Of a DNA stretch of 64,000 bases, positions 1 to 64,000 are shown one piece after another. The position numbers and the translations under genes were made by a program. Every line of letters begins with the position of its first letter. The first letter of the stretch is position 1. The DNA is from a virus, in IMG/VR virus record IMGVR_UViG_3300037322_000275, positions 1 through 64,000 of that record; one strand, written 5' to 3'. A model generated the notes under the pieces. It was not told the origin of the DNA. It worked only from the letters and a program-made list of their open reading frames with translations, and did not search any database.

Positions 1-2
1 TA

Positions 3-1412
3 TTTGGAAAAAACACCTTTAGTAGTTTTGCTGGAGATTGCTCTATTGTTGCGCAGTCAAACGGAAAAATAGGTGTAAACGTAGTAAACCCAACAGAAGC
101 ACTTGAAGTATTAGGTGGTATTAAACTTTCTAACTTATTAAAACTAGGTCAATTCACAACTGCAACCGAACCAGCATATGTTAAAGGAGCATCTTTTTTT
201 AACACGACTTTAAACAAGTCAAAGATTGGCGGAGAAACAATATACGAAACGCAAATAACAGGTACAGGTACTATTGGTAAAATTCAAAAAACTAGTGTAG
301 AGGGCGTAATTGGAGATAGTGCTATAAGTGAGGATGCAACAAATGCTTTAAGTTCAAAAGTCTTAAGATTAGCGGATGGTTTAACACCAAGTAACGCACA
401 AGATTTAACAACTTTAGGACAAGTCAACACGGCTTTAAATGCTAAAAATAATTTAATTTCACACTTAGAATTTAATGACACCGATTTAACTGTATGGAAT
501 AATGGTAAGGGAAATATATCAAGTAATACATCATTTGGCGATGGAGCTTTACGCTCAAACACGACAGGGAATAGTAACAGTTTTTATGGACTAAATTCAG
601 GGCTTAGCAACACGACAGGAAGTTTCAACAGTTTTTATGGACTAAATTCAGGGCTTAACAACATATCAGGGGTTAACAACAATTTTTATGGAGCAAATTC
701 AGGGCTTAACAACACGACAGGAACTAGCAACAGTTTTTATGGGGCAAATTCAGGACGCAACAATACAACAGGTAGGGACAACGGTTTTTATGGGGTAAAT
801 TCAGGGTTTAACAACACGACAGGTTTTAACAACAGTTTTTATGGACTAAATTCAGGGCTTAGCAACACAACAGGAAATGGCAACAATTTTTATGGGTTAA
901 ATTCAGGAAGGTTTATATCAGATGCGTCAACGCCAAATACTAATTCAAACAATTCTTTGTTTTTTGGCAACGAAACTAAACCGTTAGCTGATAATCAAAC
1001 AAATCAAATTGTAATCGGGAATGGTGCTATTGGATCTGGAAGTAACAGCGTAACCTTAGGAGACACAAATATAACTAAAACAGTTTTAAGAGGTAATGTA
1101 GAAACTAATGGGTTGATAAAACTAGGTCAATTCACAACAGCAACCGAACCCGCTTATGTTAAAGGAGCATCATTCTTTAATACAACTTTAAATAAAATGC
1201 GAATTGGTGGCGCAACCGCTTACGAAAATGTAGATGTTAAAAATTACTCACTAACCGAAGTGAAAACAAGTGGTACTTGGATTGATGGTAAGCCAATTTA
1301 CAGATTGGTTAAGTTAGATAGTGATCCTTTTCCAACGGATACAGAAACAGAGTTTCCGACTATATTTGTAGGACAATATCGTATTTTAGAATATACAAAA
1401 ACAACGGATTAA
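3..1412 (+). CDS. Tail fibre / receptor-binding protein, 5'-truncated by window
   Basis: Frame 3 is open from position 3 to the stop at 1412 (the ORF-track start at 957 is internal). Contains KIGVNVVNPTEALEV, NTTG-type 17-aa beta repeats and a C-terminal GTWIDGKPIYR motif. Confidence 0.85.
   Translation, partial: FGKNTFSSFAGDCSIVAQSNGKIGVNVVNPTEALEVLGGIKLSNLLKLGQFTTATEPAYVKGASFFNTTLNKSKIGGETIYETQITGTGTIGKIQKTSVEGVIGDSAISEDATNALSSKVLRLADGLTPSNAQDLTTLGQVNTALNAKNNLISHLEFNDTDLTVWNNGKGNISSNTSFGDGALRSNTTGNSNSFYGLNSGLSNTTGSFNSFYGLNSGLNNISGVNNNFYGANSGLNNTTGTSNSFYGANSGRNNTTGRDNGFYGVNSGFNNTTGFNNSFYGLNSGLSNTTGNGNNFYGLNSGRFISDASTPNTNSNNSLFFGNETKPLADNQTNQIVIGNGAIGSGSNSVTLGDTNITKTVLRGNVETNGLIKLGQFTTATEPAYVKGASFFNTTLNKMRIGGATAYENVDVKNYSLTEVKTSGTWIDGKPIYRLVKLDSDPFPTDTETEFPTIFVGQYRILEYTKTTD
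139..248 (+). repeat. Direct repeat copy 1 (KLGQFTTATEPAYVKGASFFNTTLNK..IGG...YE)
   Basis: Near-identical to 1117-1226; differences mostly synonymous. Confidence 0.9.
558..914 (+). repeat. 7 tandem 51-bp coding repeats (NTTGxxNxFYGxNSGxx)
   Basis: Seven in-frame 17-codon units aligned by hand. Confidence 0.95.
1117..1226 (+). repeat. Direct repeat copy 2
   Basis: 978 bp downstream of copy 1, same reading frame. Confidence 0.9.
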
Positions 1413-1430
1413 TTAATAAATAATAACAAA

Positions 1431-1721
1431 ATGGCAGCATTTACAGAAGAAAGAACACCAAACGAGTTTTTGGTAAGATGGAATAAAGAGGGGTTAATTC
1501 AAGGCGCACACGTTGGTTGGTTAGATACAGTATTGAAAGATGGTGTAGTACTTAGTCAAACAGAAACTAATGTAGAGAGCGTAGCAATGGGATTGCAAGA
1601 AGGTTTTCCTTTAACCGATATACTAACACAATTACAATTAGATTGCGTCTTAGAGCGTGAAACTTTGCTTTTAGAAATACAAACTTTAAAAGCAGAAATT
1701 ACAGAGTTAAAAACACCGTAG
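1431..1721 (+). CDS. Hypothetical tail-fibre-associated protein (possible chaperone)
   Basis: Directly follows the fibre gene; C-terminal coiled coil. Confidence 0.55.
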   Translation: MAAFTEERTPNEFLVRWNKEGLIQGAHVGWLDTVLKDGVVLSQTETNVESVAMGLQEGFPLTDILTQLQLDCVLERETLLLEIQTLKAEITELKTP

Positions 1722-1821
1722 AAATAACTTACAGTAACCCACAATAACCAATAATCAATTATTAAAAAAAACCAGAAATAATTTACAAAAGTAGTTAAAT
1801 TGTTTTTTAATAAATAACAAA

Positions 1822-2058
1822 ATGAGTGAAATAATTATAAACGAAAACATAAATAACGTAATTGTATCAATAAACGAATTAAACGAAGATGTTAATGTTT
1901 TAATTAACGAAACTTTTGAAACCTTTGTTATACAAATTGAAGAAAAAGGACAAAAGGGAGATTCTACTTACGAAATTGCATTATTAAATGGATTTGTTGG
2001 TACAGAGTTACAGTGGTTAGAAAGTTTAAAAGACTTAGACGGAGGAATAATATATTAA
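1822..2058 (+). CDS. Small tail-fibre-associated protein
   Basis: GQKGDSTYEIALLNGFVGTELQWLESL resembles the motif of collagen-like phage fibre proteins; ends in LDGGIIY. Confidence 0.6.
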   Translation: MSEIIINENINNVIVSINELNEDVNVLINETFETFVIQIEEKGQKGDSTYEIALLNGFVGTELQWLESLKDLDGGIIY

Positions 2059-2071
2059 ATAAAAAAAAACA

Positions 2072-2512
2072 ATGGCAAATCAGATTTTATTAAAAAGAAA
2101 AGCAACAACAGGTGCTCCTTCTTTAGCACAGTTAACTGTTGGTGAAATGTGCTTAGTTATCCCAGATAACGCAATTTATTGGAAAAAAGACAGTGGTACT
2201 ATTGTAGGTCCAATAATAGTTGGTGGTATTGGAAACATGTCTAAATCTATTTATGACACTAATGACAATGGAATAGTAGATACATCTACAAATGCTTTAG
2301 CGCTGGGGGGTATTGTGGCATCTTCTTATGCATTACAATCCTACGTAACTGCTCAAATTAATGCTCTAGTAAATGGTGCTAGTACAACGTTAGACACACT
2401 TCAAGAATTAGCTGCAGCTTTAGGTAATGATGCTAACTTTTCAGCAACTATTACAAATTTAATTGGTACTAAATTAGATGCTAATTCTGTTATTGATGGT
2501 GGTACAATATAA
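2072..2512 (+). CDS. Tail fibre subunit (Mtd N-terminal-like domain)
   Basis: MANQILLKR...APS...LTVGE N-terminus; TLDTLQELAAALGNDANF fibre motif; ends in IDGGTI. Confidence 0.75.
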   Translation: MANQILLKRKATTGAPSLAQLTVGEMCLVIPDNAIYWKKDSGTIVGPIIVGGIGNMSKSIYDTNDNGIVDTSTNALALGGIVASSYALQSYVTAQINALVNGASTTLDTLQELAAALGNDANFSATITNLIGTKLDANSVIDGGTI

Positions 2513-2522
2513 AGAGTAAATA

Positions 2523-3266
2523 ATGGCAAACATAATTAAATTAAAAAATAAAACAACTACAGGTACTATTGTTGAAAATTTAGAAGATAGAGAAATGTTA
2601 GTTAATAATGTAGATTTAAAAGCTTTTGTACGAATTAATGAAACATTAAAAGAATTTTTATTTGATGAAGATTTAAGAGGTGGTGCTTTAAGTACAAAAG
2701 AAAGAATAAACACAATTTCTAATTTTGCTAGTCCAAATGCAGGAGGTGTAATTTCAGGTCAATTTTACGATAACTCATTTCATGGTGGAGCATCAGGAAC
2801 TTTAGCAAGTAGAGCTAATGGATTTGATTTAGCACCCTATTACACAAGTACTCCTATAACTATTGATACAATTGGCTGTTCTGTTTCTACTGGATTAACT
2901 GGTTCATTATTTAAAATAGTTATTTATAGTTCTAGTACAAACGGTTTTCCTGAAAATTTGTTATATGAAAGTGGCGATTTATCAAGTGCAACTGCTGGTT
3001 TTCTTGGAGCTACATTAAATTTTACATTTCAAAGTGGTACACAATATTATTTAGGAGTACGAACGTCAGGCACTCCTACTTTAAGAACAATACCTATTAC
3101 AAGTGCTGTAAATATGGGATTACTTTCAAGCAGTGCCACAAGTTATACAACAATTTTGAGAAGAACAATTACTTATGCAACTGCAGCCCCTGCTATATGG
3201 AATTTTGTAAATGCAGATAGAATAGCAAATATAACACCGCCATCAATAAGATTTAGAGCAGTTTAA
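2523..3266 (+). CDS. Tail fibre/spike subunit
   Basis: MANIIKLKN N-terminus like the preceding gene; S/T/G-rich beta-type C-terminal domain. Confidence 0.65.
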   Translation: MANIIKLKNKTTTGTIVENLEDREMLVNNVDLKAFVRINETLKEFLFDEDLRGGALSTKERINTISNFASPNAGGVISGQFYDNSFHGGASGTLASRANGFDLAPYYTSTPITIDTIGCSVSTGLTGSLFKIVIYSSSTNGFPENLLYESGDLSSATAGFLGATLNFTFQSGTQYYLGVRTSGTPTLRTIPITSAVNMGLLSSSATSYTTILRRTITYATAAPAIWNFVNADRIANITPPSIRFRAV

Positions 3267-3315
3267 AAACCTAAAATAAAAAATATTATTTAAAAAAAAA
3301 CATAGTTAATAAATC

Positions 3316-3741
3316 ATGATAGATCCAAATATTGGAGCAGACCTTTTTAAAGAAGTTTTAAAGGTGGATCCAAAAAACAGGTCTTGGGCAATAAATGTAA
3401 TTGTAATATGTATGGCTATTGCTATATGTATTACAGTCTTTTTTGTATTCCAAGCTCAAAAAAGTCAAGCAATACAAGATAAATTAAAAGCAGAGTCTAA
3501 ATTAGAAACGTTACAATTACTTTACGTAGATGAAGGAAAAGAATGTCCTGGATTAATTCAAAATGCTGTTGAAAAAAGAGATCTTTATTGGACTTTAAAA
3601 TTAGATAACCTACAGAACAAATATCTCAAGAAATTTGAAGATGAACACAAAGAATCTATTTTAAAATTTAAATATTTAAATGAAGAAACTAAAAAAGTTA
3701 AAAGAAGAACTGAACAATTAAATAAAAAAATAACAGAATGA
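3316..3741 (+). CDS. Single-TM lysis-associated membrane protein (holin or i-spanin candidate)
   Basis: Hydrophobic WAINVIVICMAIAICITVFFVF, then coiled coil; upstream of the endolysin. Confidence 0.5.
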   Translation: MIDPNIGADLFKEVLKVDPKNRSWAINVIVICMAIAICITVFFVFQAQKSQAIQDKLKAESKLETLQLLYVDEGKECPGLIQNAVEKRDLYWTLKLDNLQNKYLKKFEDEHKESILKFKYLNEETKKVKRRTEQLNKKITE

Positions 3742-3974
3742 AAAAACTAAAGATGTTTCCTTTTCTATTTATTTTTGTATTTATGACTTCTGGTAAAACA
3801 ACACACAGTAAAAAAGTTGTACACGAAGAAGAAAAACCTAAATATGAAAAAGAATTAATTGAAATAAATAAAAACTTATACATTTCAAACAAAAACCTAG
3901 ATCATATTTCAAATGTTATCAAAAATAATGATACACTAAAACAAATAAAAACAAGACTTAAAAAAAGTAAATAA
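3738..3974 (+). CDS. Small membrane-anchored/secreted lysis-region protein
   Basis: Basic then hydrophobic N-terminus; ATGA and TAATG translational coupling to its neighbours. Confidence 0.5.
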   Translation: MKKLKMFPFLFIFVFMTSGKTTHSKKVVHEEEKPKYEKELIEINKNLYISNKNLDHISNVIKNNDTLKQIKTRLKKSK

Positions 3975-4486
3975 TGGCACTAGATATATTAACTGTAGAA
4001 CGAATTAAAACAATGCATCCTGACGAAAGAAAAGAACTTTTGGAAGACTATGCTTATGTAAACGAGAAACTTCTTGGAAAAGGCGTTAGATTGCGTTTTG
4101 CATACACATATCGAACTCCTGCAGAACAAGATCAAATCTTTAAACAAAGACCTAAAGTAACAAACGCAAAAGGTTGGCAAAGTATTCATAATTATGGATT
4201 AGCTTTTGACATTGTTTTATTGTATGATCTAGATAACAATGGTACTTTTGAAACAGCATCTTGGGATATGAAAAAAGATTTTGATAATGACAAAGTTGCT
4301 GACTGGATGGAAGTTACTAATTATTTTAAATCTAAAGGTTGGGAATGGGGTGGTGATTGGAAAAATTTCAAAGATGTACCTCATTTTCAGAAAGTAAAAG
4401 GTTTAACATGGCAAGCATTAAAAGAAAAAGTAGATAAAGGAATTGTCATAAAAGACTGTAATAAAATTACTTATCCAAAGATTTAA
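3974..4486 (+). CDS. Endolysin, M15 family (L-Ala-D-Glu peptidase-like)
   Basis: YRTPAEQ, SIHNYGLAFD and WGGDW..FKDVPHFQ motifs. Confidence 0.92.
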   Translation: MALDILTVERIKTMHPDERKELLEDYAYVNEKLLGKGVRLRFAYTYRTPAEQDQIFKQRPKVTNAKGWQSIHNYGLAFDIVLLYDLDNNGTFETASWDMKKDFDNDKVADWMEVTNYFKSKGWEWGGDWKNFKDVPHFQKVKGLTWQALKEKVDKGIVIKDCNKITYPKI

Positions 4487-4489
4487 CTT

Positions 4490-4810
4490 ATGAATAAATA
4501 CAATCAATATAAAAAAGGAGATACATGGAAAGGTAGAAAGATTACTTTTCCATTTGACCTCACAGGTGTTTCAGTTTTATGTCAATTTAAACCAGACATA
4601 ACGTCTGATTATTCAACATTTGTTTTTAAAACAGAAGATAACACAATTTTAATACCTTTACCTTTAACTGGTGAAATGTTTTTTAAACCAAGAATAATGA
4701 ATTATCCTGTAGGTATGTATTACTATGACGTTCAATTAACTTTTCCAAATGGAGATGTTGTTAGTTACATTCCTGACACACTTACAATATTACAAGATAT
4801 TACAACATAA
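4490..4810 (+). CDS. Hypothetical beta-sandwich structural protein (BppU N-terminal-like)
   Basis: KGDT..., DLTG, GMYYYDVQLT pattern. Confidence 0.5.
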   Translation: MNKYNQYKKGDTWKGRKITFPFDLTGVSVLCQFKPDITSDYSTFVFKTEDNTILIPLPLTGEMFFKPRIMNYPVGMYYYDVQLTFPNGDVVSYIPDTLTILQDITT

Positions 4811-4891
4811 ATATTTAACAATTTAAAAAAAAACAATAACCGAATATTAAGAAACGCGAAATCTCTTATAATTCTATAAATTAGTAATAAG

Positions 4892-5494
4892 ATGATAAAC
4901 ATAAATAAAGTATACATTTCAATAGGAATTATTTTAATAATTATTTCTTTTTTTATTGGAAGATTTACAGTAGGTACAATTGATACTAAAATAAAAATTA
5001 CAGTTCCTGAAGTAAAAAATACTTCTGAATTAATTGTAAATCCAGAGCCAGTCAAAAACAAAATTAAAGATAGTATTGTTTACAAAGACTCAGTTATTTA
5101 TCACACAAAATTTAATAAAGCATTAGCACAAGATTTTATAAATACAACATCTGACATTGAAAAGTTAAACAAGTTTATTAGTGCTGTTGAATTAAATGAA
5201 TATGAAATCCCTTATGATGATGAATTTTTATCTACAAAAAGTTATATAAAAACAGAAGGTAAGGTTATTTCTTTTAGACAAGATTATGTAATAAAAGAAC
5301 GTAAAATAGGCTTAGATGTAAAAGTTCCTGCAAAAGTTAACTTTTTAATTGGCTCTAGTGTAGAAAACACAATTAAGTTAGATGAATTTAACATAAAAGT
5401 TTTAGGCGGAATACAACGTAAAAATGGAGATATAATATTGGGTGGTTACGGTTTAAATAAAGCAATTGAAGTTGGTTATTTATTTAAATTGTAA
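4892..5494 (+). CDS. Membrane-anchored protein, spanin candidate
   Basis: N-terminal TM segment; C-terminal amphipathic beta strands ending IEVGYLFKL. Confidence 0.5.
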   Translation: MININKVYISIGIILIIISFFIGRFTVGTIDTKIKITVPEVKNTSELIVNPEPVKNKIKDSIVYKDSVIYHTKFNKALAQDFINTTSDIEKLNKFISAVELNEYEIPYDDEFLSTKSYIKTEGKVISFRQDYVIKERKIGLDVKVPAKVNFLIGSSVENTIKLDEFNIKVLGGIQRKNGDIILGGYGLNKAIEVGYLFKL

Positions 5495-5532
5495 AAATAT
5501 CTAAAATAATTATAAAATAAACCCCAAAAAAT

Positions 5533-5563
5533 TAGGAATTCTGATTTATTTGTATTACCTTTG
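5533..5563 (+). promoter_or_regulatory. Bacteroidota sigma-A type promoter (TAGG-N19-TACCTTTG)
   Basis: Matches the -7 TAnnTTTG consensus; same 19-nt spacing as four other sites. Confidence 0.75.
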
Positions 5564-5589
5564 TATTATATTAATCTATACATAATAAC

Positions 5590-6525
5590 ATGAATAAAGA
5601 AGAAATTAAATCATTTTTAAGGAATAAAAACGGTTATTTAAAAGAAGGTGGTAAAAGATTAAGAAAAGTTTTGTTAAACAAAGGCTTTACAACAACAATT
5701 AGTCAATGTAAAGACGCAATTAGAGAAGTAAATGCTGAAGTTAAAAAAACAACAACTACGTTTCAAAACAATGAAGGAAAGATTCTTATTTATGATTTAG
5801 AAACTTCTCCAAATCAAGGTTGGTTTTGGAGAGCAGGTTATAAACAAAATATTATGCCTAATCAAATAACTAAAGAAAGAGCAATTATTTGTGTTTCTTA
5901 TAAATGGTTAGGTGAAGATACAGTTTACAACTTAACTTGGGATAAAAACCAGTGTGATAAATTTTTAATTGAACAATTTGTCGAAGTTTTAAATGAATCA
6001 GATATGATTGTTGCCCACAACGGAGATCGTTTTGATATAAAGTGGTTTAAGACAAGAGCATTGTTTCATAGAATACCTACATTACCAAATTACAAACAAT
6101 TCGATACTCTAAAAGTTGCTAAATCTAAACTTTATTTAAATTCTAATAGATTAGATTATATTGCTAAATTTTTAGGGTTTGAAGGTAAGATACAAACTAC
6201 TCCTGATTTATGGAATCAGGTTGTTTCTGTAAACAATAGAGAAGCATTAAAAGACATGCTAGATTATTGTGATGAAGATGTAAGACAGCTAGAAAAAGTT
6301 TATAACGAACTTAAGTATTTAGACAATCCTAGAATTCACGCAGGAGTATTAAATGGTACAGTTAAACAAACGTCACCTGTTACAGGAAGCGTAAATATTA
6401 AACAAGTTAAATCAGTAACTACAAACTCTGGTACAGTTAAACACATTATGATTGATTTAGATACTGGTAGACATTTTGAAATGTCAAACACAAATTACTT
6501 AAAATATTTAGAAATAAACAAATAA
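5590..6525 (+). CDS. DnaQ/RNase H-like 3'-5' exonuclease
   Basis: ExoI YDLET, ExoII HNGDRFD, ExoIII YCDEDV. Confidence 0.88.
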   Translation: MNKEEIKSFLRNKNGYLKEGGKRLRKVLLNKGFTTTISQCKDAIREVNAEVKKTTTTFQNNEGKILIYDLETSPNQGWFWRAGYKQNIMPNQITKERAIICVSYKWLGEDTVYNLTWDKNQCDKFLIEQFVEVLNESDMIVAHNGDRFDIKWFKTRALFHRIPTLPNYKQFDTLKVAKSKLYLNSNRLDYIAKFLGFEGKIQTTPDLWNQVVSVNNREALKDMLDYCDEDVRQLEKVYNELKYLDNPRIHAGVLNGTVKQTSPVTGSVNIKQVKSVTTNSGTVKHIMIDLDTGRHFEMSNTNYLKYLEINK

Positions 6526-6529
6526 ACTC

Positions 6530-6561
6530 AAAGCCTTCAAGAAATTGAGGGCTTTTTTTTT
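6530..6561 (+). terminator. Intrinsic terminator
   Basis: aagccttcaa-gaaa-ttgagggctt hairpin followed by a T run. Confidence 0.85.
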
Positions 6562-6580
6562 GTTATAAACAATTTAATAT

Positions 6581-7267
6581 ATGAGCACAATTGCACAAAT
6601 AACCTATGGTGTCAGAGAAGGTATAAAAGAATATACAGATGACTCAAACATTTCAGATAGATATATTTTATATTTATTTGGTATTAAACGAAGTAAATAT
6701 TTAAGAAATGATTTAAACAATTTACAAAAAACAATTGACAATTCTATTTTACAGACATTGTGTTTAGAACTTGAAGAAGTTTCTATTAACCAATGTAATA
6801 TTGAATATGACTGTGGAACAATAATGAGAACAAAACAAAAAGTACCAAAACCTTTAGAATTACATCTAAAGTCTGCAATAACAAACGTTAAACCTACAAA
6901 CAGAACAGCAGTACCATTTAATTATGTAAATAAAGAAAGAGCAATATGGAGTAAACACTCGTCTTTTGGACAAGCAATATACGCTTTTTTAGATGATGAT
7001 CAATATGTTTATCTAGTAAGTGAATCCAAAAGTGTAAAATTAATTGAGTGTGTAAGTGTTTCAGGAATTTTTGAAGACCCTTTAGAACTTAGACAATATA
7101 AAAACTGTTGTGGTTGTGAAATACCTAAGGTATGTTTTAATGACTTAACTACAGACTATCCTTTACAAGCACATCATGTAGATAACATTAGTGAAGAAAT
7201 TATAAAAAAGTTAATAGGTAGAATACAGTTACCTGAAGATGAAACAAATAACGCAGATGACAATTAA
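6581..7267 (+). CDS. crAss-like tail ring/structural protein
   Basis: Cys-rich, with SGIFEDP and DYPL motifs; sits before the IHF-like, Ttub and Tstab genes. Confidence 0.65.
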   Translation: MSTIAQITYGVREGIKEYTDDSNISDRYILYLFGIKRSKYLRNDLNNLQKTIDNSILQTLCLELEEVSINQCNIEYDCGTIMRTKQKVPKPLELHLKSAITNVKPTNRTAVPFNYVNKERAIWSKHSSFGQAIYAFLDDDQYVYLVSESKSVKLIECVSVSGIFEDPLELRQYKNCCGCEIPKVCFNDLTTDYPLQAHHVDNISEEIIKKLIGRIQLPEDETNNADDN

Positions 7268-7772
7268 AAGAACTAAAGGTAAAATTAAAGTAGATTATGG
7301 TATGAGTGATTACTATAAACACTATATTAAAAACTCAAAAAATCCAATAAAATCAGTATCCCAGTTTAATCATATTGTTTCAGAATTTAATAAAAAAATT
7401 GCAGAAGCCATTATAAATGAAGAATTAGAATACAACCCAATAATGGTTCAGATAACTTTTGCAATTAGAAAACACAAGCAGGTAGTTAAGATTGTAAACA
7501 ATAAACTTTTAAACAAAAATCCTGTAGATTGGAAAACAACAAATCAACTGTGGTCAGAAGACAGTGAAGCAAAAGAAAAAAAGTTATTAATAAGATATCA
7601 AAACAATCATTCTTCTAAATATATCTTTAGAATTAAAATGATGAAAACAGGATATTCTTACACAAATAAAAAGTACTATAAATTTAAACCTTGTCGTTCT
7701 TTTGCAAGGAATTTAGCAAAAAGAATACTTAATGAAGACCTGGAACCTTTTCAGGCATATAATCTATATTAA
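7257..7772 (+). CDS. crAss-like IHF/HU-related protein
   Basis: PVDWKTT..LW and YKFKPCRSFAR motifs in the conserved crAss tail block; start moved to the MTIKR ATG. Confidence 0.6.
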   Translation: MTIKRTKGKIKVDYGMSDYYKHYIKNSKNPIKSVSQFNHIVSEFNKKIAEAIINEELEYNPIMVQITFAIRKHKQVVKIVNNKLLNKNPVDWKTTNQLWSEDSEAKEKKLLIRYQNNHSSKYIFRIKMMKTGYSYTNKKYYKFKPCRSFARNLAKRILNEDLEPFQAYNLY

Positions 7773-7773
7773 A

Positions 7774-8484
7774 ATGGTATCAGGAAAAATGGTCAGCATT
7801 GGTCAAATCATGTACAAGGTTTTAAGAAATCCCTTATGTAATGACTTAAGTTACGAACAATGTGCAGAGTATGCGTTAGAATATTTAAAATTAATTGGTG
7901 CACCACTATCTTTAGAAAGTATTGTGAGTGATCCACCAATAGAAATAGAAAATCACAAAGCTCTATTACCAAATAATATCTTTAATATTAGAGGTGTAAG
8001 ATATATGGGTGAAGAAATCTGTAAAAAAGGAAAAGGCATACCAATGGTTTACGGCAGTGGAATATACAAAAACGAATTAGATGGTTGTGACACTAATTAC
8101 AGCTATGTTGTTAATGCTTGTGTAATACAAACTTCCGTTAAAGAAGGGTTTTTAGAAGTATCTTACACTGCAGTAGCTCAAGATAAAGAAGGTTACCCTT
8201 TAATCCCAGATAATGAATCATTTAAAAAAGGATTAGAATATTATGTTTTACATTTACATTTAGAACCACTTTGGATGATGGGTAAAATACAAGACAAAGT
8301 TTTTCAATACATAGAACAAAAAAGACATTTTTATACAGGACAAGCAAGCACTTCACTAATGGTTAAAAATCTAGATCATTTAGAAACAATGATGTCTTCT
8401 GTAAATCGTATGATAATTGACAGAAACCCTCAACAGAGTTCTTACAATAACTTTGGAATAAAAGAACAACTATACAGACATTAA
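7774..8484 (+). CDS. Tail tubular (ring) protein, P22 gp4-like
   Basis: IENHKALLP and DKEGYPLIPDNESF motifs; precedes the muzzle gene; start moved to MVSGK. Confidence 0.75.
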   Translation: MVSGKMVSIGQIMYKVLRNPLCNDLSYEQCAEYALEYLKLIGAPLSLESIVSDPPIEIENHKALLPNNIFNIRGVRYMGEEICKKGKGIPMVYGSGIYKNELDGCDTNYSYVVNACVIQTSVKEGFLEVSYTAVAQDKEGYPLIPDNESFKKGLEYYVLHLHLEPLWMMGKIQDKVFQYIEQKRHFYTGQASTSLMVKNLDHLETMMSSVNRMIIDRNPQQSSYNNFGIKEQLYRH

Positions 8485-8485
8485 T

Positions 8486-11400
8486 ATGGAAAACAAAAAT
8501 GTAAGACAGTCATTTCAGAAAGCAATGAATAAAGATATTGCAAAATCAATATCACCTAATGAATTTTATTTTCACGGTCAAAACATAAGAATTGTTTCTA
8601 CAAATGCACAATCAACAGGAGCTGTCACAAATGAAAAAGGAAATTCTTTAGTAATTTCTTTACCTATTCCTATAATAGAACCTTTAAATAAAAGAATAAA
8701 ATATGCTGTAAATGGTATTGATAAATTTTTACCATATTTTGTAGAGTCTGGGCTACAACTGTATCCTAGAAATGAATTAGAGTCAAATTACTATGACATT
8801 GGTGTAAATACAAACGTTTTTTATGCATCAGGTAATCAAAGATTAATCGGTAATGCTTTAGTTAGAGATAACATTATTTTATTTTCTACAGATAACAATG
8901 GATATGATTGTATCTGGAAAGTAAATGATTCTACATTTAACATTGAATTGTTGTACATGAGAAATTTGGGATTTAATACTTTAAATTTAATACAATGTAT
9001 CAACAACTTTGAAAATGAAGAAATTGACAAGATATACTGGGTTGACGGTAAACATCAAACAAGATTTGTAAATATTCATCATTCTGTTGAAAACCAAGAT
9101 ATTGAAGAATTAATAGATTTAAGTTTTAACAGTATTCAATTTGTAGGAAGTTTTAGATTAAGTCAACCTAAAGTAACAGATGTAATTCAAGGAGGACTTC
9201 ATAAATCAGGAGTTATTCAATATGCATACAGCCTGTATAAAATTAATGGTGCTCAAAGTAAAATAAGTCCACTAAGTGATTTAATTGCTTTAAATAAAGG
9301 TGTTACAAATGGTGGTGGTGAAGTTAATGAAATCGTTGGTGCTGTACCTGTTGTAAGTGTAGAAAACCTGGATCAAACATATACAAATATTAAACTATAT
9401 GCGATTAAGTATACTTCTTATAATGAAACCCCTGAAGTAGCAGTTATCTTAGACAGAAGTATTGTAGGTGAAGATTCTATTCTTTACTATGATGATGGTA
9501 ATATTATAAACACACTTTCACAAGAAGAATTACTATTTATTGGTTCAGATATAATTATACCAAAGCATATAAATAGTAAAAAAAATATTTTGTTTTTTGC
9601 AAACTATAAAGAAAGAAATTTTGATGTAGATAACTACGGTAACGTAAATAGTATTGATACAAGAGCTTATAGTTTTCCAACATTAAGTACAACTACAAAT
9701 ATCTACAAATCTTTATATGATAACAGTGGTGTCATTGATTCAGAAGAACCTGCAACAGAAATAAATGCAGATGTTGTCAATGGTACAGAAACTGTTGAAA
9801 CTAAACATTCTGCAATAAACATTAACTATGACATCAATAACAAACAATATAATAGTAATGTTATAGGTGGTGAAGGAGCATATCTAAAGTACGAAATTGT
9901 CAGAAATCAAGTAGGTGTAGCTAACTTTACAACTAAAGACAGTGAAGGTAAATTTTTAAAAGATAATGAAATATACAGATTAGGAATTCAGTTTTACAAC
10001 AAGTATGGTCAAAACAGTTTACCTAAATGGATTTCTGATTTTAAAACAATTGTACCTACTGATAACAAATGTAATTTAAAAGGGTTTTATGCTTCCTTAA
10101 AATTGACATTAAAGTCTTCATTTTATGATTGGTTACTTAATGACAATAACTTTCTAGATGAAAATGGTCTGTTAGATGAAGAACTTAGACCTGTTGGTTA
10201 TCGTATACTACGTTCTGAACGAAGTCTTTTAGATAGAACAATTGTATGTCAAGGTTTAATTAATGGAATGATTTCTCAAGTTTCTGGAGATAGAACACAA
10301 GCAAATGAAACATCTCCTTTAACACAGGCTTATGTAGATAAAGTAAACAATGGTATAAAGATGCCATCAATGATGCGAAGATTTGATAATAACTTATGCC
10401 CAATGTTTCTTAATCAGTCATACAAAAGACTTGACAGATTTGATTTATCACATCCTCAATTTATTAACAACTTTGACACAGGTCCTGTACCCCCTGTAAA
10501 ACAGGATGCAGCAAATGAAGTATTTAAGGTAGCTCCTTCAGAAGACAGTACTGCAGGAACATATCAGTTTACAACATTAATGCAGATGTTTTCTCCTGAA
10601 ATAACATTTAACACTGTACAAAATTTAAGTTCTTCAAATCTAAATATTGTAGGAGGTCTAGAAAACAATTACAATTCTTCATGGTTACAAGCAAGAAGTA
10701 CTGAAACAAAAAACACACTACACGAAGTTAAAGTTTTTAATAGTATATCTCCTCACGACGTAAAATCAACATTGCCTGGAAATATTGAAATTATTAAAGG
10801 TGAAAAAAGATATATACAAGCACACGGTTTTTTTGGTTACCAAGATAACGAGGAAATGATGTTTGTACAAACAAACAGAACTTACACAAGTAATTTTAAT
10901 TATATTACAAATGCTCCATATGAAGTATATGGTAATCCTGAAATATCAGAAATAGGTCAAGATAGAAGAGTTTACAATAACGATGCTACAATGGCTTACT
11001 TTAATAATTTAAAACCTTTAGCTGCTGACTGGGTGTTAAACACAGTTAATAGTTGGGGTGCAAGAAATATAACTTTTGCTCTAGGATTTCCTGGTATGCT
11101 AACTACAAACAGACCTTCTTTAGAAGCTTTATTTTCAAACACAGGTATTTCTGATACAGGTGTAGGTTTAGTTGGTGAATTTAGAATTCCGAGAAACTTG
11201 ATTTATTTAGGTAACATTTATGGTGGTAACTCTTACGAATCTAAAAAAAGAAGTGCATATATTGAAGTAGGTAATTATAATAGCATTAATAACAACGTTT
11301 ACAACTGTTTACATTTTGGTGACACTTTTGTAAACAACTTTAAATTTACAAAGCTAGTTAAAACAACAACTGAAATCTATAGTGAAAATGTAGAACAAGT

Positions 11401-12646
11401 AACTGAAATTGTTGAATTTAAAGTTGAAACAACTGTTGATTTAAAAAACAGAAATGATATTTCTATAGATAGTTGGGATTCACGATTTCAACCAACAAAT
11501 GAAGAATTTCAAAAATACAATAAAGTTTATTCTCAAGAACCAAATTTAATTCTCAGAAGAGATTTAGATTATAAATTTAAAAGAATAAACTCTTTTGACA
11601 CAAATATAATTGCAAGCAAGCCTAAAATACCAGGTGAATTAATAGATAGTTGGACAGACGTGCTTTCTAACGAGACATTAACGTTAAATGGTAGATATGG
11701 TCCAATAAACTCATTACATAACTTTAAAGAAGAGCTGTACAGTTTACAGGACTCTGCTGTAGCTCTTTTGTCAATACAACCAAGAGTTCAAATAAATGGT
11801 TCAGATGGATTAGAAGTAGAATTAGGTTCAGGTAAAGTGTTACAGGAATATAGATATGTTAGTACAGAGTCAGGTACTAAAAACAAATGGTCTGTAGTAA
11901 GTTCACCACAAACATTTTATTACTTTGATGTAATCAACAAAAGTATAAACATGATGAACCAAAGTATCGTTAATTTAACAGATACAAAAGGACTACATAC
12001 ATTTACTACAAACGATTTAGTTACAACATCTCTCATTAAAGATAATCCTATATTAAAAGAAGGAGTTTCAGTAGGATATGATTACATAAATAACTGTGTA
12101 TTTTTTACATTTTTACAAGGTGAAAAATCAACAACATTGTCTTACAACGAATTGTTACAACAGTTTGAAAGTTTTTATGATTATCTTCCTAGCATGTATG
12201 TTGGTAGAGGAAATAACTTTTTAGCTTTAAATCCTGGAAACACACAATTATTTAAACAATATGCAGGTAATTATAATCAGTTTTTTAATATCTACTATCC
12301 TAGTTATGTTACTGTATTAGTAAATCCACAACCTGATTCAGATACAATTTTAGACAATATTAAATATAAATCTGAATTATATTTAAATGGTGTTGATCAA
12401 CCAAATAATACATTAACACATGTTCAAGTGTATAATGAATATCAAAACTCAGGACTTATTCCTTTAGCTTTTAATAGAAGTGGTAATTTAAGACGTAAGT
12501 TTAGAGATTGGGATATTATCTTACCAAGAAACAGTAACACAAGACAGCGTATAAGAAATCCCTGGAATTATTTAAAGTTGCAGTACTCGCACACAAATAA
12601 TTATCAATTAATCTTACATAATCCAATTATTTCATATACATCTTAA
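8486..12646 (+). CDS. Tail muzzle / stabilisation protein (P22 gp10-like)
   Basis: 1386 aa, beta-rich; AVTNEKGN, KIYWVDG, EIYRLGIQFY, GELIDSWT and RRKFRDW..RIRNPW motifs of crAss Tstab. Confidence 0.8.
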   Translation: MENKNVRQSFQKAMNKDIAKSISPNEFYFHGQNIRIVSTNAQSTGAVTNEKGNSLVISLPIPIIEPLNKRIKYAVNGIDKFLPYFVESGLQLYPRNELESNYYDIGVNTNVFYASGNQRLIGNALVRDNIILFSTDNNGYDCIWKVNDSTFNIELLYMRNLGFNTLNLIQCINNFENEEIDKIYWVDGKHQTRFVNIHHSVENQDIEELIDLSFNSIQFVGSFRLSQPKVTDVIQGGLHKSGVIQYAYSLYKINGAQSKISPLSDLIALNKGVTNGGGEVNEIVGAVPVVSVENLDQTYTNIKLYAIKYTSYNETPEVAVILDRSIVGEDSILYYDDGNIINTLSQEELLFIGSDIIIPKHINSKKNILFFANYKERNFDVDNYGNVNSIDTRAYSFPTLSTTTNIYKSLYDNSGVIDSEEPATEINADVVNGTETVETKHSAININYDINNKQYNSNVIGGEGAYLKYEIVRNQVGVANFTTKDSEGKFLKDNEIYRLGIQFYNKYGQNSLPKWISDFKTIVPTDNKCNLKGFYASLKLTLKSSFYDWLLNDNNFLDENGLLDEELRPVGYRILRSERSLLDRTIVCQGLINGMISQVSGDRTQANETSPLTQAYVDKVNNGIKMPSMMRRFDNNLCPMFLNQSYKRLDRFDLSHPQFINNFDTGPVPPVKQDAANEVFKVAPSEDSTAGTYQFTTLMQMFSPEITFNTVQNLSSSNLNIVGGLENNYNSSWLQARSTETKNTLHEVKVFNSISPHDVKSTLPGNIEIIKGEKRYIQAHGFFGYQDNEEMMFVQTNRTYTSNFNYITNAPYEVYGNPEISEIGQDRRVYNNDATMAYFNNLKPLAADWVLNTVNSWGARNITFALGFPGMLTTNRPSLEALFSNTGISDTGVGLVGEFRIPRNLIYLGNIYGGNSYESKKRSAYIEVGNYNSINNNVYNCLHFGDTFVNNFKFTKLVKTTTEIYSENVEQVTEIVEFKVETTVDLKNRNDISIDSWDSRFQPTNEEFQKYNKVYSQEPNLILRRDLDYKFKRINSFDTNIIASKPKIPGELIDSWTDVLSNETLTLNGRYGPINSLHNFKEELYSLQDSAVALLSIQPRVQINGSDGLEVELGSGKVLQEYRYVSTESGTKNKWSVVSSPQTFYYFDVINKSINMMNQSIVNLTDTKGLHTFTTNDLVTTSLIKDNPILKEGVSVGYDYINNCVFFTFLQGEKSTTLSYNELLQQFESFYDYLPSMYVGRGNNFLALNPGNTQLFKQYAGNYNQFFNIYYPSYVTVLVNPQPDSDTILDNIKYKSELYLNGVDQPNNTLTHVQVYNEYQNSGLIPLAFNRSGNLRRKFRDWDIILPRNSNTRQRIRNPWNYLKLQYSHTNNYQLILHNPIISYTS

Positions 12647-12650
12647 ATAC

Positions 12651-12696
12651 AAAAGGTATAGTTTATTTCAGAAAGATATATTCTATACCTTTTTTT
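12651..12696 (+). terminator. Intrinsic terminator
   Basis: aaaaggtatag...ctatacctttt stem plus T run. Confidence 0.75.
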
Positions 12697-12720
12697 ATTA
12701 TAAAAAATCCAGTAATTTAC

Positions 12721-12751
12721 TTGGATTATGTCACAAAATACATTATATTTG
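12721..12751 (+). promoter_or_regulatory. Promoter for the cargo operon (TTGG-N19-TATATTTG)
   Basis: Exact TAnnTTTG -7 element with a 19-nt spacer. Confidence 0.75.
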
Positions 12752-12795
12752 TATTTATACAAATATGCTTAACAATATATATATATCGATAAATT

Positions 12796-14538
12796 ATGAA
12801 TCAAAACGATTTAACACAAATAAACGAAGGCGGTACTCACTCACAGAATAGCTTAGGTGGCGTTCCAATGGGTAATGGTAACTCTGTAGAACAAGGTGAA
12901 ACAAAACAAGATAATTTTATTTATAGTGATAGAATTATTCTAGATGCAAACATGGTAAAGCAATTTGACTTACCAAAATCTTTTATTAATAAATCAATAG
13001 CAGATGCTACAAAAATAATTGATAAAAAGTTTATAGACAGAAATGATAAGATATCACAGTCTACTAAAGATTCAATGTTAGCAAAAATTGCTCAAGTTCA
13101 AGAAGCAATGAAACCTCAACCACAAGAACCACAAGAACCACAACAATCGCAAGAACAGTTTACACAGGATTCTGAATTAAATATGGACCCTGGTGGTCAA
13201 ATGTCAATGGGTGGTGAATTAGATGGTGCTGAAGGAATGGACCCTCGTCTTTCTGCTGCGGTAAGTGTGTTACCTTCATTACTAAGTGGTAATAAAAAAA
13301 GTATTATTGAAAGTGGTAGTCAAGCAGGCTTAGGTCTTGCAGGTACTCTAATTGGTGGACCTGTAGGTGGAATGATTGGGAGTACTATTGGAAAAACAGT
13401 GTCTCCTTTAATTTCTAAAATGATTTTAGGTAACAAAACTACAGAAGCAGAAAGAAATGAACGTATTGTACAAAATTCTCAATACAACAGTGATTTTGCT
13501 TACGGTGGTAAAATGTATGCTGATGGTGGTATTTTAGATAAACTTGGACCTGTCCCAACTGCAGATGATTTAGTTCAACCACGATCAATTGAACAAATAA
13601 AGGCATATCAAGCATCAAAAGGTTTAGCAGTAGATGGTGATTTTGGTAAAAATAGTAAAAAACAATTTGCATTAGATCAAAAAAATTATCAAACACCTGC
13701 ACCAAATCTTAATGGTTTAGGTACGTCTACTTCTAGATTTGATAAAATAGTTAATCCAGGAATTTCAGACAATAAAATAATAGGTAGTACACCAATAAGT
13801 GAACAATATTTAAGTCAATCTTTAATTGACGGTGATCAAGGAAAAATAAATACTTTTGATTCGTCAAAAACTTTAAATAAAGTTGGTGATACACTTGGAC
13901 AAGCTGCAAGATATGCACCTATAGCAATGAATGCTTATCAACTATCTCAATTAAAGAAACCTAAAGGACAAACTTTAGATAGACTTAACAATAAATTTAC
14001 ACCTGAATATGTAGATGAACAATCATTACAAAACAAAGTAAGCAATGAATATGATAACACTGTTAATGCAGTAACTCAAATGGGTGGTAGTCAAGGCGCT
14101 ACAAGAAATGCGATATTAGGTGCAGGATTGAATAAATCAAAAGCAATGAGTGAAGCATATATGAATGCAAATGCTCAAAATAGACAAATGAATCTTACAG
14201 GTCAACAATTTGATTTAAGTGTAAATCAAGCAAATTTAAATCAATCAAATTCTGAAATGGACATTAATGACAGAAATTCCGCAGCTTATAGAAACGAAAA
14301 ATCTAAATTTCTTTCTGAAATAGGTAATGGTATTGGTGATGTTGGTAAAGAAGAAGTATATAAAGACATTGCAAAGAAAACTACTGGTTATAAATGGACT
14401 GGTGAATATGTTAAAAGTCCAGATGGTAAAGTTGTAACAGATCCTGATACAGGTAAACCAATGACACAAGAAAAATTAAAATTAATCCAAACCTCTAAGA
14501 AAGCATTAGGTGGTTATCTAGTAAATAACAAAAAATAA
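12796..14538 (+). CDS. Virion cargo/ejection protein 1
   Basis: GGTHSQNSLGGVPMG...VEQGE N-terminus; Gly-rich hydrophobic GLAGTLIGGPVGGMIG; no Cys; follows the muzzle gene. Confidence 0.7.
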   Translation: MNQNDLTQINEGGTHSQNSLGGVPMGNGNSVEQGETKQDNFIYSDRIILDANMVKQFDLPKSFINKSIADATKIIDKKFIDRNDKISQSTKDSMLAKIAQVQEAMKPQPQEPQEPQQSQEQFTQDSELNMDPGGQMSMGGELDGAEGMDPRLSAAVSVLPSLLSGNKKSIIESGSQAGLGLAGTLIGGPVGGMIGSTIGKTVSPLISKMILGNKTTEAERNERIVQNSQYNSDFAYGGKMYADGGILDKLGPVPTADDLVQPRSIEQIKAYQASKGLAVDGDFGKNSKKQFALDQKNYQTPAPNLNGLGTSTSRFDKIVNPGISDNKIIGSTPISEQYLSQSLIDGDQGKINTFDSSKTLNKVGDTLGQAARYAPIAMNAYQLSQLKKPKGQTLDRLNNKFTPEYVDEQSLQNKVSNEYDNTVNAVTQMGGSQGATRNAILGAGLNKSKAMSEAYMNANAQNRQMNLTGQQFDLSVNQANLNQSNSEMDINDRNSAAYRNEKSKFLSEIGNGIGDVGKEEVYKDIAKKTTGYKWTGEYVKSPDGKVVTDPDTGKPMTQEKLKLIQTSKKALGGYLVNNKK

Positions 14539-14539
14539 T

Positions 14540-16363
14540 ATGGCTAATAGATATGACTCAGGGACAGTTTCGAAATTTAATCCTCTTAGTTTTCAAGAAA
14601 TAATGTTTGCACCTACAGCTATGAGGGTAAACCACGATGCTAGTATTAAACGTGCTGAAGAAAATGCACTAAAAATAGATTCTTTAGACGAACATTTAGA
14701 AGAATCCATGAAGTTAAAACAAGACATGAACAATAAAATTAGAACTCAAGTTGATTTAATTAATCGCGAAGGTTTTAATCCAAACACAACACAAGGACTT
14801 ACAACGTTAAATAGAGAATTTCAAGACTTAAGTTCTTCTACAGGTAGAGCAGGACAAATTAATGCTGCTAAAGTTATTGAGGCTATTGCAAAAAAGAAAT
14901 TTTATGATTCTGATGATGCCAAAAGTAATTCAGAAGAAGTAAATCAAATGAACTGGGAAAAATTTAGAAACAAATATACAGGTTATAATGAAGACGGTAG
15001 TATTAAAAATATTGGAGATCTTTCTGCTGTAAAATATGTAGATGAACAAAAAATGGTATCTGAATTAAGAGTTGATTTAGGTATGACAGAATCTGAATTT
15101 AAACAAGCTTCTTCAATGTTAAACGATACAGGTAATCAAAATGGTACAAGATTTACTGTTAATACCGCTCAAGCAACTTCCGAAGGTTCTAATCAAATTC
15201 AATTACAGCAAATGGCAGATTACTTAAACAGAAGAGTCTCTGACACTACAGATCCTTTTAGAAAATCTTTAGAATATACAGGTAGAGATGTAAATAAAGT
15301 ATGGAGTCAAATGACTTCTCACATGAACATGATGAAGAAAGATTTGACATCTAATGCTTTTTCACGTGAACTCAGTAATGTAGATTACTATACTCCTGAT
15401 AAAAGTGGAAATGAAGATCCTGATTCTGGTGATTACGAAGGAGTTAATGTAGAAACTGTAGATATAACATCAAACACAGATTCTTTAAACATTTTGACAG
15501 GAAATATCACATCTAAGTTAGTAAATCCTCCAAGAAATCTAAATACAATGAGTGGTGAGGATATAACAGAATATTATCAGAAGGTAAGAAACAACAATCC
15601 TAAAGCAATAAAAACTCAGTATATAAAATCAAATCAGTACAGAGTTTTAGCAAATAATGTCAGAAGAACACTTAACATGCAAGATAAAGCATTAGATAGC
15701 CAAGAAATTCAAGATGCAGTAGTAGAATATTTAAGAGAAAATAAAGATGCTGCAATAACAAACAGATATGTTGATCCAAATACAAATAGAAAGGCACTGT
15801 TGTTTGCAAGTAAAGAACTTACAGGTAAAGAAAATAAAGCAAATGCGAGTAGTCTGATTATGGAAAGAGCACAACAAGGTTCTTATTCTATAAGAACTGT
15901 AGAAGGTGAAGAAATAAAACAAGAAGATTTAGGTGATTACGAATTTACATATAGTGGAGATATGACTGCTAAATCTGTTATTAGAAAAGAGAACGGTAGC
16001 CCTATATTTAATAATCCCAAACAAAATATTGGAGCAAGAAGAGGTTTATTGAAAAATACAGAAACAGGAAAGACAGTTCCTGTCTATGTAAGTAGAAGTG
16101 ATGATGACTTTAACACACCTCAATGGAAAGGTATGAATATTGTTAACGGTATTACAAAAATAACAGACTCTCAGCCTGGAATATATCACGCTATTTCTGT
16201 AAAAGCCTTTAAAAAAGACTTTGGTATTAAAAAGTTTGAAGTTAAATATAACAAGAATTCAGAAACGTATAACGTTTCTTATACAAAAAGAAACGGAGTT
16301 CCTGTTGACAAAGAATTTTCAGATACTGATTTTCAAGAATATATTTTAAACACCCAATTATAA
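14540..16363 (+). CDS. Virion cargo/ejection protein 2
   Basis: MANRYD...FNPLSFQEIM N-terminus; no Cys; position in the cargo operon. Confidence 0.65.
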   Translation: MANRYDSGTVSKFNPLSFQEIMFAPTAMRVNHDASIKRAEENALKIDSLDEHLEESMKLKQDMNNKIRTQVDLINREGFNPNTTQGLTTLNREFQDLSSSTGRAGQINAAKVIEAIAKKKFYDSDDAKSNSEEVNQMNWEKFRNKYTGYNEDGSIKNIGDLSAVKYVDEQKMVSELRVDLGMTESEFKQASSMLNDTGNQNGTRFTVNTAQATSEGSNQIQLQQMADYLNRRVSDTTDPFRKSLEYTGRDVNKVWSQMTSHMNMMKKDLTSNAFSRELSNVDYYTPDKSGNEDPDSGDYEGVNVETVDITSNTDSLNILTGNITSKLVNPPRNLNTMSGEDITEYYQKVRNNNPKAIKTQYIKSNQYRVLANNVRRTLNMQDKALDSQEIQDAVVEYLRENKDAAITNRYVDPNTNRKALLFASKELTGKENKANASSLIMERAQQGSYSIRTVEGEEIKQEDLGDYEFTYSGDMTAKSVIRKENGSPIFNNPKQNIGARRGLLKNTETGKTVPVYVSRSDDDFNTPQWKGMNIVNGITKITDSQPGIYHAISVKAFKKDFGIKKFEVKYNKNSETYNVSYTKRNGVPVDKEFSDTDFQEYILNTQL

Positions 16364-16367
16364 TAAA

Positions 16368-19300
16368 ATGGAAGACGAAGATATAAATTTAAATTCCTCA
16401 CCTGGTGAGGTTCACAAAAAGATATTTAAAAATAAAACTCTTGCATTTAAAGATAGACCCTTTAAAAATTTAACAGACCAATCAGGAAATAGAGTTGTTC
16501 ACAATACAGGATTTGGTAAATCTAAGTATGACAAAGATATAATATGGGATGCTGAAGTAGACGATAAAGATATTCAAAGCTCTCTTAACGAACATCGTGC
16601 TCAAAGACAAAGTGGTTTAGAACAAACAGGATTTGGTTTATTAAGAACTACTGCAAAAGTGGCTACAGAAGTTGCAAAATTACCGTTTGTTATTGGTGGG
16701 CTTGCTGTAGCACCATTTGCTGAAGAAAATCAAGGATTAGAAACAGCTTTTAATAATCGATTTATTAAATTTTTTGATGGACTTAATGAAAATATCAAGG
16801 AACAACTACCTGTTTATACTAAAGAAGCTGTAGAAAAAGGTGGTTTTATGGACCATATTGCCTCTTCTGCTTTTTGGGCAAACGATGGTGCTGACGGTTT
16901 AGGTTTTATGTTATCAATGTTAGTACCAGGTGGTGTATTTAAAGCTCTCGGTGGATCTGCTAAATTATTTGGAGGATCTGTAAAAGCTCTACAATATGCA
17001 AGATTTGGTAAAGGTATTGAAGGTGCTCGAAAAGCAATAACTGCCACAGGACTTACAATCAATAAATTAGACAATATAATGATTCCTTTGTTCAACACTG
17101 TTGCAGAATCTGGTGCTGAAGCTAAAGGTGTATCTGATGATTTAATGTCTAGAAAGAAAGAATTTATTGCTGAACAAATAGAGATGTATGGGCAAACACC
17201 CGAAAAAGCTGAGGAACTGTTTAATGAACAAAAAGCTCTTGCAATGCAGAATACATTTAATTCAAATCTTGCAATATTAGCAATACCTAATTATTTACAA
17301 GCAAAATTGTTATTTGGTAAAACACCAAGTAAAGTATTGTTAGATAAAGTTAAATCTGAAGTAGGTAAAACAACTGTGAAAAATACAGTATTAAAAGCTG
17401 GGAAAAGAATTGCAGGTGCGTTTGCATCTGAAGGTTCTGAAGAAGTTGCACAGACTTCAACTGAACATAGAAACGTAGAAAAAGCTTTAAACAATAAACT
17501 TGGTAAAAGCTTTACTGACGACTATAATTTAATTACAGCAGGTGAAGATTTTATTAGAACATTAGGTACAACAGAAGGTCAAATTGCTGGTTTTTTAGGT
17601 GGAATTTTAGGTTCTCCTATTTCAGTAGTTGGTGGTTATAAACAAGATCTTGCTGATACTGTAGAAACTGCAAGACTTAGAGAAAAAATTAATGGTCAAT
17701 CATCAGCGTTTAGAGATATTTACGACACAGACATATATGAACAAGAAGAATATCTAAATCCTGAAACAAACGAAAAAGCTTTTAGACCAAAGGAAGTTGA
17801 TGGTAAAAAAGTAATTATTCCTGAAAATGTAGTTAAAATGAAAAAAGCTCTTGATTTAAATGAAGGGCTTTCTGAAAGATATGACAAAGCTGTTGAAGAA
17901 GGAGATTTAGAAACAATTGAAAAGCTTAAAAAACAAGGAGAATTTAATTTAATTACTAATTTTATAGGAGAAAATAAAGTTACTTTAGATGCTTTAAATG
18001 AAAATTTAAAAACATTATTTCCTGTTGTACAACCCGTAAATGGTGAAAAGTTAAGTCCTGAACAACTTTCTTCTAATTTAGAAAACAAGACAAGAGCAGA
18101 CAATATTATTAAAAAAGCAACACAGTTACAAACTGATTTAGTTTCTTTTAAAGACATGTCTACATCTTTAATAAAATTGAATAATCCTGAAAGCACAGAA
18201 ACACAAGTAAGTGAGTTTTTAAATAATCTTGCTTTTGCCTTTATTTCTGAACGTTCTGAAGAATTTGATGTAAAAGAAAAGTTAGATATTTTAATAAAAC
18301 AAAAAGCAGAATTAGAAAAAGGTAGTAGTACTGTAATTGAAGAAGTCCTAAATCCTAATTTTGTTGAAAATATAACTTCTGAATTTGATAGAACTGTTAC
18401 AACAAGAAGTACTAACCCAAGACTTGAATTACTTGATAAACAAATAAAGAATTTAAAAGAAGAATTAAAAAGTTCTGAAAAAGCAATTAACTCAACAATT
18501 TGGGATAATAAATTTCTTAATAAACAATTTAATAACCGAATTATTGCAGACAAAAAAAGTAAGGAAAACTTTGAAGTTAAAAACACAAAAAAAGCAGATG
18601 AAATTATTAAAAAAATTAATAGTGCTACAACTGTTGAAGAACTAAATAATTTGCCAAAAGTTAATGAAGATATAGATAAGGTTATTCAAGAAAAAGTTAA
18701 AAAAAAGAAAGAAGAATTAAAAAAACAAAAAGAAGATAAAGAAAAAGAAAAACGTAAAAAAGCAAAACAAGAAGACGAAGATTTTAATACACCTTCTGTA
18801 ACAGATATCGTGTCTACAGAAGGTTCTGTTATTACAGATGTCATTATACCTAAAGATAATGCAAATAATACTGTAGAAGAGCTAAAAGACATTGAAAATG
18901 GTACTGTTGATAGTGGCAAAGGTGTTAAAGTAATAAGTGCTGACAGAGAAACAGGTGAAGTTATTCCATTCATTGAAGAATTTTTCCCTTTGTATATGGC
19001 GTATGAAAGAACACCTGTTAATAAAAAAGGTAATGAAGTTGGCTTTCAAATAAATCAAAATCCTGGAAAAAATCCAAAAGTATTAGAAGCCCTTACTGCG
19101 TATAATAAAGGAGACTTTTCAAACATACAGTTGTTGCTTGATTATTTACCTATTAATGTACAATTTACTACTGATGTAAATGCACCAATTGAAACTAAAA
19201 GAAAAACAAATGAGACAGATCCTGCTACTCAAATACTAAGAGAAAGTCTTATATTCGCTTTGTCTAAAGGTGTTCCAATTGAAAACATTACAACCACAAT

Positions 19301-21266
19301 ACAAGATCAATACAAAGGACTTTTAAAGGTAGAATCTGATACTGCTGAAAACAATTTATTAGATTTAGATGGTGTTACTGATTCAAAATATATTAGAGAT
19401 AATTTACACGTTATAGATATTCATGGTGAATTACAAAACATAATTACAGGAAAAACTACTAAATTTAAAAATTTACTTACAAGTGAAATAGATAGAACTA
19501 AAAACAATGGTGCAGGTGAAATTTATTTAATGATTCCTCAAGCTAATGGTACAATGTTTCCTTTAAAATTAAACATTAAAAAACTATCTAATGAAAAAGC
19601 AATTGGTTTAGCAGATATATATAAAGAAATGTTAATAAACAAGTTGTCTTATGATACAACTATTTCTGAAGTTAGTGAAGACTTGAGAAATTTTTTGTTA
19701 AGTGAATTTAAAGAAGAACTTAAGATAGTTGGAGGTAATCAAAATGACATAAAACTTAGTGAAATTGTTGATTTGTTAGTTTATGAGTCTGAAAATATAA
19801 AATCTCAAATTAGACTTGAAGATGGTGTTTTGTACTATGGTGACGAAACAGTAGATGCTAACTCAATTGAGGAAAACTTTACTGGCGTTGTAAACTTTTT
19901 AACAGAACAAAAAAGACATCAAATTAAAATTTCTCCAAAGTCTGAGACAGACAACAAAAAAACAAATATTCAATCTAATTCATCTGATTATCTTAACTAT
20001 CTTGTAGAAAACAAAATATTATCTACAAATGCAGTTGTCAATGAACCTACATTTCAAGGTTATTCTAATATTTATTTAAATACTCTTGTTAAAATTGAAG
20101 GTCTTGCACAAGCATTTTCACAAAATAATAAAACAGAACTTGATAAAATTAATAAAGCAGAGCAAGAAGCGTTAAAACTTTTAATAAAAGAAAAAGAAAA
20201 GATTGAGAAAAAGATTGAAAAAATTGAAAAAGGTGCTACAGAACTACAACAATTAATAGATACACTTAATGCATTAAATACTATAATAAATAAAACAAAA
20301 GTCAAATACCAAACACAAAGAGATGCTTTAAATAACCTATCCCAAAATGAAGTTGATGTAGCTAACGAAGTAAAACCACAAATAAATACTCCTGTTATAA
20401 AAGAAGATATTCTTGATTCTAATCAAGCAAAAATTGATGAATTAGAGGTAGAGAGAAAAGAAGAGTTAAATCCTGAAACATTAGATATTGATAATATTAT
20501 TTTTGGTAAATCTATTTCTGGTTTTCATGGAGGAGCAAAAGTTTATGATGAATTTAGAGTAATACCTAATGATGAAAACACATTAGGAAATGGAGTTTAC
20601 TTCTTCCCTACAGACACTAACGCAAAAGGATATGCAGAAGCTATTGGAGGAGGGGTTAGTAAAGCTACTATAGCATTAAAAAAACCATTTGTTATTGATT
20701 TTAGAAAAAGATTTTACGAAGATGCAGATGCTATTGAAAATAAATTTTACGAGAATAAAACAGCACAACAAAAAACAAATTGGTTGGTAGAAAACGGGTA
20801 TGATGGCGTTATAAACATTCCCTTTAATGGAAATATTAACAATGTTGAAGTAATGGTTGTAAATATAGAGGATGTACAGTCAGTAAAAGAGATTAATACC
20901 AAATACGATGCAAAAATTAAAAAACTAAATGAAGCAACACTTACTTTAAAAGAAAATAAATCAGATAATACTAGGAATTCTAATAATAATTCCGTATCTT
21001 TACCAAATATAACACCTGAAAACATTTCTACATTTCAATCTACTTCAGATATTCCAGGAACTGTTGAAAATATAGAAAAAATAAAAACACAAACTGAAGT
21101 ATTCAAAGCTTCTACTAATCCTAGAGAAAAAGCACAAGATATTAAAAGAATGTCTTTATTGTTTAATAAAAAAATAAATGGTACTTTAACAAAAGAAAAT
21201 GAGATTGCAAGTTTTGAGAATTTCAAAAATGCTTATCCAAATGAGTACAAAAAAATATGTAAATAA
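16368..21266 (+). CDS. Giant virion cargo protein with C-terminal ADP-ribosyltransferase-like domain
   Basis: 1632 aa; Gly-rich hydrophobic N-terminal helices (EGSEEVAQ, GFLGGILG); FHGG..F..GNGVYF..A.GYA..GYDGVI..E motif near the C-terminus. Confidence 0.75.
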   Translation: MEDEDINLNSSPGEVHKKIFKNKTLAFKDRPFKNLTDQSGNRVVHNTGFGKSKYDKDIIWDAEVDDKDIQSSLNEHRAQRQSGLEQTGFGLLRTTAKVATEVAKLPFVIGGLAVAPFAEENQGLETAFNNRFIKFFDGLNENIKEQLPVYTKEAVEKGGFMDHIASSAFWANDGADGLGFMLSMLVPGGVFKALGGSAKLFGGSVKALQYARFGKGIEGARKAITATGLTINKLDNIMIPLFNTVAESGAEAKGVSDDLMSRKKEFIAEQIEMYGQTPEKAEELFNEQKALAMQNTFNSNLAILAIPNYLQAKLLFGKTPSKVLLDKVKSEVGKTTVKNTVLKAGKRIAGAFASEGSEEVAQTSTEHRNVEKALNNKLGKSFTDDYNLITAGEDFIRTLGTTEGQIAGFLGGILGSPISVVGGYKQDLADTVETARLREKINGQSSAFRDIYDTDIYEQEEYLNPETNEKAFRPKEVDGKKVIIPENVVKMKKALDLNEGLSERYDKAVEEGDLETIEKLKKQGEFNLITNFIGENKVTLDALNENLKTLFPVVQPVNGEKLSPEQLSSNLENKTRADNIIKKATQLQTDLVSFKDMSTSLIKLNNPESTETQVSEFLNNLAFAFISERSEEFDVKEKLDILIKQKAELEKGSSTVIEEVLNPNFVENITSEFDRTVTTRSTNPRLELLDKQIKNLKEELKSSEKAINSTIWDNKFLNKQFNNRIIADKKSKENFEVKNTKKADEIIKKINSATTVEELNNLPKVNEDIDKVIQEKVKKKKEELKKQKEDKEKEKRKKAKQEDEDFNTPSVTDIVSTEGSVITDVIIPKDNANNTVEELKDIENGTVDSGKGVKVISADRETGEVIPFIEEFFPLYMAYERTPVNKKGNEVGFQINQNPGKNPKVLEALTAYNKGDFSNIQLLLDYLPINVQFTTDVNAPIETKRKTNETDPATQILRESLIFALSKGVPIENITTTIQDQYKGLLKVESDTAENNLLDLDGVTDSKYIRDNLHVIDIHGELQNIITGKTTKFKNLLTSEIDRTKNNGAGEIYLMIPQANGTMFPLKLNIKKLSNEKAIGLADIYKEMLINKLSYDTTISEVSEDLRNFLLSEFKEELKIVGGNQNDIKLSEIVDLLVYESENIKSQIRLEDGVLYYGDETVDANSIEENFTGVVNFLTEQKRHQIKISPKSETDNKKTNIQSNSSDYLNYLVENKILSTNAVVNEPTFQGYSNIYLNTLVKIEGLAQAFSQNNKTELDKINKAEQEALKLLIKEKEKIEKKIEKIEKGATELQQLIDTLNALNTIINKTKVKYQTQRDALNNLSQNEVDVANEVKPQINTPVIKEDILDSNQAKIDELEVERKEELNPETLDIDNIIFGKSISGFHGGAKVYDEFRVIPNDENTLGNGVYFFPTDTNAKGYAEAIGGGVSKATIALKKPFVIDFRKRFYEDADAIENKFYENKTAQQKTNWLVENGYDGVINIPFNGNINNVEVMVVNIEDVQSVKEINTKYDAKIKKLNEATLTLKENKSDNTRNSNNNSVSLPNITPENISTFQSTSDIPGTVENIEKIKTQTEVFKASTNPREKAQDIKRMSLLFNKKINGTLTKENEIASFENFKNAYPNEYKKICK
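20972..21002 (+). promoter_or_regulatory. Candidate intragenic promoter upstream of the vRNAP gene (TAGG-N19-TATCTTTA)
   Basis: TAGGAATT identical to the sites at 5533 and 43950; same spacing; one mismatch to TAnnTTTG. Confidence 0.55.
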
Positions 21267-21268
21267 TT

Positions 21269-24200
21269 ATGGCTTGTAAATTTATAGTAAACGGTCAAGA
21301 GTCAGTCTTGTACAACAAAATATTAGAAGCTTACAATGGTGATGAGGAATTGGCAACAGTTCTTCATTCCTATTTTAAGAATGATAATCAGTTCATTAAA
21401 AACTTTGGTAATTGGGAACAGGACATGGTTTCAGAAATTAAATCTGTAGACTATGTTTTTAACAAAGATATTTCTAGAATTGAAGAAAACGGTGAACCTC
21501 AACTTTTTAAGAATGAAACATTACGTGATTATTATTACATAGATAAAGATAATAACAAAGTTTACATTATCACAAACACAAAAAGTTTAAATTCTTTATT
21601 TGAAAATTCTGAGATTGAACAATTAACTAAAGTTCTTGTACGTGACTTTTTTAAAAATAACTTAAAGATTGATTTTGAAAATATTGACTTAGCTAATAAA
21701 TCCGCAGATTTAAAAAGTGTCATCACAAACAAGATTAACGAAAGAATTAGTGTTTTTAGAGCGTCTGAAGACATTTTATTTGAAGAAAGAGCAGATTTGT
21801 TAGAGCAAGCTTTAGCAAACAACCTAGACGAAATTTTAAAGAATGTAGTTGATTCTTTTGAACAAAGTAAAATCAAATATAGAGAACAACTACAAAATAC
21901 TGATGAAGATTTAACATTATCTGAAATTGAAGAAATTGAAAATGAAAAAAATCCTACATTTGGAAAGGCTTCATTTGAAAGTAGTACTAAAGGAAACATT
22001 TCAGCAAATGTTAAATTTAGATTGTCTTTAATTGAAGACCTTACAGAAAAAGATTATTTTCTAAATGATGTTGTTTACAAAAGTTTTGATTCAATATATA
22101 ACGATTTATTAAAAGTTTTAAATAATGTTGTTGCTATAGAATTAAATGGTGTTCAAGAAGACAAATTTGAATTGTTAAAATCAGAAATTTTAAAGCTTGT
22201 AAATAAAAAACCTTATTTTAAGGAATTATACAGAATTTTATCTCAAGAAGATATTTCTGAAAACATTAAAAATGAATTTACTGTTGCTTTTAATTTAAAT
22301 AGTAACAATTTTAATACAACAGAAATTACTGAAACAATTGTTGACAAAGCTAAAGTAATTGATATTACTGTAAAAAATGTTGCAAAGTCTTCTAGAAAAG
22401 AATCAGATGTGTTATTCATATGGAACAAGAACTTTAAAGAAGATTTTGTAACACTAAATGACAAGGGTAGACTTGTAGTTAATGAACAAGACAAGTTAGT
22501 TTTATTAGCTTTAAAAAAGAAGTTAGATAAAATTAATGTATTTCAGCAGGAAGCTGTTAACAATTTTGTGGAAATATTAAGAGATTTAGGTGTAGAGTCT
22601 ACAGAAAAAGGATTTCTACATTTTTTAGATAATTCAGAACTAGTTAACAATGATAAAGGTTTATCTGAAAAATTGTTTAATAATGCAATTCGTAATTTAA
22701 AATTCTTTTTGAGAGATATAACAACAGATCAAATAAAAAATCTAGATAATTCTTTTTTAACACAAAGTTTATTTAAAGAACTTGCTATTGCAGAATCTTT
22801 TTATTTAGTTGAACAATCAGATTCTTCTGTATTTACTGCAGGAAAACAAAAATGGACGTTTTCATATCCTTCGTATTTATCTAATACAATATTGTCTTGG
22901 AAAAAAGACAGAAGTATTTTGGAAAATCATTACTATTCTTCTAAATCAAATGAAAGTTCTCACTGGATAAAACACTTTCTTGCTTTAGGAGATACCTATG
23001 AAGTAGATGATTTTTTACCTAGAGGTCAGCAAGAACTTTTAAGAATTGAAGAATCAAAGAAAAGAATCAATGCTATTGAGTTGGGTTCTTTTAATGTATT
23101 ACAAACTTCTGACAATTCTTCTGAATCAAAAGATGGTAAACAAATAGATAAAAAAGCATATATTCTTGATACTGTAAACAAAGCTATTGCATTTAACAAA
23201 AACGTACCTTCATATCACAGAACAACTACTCCTGGAGATAAAGCAACTCAATACGAGTTAAATGTTGGTGTAAATGTACCTACAAATGCACGATATGGTG
23301 GAGAACACGGTATTGTGTTAAATGCAAATGTTATTGACATAGTATTTGAATACTTTAATGGTGAATATAAAAGAATGAAGTTTGAACGAGCTTTCGTGAA
23401 TAATGAAAAAAATAAAAACAAACTTATTACTTACTATCATTTAGGTGCGGGTAATGCTTTTAAATCTCAATTTTTTCCAGGTTTAAGTAATTCTTCAATT
23501 AACGCTACAGCAAAAGATTTTGGTTCTGATTTTAACTTAATTTACAATGAAAACGGAGATGCATATTTAGAAGATTTAAAAGGCTCAGTATTTGAAGAAT
23601 CTATAAAGTCATATATTGCAAAACAACTTTCTGAAGATATTTCAAATACAGTTGGTGAACTAACTGAAAAAGGATTGTTTAAACAGAAAGCAGATAGTTC
23701 TTATGAAAATTTAGGTATAGACAGTAAAGTTTGGTCTTCATACGGTTCAAATCCTGAGTTAAAGGTTGCTTCAGATTTTTTTATTAATGGTTTAATTTCT
23801 CAAGTGGAATATTCAAAGATGTTTGCAGGAGATATTGCTTATTACAAAAATCCTGTAGATTATAAAAAACGTATTCCTGCAACTTATACTGATGGTCTTT
23901 ATCAACGATTAAGTGAAAAAAACAAAAACATAAATATTGCTGTTATACAGAGTGTTAATATAGGAAGTCCCTTTCACAGCGAAATTGAAGAATTAATTGG
24001 TGAAACAATTGCTAAAAACTATGCTGAAGGTGAAATTAACTCTGCTGATGCTCAAGCATGGATTACTCCTGCTAGATGGAAAGATGTATGGACAACTTTA
24101 GGTAAGTGGAACAATGTTCAATCTGCTTATGAAAAAATGATGGGTGAAAATAGAGAGCCTTTTACTAACGAAGAACTTAAAAAAGTAGCACAACCTATAA

Positions 24201-27200
24201 AAGGTGTGTATTTTCAGAATGTTAATGGGCAACCAATATTTTTAAAATATTCTCAAGCAGTATTGTCACCAAGATTAAGAAAAGGGAATGATTTAGAAAT
24301 CTTGTATAACAAGATGGTTAATAATAAAGATGCAAACGGAGAACTAGCCCCAATTGATGAAATATTAACGTTTGACGCAATTAAAGTAGGTTCTAACTTA
24401 CCATCTTTATCTCACAATGCAGAAGGTCGTATTGTAGAAGATTTTGAATTAAATGTGATGACAATACCTGCTAACGGATGGAAATTACAACAGGATTTAC
24501 CAACTAAATCATTTAAACAAACAGATCTAGGTTCTCAGTTACAAAAAAACATATTTCAAGGATTAGCTTTTAATCTAGAGAAACTGTTTGAAGTAAGTGA
24601 TGACGAAGAACTTACAGGTAATGAAATGATTCAAGCAATTTCTGAAGTTGTTGGTGATCTAACTGAAATGGGTTATGAATCGATACTTAAAGAATTTGGT
24701 ATAGATGATAATTCTGTTATTTCAAATATCAATGGGTTCTATGGTTTGATAATTTCTGAATTAAAGAGTAGAAATGGTTCTAAAAACGTAATTAAAGCAT
24801 TAGAAGCTGAAACTACGATTTATGGAATACCTCAAGCACAAAAGAAATTACAAAATATATTTAGTTCAATTATGACTAAACGTATTTTAAAAATTAAAAC
24901 AAATGGTGGCTCATTTATTCAAATGTCTAATTACGGTTTAAATAAAGAAAACGCAGAAAATCAAAAAGTCATATGGAGTCCTAATGCATTGTCTACAGTA
25001 CATGAACCTCAATTTTTAAAAGATGAAAAAGGTGAATATGTATTATCTAAGTCAGGTAAAAAAATAATAAGACCAGGTGGTATACTAATCTCAGGTTCTT
25101 TTTTAGCTAAATATATTCCTAATTATGCAGACTTTGATGCAATTGATTTATTTGTAGGTCGTGATGGTAAACCACCAATGATAGATAAACAAATACAAGA
25201 CAATATTATAGGATACCGTATTCCAAACCAAGGTTTATCTTCTAATGATGCGTTACAGATTGTAGGAATTCTTCCAGAAGAAAATGGTGACACTATTGTA
25301 GCCTATACAGGTATTACAAAGAAAACAGGTTCAGATTTTGATATTGATAAAATGTATATTATGTTTCCTTCTGTAAGACCTGTCTACAATAAAACAGACG
25401 AAGTTTACAACTACGTTAATCAAACTTTAAAAGGAAATAACTTTTCAGAAACAACATTAAATTATTTTAATTTTTTAAATAAGTTTAAAGGTAGTGATAC
25501 AGAAATAGATATTGAATTAATAAAAAATGAATTTGAATCATTAAAAACTGATGAAGAAAAATATGAATTTTTTAATAATCAAAAGCAAACTGTTTTAGAC
25601 ATTCTACTAAATAAAGAAAATGCAGATGTAGATATTGTAAAAGAAGTCTTTAAAAAATTTGATATAAAAGTTAAAAGATTACAGTATATTAAGTATGACA
25701 GTAGTAAAAAAACTAAAGAAGGCTTACAAAACAGATTAATAGAATTATATAAAACAGTTCTACTCAATGAAAATGTAATTGCAGATGTCATGACTCCAAT
25801 TGACTTTAATTTTATGGAAGATGACATTAAAAATATCTACAGAGAAGAAAGATCAACAAACTTAAGTATTGTAAATCCTTTAAGAGATATTGATGTTAAA
25901 TACAGTTTTTTAGCAGGTAAAGCAGGTGTTGGACAACAAGCTAATGCATTAATGGATTACGTTTTGGGTAGTTTATCTAATTTAAGTATTACAAATTTAA
26001 ATATTCCAAAATCAAACATTCGTTTTGACTCAGAGTTTTCAACTGAATTATCTAGTGAGGATCTTGCTTATTATAAAGAAAAATTAGATCTTTCAGATGA
26101 ACAACTAAATCAAGTTAAATCCATTAAAATTGGTAATTCACTGTCTGCAGTTTTGAATGCATTTGTAGATATTGCTAAAGATCCTTTTATCACTAAAGCA
26201 GGATGGGTTACAATGACCACTAACACAGGTAACTTGCTGTTACGTGCAGGACTTCATCCATTTTATGTAAATGCTTTACTGTCACAAACTGTCATTAAAG
26301 ATTATGTAGAATTTAGTGAACAATATGAACAATCTAATAGCCAAGGTCTTTCTACTTTAGATGCTTTTATTAAACAAGAATTTGGTAAAGATACATGGGA
26401 AAACACAAAGAAAAAGAATGTACTAAATTTACCATTAAAAAGTTTAAGAGAATCCATTGGTAAAGAAGGTTTACAAAATGATAGAATGAATACACTGTAT
26501 ACCTTTCTAAACTATCAGGGAGCTTCTAAAGTTTTAAAAGAAAATATAGATGCTTCTAAATTTATGGTTAATGGTTTAGGTCAAAATGTCACATCGTTGC
26601 GTATTTCTAAAAATTTAGTAGATTCTATTAATCAAAAAGAAGAAAGATACAACAACGGACTTGAACTGAATCCTAATAAAAATGTAATTCAGGGATTTGA
26701 AACTAAGTTTGTAAATCCTAATGGTACTGAAAGTTCTTTTTCAAAGATATATAATTTTGTTATTACAAAACCTTTGAAAATTGTAAAAGCAAATCCTAAA
26801 TTATTTTTATCTGCAAATGAAACAATACAGCAAACATTTAACGAAATTTCTCACAGTATTTCAGGTGACATTTTAACAAATGACGAATTAGGTGTAAAAC
26901 TTGAAAGTAGTTTTTATAGTTATACAATGTCTGGATTTAAGCAATTAAGAATGAATATTGATGAAAAAAGATATTTATTAACAACTTTTGTGAAAGAGTT
27001 TGAAAAATTTCAAGTTGACAATGATGGAATATATTCTCTTGTAAATGAATTAATTGTAAAGTCAGGTGAAAAGAAAACAAATTATATTTCATTAAATAAC
27101 AGAAGTAAATCTAATGAATTTGAAGACAAAATGACAGGCTCTTTTATGGACTTGTTAAACAATGAACCTGAGTTTGCAGAAAATTTAATTAAGTATTCTT

Positions 27201-29062
27201 ATTTAACTTCAGGTTTTACAATGAATTCAAATCAATTTTTTACATATATTCCTACAGAATGGTTTATTAGAAATCAAATCAATAGATTTATAATCGACAC
27301 AGGTAGAGAGTACGATAACTATGGAAAAATTAATGACAACACTTTTATAGATCAATTCTTTTTAGATAGACTAGAAGATAAAAAAATTGTTAAAAACATT
27401 GGTGAAAAGCAAATTACAACTGTACTTGGAAAAAAAGACATCAAAATGAATGGTTTTGTAACAAAAAAACAAGGTAAAGCACCTTACTACTTTACTAAAT
27501 CTACAGAAAATGGTAAAATACATTACAAGTTAATAGGTTATACTGCTGGTTTTGAAGGAATTTATTCTAGATTTACATTAAATACTAAAGGAGAATATGT
27601 AGATATTCAACCATTAAATGCAAAAGATAAACAAGGTAATAAAATATTTAGTTTTAGTAAAGATGGTTTAATATTAAAAGCAACAAGTTCTGGTGTCGCT
27701 AAGTTAGCAGACAAAGCAATTCAAGATTTTATGCAAGACAGTGTTTTTTATAATAGAGATTACTTTTTTAGAGGTAGTATTGTTAGTGATGAATCTGCTT
27801 ATGATGATCTTGTTTATGACAAAATAGATAATTCTAAAGAACCAATGTTTGTTGAACCTATTGCTAAAGATGAAACTGAAAAAATTGACACTGTAGAATC
27901 ATTAAGAGCTGAAGAACAAGTTGAATTACAGCAAACTTTTCCAAATATTATTCCTGTTAACGGAAAAATTATCAAAGAAAGTTTAAATACAGATGAAGAT
28001 ATTGCAACTTTTGAAAAAATTTACGATAGGTATGATAAGTTAATAACTCCTTTATTAGATAATCAATTACAAGAGTCAGATTCTATTTCAGAAGTTAAAA
28101 CTGAAACTATGGTTAAAGAAAGTGTTTCTAAGCCAACAACTAAATCTGAATTATTAAAACAACTATTTACTAAAGACACTATTTCAGATGTAGTTAAAGG
28201 CTCTGTTGTTGATTATAATGATAAAAAATGGATTGTTTGGAATATTTCAGATACTGGTAAAGCACAGTTAATAGATACTGAAGGTAATAAATTTAGTGGA
28301 ACTCCTAATTTAGATAAATTAACTAAAATTGGTGATTATATTACAACTGATTTTGATGGTACTGATTACATTGTAACTGGAAATGAAAATATATATTCAT
28401 TAGCTACAGGTAAACAAGTATTTACAAATGGTGACGGATCTACAGTTAGTAAAAAAGCTAAGATTATTAATCAAATAATGAAAGAAAATGATTTAGTATT
28501 ACCTGAAAATACTCTTAAAGAAATTAAAGAAACTGTTAATTCAGAATTACCTACAAGATCATTTGAAGATATTGATAAAGAAAATACCAGAAGTCGTTTA
28601 ATTAAAGAAGGTTATGAAATAGTAACATATGACAAAAATGAAAAAGCTTCCTATGAAAGAGTTACTGAAGATAATGTTGATAACGTAACAGATGATAATA
28701 TTTCTTTTAATGAAAGAGAAACGGATTTTCCATTAGGATATAGTGTTATAATTGATAGTTTATCTTCAATTGACTATGGGGATGCAAGTATTAAAGATAT
28801 TTATGAAGATTATAGAGTTGAAAAAGATCAAGAAACTAAAGAGGTAATGAGATTGTTTTTAAACAGTAAAGGGTTTAATTTAAAAACACAAGAAGAAATT
28901 GATTTTGAATTTGTAGATCCCAATCAAATAGATATGTTTTCATCTGCCGCAAATAATTTTGAACAAGTTAAAGAGCAGTGGTTAAATAGCGGTAGAACTG
29001 AAAAAGATTGGAATAATATGGAAATAGAAGAAAGAGAATACGTAATTAAAAACTGTTTATAA
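21269..29062 (+). CDS. Virion-packaged double-psi-barrel RNA polymerase (phi14:2 gp66-like)
   Basis: GYRIPNQG and catalytic GSDFDIDK (DFDID at 25334-25348); DAQAWIT, NAFVDIAKDP; 2597 aa. Confidence 0.93.
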   Translation: MACKFIVNGQESVLYNKILEAYNGDEELATVLHSYFKNDNQFIKNFGNWEQDMVSEIKSVDYVFNKDISRIEENGEPQLFKNETLRDYYYIDKDNNKVYIITNTKSLNSLFENSEIEQLTKVLVRDFFKNNLKIDFENIDLANKSADLKSVITNKINERISVFRASEDILFEERADLLEQALANNLDEILKNVVDSFEQSKIKYREQLQNTDEDLTLSEIEEIENEKNPTFGKASFESSTKGNISANVKFRLSLIEDLTEKDYFLNDVVYKSFDSIYNDLLKVLNNVVAIELNGVQEDKFELLKSEILKLVNKKPYFKELYRILSQEDISENIKNEFTVAFNLNSNNFNTTEITETIVDKAKVIDITVKNVAKSSRKESDVLFIWNKNFKEDFVTLNDKGRLVVNEQDKLVLLALKKKLDKINVFQQEAVNNFVEILRDLGVESTEKGFLHFLDNSELVNNDKGLSEKLFNNAIRNLKFFLRDITTDQIKNLDNSFLTQSLFKELAIAESFYLVEQSDSSVFTAGKQKWTFSYPSYLSNTILSWKKDRSILENHYYSSKSNESSHWIKHFLALGDTYEVDDFLPRGQQELLRIEESKKRINAIELGSFNVLQTSDNSSESKDGKQIDKKAYILDTVNKAIAFNKNVPSYHRTTTPGDKATQYELNVGVNVPTNARYGGEHGIVLNANVIDIVFEYFNGEYKRMKFERAFVNNEKNKNKLITYYHLGAGNAFKSQFFPGLSNSSINATAKDFGSDFNLIYNENGDAYLEDLKGSVFEESIKSYIAKQLSEDISNTVGELTEKGLFKQKADSSYENLGIDSKVWSSYGSNPELKVASDFFINGLISQVEYSKMFAGDIAYYKNPVDYKKRIPATYTDGLYQRLSEKNKNINIAVIQSVNIGSPFHSEIEELIGETIAKNYAEGEINSADAQAWITPARWKDVWTTLGKWNNVQSAYEKMMGENREPFTNEELKKVAQPIKGVYFQNVNGQPIFLKYSQAVLSPRLRKGNDLEILYNKMVNNKDANGELAPIDEILTFDAIKVGSNLPSLSHNAEGRIVEDFELNVMTIPANGWKLQQDLPTKSFKQTDLGSQLQKNIFQGLAFNLEKLFEVSDDEELTGNEMIQAISEVVGDLTEMGYESILKEFGIDDNSVISNINGFYGLIISELKSRNGSKNVIKALEAETTIYGIPQAQKKLQNIFSSIMTKRILKIKTNGGSFIQMSNYGLNKENAENQKVIWSPNALSTVHEPQFLKDEKGEYVLSKSGKKIIRPGGILISGSFLAKYIPNYADFDAIDLFVGRDGKPPMIDKQIQDNIIGYRIPNQGLSSNDALQIVGILPEENGDTIVAYTGITKKTGSDFDIDKMYIMFPSVRPVYNKTDEVYNYVNQTLKGNNFSETTLNYFNFLNKFKGSDTEIDIELIKNEFESLKTDEEKYEFFNNQKQTVLDILLNKENADVDIVKEVFKKFDIKVKRLQYIKYDSSKKTKEGLQNRLIELYKTVLLNENVIADVMTPIDFNFMEDDIKNIYREERSTNLSIVNPLRDIDVKYSFLAGKAGVGQQANALMDYVLGSLSNLSITNLNIPKSNIRFDSEFSTELSSEDLAYYKEKLDLSDEQLNQVKSIKIGNSLSAVLNAFVDIAKDPFITKAGWVTMTTNTGNLLLRAGLHPFYVNALLSQTVIKDYVEFSEQYEQSNSQGLSTLDAFIKQEFGKDTWENTKKKNVLNLPLKSLRESIGKEGLQNDRMNTLYTFLNYQGASKVLKENIDASKFMVNGLGQNVTSLRISKNLVDSINQKEERYNNGLELNPNKNVIQGFETKFVNPNGTESSFSKIYNFVITKPLKIVKANPKLFLSANETIQQTFNEISHSISGDILTNDELGVKLESSFYSYTMSGFKQLRMNIDEKRYLLTTFVKEFEKFQVDNDGIYSLVNELIVKSGEKKTNYISLNNRSKSNEFEDKMTGSFMDLLNNEPEFAENLIKYSYLTSGFTMNSNQFFTYIPTEWFIRNQINRFIIDTGREYDNYGKINDNTFIDQFFLDRLEDKKIVKNIGEKQITTVLGKKDIKMNGFVTKKQGKAPYYFTKSTENGKIHYKLIGYTAGFEGIYSRFTLNTKGEYVDIQPLNAKDKQGNKIFSFSKDGLILKATSSGVAKLADKAIQDFMQDSVFYNRDYFFRGSIVSDESAYDDLVYDKIDNSKEPMFVEPIAKDETEKIDTVESLRAEEQVELQQTFPNIIPVNGKIIKESLNTDEDIATFEKIYDRYDKLITPLLDNQLQESDSISEVKTETMVKESVSKPTTKSELLKQLFTKDTISDVVKGSVVDYNDKKWIVWNISDTGKAQLIDTEGNKFSGTPNLDKLTKIGDYITTDFDGTDYIVTGNENIYSLATGKQVFTNGDGSTVSKKAKIINQIMKENDLVLPENTLKEIKETVNSELPTRSFEDIDKENTRSRLIKEGYEIVTYDKNEKASYERVTEDNVDNVTDDNISFNERETDFPLGYSVIIDSLSSIDYGDASIKDIYEDYRVEKDQETKEVMRLFLNSKGFNLKTQEEIDFEFVDPNQIDMFSSAANNFEQVKEQWLNSGRTEKDWNNMEIEEREYVIKNCL

Positions 29063-32000
29063 TGAGTTGTATAAATTTTAAACATCCTGAGATTTTAAGA
29101 ATGGCGGAGGAACTTAATGTTTCTCCTGCTGTTTTAGGAGCTAAAGTAGGTGTGTGGCAAGAAAAAAATAATGTAGAAGATAGATTTCCTACAAGTGAAG
29201 AAGTGTTAGCTTATAATGAAGTAAACATGTCTTTAAAAGCTGTAGATATATTGTTATCCGATAAAGCTAAACAAGTATTTGATAAAGGCAAAAAATCCAA
29301 TTGGGATTTAAATAAAACATTAACAGAACTTCAAATACCTAAAGATCAAAAACAATTAATATTAGATAGCGGTAAAACGACAATTGATAATATTGTTACA
29401 GATTTATTAGCTAATTATAGCTATACAGTAGAAATAAATACTGCTAAATACTATAATAGGAATAATGAAAATAATTCATCTTTTTCTGTTGAAGAAGATA
29501 TTGGAATGGAAGGTCAATCTTTTGGATGGACAATTGTAAGCAATGGAGAACTTGGCAACGTAAGCGGTTTAACAGATAATTCATTTAAAACCAAAGAAGA
29601 AGCAGAAGCGTATTTAAAATCAACAAAGAAAGAATCGTTGTTAAACACTAAACATTATTCTAATCTTACAGTTCCAGGTGGTACTAACTATACAGAAAAT
29701 GAAATAGCTACACCTGCAATTACTCCTAGTATTAAAGGTCATGCTCGATTTGCTACAGATAATGGTATAGGTTGGTTTAGAAGTGATGATAAAGCACGTA
29801 TTGAAGAAGTAAGAATAGGAAAAGCTTTTGATAAAGGTTATTTAACTGAAGAAGAAAAAGAAGAATACTTTGCGGAAGGTAACAGTCAAAGAGATTTAAA
29901 TGAAATGTTAAAAACACATAAAGGGATTGAAACTTCTAAAGCACAAACAGGTATCACTAAAACAAGACGTATTCTTGAAGTACAATCTGATTTATTTCAA
30001 AAAGGTAGGGATAAAAAAAGTATAGTTAAACCTAAATATAATAATATAGGTGTTAGAGAAGATGAGATTAATCATAATAATAAGACTTATATATTATTAC
30101 CTCAGGGTTATTTTGAAGATTCTGATGATAATTTAGTTATAAGTTCAAAATTAAATGATACTAATTCGTCGGATATCCAATTAGTTAGAGCTAAGGAAAA
30201 TAATTATCTTACTATTGATGATAACTTGTATGAAATATTAGAAAGTAAATCTTTACAAGTTAAAGATAGAAATAATGCAGAAAATGAAATTAAACCTCAA
30301 AACCAATTCTTACAACTTCTAAACAAGGACAATAATTGGGTTAACTTCTTTATAAAATCTATCATACAAAATAGTGCTAAAAAAGGTTATGAAAAAGTGT
30401 TATTTCCTAGTGGTGATACAGCAGCTAAAATAGAAGGACATGAAACTGTACAAGGGTTTATAGATACTAAAGAAGCTAGAATCAGGATTTTAAAAGAATC
30501 TCCATCTATATATTATAGATTTTTAGATAAAGATGGTTTTACTGAAACTCAGTATTTAAATATTAAATATGCAGAAGAATATAAAAAAAATCATAATAAA
30601 AATTGGAAAGTAATTGATTTAACTAAAGAAAATAATATAAAAATAGCTCAATTAGAAAAAGAAATAGAAGATGCTAAAGCAGGTAAACTTAAAATATCCA
30701 GTGTAGCTAAATTTTATGAAGAAACTGTATTTAATGTATTAAAAAAACAAGGGTATAATCCTGTAAGAATTACTGATGAATATGGTAACAGTTGGTATAA
30801 AGTAAATATTGAAAGCAAAAGAGACAACTCTATGATATTTATGAATAGAGCTAAACTCAAGACTCTTGAAGGTTCTAAAGAAAATAAATTAGATTGGACA
30901 GACAGTACAGAACAATTAACAACAGTTAAAGAAGAATTTGTAGATTATAGCAAAGAAAATGCATATGTATTGTTTGCTAATAAACAGGGTAAAATTACAG
31001 CTGACGAAGTTTTGGATAATATCTTAAATAATTTTTCAGATTTTTCTGAAATTGGTTTAGAATTTATTCAGAAAGCTAAAAATTTAATTAGTAAATCTGG
31101 AGTTAAAATTCAGTTTGTTAACGAAAGTGTGTTTAGTGATAAAGACGTAATTATGGACTTTGATGCAAGTAGTAACACAATACGTATCTCTAGAACTAGA
31201 TTGTCTGAATTTGATACACAAACAGTTGTCAGTACTTTTTTACATGAACTTGCACATAGTCAAACAGCTGAAGCATTGTTAAATCCTGTAACTTTTGAAC
31301 AACAAGAATTTAAGTTACTTATTGATAAAATGTTTTTAAAATACAAAACTCAATCTAACAACAGTGGAAGTTATGGTTTTAAAAATACAATGGAATTTGT
31401 TGCTGAACTATACTCTAATCCTGAATTTAGAAAAGAAGTTGAAGCTTTAGATAAAAGTTTTTGGAATAAATTTATTGATGCTGTACGCAGATTATTTGGT
31501 TTTAAAAAGAATAATGAATATACAAAACTAATAAACGAAATTACTGAAAAAGTAGAATCCGATCAATCTGAATTTAAAGGTATTAGAAATCAAGTTATTT
31601 TTGAAAAAAGAACTACCTCTAGAAACAAAGCTCAAACTATTGAAGACAAATTACAAAAGACTTTAAATAAAGCTAAAGACAATTTAGACAATCTTTTAAA
31701 TCAAAGTAAAGCCTACAAACGTAAGAATGAAGAAAAAGGAAAAGCTTTTGAAAAACACATACAGGAATTGATTGATGAAATTGAAAAAGTTAGTTTAATT
31801 GATCAATGGAAAGGTGTTTCTATATATGTAAAATCAATGCTTAATACAATTAATCAATTAAACGATAGATTAGACAAAGAAGATTTTACTAAAGAAAATG
31901 GTTTAGAATTGATAGATTCATTTAGAACATACATGTCTACATACGATTTAGTAGAAGATGTTAAAGATTTAGTTACTAGTTTAACTAATGAAAAAATTGA

Positions 32001-34713
32001 CGAAGTAGGTTTAGAAGAAATCAGTCAGTTAAAAGCAATTTTGAAAGACACTGTTGGTGGACATGCTATTTTAGAAAGTCGTTTTAATTCTAAACTTTCT
32101 GTAATATTAAAAACTACAATAAATAACATCAGATATTTACCTGAAATTGAAGACGATTGGAGAAAAAAGTTAGCTGTTGAATACGCTAAACAAGGTATTA
32201 CAGGTATCAGTAAGACAGAATGGGTTGCTCAACAAATGAATAATGCATACAAAGACGAAATACAAGAAGATCTAGATAACTATGTAGATAACTTGTTAAC
32301 AGGTGTTGGTACAGACATTTCTGCTGCCTCTGCTTTAATTTTAGATGGTATTAATAATAATTCCAGACTTGTTAGTATTGTAATGAATTTTATCACTCAA
32401 GCCAGAAATAAAATTATTGAACAAACTACTGAAGGAGATATTAAAGAAAACAAACTGTTTACTGCATTAACTAATGAAAAAGGAAAAAATGCTTCTACTA
32501 AAAAACTTTATGGAAACATTTATGACCAGGATTCTGCAGGTAACACAACTCTTAAAGGTGAATATTCAATCAAGTTTAAAGAAAAGTTTGATCTCTTAAG
32601 AAATAAAGTAAGTAGTACTTTAGAAGAACGTGGTAGATCGTCTAAAGAATTTAAAGCCGTATTAGTTGAATATCGTAAATGGTTAAAAGAAAATACAGTT
32701 TACAAAAATAAAAAAAGAACACCTGTTGCTAAATGGAAAAATGACCTGTCTAAATTAACTAAAGTTGAAAAAGAAATTTTGGATTACTTTATTGAAACAA
32801 CTAAATTAGTTGATGAACAAACCTATGGCATACAGTCTTTAATTGTAGATGTTAAAGGTGCAACATTTTATACATTACCCGCAGTAACTAAAAGTGATTT
32901 AGAAAGAGTTGTAGACGGTAACGCAAAAGGTTTAATTAAAGATAAGTTAAAAGACATTGGTTCAATTAGACCTGACGATATTGGTTACGATAAAAAGAAT
33001 TTAAACAGTAAAGGTGAAATTGTTAGATATCAAAGAGTTCATTACAGAGGTAAATTATCTTCAGATCAACAGTCTTTAGATTTATTTACAGTTAATCGTT
33101 TAAACCGAGTTAATGGTCTAAATTACAAAGAAAAAAATGCAATTGTATTACAAGTTGAAGCAATTAAGTTAATTGCTAAAAACAAAGAATACTTTCTTAA
33201 AAATCCAGGTGGTAAAAACATACACAATATGTATTCTACTAGAGAAAAGGAAGGAACTCAACGAGGTAATAAATCTAACGAGTTTAAAATGATCGACAAT
33301 ATGATTGAAAAAAATATATACGACATTTTACACATTACTTATGGTAATGTAGGACCTATAGATTTAAATAAGGCAATTAGTATCACTAACGGTTGGGTTG
33401 CATCAGTAGGTCTGTCTTTAAATGCTTTTTCTGCAGGGGCTAACATTTTAAATGGACAAGCTCAGATATTTTTAGAAAGAATTGCAGGTAACCATTTAAC
33501 TAAAGGTTCTGTTACTAAAGCACATAAAATGTATACTTCTGATTTAGGTGGTATAATGAAGGATTTTGGTAATCCAATTAAAACTTCGTTTGTTAATCAA
33601 GTAAATCAAATGTTTGATACTTTTGGTGGGTTTAGTGTAAAGCAACAAGAATTTATCAAAAACACAATTGCTAAAACTGTAATTAATTCAGAAACACTGC
33701 AATTTATGCATGAAGGTGGTGAACACTATCTTCAATCAATAATGGTTATGGCAACACTAGAATCAATTAAGGTAATGGATTCTAACAATAACTACATTGG
33801 CAAAGACGGTAATGTGACAACTAAAGATAAAGCTGCTTCTGTTTTAGATATGTTATCTAAAGATAGTACAGGTTTATTGAAATTAAGTGATAAAGTTGTT
33901 TATTCAGACAGAAATTTAAATTCTAAAATAAATGAAGGTGGTAAAGAGCAATTATTACTCTTTGTAAAAAAGAAACTCTTTGATACGATGGGTAATTATG
34001 ATTCTAATTTACAACCCGAACTTTACAGACACTGGTATGGTAAGTTAGTAATGTTGTTTAGACGTTATTTAATACCACAGTTGGTAACTAGATTTAGAGG
34101 TGTTTCTACAGCTTTTGTTTCTGAAGAAAATTTAGAAGATGGAGATATTCATTTTAATGACGCATTAAGAACAACTGAAGAAGGTTCATACGTTAGTGCT
34201 TTAAGATTTTTAAGACATGGTATATATCCTGCATTAAGAAAGTTAAAATTTGACTTACTCAGTACTAATTGGAATGAACTAGATGATGACAAAAAAGCAG
34301 GAATAAAGAAAACAGTTGTTGAACTAGCATTGACTTCTGCACTTTTACCATTAATAGGTTTATTAGCTGCAGGTGCAGCAGGTGATGACGACGACAAAGA
34401 ATGGTTATTTACAATTGCATTTTTAGCAAGAAGATTAGAATCTGAATTATCACAATTTAGAGATCCTAGAGAAGCAACAAAAATTACTAAATCACCAATT
34501 CCTTCGTTGAGAGTAATAGAACAAACTTTAGATATACTGGATTATTTATTACCTTGGAATATTACGGAAGTAAATGATACTTATCAATCTGGTAAAAATA
34601 AAGGTGAACTCAAAATCAAAGTTAAAGCTATCAAATTAATACCTATAATAAGTAAACTAGAAATAACTTCTGAAGAACTTTATAAAGGTCTTGAATCAAA
34701 GTACGGAAAATAA
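29062..34713 (+). CDS. Giant virion cargo protein with zincin metallopeptidase domain
   Basis: 1883 aa; FLHELAH (31243-31257) plus EFVAE..SNPEF; N-terminal EVQSD domain; hydrophobic C-terminal helices. Confidence 0.8.
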   Translation: MSCINFKHPEILRMAEELNVSPAVLGAKVGVWQEKNNVEDRFPTSEEVLAYNEVNMSLKAVDILLSDKAKQVFDKGKKSNWDLNKTLTELQIPKDQKQLILDSGKTTIDNIVTDLLANYSYTVEINTAKYYNRNNENNSSFSVEEDIGMEGQSFGWTIVSNGELGNVSGLTDNSFKTKEEAEAYLKSTKKESLLNTKHYSNLTVPGGTNYTENEIATPAITPSIKGHARFATDNGIGWFRSDDKARIEEVRIGKAFDKGYLTEEEKEEYFAEGNSQRDLNEMLKTHKGIETSKAQTGITKTRRILEVQSDLFQKGRDKKSIVKPKYNNIGVREDEINHNNKTYILLPQGYFEDSDDNLVISSKLNDTNSSDIQLVRAKENNYLTIDDNLYEILESKSLQVKDRNNAENEIKPQNQFLQLLNKDNNWVNFFIKSIIQNSAKKGYEKVLFPSGDTAAKIEGHETVQGFIDTKEARIRILKESPSIYYRFLDKDGFTETQYLNIKYAEEYKKNHNKNWKVIDLTKENNIKIAQLEKEIEDAKAGKLKISSVAKFYEETVFNVLKKQGYNPVRITDEYGNSWYKVNIESKRDNSMIFMNRAKLKTLEGSKENKLDWTDSTEQLTTVKEEFVDYSKENAYVLFANKQGKITADEVLDNILNNFSDFSEIGLEFIQKAKNLISKSGVKIQFVNESVFSDKDVIMDFDASSNTIRISRTRLSEFDTQTVVSTFLHELAHSQTAEALLNPVTFEQQEFKLLIDKMFLKYKTQSNNSGSYGFKNTMEFVAELYSNPEFRKEVEALDKSFWNKFIDAVRRLFGFKKNNEYTKLINEITEKVESDQSEFKGIRNQVIFEKRTTSRNKAQTIEDKLQKTLNKAKDNLDNLLNQSKAYKRKNEEKGKAFEKHIQELIDEIEKVSLIDQWKGVSIYVKSMLNTINQLNDRLDKEDFTKENGLELIDSFRTYMSTYDLVEDVKDLVTSLTNEKIDEVGLEEISQLKAILKDTVGGHAILESRFNSKLSVILKTTINNIRYLPEIEDDWRKKLAVEYAKQGITGISKTEWVAQQMNNAYKDEIQEDLDNYVDNLLTGVGTDISAASALILDGINNNSRLVSIVMNFITQARNKIIEQTTEGDIKENKLFTALTNEKGKNASTKKLYGNIYDQDSAGNTTLKGEYSIKFKEKFDLLRNKVSSTLEERGRSSKEFKAVLVEYRKWLKENTVYKNKKRTPVAKWKNDLSKLTKVEKEILDYFIETTKLVDEQTYGIQSLIVDVKGATFYTLPAVTKSDLERVVDGNAKGLIKDKLKDIGSIRPDDIGYDKKNLNSKGEIVRYQRVHYRGKLSSDQQSLDLFTVNRLNRVNGLNYKEKNAIVLQVEAIKLIAKNKEYFLKNPGGKNIHNMYSTREKEGTQRGNKSNEFKMIDNMIEKNIYDILHITYGNVGPIDLNKAISITNGWVASVGLSLNAFSAGANILNGQAQIFLERIAGNHLTKGSVTKAHKMYTSDLGGIMKDFGNPIKTSFVNQVNQMFDTFGGFSVKQQEFIKNTIAKTVINSETLQFMHEGGEHYLQSIMVMATLESIKVMDSNNNYIGKDGNVTTKDKAASVLDMLSKDSTGLLKLSDKVVYSDRNLNSKINEGGKEQLLLFVKKKLFDTMGNYDSNLQPELYRHWYGKLVMLFRRYLIPQLVTRFRGVSTAFVSEENLEDGDIHFNDALRTTEEGSYVSALRFLRHGIYPALRKLKFDLLSTNWNELDDDKKAGIKKTVVELALTSALLPLIGLLAAGAAGDDDDKEWLFTIAFLARRLESELSQFRDPREATKITKSPIPSLRVIEQTLDILDYLLPWNITEVNDTYQSGKNKGELKIKVKAIKLIPIISKLEITSEELYKGLESKYGK

Positions 34714-34720
34714 AGGGTCT

Positions 34721-34761
34721 AAAAAAAAGCCACAGTAACCAATTAAGGTCGCTGTGGCTTT
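34721..34761. terminator. Terminator between the convergent genome arms (strongest on minus)
   Basis: aaagccacagtaacc-aattaa-ggtcgctgtggcttt stem; flanking A8 gives U8 on the minus strand. Confidence 0.9.
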
Positions 34762-34772
34762 CTGCATTTAAT

Positions 34773-35858
34773 TTACATAGGTGCTAGCATCTCAGCTTTA
34801 ATTGCTGGATATGATTCATAATCTTTTAATTTAAACATATCTATTCTCAATTCTTTAAAATATTCATCTAGAGTTAAAATTTTCATATTTACAGCATTTG
34901 TTGCTATGTCAAATTCAGGATGAAATTCTAATTTACATTTATTATGTTTATTGACATCTTTATTAAGTTGTTCTTTAATAGCTTCTATATGTGAATCATA
35001 AATATGAACATTAGATAAATCACCAATTAATTCACTAGGAACCATATTAGTTAATTTACCAATTACATTAGCTAATAAACCGTATGATGCAATGTTAAAT
35101 GGTAACCCAAGAAATGTATCAACACTACGCTGATGCCATTTTAAATCAAATGTATACTTAATATCGGTATCTGCTTCTTTTCCCCAATTTCCTGAGTTGT
35201 GAATTCCACTTTTAGAAGAGTTATTAATTTGATATCTTTTTATGTAGTTTAAAGGTCTAGGAATAATCTCAAAAGCCCAATGACAAGGCGGTAAAGCCAT
35301 TTCATCTAATTCAGCAGGATTCCAAGCTGTAACTATATGTCTACGAGACATTGGTTTATCTTTAAGATTCTGAATTAAACTAGATATTTGGTCTAACTTA
35401 ATAGGTAACCATGTTATATTGTTATATAGTATTGGTGCTGACCAACTTTTCCATTGAGCACCATATACGCTGCCTAAATTACCAAATTTTATTTTGTCTA
35501 AATGTTTAACATTATTGTTTTTAATATATTCTATAAATTCTTCTATATTATATACAGGATTATCAGAAGTTTTTAAATACCAATTATAAGCATCTTTATC
35601 CCAAATATGAATATTATTATCTACAAGATATTTAATATTAGTATTACCTTTTAAAAACCAAATTAATTCACCTACAATTCCTTTCCAGTACAATTTTTTA
35701 GTAGTAATAGCTGGAAACCCGTCAGTTTGTAAATTATGCCTAAATTCGTAAGAACTTACTTGTTTGCACATTACATTTCTACTTTCGTCTTTATAATCAT
35801 AACCCTCCTCAAGAATTTTCTCAAGGAGTGTATGATATGTGTAGTCTATTCTAGCCAT
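34773..35858 (-). CDS. thyA: Thymidylate synthase
   Basis: ELIWFLKG, VYGAQW, MALPPCH, QRSVDTFLGLPFNIASY, HIY motifs. Confidence 0.96.
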   Translation of the reverse strand: MARIDYTYHTLLEKILEEGYDYKDESRNVMCKQVSSYEFRHNLQTDGFPAITTKKLYWKGIVGELIWFLKGNTNIKYLVDNNIHIWDKDAYNWYLKTSDNPVYNIEEFIEYIKNNNVKHLDKIKFGNLGSVYGAQWKSWSAPILYNNITWLPIKLDQISSLIQNLKDKPMSRRHIVTAWNPAELDEMALPPCHWAFEIIPRPLNYIKRYQINNSSKSGIHNSGNWGKEADTDIKYTFDLKWHQRSVDTFLGLPFNIASYGLLANVIGKLTNMVPSELIGDLSNVHIYDSHIEAIKEQLNKDVNKHNKCKLEFHPEFDIATNAVNMKILTLDEYFKELRIDMFKLKDYESYPAIKAEMLAPM

Positions 35859-36243
35859 TATCTTTATCTACTTCTAAAAATTTATTGCCTGACCAATATT
35901 CTTGATGTTTTTCTTCTTCACTATAAACTTCAATTTTATCAATAATACTAGCCATTTTTAATATTAAATAAATAACATTATCTCCAAACTTTTCATTTAA
36001 TACTGCTATTGTAGGTAATTTATTTTCAACCAAATCATTAGTTATATCGGCAATAGATATTTCATGTTTTAATAGAAAACCATCTAATACTTTTTCTCTA
36101 ATTAATCCACTACGTTGTGAACCAATATCAAAATTATGAAAAGGATTATTGTTTCTACGGTATTCTTTACCTTTTACAACTAAAGTTTCTCTAATCCCAT
36201 TTAAAAAGATATCAATTACTTCTTCAAATCTGTTTTCTGTCAT
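35851..36243 (-). CDS. All-alpha NTP-pyrophosphatase-like / DUF1599-like protein
   Basis: KGKEY....PFHNF and EKFGD..IYL pattern; adjacent to thyA. Confidence 0.55.
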   Translation of the reverse strand: MTENRFEEVIDIFLNGIRETLVVKGKEYRRNNNPFHNFDIGSQRSGLIREKVLDGFLLKHEISIADITNDLVENKLPTIAVLNEKFGDNVIYLILKMASIIDKIEVYSEEEKHQEYWSGNKFLEVDKDNG

Positions 36244-36389
36244 TTTATTGTTTTTAAAATATCACACTTTCTGTAAGTAGTTATGTCAAATGTAACCCCA
36301 GATTGTGAATTATTACATCTTGTTTTATGAATTAACTTTCCATTTCTGTAAATGTAAGACTCGTTATCTATTATTTTAGACCACATCAT
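36240..36389 (-). CDS. Small 49-aa hypothetical protein (not in ORF track)
   Basis: MMWSKIIDNESYIYRNGKLIHK...; fills the gap and is ATGA-coupled to the next gene. Confidence 0.6.
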   Translation of the reverse strand: MMWSKIIDNESYIYRNGKLIHKTRCNNSQSGVTFDITTYRKCDILKTIK

Positions 36390-37068
36390 AATCAATAATA
36401 TTACCATTACTAGTTAACTGATTAAGTTTACCGTGTGTAATGACAGAACCATTGCTATATAAGATGTTGTGTTCTGCTAATTTCAAAATTCCTGCATTTA
36501 CAATATCTTCACTACTGTGAATGTGTCCAAATAAACACATTTTTGGTTGAACTCTTATTACATTGTTTTTTAGGGCTCTGTCACCATTTTGATCTAACCT
36601 GTGTGTTTTATCATAAGAAAGATCTAATATTCCTTTAGGTGGTCCGTGAACAACTAATATGTCTGTTTCAACAGGTATTTGTTTCCAGATATTATCCATC
36701 TTAAATCTACTTTTTTGAAAGTGCCAGTCACCATAACTTGGTGTATATGGAGAACCATAAAAGTTGATACCCTCAATCTGAAGAAATTCATCTTGAAGAT
36801 ATATAATGTTTTCTGTTTGACAAATTGTTCTAAAATCTTCTGTATATCTTGAAACATATGTATCATGATTTCCTGCTACTAATATTTTTGTTGGAATTGG
36901 TAAGCCTGAATACCATCTTATAAAAGAAGCGGTTTCAGTTTCATTTCTATACAGATCTTTATAGTTAGTAAAATCACCTGAATGAATGACAATGTCTATG
37001 TTTTCAGGAATAACCAACAGATCGTGATATCCATGTGTATCACTAATGTGCCATATTTTCTTAATCAT
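36376..37068 (-). CDS. Calcineurin-like metallophosphoesterase
   Basis: SDTHG, HSGD, AGNHD, HGPP and FGHIH motifs. Confidence 0.93.
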   Translation of the reverse strand: MIKKIWHISDTHGYHDLLVIPENIDIVIHSGDFTNYKDLYRNETETASFIRWYSGLPIPTKILVAGNHDTYVSRYTEDFRTICQTENIIYLQDEFLQIEGINFYGSPYTPSYGDWHFQKSRFKMDNIWKQIPVETDILVVHGPPKGILDLSYDKTHRLDQNGDRALKNNVIRVQPKMCLFGHIHSSEDIVNAGILKLAEHNILYSNGSVITHGKLNQLTSNGNIIDYDVV

Positions 37069-37349
37069 ATTTTTCCAGGATATTCTTTGTTTTTTAAATA
37101 AGTTTTAAATTTATTTATTTTAAAAACAACACGTTCTTTAATTGATTTTTTGTTAAAAAGTTTTTCAAGAATTTTTATTCTTATTTTAACATCTCCAATT
37201 TCATCAATAATTTCTTTAATTTCTACTCTATCAGGTTTGTTGATATATTGTGTTAGAACTAATGATAATTCTTGAAGTTCTTCAGAAGCTTTCAAGAGAT
37301 TATAATTATAATCATTTGATTTAGCTAATTTTTTTATTGTTTTATTCAT
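37065..37349 (-). CDS. MazG-like nucleotide pyrophosphohydrolase
   Basis: KASEELQEL...DEIGDV; start moved to MNKTIKK. Confidence 0.75.
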   Translation of the reverse strand: MNKTIKKLAKSNDYNYNLLKASEELQELSLVLTQYINKPDRVEIKEIIDEIGDVKIRIKILEKLFNKKSIKERVVFKINKFKTYLKNKEYPGKI

Positions 37350-38577
37350 CACTTTCTGTGTTTTTTGTGTATTTGACAATACAATCTTTTAAGTCAATAC
37401 AATCTATAATGTTATATTCATTAAAGTTTTCAATAGCTTTATTCAACCATTTTTCTTCTTGAGTATTTTTTGTTTTAAATATAAAAACACTACCTACTTT
37501 ATCTCCGTTTAATCTTGCTCGTCCTAGCATTTGAATAAATTTACCCTCTACACTGTAATAAGAATGTAAGATAACGTTGTCTAAATCGCTTAAATTTGCT
37601 CCCTGCTGTAACTTCTTAAAGCTACCAATAACTTTTATTTTGTTCTTGTCAAAGTTGCTTCTAATGAGCTCGTTTGCGTCTTTACTATTTCTAGATGAAA
37701 CAGTATTTTTAGTTATTTTTAACAGTGAATCAATACTATTAGCAAAAACAATAGACTTGCCATTAATTACATTTAATAATAATTTAACAGCTTTATTTTT
37801 AGATTCTAGAGTGTATAAAAGACTTTTTCTTTTGTTTGAAGATACCAATATTTTTAGGTTTTTTATTTTTTCAAACTCAAAAAAATCTTCATTTTCCTTT
37901 GGTTCTGAAAAAAGCAATCTTTTGAATTGATTGTCCCAATATTCGTAAGCTTTTTCTTCTGTCTGTAAAAAAGGTTTAAATTTACTCCCTGCTTTAACTG
38001 TTTTTTCAACTTTTTCAAGTTCGTGATTAACGATGTAAAGATTAAGTTTCCTACTTGTGTTATTTATTTGTCCTTGATTTACCGTGTATACAAAACAAGT
38101 TGGTGCAAAAGCATCTAAAAGATTACCTTTAGTTACTACTTTGTCATCGATTGTATACTCAATATCTCTATTAATTGTTGCAGACAATCCTAAAATAGCA
38201 TCGTATGTATTGTTTAAATAAAATTGAGAATACACAGGAGTTAAGGAATCGTGAATTTCATCTGCAATAACTAAACCAAAGGATTTATCTTTCCATTTAC
38301 AAACAGTTTGATAACATTGAAATTGTAAGTGATAATCTTGTAAAACATTTCTGTCAAACATTTCGTTGTATTTAACAATATCTTTAATTAAGTCTGTTTG
38401 ACGGTCTACTTGTTCTGCTAAAAATAAGTGTGTTTTACCATCATTTTTAGGCATTGTGTATAATGCATGCAAACTACAAAAAGTTTTACCTAATCCTGTA
38501 ATTAAGTTTAGTGTTCCTTTTTTGTCAGATTCTAACCATTTTTCAACAGCTTTTTCTTGAATTTCATCTCTTGTCAT
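37342..38577 (-). CDS. Superfamily II (DEAH-like) helicase
   Basis: TGLGKT, IADEIH, GLSAT, QMLGRARL; start moved to MTRDEIQ. Confidence 0.9.
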   Translation of the reverse strand: MTRDEIQEKAVEKWLESDKKGTLNLITGLGKTFCSLHALYTMPKNDGKTHLFLAEQVDRQTDLIKDIVKYNEMFDRNVLQDYHLQFQCYQTVCKWKDKSFGLVIADEIHDSLTPVYSQFYLNNTYDAILGLSATINRDIEYTIDDKVVTKGNLLDAFAPTCFVYTVNQGQINNTSRKLNLYIVNHELEKVEKTVKAGSKFKPFLQTEEKAYEYWDNQFKRLLFSEPKENEDFFEFEKIKNLKILVSSNKRKSLLYTLESKNKAVKLLLNVINGKSIVFANSIDSLLKITKNTVSSRNSKDANELIRSNFDKNKIKVIGSFKKLQQGANLSDLDNVILHSYYSVEGKFIQMLGRARLNGDKVGSVFIFKTKNTQEEKWLNKAIENFNEYNIIDCIDLKDCIVKYTKNTESDE

Positions 38578-38584
38578 ATTTTTA

Positions 38585-38768
38585 AATAAAAACAATAGCT
38601 CGGGTACTTTCAAGCATCAATACCCGATATAATAAGCTACACTACTGTTTATTAAAAAAGACACCTACAGCTTCACTATACATTTCACCGCAATTACAAA
38701 TCGCAGTATAGTATTTTGGGTCTTTTAAGGTTTCTGAGTGTCTTTAATTTTGTGCTACTGTAAACCTT
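38585..38768 (-). ncRNA. Candidate structured intergenic RNA (two multi-stem hairpins)
   Basis: tcgggta/tacccga, tagct/agcta, aaagacac/gtgtcttt, actatac/gtatagt, aaggttt/aaacctt; G-U pairs fit the minus strand. Confidence 0.45.
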
Positions 38769-38785
38769 TTTTCACACTTTGTCTA

Positions 38786-39007
38786 TTACTTTTTTTTAAT
38801 TCTAGCTTGAGCTTCTTTAAGACCTCTACTAAAAGAATCAGACGCGTTTTGATCTTTATTTGCGTCTTTCATTAACTTTTGAGACATTTCAAAATCTTTA
38901 CTTTGATAAGCTGCTTGCTGTTTACTTGAAGCTTCATAGGCGAGAGAATCTCTTTTTTTTTCAGCTTCTTCTCTAGTAAAAAGTTTTTTCTTTTTTGGTT
39001 GTTCCAT
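38786..39007 (-). CDS. Small charged hypothetical protein
   Basis: 73-aa helical ORF with an AT-rich leader. Confidence 0.6.
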   Translation of the reverse strand: MEQPKKKKLFTREEAEKKRDSLAYEASSKQQAAYQSKDFEMSQKLMKDANKDQNASDSFSRGLKEAQARIKKK

Positions 39008-39085
39008 ATATATAATTATTAATTAATATTTAACATTGCAAGAGTGTAAATCCAGCATTTTTTTCCTAAATAACTGTAAGTTATA

Positions 39086-39640
39086 TTATTCATTGTTTTT
39101 TGCAATTAACTTGCACATATTTATAAAATATTCGTTATTATAAATTCTTTTCATCATATTTATATCCTTATGAACCCACTGTACATTATTTTCAGTATAA
39201 CCAAGAGAAGAATCTATTCTATCTAAAGAGGCTGTATAAGATTTGTCGGAATTTATTATTGGAAATTTTATTTCCATACCACTTAATTTGCATTTTTTGT
39301 TTTGAGATAAAAATAAATTCCATGCAAATTCCTTTGTAATTAAAAGATCTACAGAAGATCTTCTTCCTTTTTCTCCAGTTGCACTTCTTACAATGTGATG
39401 GTTCCAAAAACTTCCAGATATTTCTCCAATACCAGACCAATTATTTGATTGGTTTCCTTTTTTGTTAGCACAACCGCAAGATATTGTAGATCCTTGTCTT
39501 AAATGCGTTAAAAGAACATTAGTTTTATTTCCACATTCACAATGACAAACATACCTGTAATGACCGTTTCTTGTTTTGGAATGTTCTTCAATTACTGTTA
39601 ACTTATTATACACTTGACTAATAGGATTTATCTTTTTCAT
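39086..39640 (-). CDS. Free-standing HNH homing endonuclease
   Basis: CHCECG...SCGC N-terminal domain; CKLSG and SLDRIDSSLGYTENNVQWVHKDINMMK. Confidence 0.88.
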   Translation of the reverse strand: MKKINPISQVYNKLTVIEEHSKTRNGHYRYVCHCECGNKTNVLLTHLRQGSTISCGCANKKGNQSNNWSGIGEISGSFWNHHIVRSATGEKGRRSSVDLLITKEFAWNLFLSQNKKCKLSGMEIKFPIINSDKSYTASLDRIDSSLGYTENNVQWVHKDINMMKRIYNNEYFINMCKLIAKNNE

Positions 39641-39658
39641 ATATTATATATTTAACTT

Positions 39659-39689
39659 ACAATATACAAAAAAGATTTCACAAATCCTA
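39659..39689 (-). promoter_or_regulatory. Candidate promoter of the HNH gene (TAGG-N19-TATATTGT)
   Basis: Same architecture and spacing as the other sites; variant -7 element. Confidence 0.55.
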
Positions 39690-39725
39690 ATTATTTCACA
39701 TTTATTTTATATGTTACTAGTGTTA

Positions 39726-41588
39726 TTAAATTTCACAACCATTTGGTCCTCCACAAGCTAAGTTATCTGCAAGTACAGTGTTGTCTTCAATTTCTACAAC
39801 TTTAGTTAAATCAACATCTTTCAATGTTTTCATCATATTGTCGTATACTTCTTTAGTACAATCTTCAAATGGAGTTTGTTTATACGTACCACCATTGTAA
39901 GGTAATACAGATAAACCATTATAGTAATCTTTATTTACCCACATCCATTCTCCTACAATTTTCCATTCATCAGGTCTAACAGATACTGTACATGATACAT
40001 TATGAGTGTTTTGACCTTTTAAATGACCATTTTTAACCCATTCTTTAGAAATTAATTTTACTCTTTCTAATGAATCAATTGTAGATTCATATCTTGTTAT
40101 TGCACCTACAGGAGCTTTCTGAGGAACTGTTATAACAGCTGTTGTTTGAGGACTAAAGTATTCATCTTCAACTAATTCTGGGTGATTCAAACTTAAATAT
40201 TGATAAATACTCTCGTTCTTTGCAACCCTCATTCTTCTTAAATAATAATCATTATGCCAAGCATGAATACCTGAAGACGAACCTACAACTAAAGATGTAG
40301 TTCCTGCAGGTTTTACAGCAGTTGTTCTTGTAGCTTGATTAATATTTAGTTCTAATGCAAGTGCTTTGTTTTGTTCAATAACAATTTCAGTAGCTTCTTT
40401 ATAATTTAGTGTTAAATTATATTCTGAAGCAATACCTGTCATTGACACACCTAATAAAGCATCTTTTTCTGTATTTTTTCTCCATATATCACGAAGATAA
40501 TGAAAATCTGTATACGAAGCTTGTAAGGTAGCTATAAAAGAAGCTGCCTGAGCTCTACTGTTTAAGTCTTCTTGAGATTCAATATTTGACATATTAATTT
40601 CTACAAGATTACAGAATTGATTTGGTCTAAGTGCAATTTCACAACAAGGGTTTGTTCCCCAGTCTTTATCATTAGTTAGATAAATTCCTGGTTCACCACT
40701 ACCTGATGCTTCAATTCTTTCCCAGACCTTATCAAATGTTTTTTTGTCAATTTTATGACGTAGCAACGTAACAGAATTATTTGAACGACCTCTTTGTGGA
40801 TTGTTTTCCCACCAATTACCAGCTTTACAATTTAACATTGCATCACTATCTAGATCAAACAAACTAATCATTGCAGCTCTACGAATTCCACCTGCTAATA
40901 CTGCATCTGCAATATGACACTGAATGTCATGACACTGAATATCTGTTAACCTTGTTCCTGTTTCTTTTTCTCTAAGTATTGCTTCAATTTTAACTAAAGC
41001 AATTCTTAAAGGTTCAGGTCCTGGTGCTTTACCACCTGCTGTTACAAGTACTGCGCCCTTAGGTCTAATATCTGATAAATCAAAGTTTACATGTTGTCTT
41101 ATACCACCTGTATAAGATTTAAACAACATTTTTATTGCATCTGCCCAACCAATAATACTATCCTGAACAACATATCTTTTATTTTTTTGATAATCAGGCA
41201 ATCTTATCTCTGGTAATTTTTCTATATGATGATTTTGGACACTATATCCCACACCTGTACCACCCAATAGCAAAAACATCGTTTCACTGAAACTGTGAAT
41301 GCTATCAACTGGTAAAAAAGCACAATTATAGATTCTTGCATTGTTTAATTCTATTGCTCTACCACCAAACTGCAATGAACGCATTGAAGGTAGTACCTTT
41401 TTTGTTATTACATATTCTTTATAAATTTTTTCAATATTTGATTTAAGTTTTGGATATTTTTTAATATGCATCTTCATGTTTCTATCTACTAATTCTTCCC
41501 AAGTTTCCCTCCTTTCTTTGTGAGGTAAAAACTTTGCGTATTTTGTGTAAATAGTAATTTCTGACAGTATTTTTTTATCTAATTCCAA
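39726..41588 (-). CDS. nrdJ: Class II (adenosylcobalamin-dependent) ribonucleotide reductase
   Basis: YNCAF, GGIRRAAMI, TNPCCEI, VKPAGTTS, C-terminal CGGPNGCEI; no nrdB nearby. Confidence 0.88.
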   Translation of the reverse strand: MELDKKILSEITIYTKYAKFLPHKERRETWEELVDRNMKMHIKKYPKLKSNIEKIYKEYVITKKVLPSMRSLQFGGRAIELNNARIYNCAFLPVDSIHSFSETMFLLLGGTGVGYSVQNHHIEKLPEIRLPDYQKNKRYVVQDSIIGWADAIKMLFKSYTGGIRQHVNFDLSDIRPKGAVLVTAGGKAPGPEPLRIALVKIEAILREKETGTRLTDIQCHDIQCHIADAVLAGGIRRAAMISLFDLDSDAMLNCKAGNWWENNPQRGRSNNSVTLLRHKIDKKTFDKVWERIEASGSGEPGIYLTNDKDWGTNPCCEIALRPNQFCNLVEINMSNIESQEDLNSRAQAASFIATLQASYTDFHYLRDIWRKNTEKDALLGVSMTGIASEYNLTLNYKEATEIVIEQNKALALELNINQATRTTAVKPAGTTSLVVGSSSGIHAWHNDYYLRRMRVAKNESIYQYLSLNHPELVEDEYFSPQTTAVITVPQKAPVGAITRYESTIDSLERVKLISKEWVKNGHLKGQNTHNVSCTVSVRPDEWKIVGEWMWVNKDYYNGLSVLPYNGGTYKQTPFEDCTKEVYDNMMKTLKDVDLTKVVEIEDNTVLADNLACGGPNGCEI

Positions 41589-41606
41589 ATATTTTGTTTT
41601 AATTTA

Positions 41607-42164
41607 TTATTTTGTGACAACATAGTCACTTTCTCTAAACGTTTCATTTTTGAGTTCTATAAACTCTCCTAATTCTTGATCTACATTAAGTTTAACTCCT
41701 AATCCTAGTTCTATTTCTTTTTTGAGTTTTTCTTCTTTGTATAAAATTTGTTTTAACTTGACTAAAAATTTAATACCTAACGGATTGCCAGAATATACTT
41801 GTCCCCAAAATCTTAAAATCAGTTGTTTTGCATCTGTTTTAAATTCTGAGTATTTACTGTTTTTTAAACAGTAATATTCATGCAAGTATTCTTCTGGAAA
41901 TTTAAATATATAGAGAACTTTATTTCCTAAATCTATGTTTTTTACAAACAGCTCGTTATTTGTGAGCTTGTTTTCATAATGTGTAAACTTAGGATCTTTA
42001 AAGTTAAATTCATATAGTAAACAAAAACAATCTAAATGCTTGCTTTTTTCAACAAACATATAGGTGTTAATTAAAGACGACATGAATTTTATATCTAAAT
42101 CTAAAACTTCCGACATCAAAGGTAATAGATACGACTTTGATTTAGTGTATTTTTTTTTATTCAT
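41607..42164 (-). CDS. Hypothetical protein
   Basis: 185-aa ORF coupled to the exonuclease gene. Confidence 0.65.
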   Translation of the reverse strand: MNKKKYTKSKSYLLPLMSEVLDLDIKFMSSLINTYMFVEKSKHLDCFCLLYEFNFKDPKFTHYENKLTNNELFVKNIDLGNKVLYIFKFPEEYLHEYYCLKNSKYSEFKTDAKQLILRFWGQVYSGNPLGIKFLVKLKQILYKEEKLKKEIELGLGVKLNVDQELGEFIELKNETFRESDYVVTK

Positions 42165-43201
42165 TAATTTACTTCTATAAAATCATCATTTAACATTAGG
42201 TTTCCATTACTTTGATAAACTTCTTGACTAAAGTCGTAAAGTTTATTTTTCCAATGATAATAAATTAAGTCAAGATTTTCATCAAGTCCTTTATATTTAT
42301 AACCCGCCTTAGTTGTAAAACCATTAATTGCCGCATTATGCCATTTATCACCTATTTCAAATACGTGAGGAACTTTTTCACCTCTACCTATGAATATAAA
42401 TTTAAATGGTGCAAGTTGGTAATTAATTAAATCTAACTTTCTACAAATACTATCAAATGCTTTAACATATACTGCTTCTTGAAAATAGTAACAATATTTT
42501 ATAAAACTTTTGGTAAATTCGTCAGCTCTTGAAGATCCTGTCTTAATGTCTTCCATATAAACAATTTTATTTGAATGATCTATTGACATTTTGTCAATGA
42601 TTCCTCTTAATGTAAAATTCTTGTATTCATATGTAAACGTGTATTGATAGTGATTTTCAAAAGTATTGTTGAACAAATGCGTTGTGTGTTTGTGATTCAG
42701 TAATAAACTTACACATTCTTGAGCATCATCATTTTCCCTTTGAGTAACTACAACTTTATCTCTGATTTCAGATTTTATTTTAACATAATTCCAAAATTCT
42801 GGTAAATCAAATTTCTTAATTAAAGTTTCATCTAGTTTGATGTTACTCCAAAAAGCATTATGTTTTACAATCTTTAGAATTGTTTCTTTATCTGGTACAG
42901 TGTCATAGTTTTCTAAAACAATATCACATAACGAACCTAATGTTGCTGTTGGCTTGTTATCATCATAGATAACATATGTTTCTTTAAAAACATTATTTCC
43001 TGTAACTCTATCTACTAATAGATCATCACATAGTGAACCAAACCTTAATCCATTTCCATCTGGATTAGATGGTCTAATTAAAGCCTTAGGTCCATTTCTA
43101 TCAAAATCACTAATTCGTGAATAAGAGAGCTTTAAATCAATTTGCTCTTCTTTATTGAGTAATTGACTTAATTTGTTTTCTTCTGTATTTTCTATTTCCA
43201 T
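42164..43201 (-). CDS. PD-(D/E)xK exonuclease (RecE/RecB-like)
   Basis: LSYS, RGIIDKM..MEDIKTG, YYFQEAVY. Confidence 0.85.
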   Translation of the reverse strand: MEIENTEENKLSQLLNKEEQIDLKLSYSRISDFDRNGPKALIRPSNPDGNGLRFGSLCDDLLVDRVTGNNVFKETYVIYDDNKPTATLGSLCDIVLENYDTVPDKETILKIVKHNAFWSNIKLDETLIKKFDLPEFWNYVKIKSEIRDKVVVTQRENDDAQECVSLLLNHKHTTHLFNNTFENHYQYTFTYEYKNFTLRGIIDKMSIDHSNKIVYMEDIKTGSSRADEFTKSFIKYCYYFQEAVYVKAFDSICRKLDLINYQLAPFKFIFIGRGEKVPHVFEIGDKWHNAAINGFTTKAGYKYKGLDENLDLIYYHWKNKLYDFSQEVYQSNGNLMLNDDFIEVN

Positions 43202-43454
43202 TTATTACAATTAGTTCAATTACAATGTCCATTAAACTATCTATTTTTTTGTACTGAACTATAGATGTACCATTGTCATATAGAAACTCTTCTTTTTCTA
43301 AACTATTTTCAAATTTTTCATTAATATAATCTAAAAACAAACGAGCTTCATTGTATTTATTATTAATAATATTACCAATAAATCTAATGTACTCTTTTTC
43401 AGTAAATATAAAAATTGATAACTCTTTAATTCTTTGTAATTGTTTTTTTTTCAT
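43152..43454 (-). CDS. Hypothetical protein
   Basis: 100-aa ORF within the operon. Confidence 0.55.
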   Translation of the reverse strand: MKKKQLQRIKELSIFIFTEKEYIRFIGNIINNKYNEARLFLDYINEKFENSLEKEEFLYDNGTSIVQYKKIDSLMDIVIELIVINGNRKYRRKQIKSITQ

Positions 43455-43456
43455 TT

Positions 43457-43897
43457 TTAATTTATTTTAATCCAGACTCCTGGATTTTCTTTATCAATAC
43501 TATATGCATTATTTTCTATTTTTAAAGCATAAGGTAAAACACAATCCATATTATCATCATCAATAATATTATGTGCTGTAAGTAAATCTAAAATAATTTG
43601 AACAATATTATGAAAATCAATTTTTCTTCTGCTATCTCTAACAAAATGAAAACCTATTTCTAGAGGTAACACTTTTCCTTTGATGTTTTTTTCAAACTGT
43701 GTTCTCAATTGTTCAATTAAGTTAGGTCTATTTACGTAACCCTTTACTTCTTGTTTACTTGAAGAATACGATTGTATTCCTAATTTTGTAATGTAAGCTT
43801 TAGAAGTCTTAGACATAAAACTCCCACGACTTGTGTTTATTCTGCTATTTTTTGAAGATGGTACATTAAAAGGTATCCATATTAAGTTGTCATTCAT
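43457..43897 (-). CDS. RusA-like Holliday junction resolvase
   Basis: VPSSKN, RRKIDFHN..Q...D.L....IIDDDN. Confidence 0.75.
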   Translation of the reverse strand: MNDNLIWIPFNVPSSKNSRINTSRGSFMSKTSKAYITKLGIQSYSSSKQEVKGYVNRPNLIEQLRTQFEKNIKGKVLPLEIGFHFVRDSRRKIDFHNIVQIILDLLTAHNIIDDDNMDCVLPYALKIENNAYSIDKENPGVWIKIN

Positions 43898-43919
43898 ACT
43901 GATTATTATTATATTTCTA

Positions 43920-43950
43920 CAAATATAATCAATATAAATGACAATTCCTA
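43920..43950 (-). promoter_or_regulatory. Promoter (TAGG-N19-TATATTTG)
   Basis: Exact TAnnTTTG with upstream TAGGAATT and a 19-nt spacer. Confidence 0.75.
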
Positions 43951-43966
43951 ATATTTAATGACTTAA

Positions 43967-44653
43967 TTACCAGATAATTTCTCTAATACCGTCAGATCTT
44001 AATATACTGTTTACTTGATTAAAAATATTGTTTGTATTACAAAGTTCTTTTTCAGTATTTTCAAAAACATAGTGTTTCTTATTGTCAATGTACTTTTTAA
44101 AATGTTCATTACCTTGTTCTAAAAACAAAAATACAATGTTTTCTTTTTCTTCATTAATTGTGTATATAAACTGTCTTACAAAGTTTTTCCAATATTCAGA
44201 ATGATCTTCACCAAATTTCCATGTTAAAGAAGTATTTAGCATTAGAACACCTTGGTTAGCCCACCATTTCATAGTATTGTCAAATTCCTGTGTGTCTTCA
44301 TAAACTGTATCATTTACACAATTTATGATTTTTTTGTTTATGTCAGGAATTATTTGATTTAAATGTACATCAGAAACACCATAAGCTAAACCGTTTGTTA
44401 AATATGTAGGTCTTAAACCAAAACATACAACTTTTAGTTTATCAAAAGGAGTTTTTCTAAAACAATTAAACAACTCTTCTTTCTTTGGATACACATTAAC
44501 ATGATTTTTGTAATATTCATCTATAAAGACAGCAAGATTATTCATATAAGAAGTACAAAGAAGATTTTTAGACAACGGTTTTGCCCAATCTTTCAGCAGT
44601 ACACTGTAATTTGATTTAAATACAGAAGTTTCTAATTTGTGTTCTATTTCCAT
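43967..44653 (-). CDS. Family-1 uracil-DNA glycosylase homolog with degenerate active site
   Basis: VYP...LF..F..TPFDKLKVV, NGLAYG, WANQGVLMLNTSLT; GQDP is replaced by GLRP and HPSP is absent. Confidence 0.85.
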   Translation of the reverse strand: MEIEHKLETSVFKSNYSVLLKDWAKPLSKNLLCTSYMNNLAVFIDEYYKNHVNVYPKKEELFNCFRKTPFDKLKVVCFGLRPTYLTNGLAYGVSDVHLNQIIPDINKKIINCVNDTVYEDTQEFDNTMKWWANQGVLMLNTSLTWKFGEDHSEYWKNFVRQFIYTINEEKENIVFLFLEQGNEHFKKYIDNKKHYVFENTEKELCNTNNIFNQVNSILRSDGIREIIW

Positions 44654-44661
44654 AATTAATA

Positions 44662-46500
44662 TTAAATTGTTTCAGAGTCTAAAGCTAGTGGAGAATCAAC
44701 AAAAAGTGATGCTGCTTGATCTGAAAAACCCATAGAAACTAAAGAAGTTTTTCTGGATTTTTGAGATTTCGCACTACTTTGTATGTAGGACGTGAACTCA
44801 TCACTTTCTAATGGTTCATTAGTATTTAAAGATTGTTTAGGATCATAAATACCTGTAAAAAAGTTATTATCTTTTTTACGAACTTCTGTAGGTGTTTCAT
44901 ATCCTGTAGATTTTTCATAATTTAAACCTATAAATCCAATATAATCAGAACCCTTTGAAGAAATATAATTTGAATAATCTGTTTTAGAATAAAAATCTTT
45001 AGAGTCTTTCCAATTAATAAGTCCTCCATTTTTTATTTTTGATTCATCACCAAGGACAAGTCCATGTTTGTTTTGTGATTCTGTGGAAATTCTTCTGTTC
45101 TGCAAGTATTTAAAAAGTGATTTTCTTAAATAACTTTTTGCAATACCATTAGACAAAGAAATATCTATAATTGAAAATATACCTTTTCTTCCGTCAAAAA
45201 AGTTTTTATCTTCTAAAATCTGATTTTGATATTTTTTTACAAAATTAACTAGAATAGAATTTAACAAAATAAAACTTATAATTTTGTCTATATCATATGT
45301 TGGTGTATGAATTCTAAATTCAATTGTTGTTTTGTTTCCAAAAATTAAAGGAATCAAGTTGTGTATGTGATATCTTGTATGCACATTCCATTTTTGAGAA
45401 CCTTGTGGATCTCTTGGATGAACAGATACATTATCTAAGTTACAACCTACCTCATTAAAACTTTGACCTTCTGACAAATATTGATATAAAACATTAAAGT
45501 TTTGATCAATGTTTGTTGGCGTAATTTGAGTATCTAATTTAGAAACTAAAGAATACGCAGGATAAGGTGCAGAATAGTTCTTGTTTTTTAAACCAAAGTT
45601 ATACTTTTTGTAGATTGGAAAATAAGAAAACATTTCATCTTGTATTTCACAAGTAAACTTAAAAAATGCAAGAATAAATTCCTTTGTTCTTGGTATGTTT
45701 CCTAAATGTAAATGTAAGGAACAAGTGTCATCAAATGTTGTTTTTTCATTTAAGATTTCTAATTGGTCAACAACTGTTTGAAGACCTTTTTCACCTCTTA
45801 ATGGAATTGTAACATATTCAATACCTGAAATAGAACCATCTCTTAAGGGAATTAGTCCTACTCTATCTGTAATTCTTTTAGGTATAAATCCTTTAACTGT
45901 CTCAAATTCTAAACCAAAACTTAAATCTTCTAAAACATTTCCATATTTTTTGATATCTTCTGAAATAACACCATCATACAAGTTGTTATAAATCTCTGAA
46001 TAATGAGAAATAAGACCCTTTGAGTCATAAGGTAAACTTGTCTTATATTCAGATCTTGGTGTTGAAATTCTTCCAAATTCTCTTGCTTGTAATCTAGAAA
46101 TGTGGTAGAAGTTACCATCTGCAAGTCTTTCTCTATAGAAATTATTGTTTTTTAAGGAATCCGCATCAAACAGTAATTTTTGTTCTCCGTTTTCTAACGT
46201 TATCACAGATAGTGTTTCTTCTTGTTTAAAGTAACCTTCAACTAAAGAACCGTCTTCATTCACACAAACAATACCTTTTGTTAAGTGAGGTGTTAAAACG
46301 TCGTAACTGTTGATTGTAAAGTTATAGACAATAGAATCAACACCTAAAATTCGATACTTGTTTTTTACTAAATAACAATCTCCTGAATTTTCAATTAATG
46401 GGTCTCCTACTTTGTAGTAGTTTCCATTAATAAGTCTACAGTCTTGTGCTAATTCAGTATTTCCTAGAGGTGTAATCACTCTCTTTTGTTTATCTTTCAT
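44662..46500 (-). CDS. Putative amidoligase (COOH-NH2 ligase)
   Basis: FGLEFET, DGSISGIEYVT, CSLHLHLG, RY, TIEFR; start moved to MKDKQ. Confidence 0.85.
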   Translation of the reverse strand: MKDKQKRVITPLGNTELAQDCRLINGNYYKVGDPLIENSGDCYLVKNKYRILGVDSIVYNFTINSYDVLTPHLTKGIVCVNEDGSLVEGYFKQEETLSVITLENGEQKLLFDADSLKNNNFYRERLADGNFYHISRLQAREFGRISTPRSEYKTSLPYDSKGLISHYSEIYNNLYDGVISEDIKKYGNVLEDLSFGLEFETVKGFIPKRITDRVGLIPLRDGSISGIEYVTIPLRGEKGLQTVVDQLEILNEKTTFDDTCSLHLHLGNIPRTKEFILAFFKFTCEIQDEMFSYFPIYKKYNFGLKNKNYSAPYPAYSLVSKLDTQITPTNIDQNFNVLYQYLSEGQSFNEVGCNLDNVSVHPRDPQGSQKWNVHTRYHIHNLIPLIFGNKTTIEFRIHTPTYDIDKIISFILLNSILVNFVKKYQNQILEDKNFFDGRKGIFSIIDISLSNGIAKSYLRKSLFKYLQNRRISTESQNKHGLVLGDESKIKNGGLINWKDSKDFYSKTDYSNYISSKGSDYIGFIGLNYEKSTGYETPTEVRKKDNNFFTGIYDPKQSLNTNEPLESDEFTSYIQSSAKSQKSRKTSLVSMGFSDQAASLFVDSPLALDSETI

Positions 46501-46520
46501 ACTTTTTAGTAAGTTTTTTA

Positions 46521-48551
46521 TTATTTTAATATAAGTGACGAAATACAATCTACAATTTGTTCTAGTATAACTATACATTCTTGTGCTTTTTCGTTTTCTC
46601 GGTAATCTTGTAAAGACTTCTTTAAATCTATTATTTCTTGAATAGGCTCTGTTAGAGATTCTCCAATTAATTCCAGTATAAAGTCATCCGTTTCTTTATT
46701 ATTGTTAATCTCAGTACTTCCTGAGTCATGTAAACTTTTTAGGAAAGCTTCATCGTTTTGAGCAAGAACTTCTTTCTTTTCTATTTCATTTTCTTTAACA
46801 GTAATTGTTTCTTCAATTGTCAAAATGTTATTTATTGCTTTTTTTATTATAGGATTTTCTTTAGCAAAACTAATTGGAAGTTGAATCACACTTGCTTCTT
46901 TCTTTATAAAAGGAAATTTAACATCTTCTCTGATTACAATTTTGGTAAGTATACCTTTTTCAATAGAATATATTTTTTCACCACCTAAATAACAAACACC
47001 ACCATTTAATGTGTTTGCAGGTTCACCATTAAACAAGATTTTAGATTCTGCACTTGTCTTGTCATTACCTTTGGTAATGTTAATAACAGGATGTTTTGAA
47101 ACATAAGAAAGTTCTCTAAAACTTAAATACTCACCAGCTTTTAAAATTGCTTTTTTGTGATGCATTACAGAATAATCAATTGCAGATTTCATCATAACAC
47201 CTTCAACAAAATAAAAATATGCAGGATTCTTAGATCCATTTTTGTAAGGAATAAAGTCTGTACTTTCTGTTTTTACAGCATTAAATGAGTTTTTTTCTGC
47301 ATTAAAGAATAAACCTTTGTACCATTCAATTTCTTTATCTGCATTAGATATTGTTTGAGAAATGTGTTTAAAACCAAAGTTTTTAATGTAAGTGTAAATT
47401 CCATTTATACTGTGTCCATTTGAATAGTATCTAAATTTATTAAAGTAAATACGTGAACCATAATCTGAAGTATCTTTTATTGTTTTTTCGTTGTGAATAT
47501 TCAAGTCATTTTCAGATCTTAAAGAAGGAAAGTTTTGAACGTATTCGTTTCTTTTGTTTGCTCTAGCATTGTTGTAATTAACAGAATCATTGTAACCATC
47601 GTTATCATAAAATCTTTCATCACAATGACTGAAGTTTTGATTTAAATTTGTAGGTGCCTTATAATTAGCATACGTTTGATTTTGTGTTATTTTTTCTCTA
47701 CTAATTTTCCAAGTCTGTGCTTCTTTAAAATTACCATCAGTAACACAATAAACAACATTGTTTTCAATCTGAAATGAATTTTTATCATCAGCACCAATTG
47801 CTTGTAAACTATCTAAAAGTGAAGAAACAAACATGTTGTTTTTAGACTTTAAATAAACACACAAAGGTCTTTCTAGCTCTACTTTAGAATGCATGTAATC
47901 GTATTCCTTTGAAGCACCTGAAAATAAGTAAATTTTATTAGGTGCTGCAGTATAAGACCACACTAATGCTGCAGTTCCAACGTAGTCACTTAACACTCTA
48001 AAGTTTTGTTCTTTGTAAAGAATTTCAAGTAATACTTCACTATCTATTTTATCTCTTGTACTAACAGGAGTGCTGTAGTTGTCTATTTCCTTTAACTCTA
48101 TATTATACTTTTCAGCAAGTTCTTTATGATTCTTTAAAGTTCCATTATGTACACCTACAAATGCATATCCTCTATTGTGTTCCAGTTCACCAAAACCAAA
48201 GGGATGTGCATTATTTAAAGATATCGCATGTCCTGCACTTGCTTGTCTTGTATGACCTATAATGGTTGGAAAGTGTTTAGGTTTTAAATTTCTGTTTTTT
48301 ATAAAATCTGTATAAAGTTTATCTTGGTTTACACCATGATGTATTTCACCATCAAAAGTCACACCACATGAATTTTTACCTCGTTCTACATTATATATTC
48401 CTAGAATATTGAATTCAGAAGTAGATATTGAACTTGGCAATTTTGTTGCTTGTGCAAAAATTCCACAGTTTAACGTTAAATGTCTTGTTTTTGAAAACAA
48501 GTTTATCAAGATTTGTAAGAATGCAAATATTATTATTCCAAGTATTATCAT
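46521..48551 (-). CDS. Class II (Ntn) glutamine amidotransferase with hydrophobic leader
   Basis: CGIF at residue 29, RG..SCG, GHTRQAS, NAHPF, HNGTL, DSE. Confidence 0.88.
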   Translation of the reverse strand: MIILGIIIFAFLQILINLFSKTRHLTLNCGIFAQATKLPSSISTSEFNILGIYNVERGKNSCGVTFDGEIHHGVNQDKLYTDFIKNRNLKPKHFPTIIGHTRQASAGHAISLNNAHPFGFGELEHNRGYAFVGVHNGTLKNHKELAEKYNIELKEIDNYSTPVSTRDKIDSEVLLEILYKEQNFRVLSDYVGTAALVWSYTAAPNKIYLFSGASKEYDYMHSKVELERPLCVYLKSKNNMFVSSLLDSLQAIGADDKNSFQIENNVVYCVTDGNFKEAQTWKISREKITQNQTYANYKAPTNLNQNFSHCDERFYDNDGYNDSVNYNNARANKRNEYVQNFPSLRSENDLNIHNEKTIKDTSDYGSRIYFNKFRYYSNGHSINGIYTYIKNFGFKHISQTISNADKEIEWYKGLFFNAEKNSFNAVKTESTDFIPYKNGSKNPAYFYFVEGVMMKSAIDYSVMHHKKAILKAGEYLSFRELSYVSKHPVINITKGNDKTSAESKILFNGEPANTLNGGVCYLGGEKIYSIEKGILTKIVIREDVKFPFIKKEASVIQLPISFAKENPIIKKAINNILTIEETITVKENEIEKKEVLAQNDEAFLKSLHDSGSTEINNNKETDDFILELIGESLTEPIQEIIDLKKSLQDYRENEKAQECIVILEQIVDCISSLILK

Positions 48552-48573
48552 TGTTTTTTATTTTTATTTATTT

Positions 48574-49374
48574 TTATACTAATTCTGCAACTTTTGAAAG
48601 AGAAATTAAACTCAATAATTTAGTAGCTAACTCTCTATTGTTTGTGTTAATAGCTTCTACAATTTGATCTGCATACTGACTAGCAATATCTTTTACTTTA
48701 CCTGAATTAACTAATTCAATAGCTTCTAACGTAGAGTAATAAGCCCACGTAAGTAATTCATCATTTACAATCCAGAAGTTACTTAAAACACGGTATTCAA
48801 CACCAAAGTTTGTAAATCTAAAACAACCTGCTTTACCATACATTTCTTTTCTTCTGACATCACTATCTAAAAGAACAGATTGTAAACCTAAAACAATATC
48901 CATTGCTTTAATAAGTTCTTCTTGAACTTCCTCTGTAGGATCATCCCAACCTATTGCAATATGTCCACCTGCACTTCTTAAATTTAAAGAAGCATCTCCT
49001 GCGGGATTAACACTGTATGACCAAACATCAAAGTCAGGCTCACAACCAATTGCTTTTGCTTGATCTGAATCAAGTTGTTTGTCAGAAAGTATTGCAGATG
49101 CTGAAAAGTTTAGTTTACAGCCAATACCTGTAACAAATACATCTAAATAATCTTTTACAAAATTATGTTCTTTAATCCATTGTTGTAGACTATTACAAGG
49201 TGGAATATTATATTCTATTAAAACATTGTCTTCCTGTACTGCATGACCGAGATTTGTAATTTTACGAGGTTTATATTTTGTACCACCAATCAATCCTACA
49301 GAAGAGATAATTTCTCCATCTTTTTCTAAAAACATTTCTGGATCAGAACCTAAAGTTATATTTTTTATTTTCAT
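48574..49374 (-). CDS. phiEco32-like COOH-NH2 ligase type 2
   Basis: LGSDPEMF, IGGTK..P, QEDNV..EYN, GCEPDF, RSAGGHI, YGKAGCFR, GVEYRVLSNFW. Confidence 0.9.
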   Translation of the reverse strand: MKIKNITLGSDPEMFLEKDGEIISSVGLIGGTKYKPRKITNLGHAVQEDNVLIEYNIPPCNSLQQWIKEHNFVKDYLDVFVTGIGCKLNFSASAILSDKQLDSDQAKAIGCEPDFDVWSYSVNPAGDASLNLRSAGGHIAIGWDDPTEEVQEELIKAMDIVLGLQSVLLDSDVRRKEMYGKAGCFRFTNFGVEYRVLSNFWIVNDELLTWAYYSTLEAIELVNSGKVKDIASQYADQIVEAINTNNRELATKLLSLISLSKVAELV

Positions 49375-49381
49375 TTTTGAG

Positions 49382-50239
49382 TTACTTTTTATTAATTAAA
49401 TATTCTTTTACTAAAGATAAACACATATCTTTTGTTTTTTGAGGACAGTTAGGATATTCAGGGTGACCTTGAATACATAATGCTTTTGTATTAGGATAAT
49501 ATACAATTTCACATTCTAAAAAATCTGCAGATCTCTTTATTTCTTCATCATTTCCATTTAGATATGTTGAACTGTTAAAATACTTAGAATGAGCAATAAT
49601 TTTGTAGTTTAATTGTGACATTTCAAAGGGAAACATCATTTGATGATGTGTTGAAGTTATTTCATAACTCTTTCCTTTTTGGTCTTCTATTTCATGGTTT
49701 CTACCGTGACCTGTAACGTGTTGGATCAACTTACCACCAGAATAAACTGTTAAAAATTGAGAACCTCTACATATTCCTAGTTTTGGTACGTTATAGTAAT
49801 TATTCAATATTGATTCTTCAAGATTATCTCTTGTTTTGTTACAACTTGTATATTTACCTTTATTTTCACCATAAATTTCAGTAGAAACATCTTCACCACC
49901 TGTAAACAAAACTAAATCTACTTTTTCTGAATTTATCTCACCATGTTTTAGAACTGTAATGTCAAAACATTCAGACAACCATTTTATTTCTTCTTCTGCA
50001 GAATTGTTGTTTGCAACTAAAATGTTTAAAGCTATCTTTTTTTTATCTACAGGATTTTCATGTTCTTCATCAAAACCGTTTTCCACAATATATTGTGCTT
50101 TTTCTTTATGCCCAATACCAGGAATTTTTTCATAATCTTGTGCAGAAATACTATGATTAATGTAATTTGCAATTTGTTCTTTATCGTTTTGAAATGCTTC
50201 CTTTATAGAGCAAAGAAACATTTTTAAATTATCTTCCAT
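49382..50239 (-). CDS. Class I GATase / peptidase C26 (gamma-glutamyl hydrolase-like)
   Basis: TGGEDV, GICRGSQ, STHHQMM, QGHPE. Confidence 0.88.
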   Translation of the reverse strand: MEDNLKMFLCSIKEAFQNDKEQIANYINHSISAQDYEKIPGIGHKEKAQYIVENGFDEEHENPVDKKKIALNILVANNNSAEEEIKWLSECFDITVLKHGEINSEKVDLVLFTGGEDVSTEIYGENKGKYTSCNKTRDNLEESILNNYYNVPKLGICRGSQFLTVYSGGKLIQHVTGHGRNHEIEDQKGKSYEITSTHHQMMFPFEMSQLNYKIIAHSKYFNSSTYLNGNDEEIKRSADFLECEIVYYPNTKALCIQGHPEYPNCPQKTKDMCLSLVKEYLINKK

Positions 50240-50240
50240 T

Positions 50241-50603
50241 TTATCTTTTATTTTTTATTATACACATTACTCTTTTACTTCTGTTTGTACTTATATATGC
50301 TTGTTTCAACAAAAAATCATTCTTATCAAAACAGTTTTCAATAGTTTCCAGATATTTTTGACAAAATTCAATTACAAAATTTCTGTTTTTACCAATAACT
50401 TTAGTTATTTCTCTAAATTGTTCAAGTATTTTTTCTCTGTCTTCTAAACTAAACAAAGTTTCAATTCTACCTATTGTACAGTGTTGACAGTTGTAAAAAG
50501 GAGATTCACTAACTAACAAAGCACCATATTTATTTGAGTTCCATGTTCTTGGAAAGGTAGCATTTATTAAAATAAAGTCTTCTTGTTTAATAACATTATC
50601 CAT
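50241..50603 (-). CDS. Hypothetical protein in the ligase operon
   Basis: 120 aa; PFYNCQHC and YISTN motifs. Confidence 0.6.
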   Translation of the reverse strand: MDNVIKQEDFILINATFPRTWNSNKYGALLVSESPFYNCQHCTIGRIETLFSLEDREKILEQFREITKVIGKNRNFVIEFCQKYLETIENCFDKNDFLLKQAYISTNRSKRVMCIIKNKR

Positions 50604-51444
50604 TTATTTTACGTTTAATAATTTTAGGAATTTCTTCAATATATTTTTTAGCACATACAGACAATTCTCCACTACCATTATCCATAGATGAAGCACTATT
50701 ACATTCTAGTAATATAAAATCTTGATATTCTCTTTTATCACCATTTTTATCTATAGGTGATTGAACTTTTACATCAAAAGAAAGTAAATCAGCACCTATT
50801 GCTACTAAGGCATTTACACAATTTGCAACAATATCATCCCAACTATTTGGTTTGTAAAATTCAACAGAATCTTCTAAAAACCACACACAAATATCATCGT
50901 GTCTTCTCCACTTTTGGTCTTCAGGTACATCTTTTTTTAATGCTTTTCTACAAGTGTAAAAACAACCATCTTCTGTGATGTGTAATCTGAATTCGTGACC
51001 ATAGTTAAAAAACTTTTCAAAGATGTAATTATTTACATTTTTACCAGTTTTCCACTGTTGAAATTCTTCTATAGATTTAATTAATGTGTTACCTCTACCT
51101 TTAGAACCAAAGTGAGATTTTGCAACAATTGGAAATTCTGGAAGATTGTTTTCTTCAGCTGTTAAGTCACTTCCAGAAAGCCACATTGCTGTCTTAATAC
51201 CTGCTTCTGTAAACTTCTTTTTCATCAGTAATTTAGAAGCTGAATTCTTAATTGATTCAACCGTGTTAATTTCTACACGGTTACCTCCATTTGCTATTGT
51301 GTCTCCACATTCTGTTGACGAGCCAAGTCTTATTACAGAACGAACTGAAGACAATTCAATATTTTTTGATTTCAATCTAAGACAATCGTGTGAAGGATGT
51401 CTTGACAAGACTAATGGTCTAAATAAAGTGAGTTTCTTTTTCAA
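50596..51444 (-). CDS. ATP-grasp peptide ligase (RimK/YheC-like)
   Basis: KLLMK, FPIVAK..GSKGRG, EFRLH, FDV, LLECNSA. Confidence 0.87.
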   Translation of the reverse strand: MKKKLTLFRPLVLSRHPSHDCLRLKSKNIELSSVRSVIRLGSSTECGDTIANGGNRVEINTVESIKNSASKLLMKKKFTEAGIKTAMWLSGSDLTAEENNLPEFPIVAKSHFGSKGRGNTLIKSIEEFQQWKTGKNVNNYIFEKFFNYGHEFRLHITEDGCFYTCRKALKKDVPEDQKWRRHDDICVWFLEDSVEFYKPNSWDDIVANCVNALVAIGADLLSFDVKVQSPIDKNGDKREYQDFILLECNSASSMDNGSGELSVCAKKYIEEIPKIIKRKING

Positions 51445-51445
51445 T

Positions 51446-52135
51446 TTAGTTGTTTTTTAAAGTTAAAAGATAGTGGATACAGGTTACTGAAAATTTGTCA
51501 TAAATTTCCTCAACGTGCCACTGTGTTGTGATTGCAGGGTAATTTGGTAAATAGGATAAAGCTTCAATTTCTTGAGTATATTCTTTTACTTTAACATCTT
51601 TTGGTGCATAATAACCAAGTACAACAGCATTTTCAGGAACTGAAGCAACTGTTTGATGGTGAATACTGTTTACACTAAAAGTTTGATTTGATAATTCAGG
51701 TATTTCAAACACATTGTTTGTGCAATGTATTTTGTGAACAAGATCTTTCCTAGAAGAAGTATTTTGTTCGTGATGCATATCTTGTTTTATTTTAGCACCA
51801 AAATATACAGCTAATGATTGATGACCTCGACAAGTTCCCCAAATTGGGGTTCTTTGTGCAATGTACTTTGGTAAAAGAACTTGATCAAATCTTTCTCTGT
51901 ACATACATGGTGCACCAGTACTAAAGTTAATGTCTTCACCTGGTTCCAAGTATCTCCACGGTGCAACATCTGGACCACCTGGCAATACCAACAAATCTAA
52001 ATCTCTGACTTCTTTATCAAATGGAGTTATCAATATAACTTCACCAAAGTAACTAAAGAAATTTACATAAGGTAATGTAATTCCAAAACTATTTCCACCT
52101 GTTAATACGTGTCCTACGATTCCTATTTTTTTCAT
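51446..52135 (-). CDS. Peptidase C26 / gamma-glutamyl-GABA hydrolase-like GATase
   Basis: PGGPDV, GTCRGHQ, VNSIHHQ, QWHVE. Confidence 0.88.
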   Translation of the reverse strand: MKKIGIVGHVLTGGNSFGITLPYVNFFSYFGEVILITPFDKEVRDLDLLVLPGGPDVAPWRYLEPGEDINFSTGAPCMYRERFDQVLLPKYIAQRTPIWGTCRGHQSLAVYFGAKIKQDMHHEQNTSSRKDLVHKIHCTNNVFEIPELSNQTFSVNSIHHQTVASVPENAVVLGYYAPKDVKVKEYTQEIEALSYLPNYPAITTQWHVEEIYDKFSVTCIHYLLTLKNN

Positions 52136-52151
52136 CTTTTTTGTATTTTTA

Positions 52152-52322
52152 TTATTTTTTATTTATAATTTTATCTTGCTCTGTTAAAGAAATACCACTA
52201 AGTTTATTAGACAGTAACCCACACGTTACACACCAAGTTACACCAAATTCATTATCTCTTAATTTGTGTTTACCTTTATCACATTGAGATCTTCGTAACC
52301 AGTATATTTCTCTTGTTAGCAT
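52152..52322 (-). CDS. 56-aa zinc-finger protein (not in ORF track)
   Basis: MLTREIYWLRRSQCDKGKH...WCVTCG: C-x4-H...CxxC. Confidence 0.65.
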   Translation of the reverse strand: MLTREIYWLRRSQCDKGKHKLRDNEFGVTWCVTCGLLSNKLSGISLTEQDKIINKK

Positions 52323-52384
52323 ATTTTTATTATTTTTAATTGTATTGTACAGCTTTACCTTATTTCTGTAGAATGTTGTCTTTA

Positions 52385-52873
52385 TTAGTCAAATAAAGTA
52401 CATTTTTTATTTTCCCACCAGAACAACAACATTCCTTCGTTTTTTTTGTTAAATTTTTCTACGTAATACTCAGGAGTAAATATGGCATCATCTTGAACGT
52501 ATAAAGAAGCAAATGTAAAGTTTGTAACACTAAAATCTACAAGAGTATCGTATAACGTCTTAAAATTTCTGCCTCTAAGTACACCACTATCAATAAAAAT
52601 GTAATGTGTATCTTTTTGTAAATCAAAGACAAAATCTTTACAATAACTTGGATATTCTTTTTCAAAAGGAGTATTGGGAAAGGGTATATCAAAATTAATC
52701 ATTGTTAAAGGATTATCAAAATATGCATGAATTACTTGTTGCGAAATAATAGACGAATAATCTGGACTACAATTTACAACTATTGTATTTCTAGTTACTA
52801 TAGGTTTTAGCCACTCTATTAATTCTTTAATATCTCTTTTTTCTTTTTTTTGATTTATTTTAAAGTATTTCAT
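52385..52873 (-). CDS. Phosphoribosyltransferase-like protein
   Basis: YIFIDSGVLRGRN PRPP-loop variant; FASLY, PEYY, FWWE tail. Confidence 0.65.
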   Translation of the reverse strand: MKYFKINQKKEKRDIKELIEWLKPIVTRNTIVVNCSPDYSSIISQQVIHAYFDNPLTMINFDIPFPNTPFEKEYPSYCKDFVFDLQKDTHYIFIDSGVLRGRNFKTLYDTLVDFSVTNFTFASLYVQDDAIFTPEYYVEKFNKKNEGMLLFWWENKKCTLFD

Positions 52874-52885
52874 AGTTTTAGTTAT

Positions 52886-53290
52886 TTAATTATTACTAAG
52901 ACTTCGGTATCGTGTTTTCAAATCTCTAAATTCTTTCCAATCTCCAGATTCTACTAATTGAGACGCGGGTATTTCATCTACATATACATAAGTAGATGCT
53001 TCACCATAAGGTGTGTTAATTTTAATTTTGTCATAAAATGTGGCAGGTCTATCTTGAGAATAACCTTCTAGACCATCTATTCGTGAAGCTTCTAAAGCAT
53101 CTACTTCATAGACTTCCATAACTACAGGTGTTGTACCTTCCTGTTTTAATCCTGGATAGCCTCCTAAAGAATATAAGGAATACTCAGGTTCTGTTGTGAA
53201 GGTTCCTAAGAATTTAGCATGTGTTAAATAATGATCATTTCCCATGTCTTTTCTAAGTGAGCCATAAACACTAACTAATCTTTTTGTCAT
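52886..53290 (-). CDS. Gamma-glutamylcyclotransferase (AIG2-like)
   Basis: VYGSLRK, YPGL, EVYEV, IDGLEGY, SGDW. Confidence 0.9.
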   Translation of the reverse strand: MTKRLVSVYGSLRKDMGNDHYLTHAKFLGTFTTEPEYSLYSLGGYPGLKQEGTTPVVMEVYEVDALEASRIDGLEGYSQDRPATFYDKIKINTPYGEASTYVYVDEIPASQLVESGDWKEFRDLKTRYRSLSNN

Positions 53291-53301
53291 TTTTTTTATA
53301 T

Positions 53302-53904
53302 TTAAGTTGTTATATTCTTTTTTGAAAGTATATCTGTGTAATGTTCACCAAGAGTTGTTTTTTTTTCAGTAATTGTCTGTAAAAAATCAACCCAATCGCC
53401 ATCTCTAACTAAAACGTCAGACTTAGTAATTGTACCTTCCCAAAAATAAATAAAAATTTCACCAAAAGGTGATCCTACACAGTGTCTTGTAAAGTAGTTG
53501 GTTTCAGGAAATATGTTACCTTCATCAAATCCATTAAATAAATCTAAAGTTTCTAGAACACTTTGTGTAACTGAAAATACTTCAACTAAAATAGAATGAT
53601 CACCTTTAACTAAAGCTGAAATCATATCTATATCAATTTTATACAACGAATATTCAGGTTCTGTGTAATAAGAACCTACAAAAAGAGTATCCATTCCTTT
53701 TCTTGAAATGTCTCGGTGTTCAACAGTTGATTTTCTATAGTCACCATAGAAACCTACTAAAAATCTTTTTTCCATGTTATTATTTGTTGGTTGTTTTAAT
53801 TGTCTTTTTTCTTCTCTTTTTTTAAGTCTATTTTGTGTTTTGGCTTTCGCCATTTCACTGTACTTTTCTTTGTTTTTAGTTTTTGCTCTTTTACTTCTTC
53901 CCAT
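53302..53904 (-). CDS. GGCT/AIG2-like paralog, probably inactive, with basic N-terminal extension
   Basis: FYGDYRK, TEPEYSLY, VEVF, LDLFNG (catalytic E replaced by N), DGDW; start moved to MGRSKR. Confidence 0.75.
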   Translation of the reverse strand: MGRSKRAKTKNKEKYSEMAKAKTQNRLKKREEKRQLKQPTNNNMEKRFLVGFYGDYRKSTVEHRDISRKGMDTLFVGSYYTEPEYSLYKIDIDMISALVKGDHSILVEVFSVTQSVLETLDLFNGFDEGNIFPETNYFTRHCVGSPFGEIFIYFWEGTITKSDVLVRDGDWVDFLQTITEKKTTLGEHYTDILSKKNITT

Positions 53905-53905
53905 T

Positions 53906-54940
53906 TTAAAAAGGTAATAATGTTTCGTATAATAATATTTGTTTTGCTGCATCTTTACCAAAGTTTTTTACTAGATCTGAAGGATCTTTTGACTGATATG
54001 TTGTTGGAATAAAACAATCAACAAGTCCAAAATCTTTAGAAATTTTATCTGCAAACTTTCTTCCCCAGTTAATTTCGGCATCAAAATCATTGTCATATAG
54101 TAATGAAATATCTTTAAAACGATCTTTCAACTGATCAAAAACATGTCTTTTTGGTAAAATGTTTTCACATTGTAATGCTACAGAAGGTAATCCTAATAAA
54201 CTATCGATAACCATAACATCTTTTAATGACTTAGTAATTACTAAATCTGCTCCTTGTTGTGGAAGTTGTTCCCAACCTTGCCATACAGAACTGTCATGAT
54301 TAGTTATCCATTTAAATTTTTCATTAAAAGGTTGATATATTTTGTATGTTTCAACTTTGTCTTTAATTTCTATAAAAACGTAGGCATGCTTATCTGCAAG
54401 ATATGGTGTGTCATTTATAAAAAAGTAATCTATTGCTTCTACTCTATATTTTTCAAGAGTTTTTTTACTTATTTCAAAACTTTCCCAAAATAAAACATCA
54501 TGTACTTGCCACTTGCGATTTCTTTTTTGAATCTTGTAACTTACTGACTTTGCAATTAAATCTGTTCTATTTAGTTTAGAAAAATTGTTGTTTAAAAGTT
54601 TTGTTTTTTCCATTTTTTTTAGAACAAAAAATTCTTCTAACTCAAAATCTACACCAATTTTACTCAATGCTTCCCAATAAGTTAAACTGAATTTCATTTG
54701 TACAAACTTTACAAAGTCTCCACCACCTAATTTAAAGTCGTTAAAACACACTTCATTTCCTTCTCCAATAAAGAAACCAAAAGAAGGAGTTCCTTCATTT
54801 CTAAAAGGAGAAATATTTGGTTTACCACCAATACTAATATCAAAATCAACATATTTTCTGTATATATCAATATCTTGATAATGTTGTAATATTCCTTTTT
54901 TGGAAATCATTTCCTTTTCTACATTTAAATCTATTTTCAT
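53906..54940 (-). CDS. crAss-type DNA primase (TOPRIM)
   Basis: SPFR.E..PSF, KIYQP, VITKSLKDVM, YDND, KDPSD. Confidence 0.85.
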   Translation of the reverse strand: MKIDLNVEKEMISKKGILQHYQDIDIYRKYVDFDISIGGKPNISPFRNEGTPSFGFFIGEGNEVCFNDFKLGGGDFVKFVQMKFSLTYWEALSKIGVDFELEEFFVLKKMEKTKLLNNNFSKLNRTDLIAKSVSYKIQKRNRKWQVHDVLFWESFEISKKTLEKYRVEAIDYFFINDTPYLADKHAYVFIEIKDKVETYKIYQPFNEKFKWITNHDSSVWQGWEQLPQQGADLVITKSLKDVMVIDSLLGLPSVALQCENILPKRHVFDQLKDRFKDISLLYDNDFDAEINWGRKFADKISKDFGLVDCFIPTTYQSKDPSDLVKNFGKDAAKQILLYETLLPF

Positions 54941-54980
54941 ATTAAACTTTTCATAATTTATTTAACTTTAGTTAATATTG

Positions 54981-55073
54981 ATGTCGAGACAGGATTCGAA
55001 CCTGTACGAGAATAAACCATTCCTTTTATTTCTCTATCTGTTAATTAGCGTCTACCAATTCCGCCACTCGACA
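54981..55073 (-). tRNA. tRNA-like RNA (Leu-type D arm, long variable arm, no canonical anticodon arm)
   Basis: 7-bp acceptor TGTCGAG/CTCGACA; D arm GCGGAATTGGTAGACGC; T arm ACAGG-TTCGAAT-CCTGT. Confidence 0.8.
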
Positions 55074-55111
55074 ACCATTATAGATTATTTACTAATCTAC
55101 AATATTATAGA

Positions 55112-55681
55112 TTATCCCCAAGGATCATCACTTTTTTTAGCACTATTTCCATCAGAGTCAGGAAGTGGTGCATCTGCAACAGGTCTTTCCATAATATCTG
55201 TGGCAGAACTTTTTAATCTACTGAATTCTACATTTGTAGGTTCAATAAAATTAAAAGTTCTTAATCCTAGATATTTAGCCAGTTTTTGTTGACCTACATA
55301 ACCGTAGGTTACAAACACATTAACTTTTACACCTTCACAGTTGTCTTTAATAATTTTAAATAAACTATTTACAGCTTCACTGTAACTGTTAACTATAGGA
55401 TACACAAAATCTGCAGGTAAAACTGCTTTTGCAATTGACTTAATTCTTTGAATTGTTTGTGTCTGACGTTTTTCATCATCTGACTCATCAAAGTAAAAGC
55501 CCTGATTGATAGGTGTACCACCTGAATTATCTGTTACAATTAACTTGTAAGGTGGGTTTTTGTCTGGCTCGTCAGCTTTACGTTTTTCTATGCTAACTAA
55601 AACATTTTCTACTTTTCCAGCAGATCCATTGTTGAATACTGAGATTGCAGTATTATCGTAATCATTTAAATTAAAGCTCAT
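55112..55681 (-). CDS. Putative single-stranded DNA-binding protein
   Basis: Lies between the AAA and primase genes; acidic C-terminal tail ending SDDPWG. Confidence 0.6.
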   Translation of the reverse strand: MSFNLNDYDNTAISVFNNGSAGKVENVLVSIEKRKADEPDKNPPYKLIVTDNSGGTPINQGFYFDESDDEKRQTQTIQRIKSIAKAVLPADFVYPIVNSYSEAVNSLFKIIKDNCEGVKVNVFVTYGYVGQQKLAKYLGLRTFNFIEPTNVEFSRLKSSATDIMERPVADAPLPDSDGNSAKKSDDPWG

Positions 55682-55752
55682 ATATTATATTTTTATTTAT
55701 TTGGCGTGTATGTATTACTTTTTATAGAAGTATAACTATTGTTTATTTATTT

Positions 55753-56514
55753 TTAAATAAAAATTTGTGACCAGTCAATTGTTAGTTTACCAGAATCATC
55801 TGATTCAATTAATGTGATCTTTTTATTTTTTAAATGCTCACTACGTGAACCACAAATTAAAGAGTCTGAAGGTGTAAAGTTAACGATTGTTTTGTTTTCA
55901 TCTCGATATAAATATCCAATCGCATCTACTTGAGAACATAAGATTGACGCGGATTTACCTATTAAATCGAGACCTCTTTCAGTCATTTCTTTTCCTTCTT
56001 TTTCTACAAATTTATCTTTTAAATGTCCTAAAATAATTAGTGTTTCAAAACAATTTTCTAATTCTTCTAAAACCATCCATAAAGCTTTTCTAGTGTATTG
56101 ATAACCTGCTCCATTTGGGAGTTGAGTAACATCATCACCAATCCAATTACGACCTTGAGCTGTTTGAGTGTACAACTTATTTGCGACTACTAAAACCATA
56201 TCTTCAAGTGCTGTAACAGTATCGATTGCACCGTATTTGTAGACATAACTACCTTTTTCTTTGTTTGCTTCTTGTATTTTATTAATTACTTCTTTTAGAA
56301 TGGAAATAGGTGCTTTATCGCTTTCTTTAGCTAATTTTAGAACGTCAATTTTCATTGCTTCTACAAAATTTGCACCTCCTTCTAAGTCTATCAATAAGCA
56401 ATTTTCTAAAGAACTTAAAGCTTGCGTTTTTCCAACTTTAGGTTTACTAAATAAAATCAATTTTTTTGGATTAATTCTATCTATCTTTCCTTTTTTACTT
56501 GGTAATTCAATCAT
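55753..56514 (-). CDS. AAA_24 / Sak4-like ATPase
   Basis: SKPKVGKT, IDLEGG, IDTVT, GAGY, LGH. Confidence 0.85.
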   Translation of the reverse strand: MIELPSKKGKIDRINPKKLILFSKPKVGKTQALSSLENCLLIDLEGGANFVEAMKIDVLKLAKESDKAPISILKEVINKIQEANKEKGSYVYKYGAIDTVTALEDMVLVVANKLYTQTAQGRNWIGDDVTQLPNGAGYQYTRKALWMVLEELENCFETLIILGHLKDKFVEKEGKEMTERGLDLIGKSASILCSQVDAIGYLYRDENKTIVNFTPSDSLICGSRSEHLKNKKITLIESDDSGKLTIDWSQIFI

Positions 56515-56585
56515 TTTTTATCTTCCGACCTACCATATACCTCTAATTAATTGTTAATAACTAATTTGTATATTTTTGTAAATTT

Positions 56586-57059
56586 TTAAATATTTTTCAT
56601 TTGTAAATCTAATTTAGGAAACAGATCTGCAATATTATAATCTGCAAAACAACTAGACCTTCCATACCGACATAGTGATCTCAAATTTGATTTTCTTATG
56701 TTTCCACAATAACCAATACTAAGATATACTCCATCTTTGTTTTTTTCCTTTTCCACATTTAATAAATGTGTAATTGATTCTTGTATTGTAATTTCTGGAA
56801 AATAGTTTTTTGATAGCTTAAAGAAATCATCAAAACTACGGTACTTATAATCGTTTTGTGTTTCACAATGTACCTGATTGTCTCTGTAAAAAGTACTTTT
56901 TTGTTCTCTTGGTAATATTCCTCTTAATCCAAGTCCAAAAAGATTTCTAAAAATATCATCTAATGAATCAATAATAACATCTTCTCTAAATTTTATTTTT
57001 CTTACTTTTGAAAAATATATTTCAACATCTTCAATTGTTTTTACATTTCGTTTTATCAT
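56586..57059 (-). CDS. Hypothetical protein (C..RS..YC paralog family)
   Basis: TFY...HC...YRSFDD...YF...YCGNI. Confidence 0.65.
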   Translation of the reverse strand: MIKRNVKTIEDVEIYFSKVRKIKFREDVIIDSLDDIFRNLFGLGLRGILPREQKSTFYRDNQVHCETQNDYKYRSFDDFFKLSKNYFPEITIQESITHLLNVEKEKNKDGVYLSIGYCGNIRKSNLRSLCRYGRSSCFADYNIADLFPKLDLQMKNI

Positions 57060-57616
57060 TATTTTTTATTAAAGAAATTATGAATTGGTGAGTATTTTTC
57101 TTCACTAAATTTAAAATTTTCTAGTTCTTCTGTTGTTCGTAACTTTAAATCACTTTTTTCATTATTTCTGAGGTCATGATTTGTATTGTTTACAGTAAAA
57201 AAAACTTCGTTATAACTTTCCATAAGACTTAACAAAAAATCTTCACTATCTTTTTTATCTGTAAAACTTTTAAGAAATTTAACAGTTAATCTGTGATTTG
57301 AGTGACCTTGTTCAAAAAGAAACCTAAATAAAGTAGTAAAGATTTTCAACATATAAAAATCTTTAAAATTGCTAACTTTAATGTGATCTTCTGTACACCA
57401 TTCAATAATACATTTGAAAATCTTTTCTAACATTAAGATGTATTCTTTTGTATACGCTAATGTTTCTTTTCTTAAGAAATACTTTAATTCTAAAGCACAA
57501 TCTTTATCAAAGTCTGTTTTTTGAATTCTAGAGTAACACATTGCAGACGATTCTAGACAATTTATAGAACCATATTTAAAATAAACATAGTTTTCAGAAA
57601 AACTATGATCTTTCAT
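57059..57616 (-). CDS. Hypothetical protein
   Basis: 185-aa coupled ORF. Confidence 0.6.
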   Translation of the reverse strand: MKDHSFSENYVYFKYGSINCLESSAMCYSRIQKTDFDKDCALELKYFLRKETLAYTKEYILMLEKIFKCIIEWCTEDHIKVSNFKDFYMLKIFTTLFRFLFEQGHSNHRLTVKFLKSFTDKKDSEDFLLSLMESYNEVFFTVNNTNHDLRNNEKSDLKLRTTEELENFKFSEEKYSPIHNFFNKK

Positions 57617-57634
57617 TTGTTTTTTTTCTCATTT

Positions 57635-58741
57635 TTATTTGTTTTTTATAAATTTGTATACTTTTTCCATTTTTTCAGTGTTTTTTGAGTCAGGTAATTC
57701 TGAAAAAAAGTTAACTGCGCCATCAAAATATAATGGACAAACATTACCTGCACCACCGTCACGACTACCCATGATTTCTAAAAATCTAATATTGTCTTTT
57801 AATTGTTTAATATCGTATCCAAAGTATTCAGGAATTTCATGACGATAAGGACTAAATAAACCAAGCATGACATTTGCATCTCTACCTGTAAGTTTATTAT
57901 CACCTAGACCATCCATTGTGGGTTTAAGACGATTTGCCTTTTTGTTTTCAATACCTTCCTGTGCAGAACTCTGCTGTTGTATAACTACAGGTATATAATT
58001 AAATCTGTTTCTAAGCTTAATTAAATAGTCTGAAGATAATACTGAAATACTTTGATGAAGATTCATTTGTTCACCATTTCTTTTTTCTGTTGAAATAAGT
58101 GAAATGTGGTCAATAACAATCATTACATATTCATCAGGATCGTTTGCTTCATAATAGTCCTCAATAGTTGTTGTTTTACCTTTAATTTCAATGTCACGGT
58201 AATGTAATTTACCATTAGCTAGAGCATATTCTCTAACTAGGTTGTACATACCAAAACCATTTCTAATATCATCTACAAACTCTACAACTTCTTCAATTTT
58301 GTCAAAGTATTCTTTATATTTTGAAAGAATTTGTAAAACTTCTTCTGAAAGAACCTTTTTTGAATTTGTAGATTTTAAATCTGTTGGTGAAATTCTAATT
58401 CCTTCTTTAACATACAGAATATTTGCAAAACAAGATAACATTTTTTCTTCCTTAGACATTTCAAGACTAAAGTAAAAAACTTTTAATCTTATGTTAAGAC
58501 CATTATCTAGTATTTGTTGTACTGTATTATAAAGAAATAACCAGTCTGTGATTTGTGTTTTACCAACCTTCTGGTTTGCTGAAATTAGGTAATACTTACC
58601 TTGTTCTATTCCTGGTGAACTGTTTTCAAATCGAGGCAATCCCCATGGAATACAGTTCACTTTACCATCTAATATTCTTTCTCTCTTTTGTTTTATATTA
58701 CTATAAACTCTTGAAAATAAACTATCATTTTCTTTTTTCAT
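57635..58741 (-). CDS. DnaB-like replicative helicase
   Basis: ANQKVGKT, FSLEMS, IDHISL, VIQQQ, RDG. Confidence 0.88.
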   Translation of the reverse strand: MKKENDSLFSRVYSNIKQKRERILDGKVNCIPWGLPRFENSSPGIEQGKYYLISANQKVGKTQITDWLFLYNTVQQILDNGLNIRLKVFYFSLEMSKEEKMLSCFANILYVKEGIRISPTDLKSTNSKKVLSEEVLQILSKYKEYFDKIEEVVEFVDDIRNGFGMYNLVREYALANGKLHYRDIEIKGKTTTIEDYYEANDPDEYVMIVIDHISLISTEKRNGEQMNLHQSISVLSSDYLIKLRNRFNYIPVVIQQQSSAQEGIENKKANRLKPTMDGLGDNKLTGRDANVMLGLFSPYRHEIPEYFGYDIKQLKDNIRFLEIMGSRDGGAGNVCPLYFDGAVNFFSELPDSKNTEKMEKVYKFIKNK

Positions 58742-58821
58742 TAATTTTATTAGTGTTTACTAATAATCTCTTTGATTTTTGTTTATTTGTATAGTTTTTA
58801 ATAATTATTAAGATTACTAAA

Positions 58822-59331
58822 TTATTTGTTCATCAATTCTAGAATGTTATTCATTGAATAATGTCTATCTCCTTTTTCTTGCAATCTGTTTTCACTTGAA
58901 GAATAATTTATTACAAAATTTTTGTCAATAGACCAGCAGTTATCACTAGAATGCAAGACCCAACCACCTGCTTTACCACAAAACAAAAAACCATATCTCA
59001 TGTTGTGATATGCGTTGAAACGAGTTTCTGAAATAATTTGTTTCAAATATCCTGCAACATCTTTATCTGTAGCGTCAAAGTATGTCTTACAGATGTTTAC
59101 TATATCAAAGAAAGAACGCACTTGGCAACTGCATTGGAGATTCGAAAATTCCTTGTTGTAATACGTTTGTGGCACACCATAAAAAGAATTATATTTTGTT
59201 TTTTTTAAAAGCATGCTTCTTAAAAATAAATCTAAAGTTGTGAGACGAATACCGTTTGATCTAATATCTAGTTCAGAAAGATATAATTTTTCAAAGGGAA
59301 TCTCTTTTTTCTCTACTTGTACATCATCCAT
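58822..59331 (-). CDS. Hypothetical protein (C..RS..FC paralog family)
   Basis: TYY...LQC...VRSFFD...YF...FCGKA. Confidence 0.65.
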   Translation of the reverse strand: MDDVQVEKKEIPFEKLYLSELDIRSNGIRLTTLDLFLRSMLLKKTKYNSFYGVPQTYYNKEFSNLQCSCQVRSFFDIVNICKTYFDATDKDVAGYLKQIISETRFNAYHNMRYGFLFCGKAGGWVLHSSDNCWSIDKNFVINYSSSENRLQEKGDRHYSMNNILELMNK

Positions 59332-59915
59332 AACTTAATATTGTTTTCACTGTTGGGATTAATTATTGTTTGTGATACAATGTCTGAAATTTCATCTAAA
59401 GCAGGTAATATATCTTCATCAAAATCTACATTTGTTGAAAACAGAGCTATTGCACACTTTTGTTGACTAACTGAATATTTTATTACCTTTTTGAAAATAC
59501 TTCTTTTTAGTTCAATACGATCACTATCAACAGTTGGTACTTCTTCTTCAATACTTGAAATTAAATCATTAATTCCCTGAAATTCAATAATGCCACAGGA
59601 AATAGTTGATTCTGATGCAGAAAGAAAACACAATTCTAGCTCTACAAATTCTCCATCATTATCTGTAAAAGCAGAACCATCTTCTGAAATACTTGCAATT
59701 ACTTGAGCTTCTGTTAAAGATATAACTACATTTGACTCTTCTTCTAGTGTAATATTATTCTGAACTTCTTCAAAAAAATCTTTAGAATATCTAACAAGTT
59801 TTAAAGAATCATTTTGTAAAAAATAATAATTACCTTCTGTTTTAACTAAGTTATATTCTTTATCTAAAGTTATCTTGTAAGGTCCTTCATTAATACATTT
59901 AATTTTTTTGTCCAT
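59313..59915 (-). CDS. Hypothetical protein
   Basis: SCGIIEFQG, FSTN and NPNSENNIKLW motifs. Confidence 0.6.
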   Translation of the reverse strand: MDKKIKCINEGPYKITLDKEYNLVKTEGNYYFLQNDSLKLVRYSKDFFEEVQNNITLEEESNVVISLTEAQVIASISEDGSAFTDNDGEFVELELCFLSASESTISCGIIEFQGINDLISSIEEEVPTVDSDRIELKRSIFKKVIKYSVSQQKCAIALFSTNVDFDEDILPALDEISDIVSQTIINPNSENNIKLWMMYK

Positions 59916-59955
59916 TTTTTTTTAGTTTTATTGTTTTTTAAATATTTAAAGAAAA

Positions 59956-60363
59956 CTATAATTCTTCATTCATTGTATAGAAATTTTCTAAACTATAGTT
60001 ATCTACACCTTTTTTAGTATAAAAATGCTTTATGCTATAGTCACTGATCCACTGTGCACTCTTGTTTAATGCATACTTTACAACAACTTTGTTTACTTCT
60101 GTGCAATACACTAAAATAACAAATGAAGACTCCTTCATTATTGTGTGTATGATTTTTACAACAGCTTTTAAGCTAGTATTTTCAAATCTAGATAAAACAA
60201 TAGAATGCAATTCAGTAATACTTCTAAATTTACCGCTGTCACACTGTAATTTTGTACATTCTTTATCGTGATAAGATTTATAACTTACACCTCTAAGAAA
60301 AAATCTTATCAGCTGTGTTCTTGTTCTTGTTTTAGGAACGTCTAATTCTTTAACGTAAATCAT
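59956..60363 (-). CDS. Hypothetical protein (C..RS..YC paralog family)
   Basis: SYHD...LQC..GKFRSITE...RF...YCTEV. Confidence 0.65.
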   Translation of the reverse strand: MIYVKELDVPKTRTRTQLIRFFLRGVSYKSYHDKECTKLQCDSGKFRSITELHSIVLSRFENTSLKAVVKIIHTIMKESSFVILVYCTEVNKVVVKYALNKSAQWISDYSIKHFYTKKGVDNYSLENFYTMNEEL

Positions 60364-60770
60364 TTTTCATTTTTGATTATTTTTATTAATTCTTTAAGAC
60401 ATCTTAGTTCTGCTTCTTCGTAGATTTCATCTGTTCTGTAAGGGAATATATCTACAATTAATCCTTTACTAATAGTATCAGGGATTGTTCTACCATGTGA
60501 TATGTAAACAGTTTTACCATCACTTAGCGTTTTTGATGTTATAGAAACATTTATATTATACTTTTTTCTAAACCATCTAAAAGCTTGTTGATAAAGAGGT
60601 ACTGGAAATTTCATCCAATTTAATTTTTTTTCAACTTTACAAGTATGGATAACTAATTGATCTTCTTGAAAATCTTTATTAGCAAAACTATATAAAGCTA
60701 AACAATACTCATCAAATCCTAATTCTTTTAAAGCTAATGCTTCTTCATAAGGAATAAATTCTTTTTCCAT
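60360..60770 (-). CDS. Conserved Bacteroidota-phage hypothetical protein
   Basis: EFIPYEEALALKELGFDE..PLYQQAFRWFR..YEEAEL.CL pattern. Confidence 0.65.
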   Translation of the reverse strand: MEKEFIPYEEALALKELGFDEYCLALYSFANKDFQEDQLVIHTCKVEKKLNWMKFPVPLYQQAFRWFRKKYNINVSITSKTLSDGKTVYISHGRTIPDTISKGLIVDIFPYRTDEIYEEAELRCLKELIKIIKNEK

Positions 60771-60807
60771 AATTATTTATAATTTTATAAACATTTTTCA
60801 TCTTTAT

Positions 60808-61413
60808 CTATTTAAGTGTTGTTGTCCAGTCTTCACTTGAAAAAGAAGATTCATCTATAAAGTTAGATAGTCTACTAGTTTCGTGTTTACCATCTTTTTT
60901 ATATATAAAGTAATCAGCTTGCTGAAGATATTGGTAATTATCTAACGAATCAATGTATACTTTCGCAGCGTTTAAAACATCGTCTTTTGAATAAGAAGGA
61001 TTGCTAAAAAACCATCTAGAAAGTTTATCATAACAACTGTCATGACTACCCATACTACCAATTTTTAATCCTTTCCATAAACTACGATATTCTTCCGTAA
61101 ATCCAGACAAACCATTTTTAACTTCTCTTGTAGATTTCTTAACAACCTTTTTTTCTTTTGTTGTATTTAAACCTTCTATTTCTAAATAATCTATTAATAA
61201 ATTACCTTTTTCTCTAATAATTAATATTTCTTCATTGTTTTCTAATATTATTTTTATAAAGTTTTTATTTTGTAATTCTTTTTTAACACTATCTACAACT
61301 GAATAACCTACAAGAGGATACTTAATTGTAAGTAATGTCAGAAACTCAACTAATGAAATATTAGAATTATCTAGAAAATTAAAATCTAAAATTAATGCTA
61401 ATTTGTTTTTCAC
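60808..61413 (-). CDS. Hypothetical replication-region protein
   Basis: 201 aa, GTG start; possible wHTH N-terminus. Confidence 0.55.
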   Translation of the reverse strand: MKNKLALILDFNFLDNSNISLVEFLTLLTIKYPLVGYSVVDSVKKELQNKNFIKIILENNEEILIIREKGNLLIDYLEIEGLNTTKEKKVVKKSTREVKNGLSGFTEEYRSLWKGLKIGSMGSHDSCYDKLSRWFFSNPSYSKDDVLNAAKVYIDSLDNYQYLQQADYFIYKKDGKHETSRLSNFIDESSFSSEDWTTTLK

Positions 61414-61433
61414 TTGTTTCTAGTTTACTAAAA

Positions 61434-61724
61434 TTATTTTTCTTCAGTTATAATAATACTACTTGGCGTAAGATTTCTAATACCATTTGTAGTGTTGTAC
61501 ACCTGTATTGTATTATTGGTTTTTTCAATAATTTTTGAAGGTGTAAGTTCTTTGATACCATTTGTTGTATTGTATACATTTGTGGTATTGCCGTTTGTTT
61601 GTATTACTTGTGACGGTGTTAAACTTCTAATACCGTTTTCTGTTTTATAAACTTCTGTTGTTTTTTGCTGAGCATTCACGTTACAAAACGTAAATAATAC
61701 AATCAGCAATAATATTTCTTTCAT
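61434..61724 (-). CDS. Secreted protein with three 25-aa repeats
   Basis: MKEILLLIVLFTFCNVNA|QQ signal peptide; VYxTxNGIxxLTPSxxI x3. Confidence 0.75.
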   Translation of the reverse strand: MKEILLLIVLFTFCNVNAQQKTTEVYKTENGIRSLTPSQVIQTNGNTTNVYNTTNGIKELTPSKIIEKTNNTIQVYNTTNGIRNLTPSSIIITEEK

Positions 61725-61725
61725 T

Positions 61726-61815
61726 TTATTTTTTTTTACGAAGAAACCACGCAATGGCGATTATCAATAACAGGTAACCAAATACCATGTCAAAGCCATA
61801 AATTGTTTCTTCCAT
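61726..61815 (-). CDS. 29-aa single-TM peptide (not in ORF track)
   Basis: MEETIYGFDMVFGYLLLIIAIAWFLRKKK; TAATG-coupled to the upstream gene. Confidence 0.6.
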   Translation of the reverse strand: MEETIYGFDMVFGYLLLIIAIAWFLRKKK

Positions 61816-62006
61816 TATAATTCATTTTCAAATTCAAAATCATCTTCATTCATTGAAAAAAGATAATCACTTTCCAGTTCACTTGTAACAACTCCTTCAG
61901 CTTTACATAAAGTACAGTCTTGATACTCAAATCCTTTTTTACCATTTGCTTTAGGTTGCATAATTTCTTTAGCACCTAAACACTTTGGACATCTTTTATT
62001 TTTCAT
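61815..62006 (-). CDS. Small DnaJ-type zinc-finger protein
   Basis: CPKCLG...CTLCKAEG. Confidence 0.7.
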   Translation of the reverse strand: MKNKRCPKCLGAKEIMQPKANGKKGFEYQDCTLCKAEGVVTSELESDYLFSMNEDDFEFENEL

Positions 62007-62259
62007 AGTTAATTCTTTCTTTTAACATTGATGCGGCTAAAACATATGATCTTTTTGCTAAAGTTTCATGATTTTTTATCATTTCAACTCCTGCAGAAGA
62101 ACCATGACAAGTTGACAACAATCCTTGCATTGCGGAATTTGCAAAATAATCCAGCAAAGTCATTCCTTTCTGAATATCATATATTACGTTTTTTTCTTGT
62201 ACTACAGTTTTATTAACGTCTAATTCAAAACTTGGAAATGCATTAATATTGTTTTTCAT
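61996..62259 (-). CDS. Conserved phage hypothetical protein
   Basis: AFP...GMTLLDYFA..AMQGLL...A..ML.ER motif. Confidence 0.7.
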   Translation of the reverse strand: MKNNINAFPSFELDVNKTVVQEKNVIYDIQKGMTLLDYFANSAMQGLLSTCHGSSAGVEMIKNHETLAKRSYVLAASMLKERINYEK

Positions 62260-62458
62260 AATATTTTATTTTATTTGATTCTAATATCCAATTTTCATTG
62301 TTAATTTCTAAATAATCCATGATTTGAAATATAGAAACTTCCATGTCTAAATCTAATTTAATATGTTCCGAAATTAATATAGGATTAGTAACACTGTGTT
62401 CTTCCATAACTAAATCTATTGCAAAAACATATTCTGGTTGATTAATTGTCATTTTCAA
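62243..62458 (-). CDS. Hypothetical protein
   Basis: 71-aa overlapping ORF. Confidence 0.5.
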   Translation of the reverse strand: MKMTINQPEYVFAIDLVMEEHSVTNPILISEHIKLDLDMEVSIFQIMDYLEINNENWILESNKIKYYEKQY

Positions 62459-62708
62459 TTATTTTATCAATTCTATAAACTGAATTTAATGTTTCAAATG
62501 TGTTTTCATCAATAATTTTAGTTACTGGTGACGTTGATATACCTCGAAGATGAGGTTTACTATAATGAACTGGAGCTAAATTAAATCTTTTACCAACAAT
62601 AGGTGGTTTGGTAAAAATACCTTCATAGTGATCTTCTAAATCTCCATATCCTGTTTTACCATGAACAGGTTTATCAACAGATCCTAATTTTTTAATTTTG
62701 TACTTCAT
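62442..62708 (-). CDS. Hypothetical protein
   Basis: P.VG.RF...TSPV.KI...FETLNSVY motif. Confidence 0.6.
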   Translation of the reverse strand: MKYKIKKLGSVDKPVHGKTGYGDLEDHYEGIFTKPPIVGKRFNLAPVHYSKPHLRGISTSPVTKIIDENTFETLNSVYRIDKIIENDN

Positions 62709-62730
62709 AATTATTTAAGTTTATTAATTA

Positions 62731-63999
62731 TTAAAATAATTTTAATTGATTAAAGTTATTTATCTCATCAATTATTCTCTGTGTTTTACTAATGTAGTAA
62801 GAATAATTAACGTTGTATTCATTAAAAGGTTTCTCTTCATAGTTGTTAAACAATATGACACCTTCACCTACATTTACATGCATCATTGTAGCATCTCCAT
62901 AAATTAAAAGATCGATACTTTTTATTAATTGATCTTCACTTAAAGGTTTCCAATTAGGGTAATCTTCTCTATTGTGTTTAGAAATTAATTCATTTGTTAA
63001 TCTATCTCGATCTGTTTCAGAATAAACTTTTGATTTCTTTTGTTTAAACAAATATAGACCTTTTTTACTAAAATAATATCTATTCAATTGTTGTTGAACT
63101 TTTCCACTATGAAATACAGCAAAATCTTTACCTATTTTATTAGATTTACAATAATCATAGATATGTAGTTTGTATTTTTCAGGATTACTAATAAACTCAC
63201 CTGGTGAAATATTATTAATATAATAGTTGTGTAAAGCTTTTGATATTACTAACTCGTCTGTTGAATCACCTAAAGGAATTTCTTTCTGACCTTTTTCATT
63301 AAAATCTAATTTAAAGAAACCTTTACGTTTGACATCACCAGATTTAGTTTTACATATATAGTTATTTACATTTTTATATATGATTTTATCGTAATGTTCA
63401 TGTTCTAGATCTAATTGAAATTTATTACAAACCATATTAAGAATATCTTTATACTGTTGAATCTGATGTTTTGGAACAATCACTTCAATACCGTCAGTAT
63501 TTGCTGAAACAACTTGCCAGTTATTAATTAAACATGATTCAATACATTTAGTAAGAATTAATTGACCAATTAGTCTCATTCGCATTGCACCTTCAGGAAA
63601 GTATAACCAACCATGTTCCATATCCAGTAAACCTGATGTTGAATTAAGAATTAACTTAAAGAATGTGTCTTTTTGTTTTTCTTTTGCTTTTTTAGCAATA
63701 ATTCTTTCATCTTTTACTTGAATATATTTGTTTAGAACTTCAGGAAATCTAATACATTTATAATTTATTATTAAATTAGGATATAAAGAAGCTACATCAG
63801 AAGTTAAAACATCATAATCATCATTACCTTGATATTGTTCATTTTCATTTATAGAATGTAAACCACCAACACCATAGGTTAATCGTATAGAAGTGTTATT
63901 GTAATTAACTAACAGTTCTCTACTGAATTTATCTTTTGACTTTAATATGTCATTCCACAATTCTTTAAATATAGGAAGTTTAAATTCAGGATCAAAACC
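62731..63999 (-). CDS. Family B DNA polymerase (C-terminal part; continues beyond window)
   Basis: DVASLYP (motif A), KLILNSTSG (motif B), ANTDGI (motif C); frame open to the window end. Confidence 0.92.
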   Translation of the reverse strand, partial: GFDPEFKLPIFKELWNDILKSKDKFSRELLVNYNNTSIRLTYGVGGLHSINENEQYQGNDDYDVLTSDVASLYPNLIINYKCIRFPEVLNKYIQVKDERIIAKKAKEKQKDTFFKLILNSTSGLLDMEHGWLYFPEGAMRMRLIGQLILTKCIESCLINNWQVVSANTDGIEVIVPKHQIQQYKDILNMVCNKFQLDLEHEHYDKIIYKNVNNYICKTKSGDVKRKGFFKLDFNEKGQKEIPLGDSTDELVISKALHNYYINNISPGEFISNPEKYKLHIYDYCKSNKIGKDFAVFHSGKVQQQLNRYYFSKKGLYLFKQKKSKVYSETDRDRLTNELISKHNREDYPNWKPLSEDQLIKSIDLLIYGDATMMHVNVGEGVILFNNYEEKPFNEYNVNYSYYISKTQRIIDEINNFNQLKLF

Positions 64000-64000
64000 T

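Follow-up and report, generated by a model that had tools for sequence, protein, structure and literature searches.

Among human gut phages, crassviruses are the most abundant, and how their cargo of nearly 700 kDa, which includes the polymerase that starts the infection, is packed, ordered and passed through the tail remains a question. The locus described here raises this question in a particular form. It lies in a stretch of 64,000 nucleotides from the IMG/VR virus record IMGVR_UViG_3300037322_000275 (positions 1 to 64,000), hereafter the window, which has a G+C content of 28%, carries a block of large co-oriented genes and belongs to a marine-type crAss-like phage. Three consecutive genes of this block code for giant proteins, designated P1, vRNAP and P3 (Table 1), in which cysteine occurs only where one protein faces the next. 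What are these residues kept for, and have they to do with the way in which the cargo is packed and passed through the tail?

Table 1. Genes, cysteine codons and catalytic motif of the proposed chain and its upstream neighbours (positions in the window).
Feature	Position	Strand	Remarks
580-aa protein, 0 Cys	12796..14538	+	upstream of and outside the proposed chain; homolog of phi14:2 g069 structural protein (blastp E 3e-48)
607-aa protein ('MANRYD' family), 0 Cys	14540..16363	+	directly upstream of the proposed chain; homolog of phi14:2 g068 (blastp E 1.6e-6)
P1, first protein of the proposed chain, 1632 aa	16368..21266	+	sole Cys at 1631; position of phi14:2 g067 / crAss001 gp47
P1 Cys1631 codon TGT, penultimate residue (...KKICK, stop)	21258..21260	+	from translation
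vRNAP, middle protein of the proposed chain, 2597 aa	21269..29062	+	Cys at 3 and 2596 only
vRNAP Cys3 codon TGT (MACK)	21275..21277	+	from translation
vRNAP DFDID catalytic motif, residues 1356-1360	25334..25348	+	invariant columns S1355, D1356, F1357, D1358, D1360
vRNAP Cys2596 codon TGT, penultimate residue (...KNCL, stop)	29054..29056	+	C2596 invariant in four-way alignment
P3, last protein of the proposed chain, 1883 aa	29062..34713	+	sole Cys at 3; homolog of phi14:2 g065 / crAss001 gp49
P3 Cys3 codon TGT (MSC)	29068..29070	+	from translation

Translation of the open reading frames (ORFs) revealed that P1, vRNAP and P3 together comprise 6112 amino acids with four cysteines in total, each located no more than three residues from a junction-facing end, while the outer ends of the trio (the N-terminus of P1 and the C-terminus of P3) carry none. 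The original prediction had named these four residues and had claimed that the outer ends and the 580- and 607-aa proteins were free of cysteine; the translations reproduced every one of its numbers and both absences. The TAA stop of P1 is followed after 2 nt by the ATG of vRNAP, and vRNAP and P3 meet in an overlapping TAATG. For most of the remaining ORFs in the window, the cysteine content is 0.4-3.8%. Ordinary ORFs of related loci contain 1.5% and carry a cysteine among their first 9 residues in 11% and among their last 9 in 16% of cases, whereas the internal cysteine content of the chain proteins is 0.027% (table-11 loci). As a terminal cysteine is found in only 11-16% of ordinary ORFs, four junction-facing cysteines in 6112 residues are far beyond chance, and their retention in relatives down to 21-30% identity dispels what doubt was left. 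Homologs of the 607-aa protein in these relatives almost always have zero cysteines.

By its sequence, the middle protein is a Crassvirales virion RNA polymerase of the phi14:2 gp66 type, that is, a two-barrel RNA polymerase. The phmmer comparison with PDB 6VR4 (phi14:2 gp66) gave an E-value of 1.9e-212 and matched residues 46-2058 to residues 63-2044, tblastn found 30.6% identity across 2008 aa, and the motif GSDFDIDK at residues 1354-1361 occupies columns that are invariant when phi14:2 and crAss001 are aligned with it; the C-terminal region of the window vRNAP differs from that of gp66 in being about 400 aa longer. P3 matched g065 (blastp E 1.8e-141) and gp49 (E 5e-31) and contains a zincin motif HELAH (HExxH) at residue 728 along with a weak SprT-like match, and the N-terminal region of P1 matched crAss001 gp47 (blastp E 5e-6). 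Giant co-oriented genes flank vRNAP in the window, which corresponds to the synteny of the crassvirus RNAP cargo block (g067/g066/g065). No family was found for P1 and vRNAP in PHROGs or Pfam, and a nucleotide search of a phage collection with the window returned no matches.

The corresponding proteins of two cultured phages, g067-g066-g065 of phi14:2 and gp47-gp50-gp49 of crAss001, are true homologs of the window trio and display the same terminal-cysteine pattern. In phi14:2 (31% identity), the sole cysteine of g067 is its last residue, g066 has cysteines at positions 3 and 2179 of 2180, and g065 at position 3 only. In crAss001 (about 21-24% identity), gp47 carries its cysteine at -3, gp50 at 5 and -9 with one more internally, and gp49 at 5; the C-terminus of gp47 and the start of gp50 are encoded 11 kb apart on opposite strands, with the cysteines kept. 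The phi14:2 block, together with g069, was annotated from virion MS/MS proteomics, and gp66 is translocated into the host, where it transcribes the early genes. Proteins gp47, gp49 and gp50 are present in crAss001 virions as 'cargo', and the tail channel of this phage forces partial unfolding of the cargo in transit (PMC10172136). From homology and synteny we infer that the window vRNAP would likewise travel in the virion and enter the host. The phi14:2 preprint, in which the crassvirus polyprotein forms are presumed to be cleaved into subunits, does not mention cysteines or a covalent link, the crAss001 paper (PMC10172136) says nothing of a disulfide or a cysteine in the cargo, and a literature search on crassviruses found no description of a terminal-cysteine linkage.

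The relation between terminal cysteines and gene architecture was followed in 108 non-redundant loci, which were left after removal of near-duplicates from about 160 loci recovered in two IMG/VR searches. TAG was read as Gln in loci from gut samples, polymerase ORFs that also contain P3 were recognised with a P3 HMM, and terminal cysteines were scored within the first 9 residues (N-end) and the last 10 residues (C-end) of automatically called ORFs. Where P1 and vRNAP are split, the polymerase ORF had a cysteine among its first 9 residues in 42 of 42 cases, and where they are fused, this cysteine was missing in 51 of 51. The separate P1 partners carried a cysteine in their last 10 residues in 33 of 36 cases, and in the remaining three it stood at -15, -24 and -32 (L009, L127 and L146). 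The boundary between vRNAP and P3 behaved in the same manner: upon splitting, vRNAP had a cysteine in its last 10 residues (79/80) and the next ORF had one in its first 9 (79/80), and all 17 fused forms were without it. The outer ends of the chain had a cysteine at 0 of 51 N-ends and at 2 of 53 C-ends, both of the latter accounted for by further splits or breaks.

Individual architectures conformed to this picture. Nine all-in-one P1-vRNAP-P3 proteins (4730-5639 aa), whose fusion with P3 was confirmed by the P3 HMM, contain no cysteine at all, and three loci with a separate P1 and a vRNAP fused to P3 (L095, L099 and L120) have a single cysteine per 3600-3800 aa, at position 3-5. A locus in which the protein is broken into 3890 and 1167 aa (L027) has gained a cysteine pair at the break, whereas its unbroken sister (L022, 4392 aa) is without it. 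HMMs built on the P1 tail and on the vRNAP head did not locate the junction in fused proteins, as neither region is conserved well enough; when whole proteins were compared in pairs by blastp, colinear P1 and vRNAP parts were recognised inside the fused forms, with zero cysteines between them. In a contig of the closest relative of the window (G001), about 6 kb of ordinary genes lie between polymerase and P3, and just before P3 stands a 113-aa ORF with cysteines at 5 and -4, which has no significant similarity to the window proteins. With this case included, loci in which ferritin genes or 0.5-6 kb of inserted genes part the chain partners keep the cysteines. No cysteine pair accompanies a group I intron placed within DFD/IDK of the vRNAP gene (L002) or an A-run frameshift (L029).

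There were also exceptions: both cysteines are missing at one boundary of L028, and in L116 and L159 the vRNAP cysteine is displaced by 130-170 residues and adjoins an extra ORF with CxxxxC/Cx6C. An apparent vRNAP-P3 fusion in L094 under the automatic reading of TAG as Gln was rejected; under the standard code this locus fits the cysteine rule. An independent-pair test of the first 80 loci yielded 3 contrasts only (p 0.25), and the second sample was then added. Independent contrasts based on the tree, a FastTree of the polymerase core with long branches, then pointed in the same direction throughout, in all 8 of one set (p 0.008) and all 6 of the other (p 0.03), with at least 13 and 9 architecture changes. 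Conserved xC(x)-stop and MxC pairs that move with gene splits and fusions had been named as the check to make, and these counts answer it strongly in the affirmative. As an evolutionary rule drawn from this comparison, the pairing of terminal cysteines with splits and fusions is thus strongly supported, and the paired residues behave in evolution as a functional pair. The original claim that each C-terminal cysteine pairs with the next N-terminal one stands to this extent: the split/fusion co-variation argues that the two work together.

The ends themselves are variable apart from the cysteine. The N-terminal cysteine is residue 3 in about half of the cases (range 2-7). Position 2 is held by Ala or Ser in 81 of 125, and a cysteine at position 3 would thus become the second residue after removal of Met. 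The C-terminal cysteine is mostly found at -1 to -4, with a range to -10, and K/R residues are enriched next to it (36% versus a background of 13%). Among 18 relatives, the cysteine is the sole invariant column in the last 200 aa of P1, where the mean identity of the tail is 18%, and at the start of vRNAP nothing but M1 and C3 is invariant. An AF2 model predicts confident helices at the P1 C-terminus (pLDDT 88-96 over the last 50 aa) with the cysteine at the helix tip, and the AF2 model of vRNAP places Cys3 in a short N-terminal coil ahead of a small hairpin and a helical domain. Co-folding of the C-terminal 200 aa of P1 with the N-terminal 350 aa of vRNAP, each with an 18-row alignment, gave a score of 0.07 against a mark of 0.32, a value that speaks neither for nor against binding.

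We consider it probable, at roughly 0.6, that P1, vRNAP and P3 are joined head to tail via their facing terminal cysteines, most likely by disulfides, and are ejected as one thread that is opened in the cytoplasm. Each near-C-terminal cysteine would bond the near-N-terminal cysteine of the next protein and stand in for the peptide bond of a polyprotein, and the three-protein thread would be the functional equivalent of the single polyprotein encoded by many relatives. With all other cysteines removed, wrong or internal cross-links (loops) would be impossible, and links located 1-10 residues from the chain ends would leave the joined chain nearly linear. Such a chain could be packed as one string and, in a partly unfolded state, driven through the narrow tail later on; its linearity would suit a tail channel that forces partial unfolding. 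The reducing cytoplasm would finally open the links and free the polymerase, which is a plausible last step. The disulfide chemistry, together with the 1:1:1 stoichiometry, the ejection in gene order and the reductive release, is what we infer for crass-like phages. A disulfide is favoured because the only solved case with this signature, that of cyanophage A4, is a disulfide, and because crAss001 virions contain several inter-subunit disulfides among their structural proteins (PMC10172136).

In the pre-ejectosome of cyanopodophage A4 (Anabaena phage A-4L), cryo-EM revealed a disulfide between gp27 Cys1715 and gp26 Cys5 inside the capsid (PNAS 2025, PMC12002296); the bond follows the docking of the gp27 C-terminal helix on gp26 (PMC12002296). 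According to the A-4L record (NC_024358), gp27 has 1717 aa with a single cysteine at 1715 and gp26 has 1114 aa with a single cysteine at 5. As in the window, two consecutive genes code for large ejected proteins, the upstream one with a cysteine at its C-end and the downstream one at its N-end, both being otherwise free of cysteine; the tail of P1 also likewise ends in a confident, cysteine-bearing helix in the AF2 model. Comparison of gp27 and gp26 with P1, vRNAP and P3 gave no blastp match at E <= 0.1, and the likeness would be one of design and not of descent, as far as BLAST sees. The two systems differ in that A4 has one link, in a chain without RNA polymerase, where two to three links are proposed here, and in that the A4 link has been presented as stabilising a pentameric ring locally and not as a fusion/fission rule or a threading device. 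The A4 structure is the only precedent found for a head-to-tail link, and the physical bond has been seen in A4 only. The view that such a linkage had not been described is consequently right only in part: the literature search found none for crassviruses, whereas the A4 bond is known (PMC12002296).

Suppression of cysteine is shared with a further group of ejected proteins. In N4-like phages (Schitoviridae), cysteine is strongly suppressed in the ejected proteins, which has been explained by their transit through the oxidising periplasm (PMC11445570), and the original statement that proteins such as the N4 vRNAP are cysteine-depleted is confirmed by this source. Like the crassvirus enzyme, the N4-like vRNAP is a giant virion RNA polymerase that is ejected into the host; unlike it, it is a single protein with 0 cysteines and an unrelated, T7-like (not two-barrel) fold. 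Terminal cysteine pairs have not been reported for N4-like ejection proteins. The zero-cysteine state of the N4-type vRNAP matches that of the nine all-fused crass-like loci.

Phage assembly takes place in a reducing cytoplasm, and the habitat of gut crassviruses is free of oxygen, which makes the formation of a disulfide doubtful and counts against the disulfide chain. The sequence around the cysteines is barely conserved, so there is no obvious feature that would guide the correct ends together, which counts against it as well. With four cysteines present, mispairing is possible, a further point on that side. The first of these difficulties would be avoided if the ends were joined by a shared Zn, Fe or Cu ion or by another cysteine-dependent link in the same role, which would work under the reducing conditions of the cytoplasm as well as in an anoxic gut and fits all co-variation data equally well. 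Ferritin-like genes, inserted exactly at chain junctions in at least 8 relatives, hint only loosely at a chemistry of metals or redox. However, there is one cysteine per end and no conserved His, Cys, Asp or Glu adjoining it, and two ligands would form a weak site; moreover, the solved A4 case with the same signature is a disulfide. A metal-held junction is for us an unlikely explanation, if the best of the competing ones.

Slightly less probable still is that each cysteine serves its own protein, as an anchor to the capsid interior, the portal or the DNA, as a site of modification or as a means of homodimer formation. Which cysteine meets which is deduced and not directly observed, and crAss001 has many disulfides between structural proteins, both of which leave room for such roles. 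On the other hand, the cysteines come and go in pairs, exactly at the internal chain boundaries, and are absent from the outer N-ends. The all-fused proteins are packaged without any cysteine, so that neither packaging nor anchoring as such depends on it. If vRNAP formed homodimers through both of its ends, networks would in addition result and no defined cargo.

A signal in the nucleotide sequence of the junction (for translational coupling, or a motif such as TGTAAATAAnnATGnnTTGTAAA for re-initiation), chance or ORF calling can be given hardly any weight: at the first junction, the DNA of the window is indeed nearly identical to that of its close relatives, TGTAAA standing on either side, but the cysteines persist across inserted genes of 0.5-6 kb, their position (3-7; -1 to -10) and neighbours vary freely at 21-30% identity, ordinary ORFs have terminal cysteines far less often, and the arrangement of the partner genes in crAss001 rules out a junction motif at the DNA level. 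A split intein or protein splicing was also considered and dropped, as the cysteines are at the extreme ends, intein blocks are absent and the fused forms have no junction cysteine.

Returning to the disulfide chain, what is new in relation to the single bond of A4 is the terminal-cysteine rule, which appears to track gene fusion and fission in crass-like phages. For annotation, this rule is a simple means to separate true ends of proteins from introns, frameshifts or recoded stops, and it correctly flagged L002, L029 and L094, respectively. If the chain exists, a reversible covalent end-to-end tether would be a concrete answer to how the crassvirus cargo is packed and passed through the tail, and it would explain the free interchange of polyprotein and split forms. 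A wider reading, which we advance tentatively and at somewhat less than even odds, is that a modular 'split polyprotein' code operates in crass-like phages: each gene break would be restored by a reversible disulfide between terminal cysteines, P1, the RNA polymerase, P3 and extra pieces would be packed and threaded as one string, and the reducing cytoplasm would cut this string, freeing and activating the polymerase. As the unrelated cyanophage A4 has the same signature, podophages with large ejected proteins may in general have converged on this solution. Should the chain prove true, the structural observation made in A4 may extend to a general principle for ejected phage proteins.

Our comparison of related IMG/VR loci showed that at least eight relatives have a ferritin-like gene placed precisely within the gap at a Cys-tipped junction (see table). 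These genes, 157-167 aa in length, match Pfam PF00210 with E-values of 1e-12 to 1e-18 in the four that were tested. The junction that holds the gene varies among relatives, being P1/vRNAP in some and vRNAP/P3 in others, and the window's own record contains no ferritin-like gene. Their placement may be connected with iron or redox chemistry of the cargo.

In four divergent loci, vRNAP and P3 are separated by an additional ORF of 525-697 aa (1161 aa in L028) that contains two closely spaced Cys in a CxxxxC or Cx6C arrangement. The C-terminal Cys of vRNAP is absent or shifted 130-290 residues inward in L028, L116 and L159, which are the main exceptions to the terminal-Cys rule.

In the window's closest relative (L088, on contig G001), vRNAP and P3 are set apart by approximately 6 kb of genes, coding for proteins of 781, 500 and 440 aa with ordinary Cys content. 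After this insert and directly ahead of P3 stands a 113-aa ORF with Cys at positions 5 and -4, acidic and helical-looking, for which the family search returned nothing except a weak FadA match. This Cys-tipped ORF looks like an additional link of the chain.

The vRNAP gene itself is broken in two relatives. In L002, a 58%-identical relative, a group I intron, matched to Rfam RF00028 with 85 bits and E 2e-22, splits the catalytic motif exactly between DFD and IDK, and neither ORF half carries a Cys at the break; the window's own vRNAP gene has no group I intron insert. In L029 the gene is broken by a frame change within an A-rich run (AAAAAAGCTAGTAAAAAAGAAAAAGAAAG), which represents either an assembly error or slippage; this break likewise carries no Cys.

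Within the window, P3 contains a HELAH motif at residue 728 and a weak SprT-like Pfam match (E 0.014, below the cut-off), consistent with the zincin protease domain reported in its homolog gp65 of phi14:2. An ADP-ribosyltransferase-like domain has been proposed separately as a candidate in the C-terminal part of P1. Comparison of P1 with Pfam gave no match at E <= 0.1, and its last 200 aa were all-helical in the AF2 model, with low confidence except in the final 50 residues.

Reading of TAG as Gln is required for the late genes of subsets of L037-L084 and L147-L167, originating from human-gut sample 3300045988 and others, where 1-10 in-frame TAG codons occur near the DFD motif. Internal Cys of the chain proteins amounts to 0.12% in these recoded loci versus 0.027% in table-11 loci, an approximately 4-fold difference, and despite this higher internal content the terminal Cys pair is retained.

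Coordinates of features in the window and related loci
Feature	Locus	Position
Ferritin-like gene	L002	16701-17204
Ferritin-like gene	L006	17230-17727
Ferritin-like gene	L010	8017-8520
Ferritin-like gene	L123	14267-14758
Ferritin-like gene	L134	11197-11670
Ferritin-like gene	L135	11308-11784
Ferritin-like gene	L136	9300-9800
Ferritin-like gene	L138	11296-11781
Extra Cys-pair ORF	L028	13419-16904
Extra Cys-pair ORF	L029	17511-19232
Extra Cys-pair ORF	L116	16845-18422
Extra Cys-pair ORF	L159	16172-18265
Insert between vRNAP and P3	L088	387-6562 (G001:C1:72386-78561)
Group I intron in vRNAP gene	L002	14007-14284
Frame change in vRNAP gene	L029	13660-13700
HELAH motif of P3	window	31243-31257
Candidate ADP-ribosyltransferase-like domain of P1 (proposed)	window	20427-20927

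What the first reader, a model, noticed from the sequence alone, without database searches (positions are those of the whole stretch)
44662..53904. Expanded 9.2-kb non-ribosomal peptide-ligase / gamma-glutamyl operon
Seen: eleven contiguous minus-strand genes encoding an amidoligase, an Ntn amidotransferase, a COOH-NH2 ligase type 2, two C26 GATases with intact Cys-His-Glu, an ATP-grasp ligase, a PRTase-like protein, two GGCT/AIG2 proteins, a Zn-finger and one unknown. Known: a core of these families forms the phiEco32-type phage operon, predicted computationally to make a peptide or cell-envelope modification; I know of no identified product. Inference: three ligase writers plus gamma-glutamyl erasers or amide donors suggest a reversible glutamylation/peptidylation system, or a small-molecule pathway, acting in superinfection exclusion or anti-defence. 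The second C26, second GGCT and PRTase suggest a more elaborate product that may be linked to a nucleotide or ribose.
Basis: partly seen in the sequence, partly recalled or inferred. Interest (0 to 1): 0.82.

Follow-up and report, generated by a model that had tools for sequence, protein, structure and literature searches.

The report
Expanded phage amide-ligase gene cassette
A crAss-like phage carries an enlarged version of a gene cluster known since 2009 from many phages (three amide-bond ligases plus enzymes that cut gamma-glutamyl bonds); its product is still unknown, and the "nucleotide-linked" extra gene turns out to be an unrelated hitch-hiker.

Summary
Eleven tightly packed minus-strand genes at 44662-53904 encode the families named. 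Both C26 proteins keep the Cys-His-Glu triad, and the 162-aa protein has a type I phosphoribosyltransferase (PRTase) fold.

The window is the first 64 kb of a 93-kb crAss-like phage. The cassette lies in its replication module, between the primase and a UDG-like gene.

I compared 82 viral contigs that hold the COOH-NH2 ligase.
- Nearly universal core: C26, COOH-NH2 ligase, Amidoligase_2, Ntn amidotransferase and ATP-grasp.
- crAss-like lineage: adds one or two GGCT genes.
- Twelve relatives share the full two-C26, two-GGCT layout.
- The second GGCT has lost its catalytic Glu in all of them and carries a Lys/Arg-rich tail.

The PRTase-fold gene and the 56-aa Zn-finger ORF are in no relative. 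PRTase homologues elsewhere never sit beside cassette genes, so the nucleotide-linked reading loses its main support.

The nearest characterised relatives of the cleaving enzymes (PuuD/SpuA, GGACT, the PurF glutaminase domain) all cut gamma-glutamyl-N bonds. The ATP-grasp ligase is closest to RimK.

My best reading, at moderate confidence, is a phage-specific cytoplasmic gamma-glutamyl pathway acting on a small amine or peptide. This is a new variant of the known phiEco32-type cassette. The product is not identified.

The parts
44662..46500 (-). Amidoligase_2 (glutamine-synthetase-like amide ligase), 612 aa from Met27. The ORF call from 46578 gives 638 aa. The roughly 200-aa N-terminal extension and the low-complexity C-tail are specific to the crAss-like clade.
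   Evidence: PF12224 at 23 bits against a cut-off of 22. phrog_2443 at 1.9e-30. Invariant G196 E198 E200 D221 S223 H263 H265 Y377 N381 E394 R396 in 28 homologues. No solved relative by profile search.
46521..48551 (-). Class II (Ntn) glutamine amidotransferase, 676 aa. It has a 28-aa hydrophobic leader, then Cys29, a PurF-like glutaminase domain, a clade-specific beta-rich C-domain (about 350-560) and an acidic helical tail.
   Evidence: PF13522 at 35.8 bits against 27. Profile search matches PurF structures at 3e-08 over the N-domain only. C29 is invariant and the leader is present in 6 of 10 aligned relatives. The C-domain model has pLDDT 88 with no clear fold match. There are 234 representative clusters, nearly all 560-720-aa proteins in which the domain begins near residue 300-400; the shorter ones look like fragments.
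48574..49374 (-). phiEco32-type COOH-NH2 ligase type 2 (GCS2-like), 266 aa. This is the marker gene of the cassette.
   Evidence: PF14395 at 31.2 bits against 25. phrog_3815 at 1.9e-75. 314 phage records hold a homologue. Only 39 loci were found in 185,579 species genomes, nearly all on MAG contigs.
49382..50239 (-). C26/class I amidotransferase-like thiol hydrolase 'a', 285 aa, directly upstream of the COOH-NH2 ligase.
   Evidence: PF07722 at 1.2e-15. Triad C157/H259/E261 invariant. Adjacent to the ligase in 74 of 82 loci. Nearest solved relatives are Lin1909 (3fij), the 7d4r amidotransferase and PuuD.
50241..50603 (-). Unknown 120-aa protein. It is a clade-restricted accessory member, always placed between the ATP-grasp gene and a C26 gene.
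   Evidence: No Pfam or PHROG hit. Homologues in 11 related loci at the same position. The Atlas search gave no usable lead.
50596..51444 (-). RimK-like ATP-grasp amide ligase, 282 aa.
   Evidence: phrog_2599 at 1.6e-17. Profile search matches RimK / alpha-L-glutamate ligase structures at 8e-10 to 3e-09. Invariant K71 E151 R153 H155 K167 D224 E247, and N249 nearly invariant.
51446..52135 (-). C26/class I amidotransferase-like thiol hydrolase 'b', 229 aa. It is a second paralogue found in many crAss-like relatives, including all 12 with the full layout.
   Evidence: PF07722 at 1.3e-22. C102/H207/E209 align with the triad of copy 'a'. A C26 gene lies next to the ATP-grasp gene in those 12 loci and in several others.
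52152..52322 (-). 56-aa ORF with a C-x4-H...C-x2-C motif. It is an orphan and probably not part of the system.
   Evidence: No family hit. No homologue in the 82 related loci or beside PRTase homologues.
52385..52873 (-). Type I PRTase-fold protein, 162 aa, with a divergent PRPP loop (I-D-S-G-V-L-R-G-R-N). It is an independently mobile phage accessory gene inserted at a variable spot of the cassette.
   Evidence: phrog_29004 at 4e-11. Model pLDDT 94.8. Foldseek matches 1vdm at E 2e-08. Absent from all related cassettes. 20 homologous loci lack cassette genes, and 14 of them sit beside a gene family that in the one locus scanned (L034) is T4-type baseplate gp25, mostly followed by a gp6-like gene.
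52886..53290 (-). GGCT/AIG2 (GGACT-like) gamma-glutamyl cyclotransferase, 134 aa, with catalytic motifs intact.
   Evidence: PF06094 at 3.5e-18. YGSLR and LEGY are conserved in all tail-less copies.
53302..53904 (-). GGCT-fold paralogue, 200 aa, without the catalytic Glu and with a Lys/Arg-rich N-terminal tail of about 50 aa. It is a conserved pseudo-enzyme.
   Evidence: PF06094 at 1.8e-06. YGSL reads YGDY and LEGY reads LFNGF here. The Glu is lost in all 12 relatives that have two copies. Single-copy tailed forms that keep the Glu exist in L044, L049 and L054.

Best explanation
This is a lineage-specific, enlarged version of the phage-restricted phiEco32-type amide-ligase cassette. It is expressed with the replication genes of a crAss-like phage.

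Inferred mechanism:
1. Three ATP-dependent carboxylate-amine ligases form amide bonds around glutamate. They are GS-like Amidoligase_2, the GCS2-like COOH-NH2 ligase and a RimK-like ATP-grasp enzyme.
2. Four enzymes cleave gamma-glutamyl-N bonds. They are two PuuD/SpuA-like C26 hydrolases, one GGACT-like cyclotransferase and one PurF-like Ntn glutaminase.
3. These cleaving enzymes either supply nitrogen or strip a temporary gamma-glutamyl group from an amine.

The net effect would be synthesis or remodelling of a small cytoplasmic amine or peptide conjugate, with glutamate acting as carrier or protecting group. The logic resembles the Puu/Pau polyamine pathway.

The Glu-less GGCT paralogue with a basic tail would bind rather than cleave. 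The PRTase-fold gene and the Zn-finger ORF are unrelated insertions.

What is shown: gene content, conserved catalytic residues, co-occurrence and order, virus restriction of the marker ligase, and family-level similarities. What is inferred: substrate, product and biological role.
For: Family assignments and intact catalytic residues.

Co-occurrence in 82 viral loci:
- C26 in about 77 loci, ATP-grasp 78, amidoligase 77, Ntn amidotransferase 77.
- C26 lies directly upstream of the COOH-NH2 ligase in 74.
- The amidoligase and the Ntn amidotransferase are adjacent in nearly all.
- About 33 crAss-like loci place the cassette after the primase.
- Twelve share the two-GGCT, two-C26 layout.

Nearest characterised relatives are gamma-glutamyl-N bond enzymes:
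- C26 profile against Lin1909 7e-22, the 7d4r amidotransferase 2e-14 and PuuD 2e-11.
- Top NCBIfam model for both C26 proteins is gamma-glutamyl-CDP-amidate hydrolase, far below its cut-off.
- GGACT family at 3.5e-18.
- PurF glutaminase domain at 3e-08.
- RimK at 8e-10.

The marker ligase is essentially virus-restricted. There are 314 phage records and 252 confirmed stretches in IMG/VR. Only 39 loci were found in 185,579 species genomes, nearly all on MAG contigs.

Apart from the amidotransferase leader, I saw nothing resembling an export signal on reading the eleven translations; no signal-peptide predictor was run.
Against: - No substrate, product or phenotype is known for any member (papers read).
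- The COOH-NH2 ligase and the amidoligase have no solved or characterised close relative. Calling their products gamma-glutamyl is an extrapolation from superfamily.
- The RimK-like ligase and the Lys-rich pseudo-GGCT fit a protein target equally well.
- The hydrophobic leader on the amidotransferase could point to a membrane-associated (envelope precursor) substrate.
Confidence: 0.45

Rival explanations
1. Peptide tagging of a protein. The RimK-like and GS-like ligases add glutamate or short peptides to a host or phage protein. The C26 and GGCT enzymes trim or recycle the tag. The Glu-less GGCT with a Lys-rich tail is a reader, or is itself a substrate.
For: Best solved relatives of the ATP-grasp ligase are ribosomal protein S6-glutamate ligases. 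From my own knowledge, GGACT-type enzymes act on epsilon-(gamma-glutamyl)-lysine. The pseudo-GGCT with 14-22 Lys/Arg residues in its tail is conserved.
Against: No candidate target with an acidic C-terminus is encoded in the cassette. C26 relatives (PuuD, 7d4r, Lin1909) act on small molecules. No tag-like small ORF is conserved across loci.
Confidence: 0.2
2. Envelope modification. The ligases rebuild or alter the peptidoglycan stem peptide or its lipid-linked precursor, to block superinfection or to recycle wall material. This is the idea in the literature since 2009.
For: It is stated as a hypothesis in papers read. D-Ala-D-Ala ligases appear among weaker ATP-grasp matches. A conserved hydrophobic leader on the amidotransferase occurs in several lineages.
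Against: Pfam found no Mur-ligase, transpeptidase or flippase domain in the eleven cassette proteins, and apart from that leader I saw no export-type signal on reading the translations (no predictor was run). The cassette sits in the early replication module next to the primase, both here and in phiEco32. The nearest hydrolase relatives are cytoplasmic amine-pathway enzymes.
Confidence: 0.15
3. Nucleotide or DNA modification. The pathway builds an amino-acid or amide decoration on a nucleotide or base. It would use the PurF-like amidotransferase, and in this phage also the PRTase-fold protein.
For: The cassette lies between the primase and a UDG-like gene. The glutaminase domain is PurF-like. 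The PRTase fold is confirmed. Basic tails occur on GGCT copies. The top NCBIfam model for C26 is a nucleotide-amidate hydrolase, though weak.
Against: The PRTase-fold gene is absent from every related cassette and never travels with cassette genes. The thymidylate synthase is a bona fide ThyA (236 bits against a cut-off of 108). No base-exchange, hydroxymethylase, kinase or glycosyltransferase gene was seen in the roughly 30 proteins of this stretch that I scanned; the structural half of the window and the last 29 kb of the genome were not scanned.
Confidence: 0.1
4. Auxiliary nitrogen or amino-acid metabolism. The genes boost host glutamate, glutamine or glutathione-type metabolism during infection.
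For: This was proposed for a Planctomycetes phage carrying the same families. The gene set superficially mirrors the gamma-glutamyl cycle.
Against: The marker ligase is almost absent from cellular genomes, so this is not a borrowed host pathway. The evidence in that paper is growth stimulation only, with no enzyme assay.
Confidence: 0.1

Closest known systems
phiEco32-type amidoligase cassette (Iyer, Abhiman, Burroughs and Aravind 2009, Mol Biosyst; present in phiEco32, LUZ24/PaP3-like, RIO-1 and other podoviruses)
   Same: It shares the same five families: COOH-NH2 ligase type 2, Amidoligase_2, Ntn amidotransferase, RimK-like ATP-grasp and GGCT. C26 is also present in most viral loci. The cassette lies next to primase/helicase in the replication region.
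   Different: The gene order is rearranged. This clade has two C26 genes and two GGCT genes (one a pseudo-enzyme with a basic tail), an extra 120-aa family, a clade-specific C-domain and hydrophobic leader on the amidotransferase, and a 200-aa N-extension on the amidoligase. My C26 profile found no C26 in phiEco32.
Uncultured crAss-like phage cr108_1 (MT774385; Steigviridae, Pipoluvirus rarus)
   Same: It is the closest annotated record. The order primase, cassette, UDG, endonuclease, exonuclease is syntenic. ATP-grasp, C26, COOH-NH2 ligase, Ntn amidotransferase and amidoligase are all present.
   Different: No GGCT and no second C26 were detected. It has two paralogous unknown proteins (335 and 300 aa) instead. 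Its amidotransferase is shorter (492 aa), starts MCG and has no tail. Identity is only 26-43%.
Gamma-glutamylation pathways for amines (E. coli PuuA/PuuD; P. aeruginosa PauA/SpuA)
   Same: A GS-superfamily ligase combined with a C26 hydrolase. The C26 proteins here are closest to PuuD-type structures.
   Different: There are no oxidase or dehydrogenase steps. Two further ligases, an Ntn amidotransferase and a GGCT are added. The ligases are not orthologues of PuuA/PauA, and no solved relative was found.
Gamma-glutamyl protecting-group chemistry in butirosin biosynthesis (BtrJ ATP-grasp ligase and BtrG cyclotransferase). Recalled from my own knowledge, not checked here.
   Same: An ATP-grasp ligase paired with an AIG2/GGCT-fold enzyme that removes a gamma-glutamyl group as 5-oxoproline.
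   Different: There is no carrier protein or aminoglycoside genes. Homology to BtrJ/BtrG was not tested.
RimK (ribosomal protein S6 L-glutamate ligase)
   Same: It is the best solved relative of the ATP-grasp ligase (E 8e-10 to 3e-09).
   Different: The score lies far below the NCBIfam RimK family cut-off (20.6 against 143). The substrate is unknown.
MurT/GatD lipid II amidation complex
   Same: It pairs a glutamine amidotransferase-type subunit with an ATP-dependent ligase, as the conserved C26 / COOH-NH2 ligase adjacency might.
   Different: No Mur-ligase domain is present. The C26 proteins are closer to stand-alone hydrolases than to synthase-coupled subunits.

Membership tests
phiEco32-type phage amidoligase cassette | COOH-NH2 ligase type 2 (PF14395) | tested here: met
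   31.2 bits against a cut-off of 25. phrog_3815 at 1.9e-75.
phiEco32-type phage amidoligase cassette | Amidoligase_2 (PF12224) adjacent to a class II (Ntn) amidotransferase | tested here: met
   PF12224 at 23 bits against 22 and PF13522 at 35.8 against 27. The genes are adjacent here and in nearly all of 82 loci.
phiEco32-type phage amidoligase cassette | RimK-like ATP-grasp ligase in the same gene string | tested here: met
   Pfam ATP-grasp is below its cut-off (18.3 against 27), but phrog_2599 gives 1.6e-17 and the profile matches RimK structures at 8e-10. Present in about 78 of 82 loci.
phiEco32-type phage amidoligase cassette | GGCT/AIG2 and/or class I amidotransferase-like thiol hydrolase | tested here: met
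   PF06094 at 3.5e-18 and PF07722 at 1.2e-15 and 1.3e-22.
phiEco32-type phage amidoligase cassette | Located in a phage genome among replication genes | tested here: met
   The record is a 93-kb virus. The flanks are the primase and a UDG-like gene. phiEco32 has the cassette next to primase/helicase.
Class II (Ntn) glutamine amidotransferase, active form | Catalytic Cys as the free N-terminal residue | not testable with these tools
   The Cys is residue 29, behind a 28-aa hydrophobic leader. Many homologues start MCG. Whether the leader is cleaved needs protein mass measurement.
Class I amidotransferase / peptidase C26 | Cys-His-Glu triad | tested here: met
   C157/H259/E261 are invariant in 24 sequences. 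They align with C102/H207/E209 in the second copy.
Gamma-glutamyl cyclotransferase (GGCT/GGACT), active enzyme: copy at 52886-53290 | YGSL motif and catalytic Glu | tested here: met
   YGSLR and LEGY are present and conserved.
Gamma-glutamyl cyclotransferase (GGCT/GGACT), active enzyme: copy at 53302-53904 | YGSL motif and catalytic Glu | tested here: not met
   YGDY and LFNGF stand at those positions. The Glu is absent in all 12 relatives with two copies.
Type I phosphoribosyltransferase (162-aa protein) | PRTase core fold | tested here: met
   Model pLDDT 94.8. Foldseek matches 1vdm at E 2e-08, TM 0.65-0.78.
Type I phosphoribosyltransferase (162-aa protein) | Canonical PRPP loop (acidic pair followed by T-G-x-T) | tested here: inconclusive
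   The loop reads I-D-S-G-V-L-R-G-R-N. D95, S96, R100, G101 and N103 are invariant in 18 homologues. The profile match to 1vdm covers this region only at E 1.5.
Peptidoglycan amidation/ligation systems (Mur ligases, MurT/GatD) | Mur-ligase domain or export signals | tested here: not met
   No such Pfam hit in any of the eleven proteins. Export signals were judged only by reading the translations.

The most novel reading that the evidence does not exclude
The cassette is a virus-invented pathway that uses glutamate as a carrier or protecting group to make, or to unload onto a polyanion such as DNA, an unknown amine-type metabolite (for example a modified polyamine). The basic-tailed GGCT copies would tether the last step, or in their Glu-less form a reader, to nucleic acid. 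That would be a new class of phage-made small molecule, present in hundreds of phages including therapy candidates.
Probability: 0.25. Interest if true: 0.75.

Novelty: new variant of a known kind. Interest (0 to 1): 0.4.

Why it matters
The product of the phiEco32-type cassette has been unknown since its computational description in 2009. Yet the marker ligase occurs in at least 314 sequenced phages of Pseudomonas, Escherichia, Vibrio and others, and in hundreds of metagenomic viral contigs.

This work adds four things:
- A sub-lineage of crAss-like phages carries a stable, enlarged form of the cassette.
- The universal core is separated from the clade-specific additions and from unrelated insertions.
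- The marker ligase is shown to be virus-restricted.
- All recognisable relatives point to gamma-glutamyl-N bond chemistry.

This narrows what to assay, namely amines and amino acids with glutamate. It also removes a misleading lead (the PRTase). It does not identify the product, and the phage is uncultured, so the open question is no more directly testable here than in LUZ24 or phiEco32.

Tried and rejected
- **Complex prediction.** The C26 'a' protein with the COOH-NH2 ligase gave no verdict. It says nothing either way.
- **Megablast of the cassette against phage records.** No match.
- **Amidotransferase C-domain.**
  - The word-based homologue search found only 2 proteins.
  - Foldseek gave nothing at E up to 0.001.
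  - VIA-align gave Z below 5, and only for the terminal helix.
  - The Atlas gave TM below 0.4.
  - The fold is therefore unassigned, not shown to be new.
- **Profile searches against solved structures.** None for the COOH-NH2 ligase or the amidoligase.
- **Atlas search with the 120-aa protein.** Scores were below the useful range.
- **Rfam search of inserts that split cassette genes in relatives.** No intron family found.
- **Promoter and terminator scan.** Not above shuffles. The sigma-70 model is also not suited to this kind of phage.
- **Idea rejected: the PRTase-fold gene and the Zn-finger ORF travel as a pair.** There is no Zn-finger homologue next to PRTase homologues.
- **Idea rejected: thymidine hypermodification.** The thymidylate synthase passes the ThyA equivalog cut-off.

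Full report
**What is there.** The window is the first 64 kb of a 93,081-bp IMG/VR virus record. Between 44662 and 53904 there are eleven consecutive minus-strand ORFs. Pfam and PHROGs assign them, in order of transcription, as follows:
1. a GGCT-fold protein of 200 aa
2. a GGCT of 134 aa
3. a 162-aa protein (phrog_29004, unknown function)
4. a 56-aa ORF with a Cys/His motif
5. a C26 protein of 229 aa
6. a RimK-like ATP-grasp ligase
7. an unknown 120-aa protein
8. a C26 protein of 285 aa
9. the phiEco32-type COOH-NH2 ligase
10. a class II (Ntn) amidotransferase of 676 aa
11. an Amidoligase_2 protein

Gaps between genes are -8 to 22 nt, apart from 62 nt before the 56-aa ORF. The same tight packing continues into the primase upstream (53906-54940) and the UDG-like gene downstream (43967-44653). 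The cassette is therefore a stretch of the replication-module transcription unit rather than a self-contained operon. Promoter-like and terminator-like sites are not enriched. The amidoligase more plausibly starts at Met27 (46500).

**Which phage.** The best annotated match of the COOH-NH2 ligase is the crAss-like phage cr108_1 (Crassvirales, Steigviridae) at 43% identity. Its record shows the same order: primase, cassette, UDG, endonuclease, small ORF, PD-(D/E)XK exonuclease. The neighbouring genes here fit that picture. They include a ThyA thymidylate synthase, ribonucleotide reductase, helicases, RusA, DnaB and a DNA polymerase.

**Conservation.** Two scans of IMG/VR with the ligase gave 82 loci. 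I built family profiles in the script box and mapped them.
- C26, ATP-grasp, amidoligase and Ntn amidotransferase each occur in about 77-78 of the 82 loci. Most absences are contig ends.
- C26 lies directly upstream of the ligase in 74 loci.
- The amidoligase and the amidotransferase are adjacent in nearly all loci.
- About 40 podovirus-sized contigs have the order C26, ligase, amidoligase, amidotransferase, ATP-grasp.
- phiEco32 itself has ligase, amidoligase, a 676-aa amidotransferase, ATP-grasp and GGCT, then primase/helicase.
- About 33 crAss-like loci have primase, GGCT, (GGCT), (C26), ATP-grasp, (120-aa protein), C26, ligase, amidotransferase, amidoligase, usually followed by the UDG-like gene.
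- Twelve of these share the full two-GGCT, two-C26 layout of the window. The 120-aa family occurs in 11.

The second C26 and second GGCT are therefore real, conserved parts of a clade-specific enlarged cassette. They are not a peculiarity of this genome.

**What does not belong.** The 162-aa protein and the 56-aa ORF have no counterpart in any of the 82 loci, including the closest relative L036 at 71% ligase identity.

The same position holds different genes in different relatives. Examples are an RNA ligase in L010, an ATP-grasp_3/Ter-type ligase in L007, small unknown families elsewhere, and a LAGLIDADG endonuclease inside a split ligase gene in L013. It is an insertion hot spot.

The 162-aa protein does have a type I PRTase fold. 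The model has pLDDT 94.8, and Foldseek matches purine PRTase 1vdm at E 2e-08 with TM 0.65-0.78. Its PRPP loop is divergent. It has 69 homologues in metagenomes. In 20 viral loci holding one, no cassette gene lies within 10 kb. In 14 of them it sits next to a conserved gene pair that, in the one locus scanned (L034), is T4-type baseplate gp25 and gp6. It is an independently mobile accessory gene. The reading 'product linked to a nucleotide or ribose' loses its main support.

**State of the enzymes.**
- The C26 triad is invariant and present in both copies.
- The ligases keep invariant acidic, His and Arg positions across 24-28 diverse homologues.
- The 134-aa GGCT keeps YGSLR and LEGY.
- The 200-aa paralogue has YGDY and LFNGF. 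All 12 two-copy relatives likewise lack the Glu, and all carry a Lys/Arg-rich N-terminal tail of 38-71 residues.
- Three single-copy lineages (L044, L049, L054) have a tailed GGCT that keeps the Glu. The tail is therefore older than the loss of catalysis.
- The amidotransferase has its Cys at residue 29 after a hydrophobic leader. That leader is conserved in most crAss-like relatives and in two other lineages, while many homologues start MCG.
- The amidotransferase C-terminal domain models confidently (pLDDT 88) but found no fold match. Among 234 representative clusters, nearly all are 560-720-aa proteins in which the domain begins near residue 300-400.

**What the chemistry looks like.** Profile searches against solved structures gave these results:
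- C26: Lin1909 (7e-22), the 7d4r 'probable glutamine amidotransferase' (2e-14) and PuuD (2e-11). All score ahead of synthase-coupled amidotransferase subunits.
- ATP-grasp: RimK / alpha-L-glutamate ligases.
- Amidotransferase N-domain: PurF.

In NCBIfam the top model for both C26 proteins is gamma-glutamyl-CDP-amidate hydrolase, far below its cut-off. The GGCT matches the GGACT family.

Every recognisable cleaving enzyme thus belongs to a family that breaks a gamma-glutamyl-N bond. The ligases belong to superfamilies whose known members make glutamyl amides.

The marker ligase is almost confined to viruses. It occurs in 314 phage records and 252 confirmed IMG/VR stretches. Only 39 loci were found in representative genomes of 185,579 species, nearly all on MAG contigs of phage-like size.

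**Interpretation.** The best-supported reading (0.45) is a phage-specific cytoplasmic pathway. It would build or remodel a small amine or peptide conjugate, with glutamate as carrier or protecting group.

The rivals are:
- protein tagging (0.2)
- envelope-precursor modification, the older literature hypothesis (0.15)
- nucleotide or DNA modification (0.1)
- a nitrogen 'auxiliary metabolism' role (0.1)

None of the papers I read reports an experimental product. One paper notes a yeast two-hybrid hit between LUZ24 gp9 and the host gamma-glutamylpolyamine synthetase PauA2. LUZ24 is listed among the cassette-bearing phages in the paper read. The authors did not confirm the hit. It is a weak pointer towards polyamines.

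**Verdict.** This is a new variant of a known, still uncharacterised phage cassette. It is of moderate interest, chiefly because it defines the core, the clade-specific additions and the impostors, and so sharpens which experiments to run.

Noticed in passing
window 48465-48551 (minus strand); relatives L003, L005, L006, L010, L013, L036, L044, L047, L055-L059, L079: A hydrophobic leader of 22-28 aa precedes the catalytic Cys of the Ntn amidotransferase. It is conserved in most crAss-like relatives and in two other lineages, while many homologues start MCG. It suggests a cleavable, possibly membrane-tethering, propeptide.
   Followed up: partly
window 53302-53904; L044 4906-5463, L049 6927-7514, L054 6721-7272: Lys/Arg-rich N-terminal tails (14-22 basic residues) occur on GGCT copies next to the primase. 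Two-copy phages have lost the catalytic Glu in the tailed copy. Three single-copy lineages keep it.
   Followed up: partly
L013 8939-10000; L007 6744-7778; L036 5697-6653; L012 8472-9464: In relatives, cassette genes (the COOH-NH2 ligase, C26 'b' twice, C26 'a') are split by inserts of about 1 kb. The L013 insert holds a LAGLIDADG endonuclease ORF in another frame. The host frame contains stops, so the inserts are not inteins. No Rfam intron family matched.
   Followed up: partly
L010 6582-7580; L007 3816-4613; L003 5754-6239: The stretch between the primase and the ATP-grasp gene is a hot spot for accessory genes in relatives. Examples are an RNA ligase, an extra ATP-grasp_3/'Ter-operon' type ligase and a weak GNAT-like protein.
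   Followed up: partly
window 54980-55073 (minus strand): ARAGORN calls a 94-nt tRNA-Leu (anticodon CAG) between the primase and the next gene.
   Followed up: partly
window 43967-44653 (minus strand): The UDG-like protein scores well below all NCBIfam uracil-DNA glycosylase cut-offs (best 109 against 162). This fits a divergent or inactive form.
   Followed up: partly
window 34773-35858 (minus strand): The thymidylate synthase is 361 aa and matches ThyA models in two or three stretches, which suggests an internal insertion. It passes the ThyA equivalog cut-off.
   Followed up: no
L022-L035 (for example L034 10001-12971): Distant homologues of the 162-aa PRTase-fold protein lie directly upstream of a conserved gene pair that in L034 is T4-type baseplate gp25 and gp6. 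This is an unexplained structural-module context for a PRTase-fold protein.
   Followed up: partly
L002 9445-11364 (cr108_1): Two paralogous unknown proteins (335 and 300 aa, no Pfam hit) occupy the place where other crAss-like cassettes have GGCT and C26 genes.
   Followed up: no
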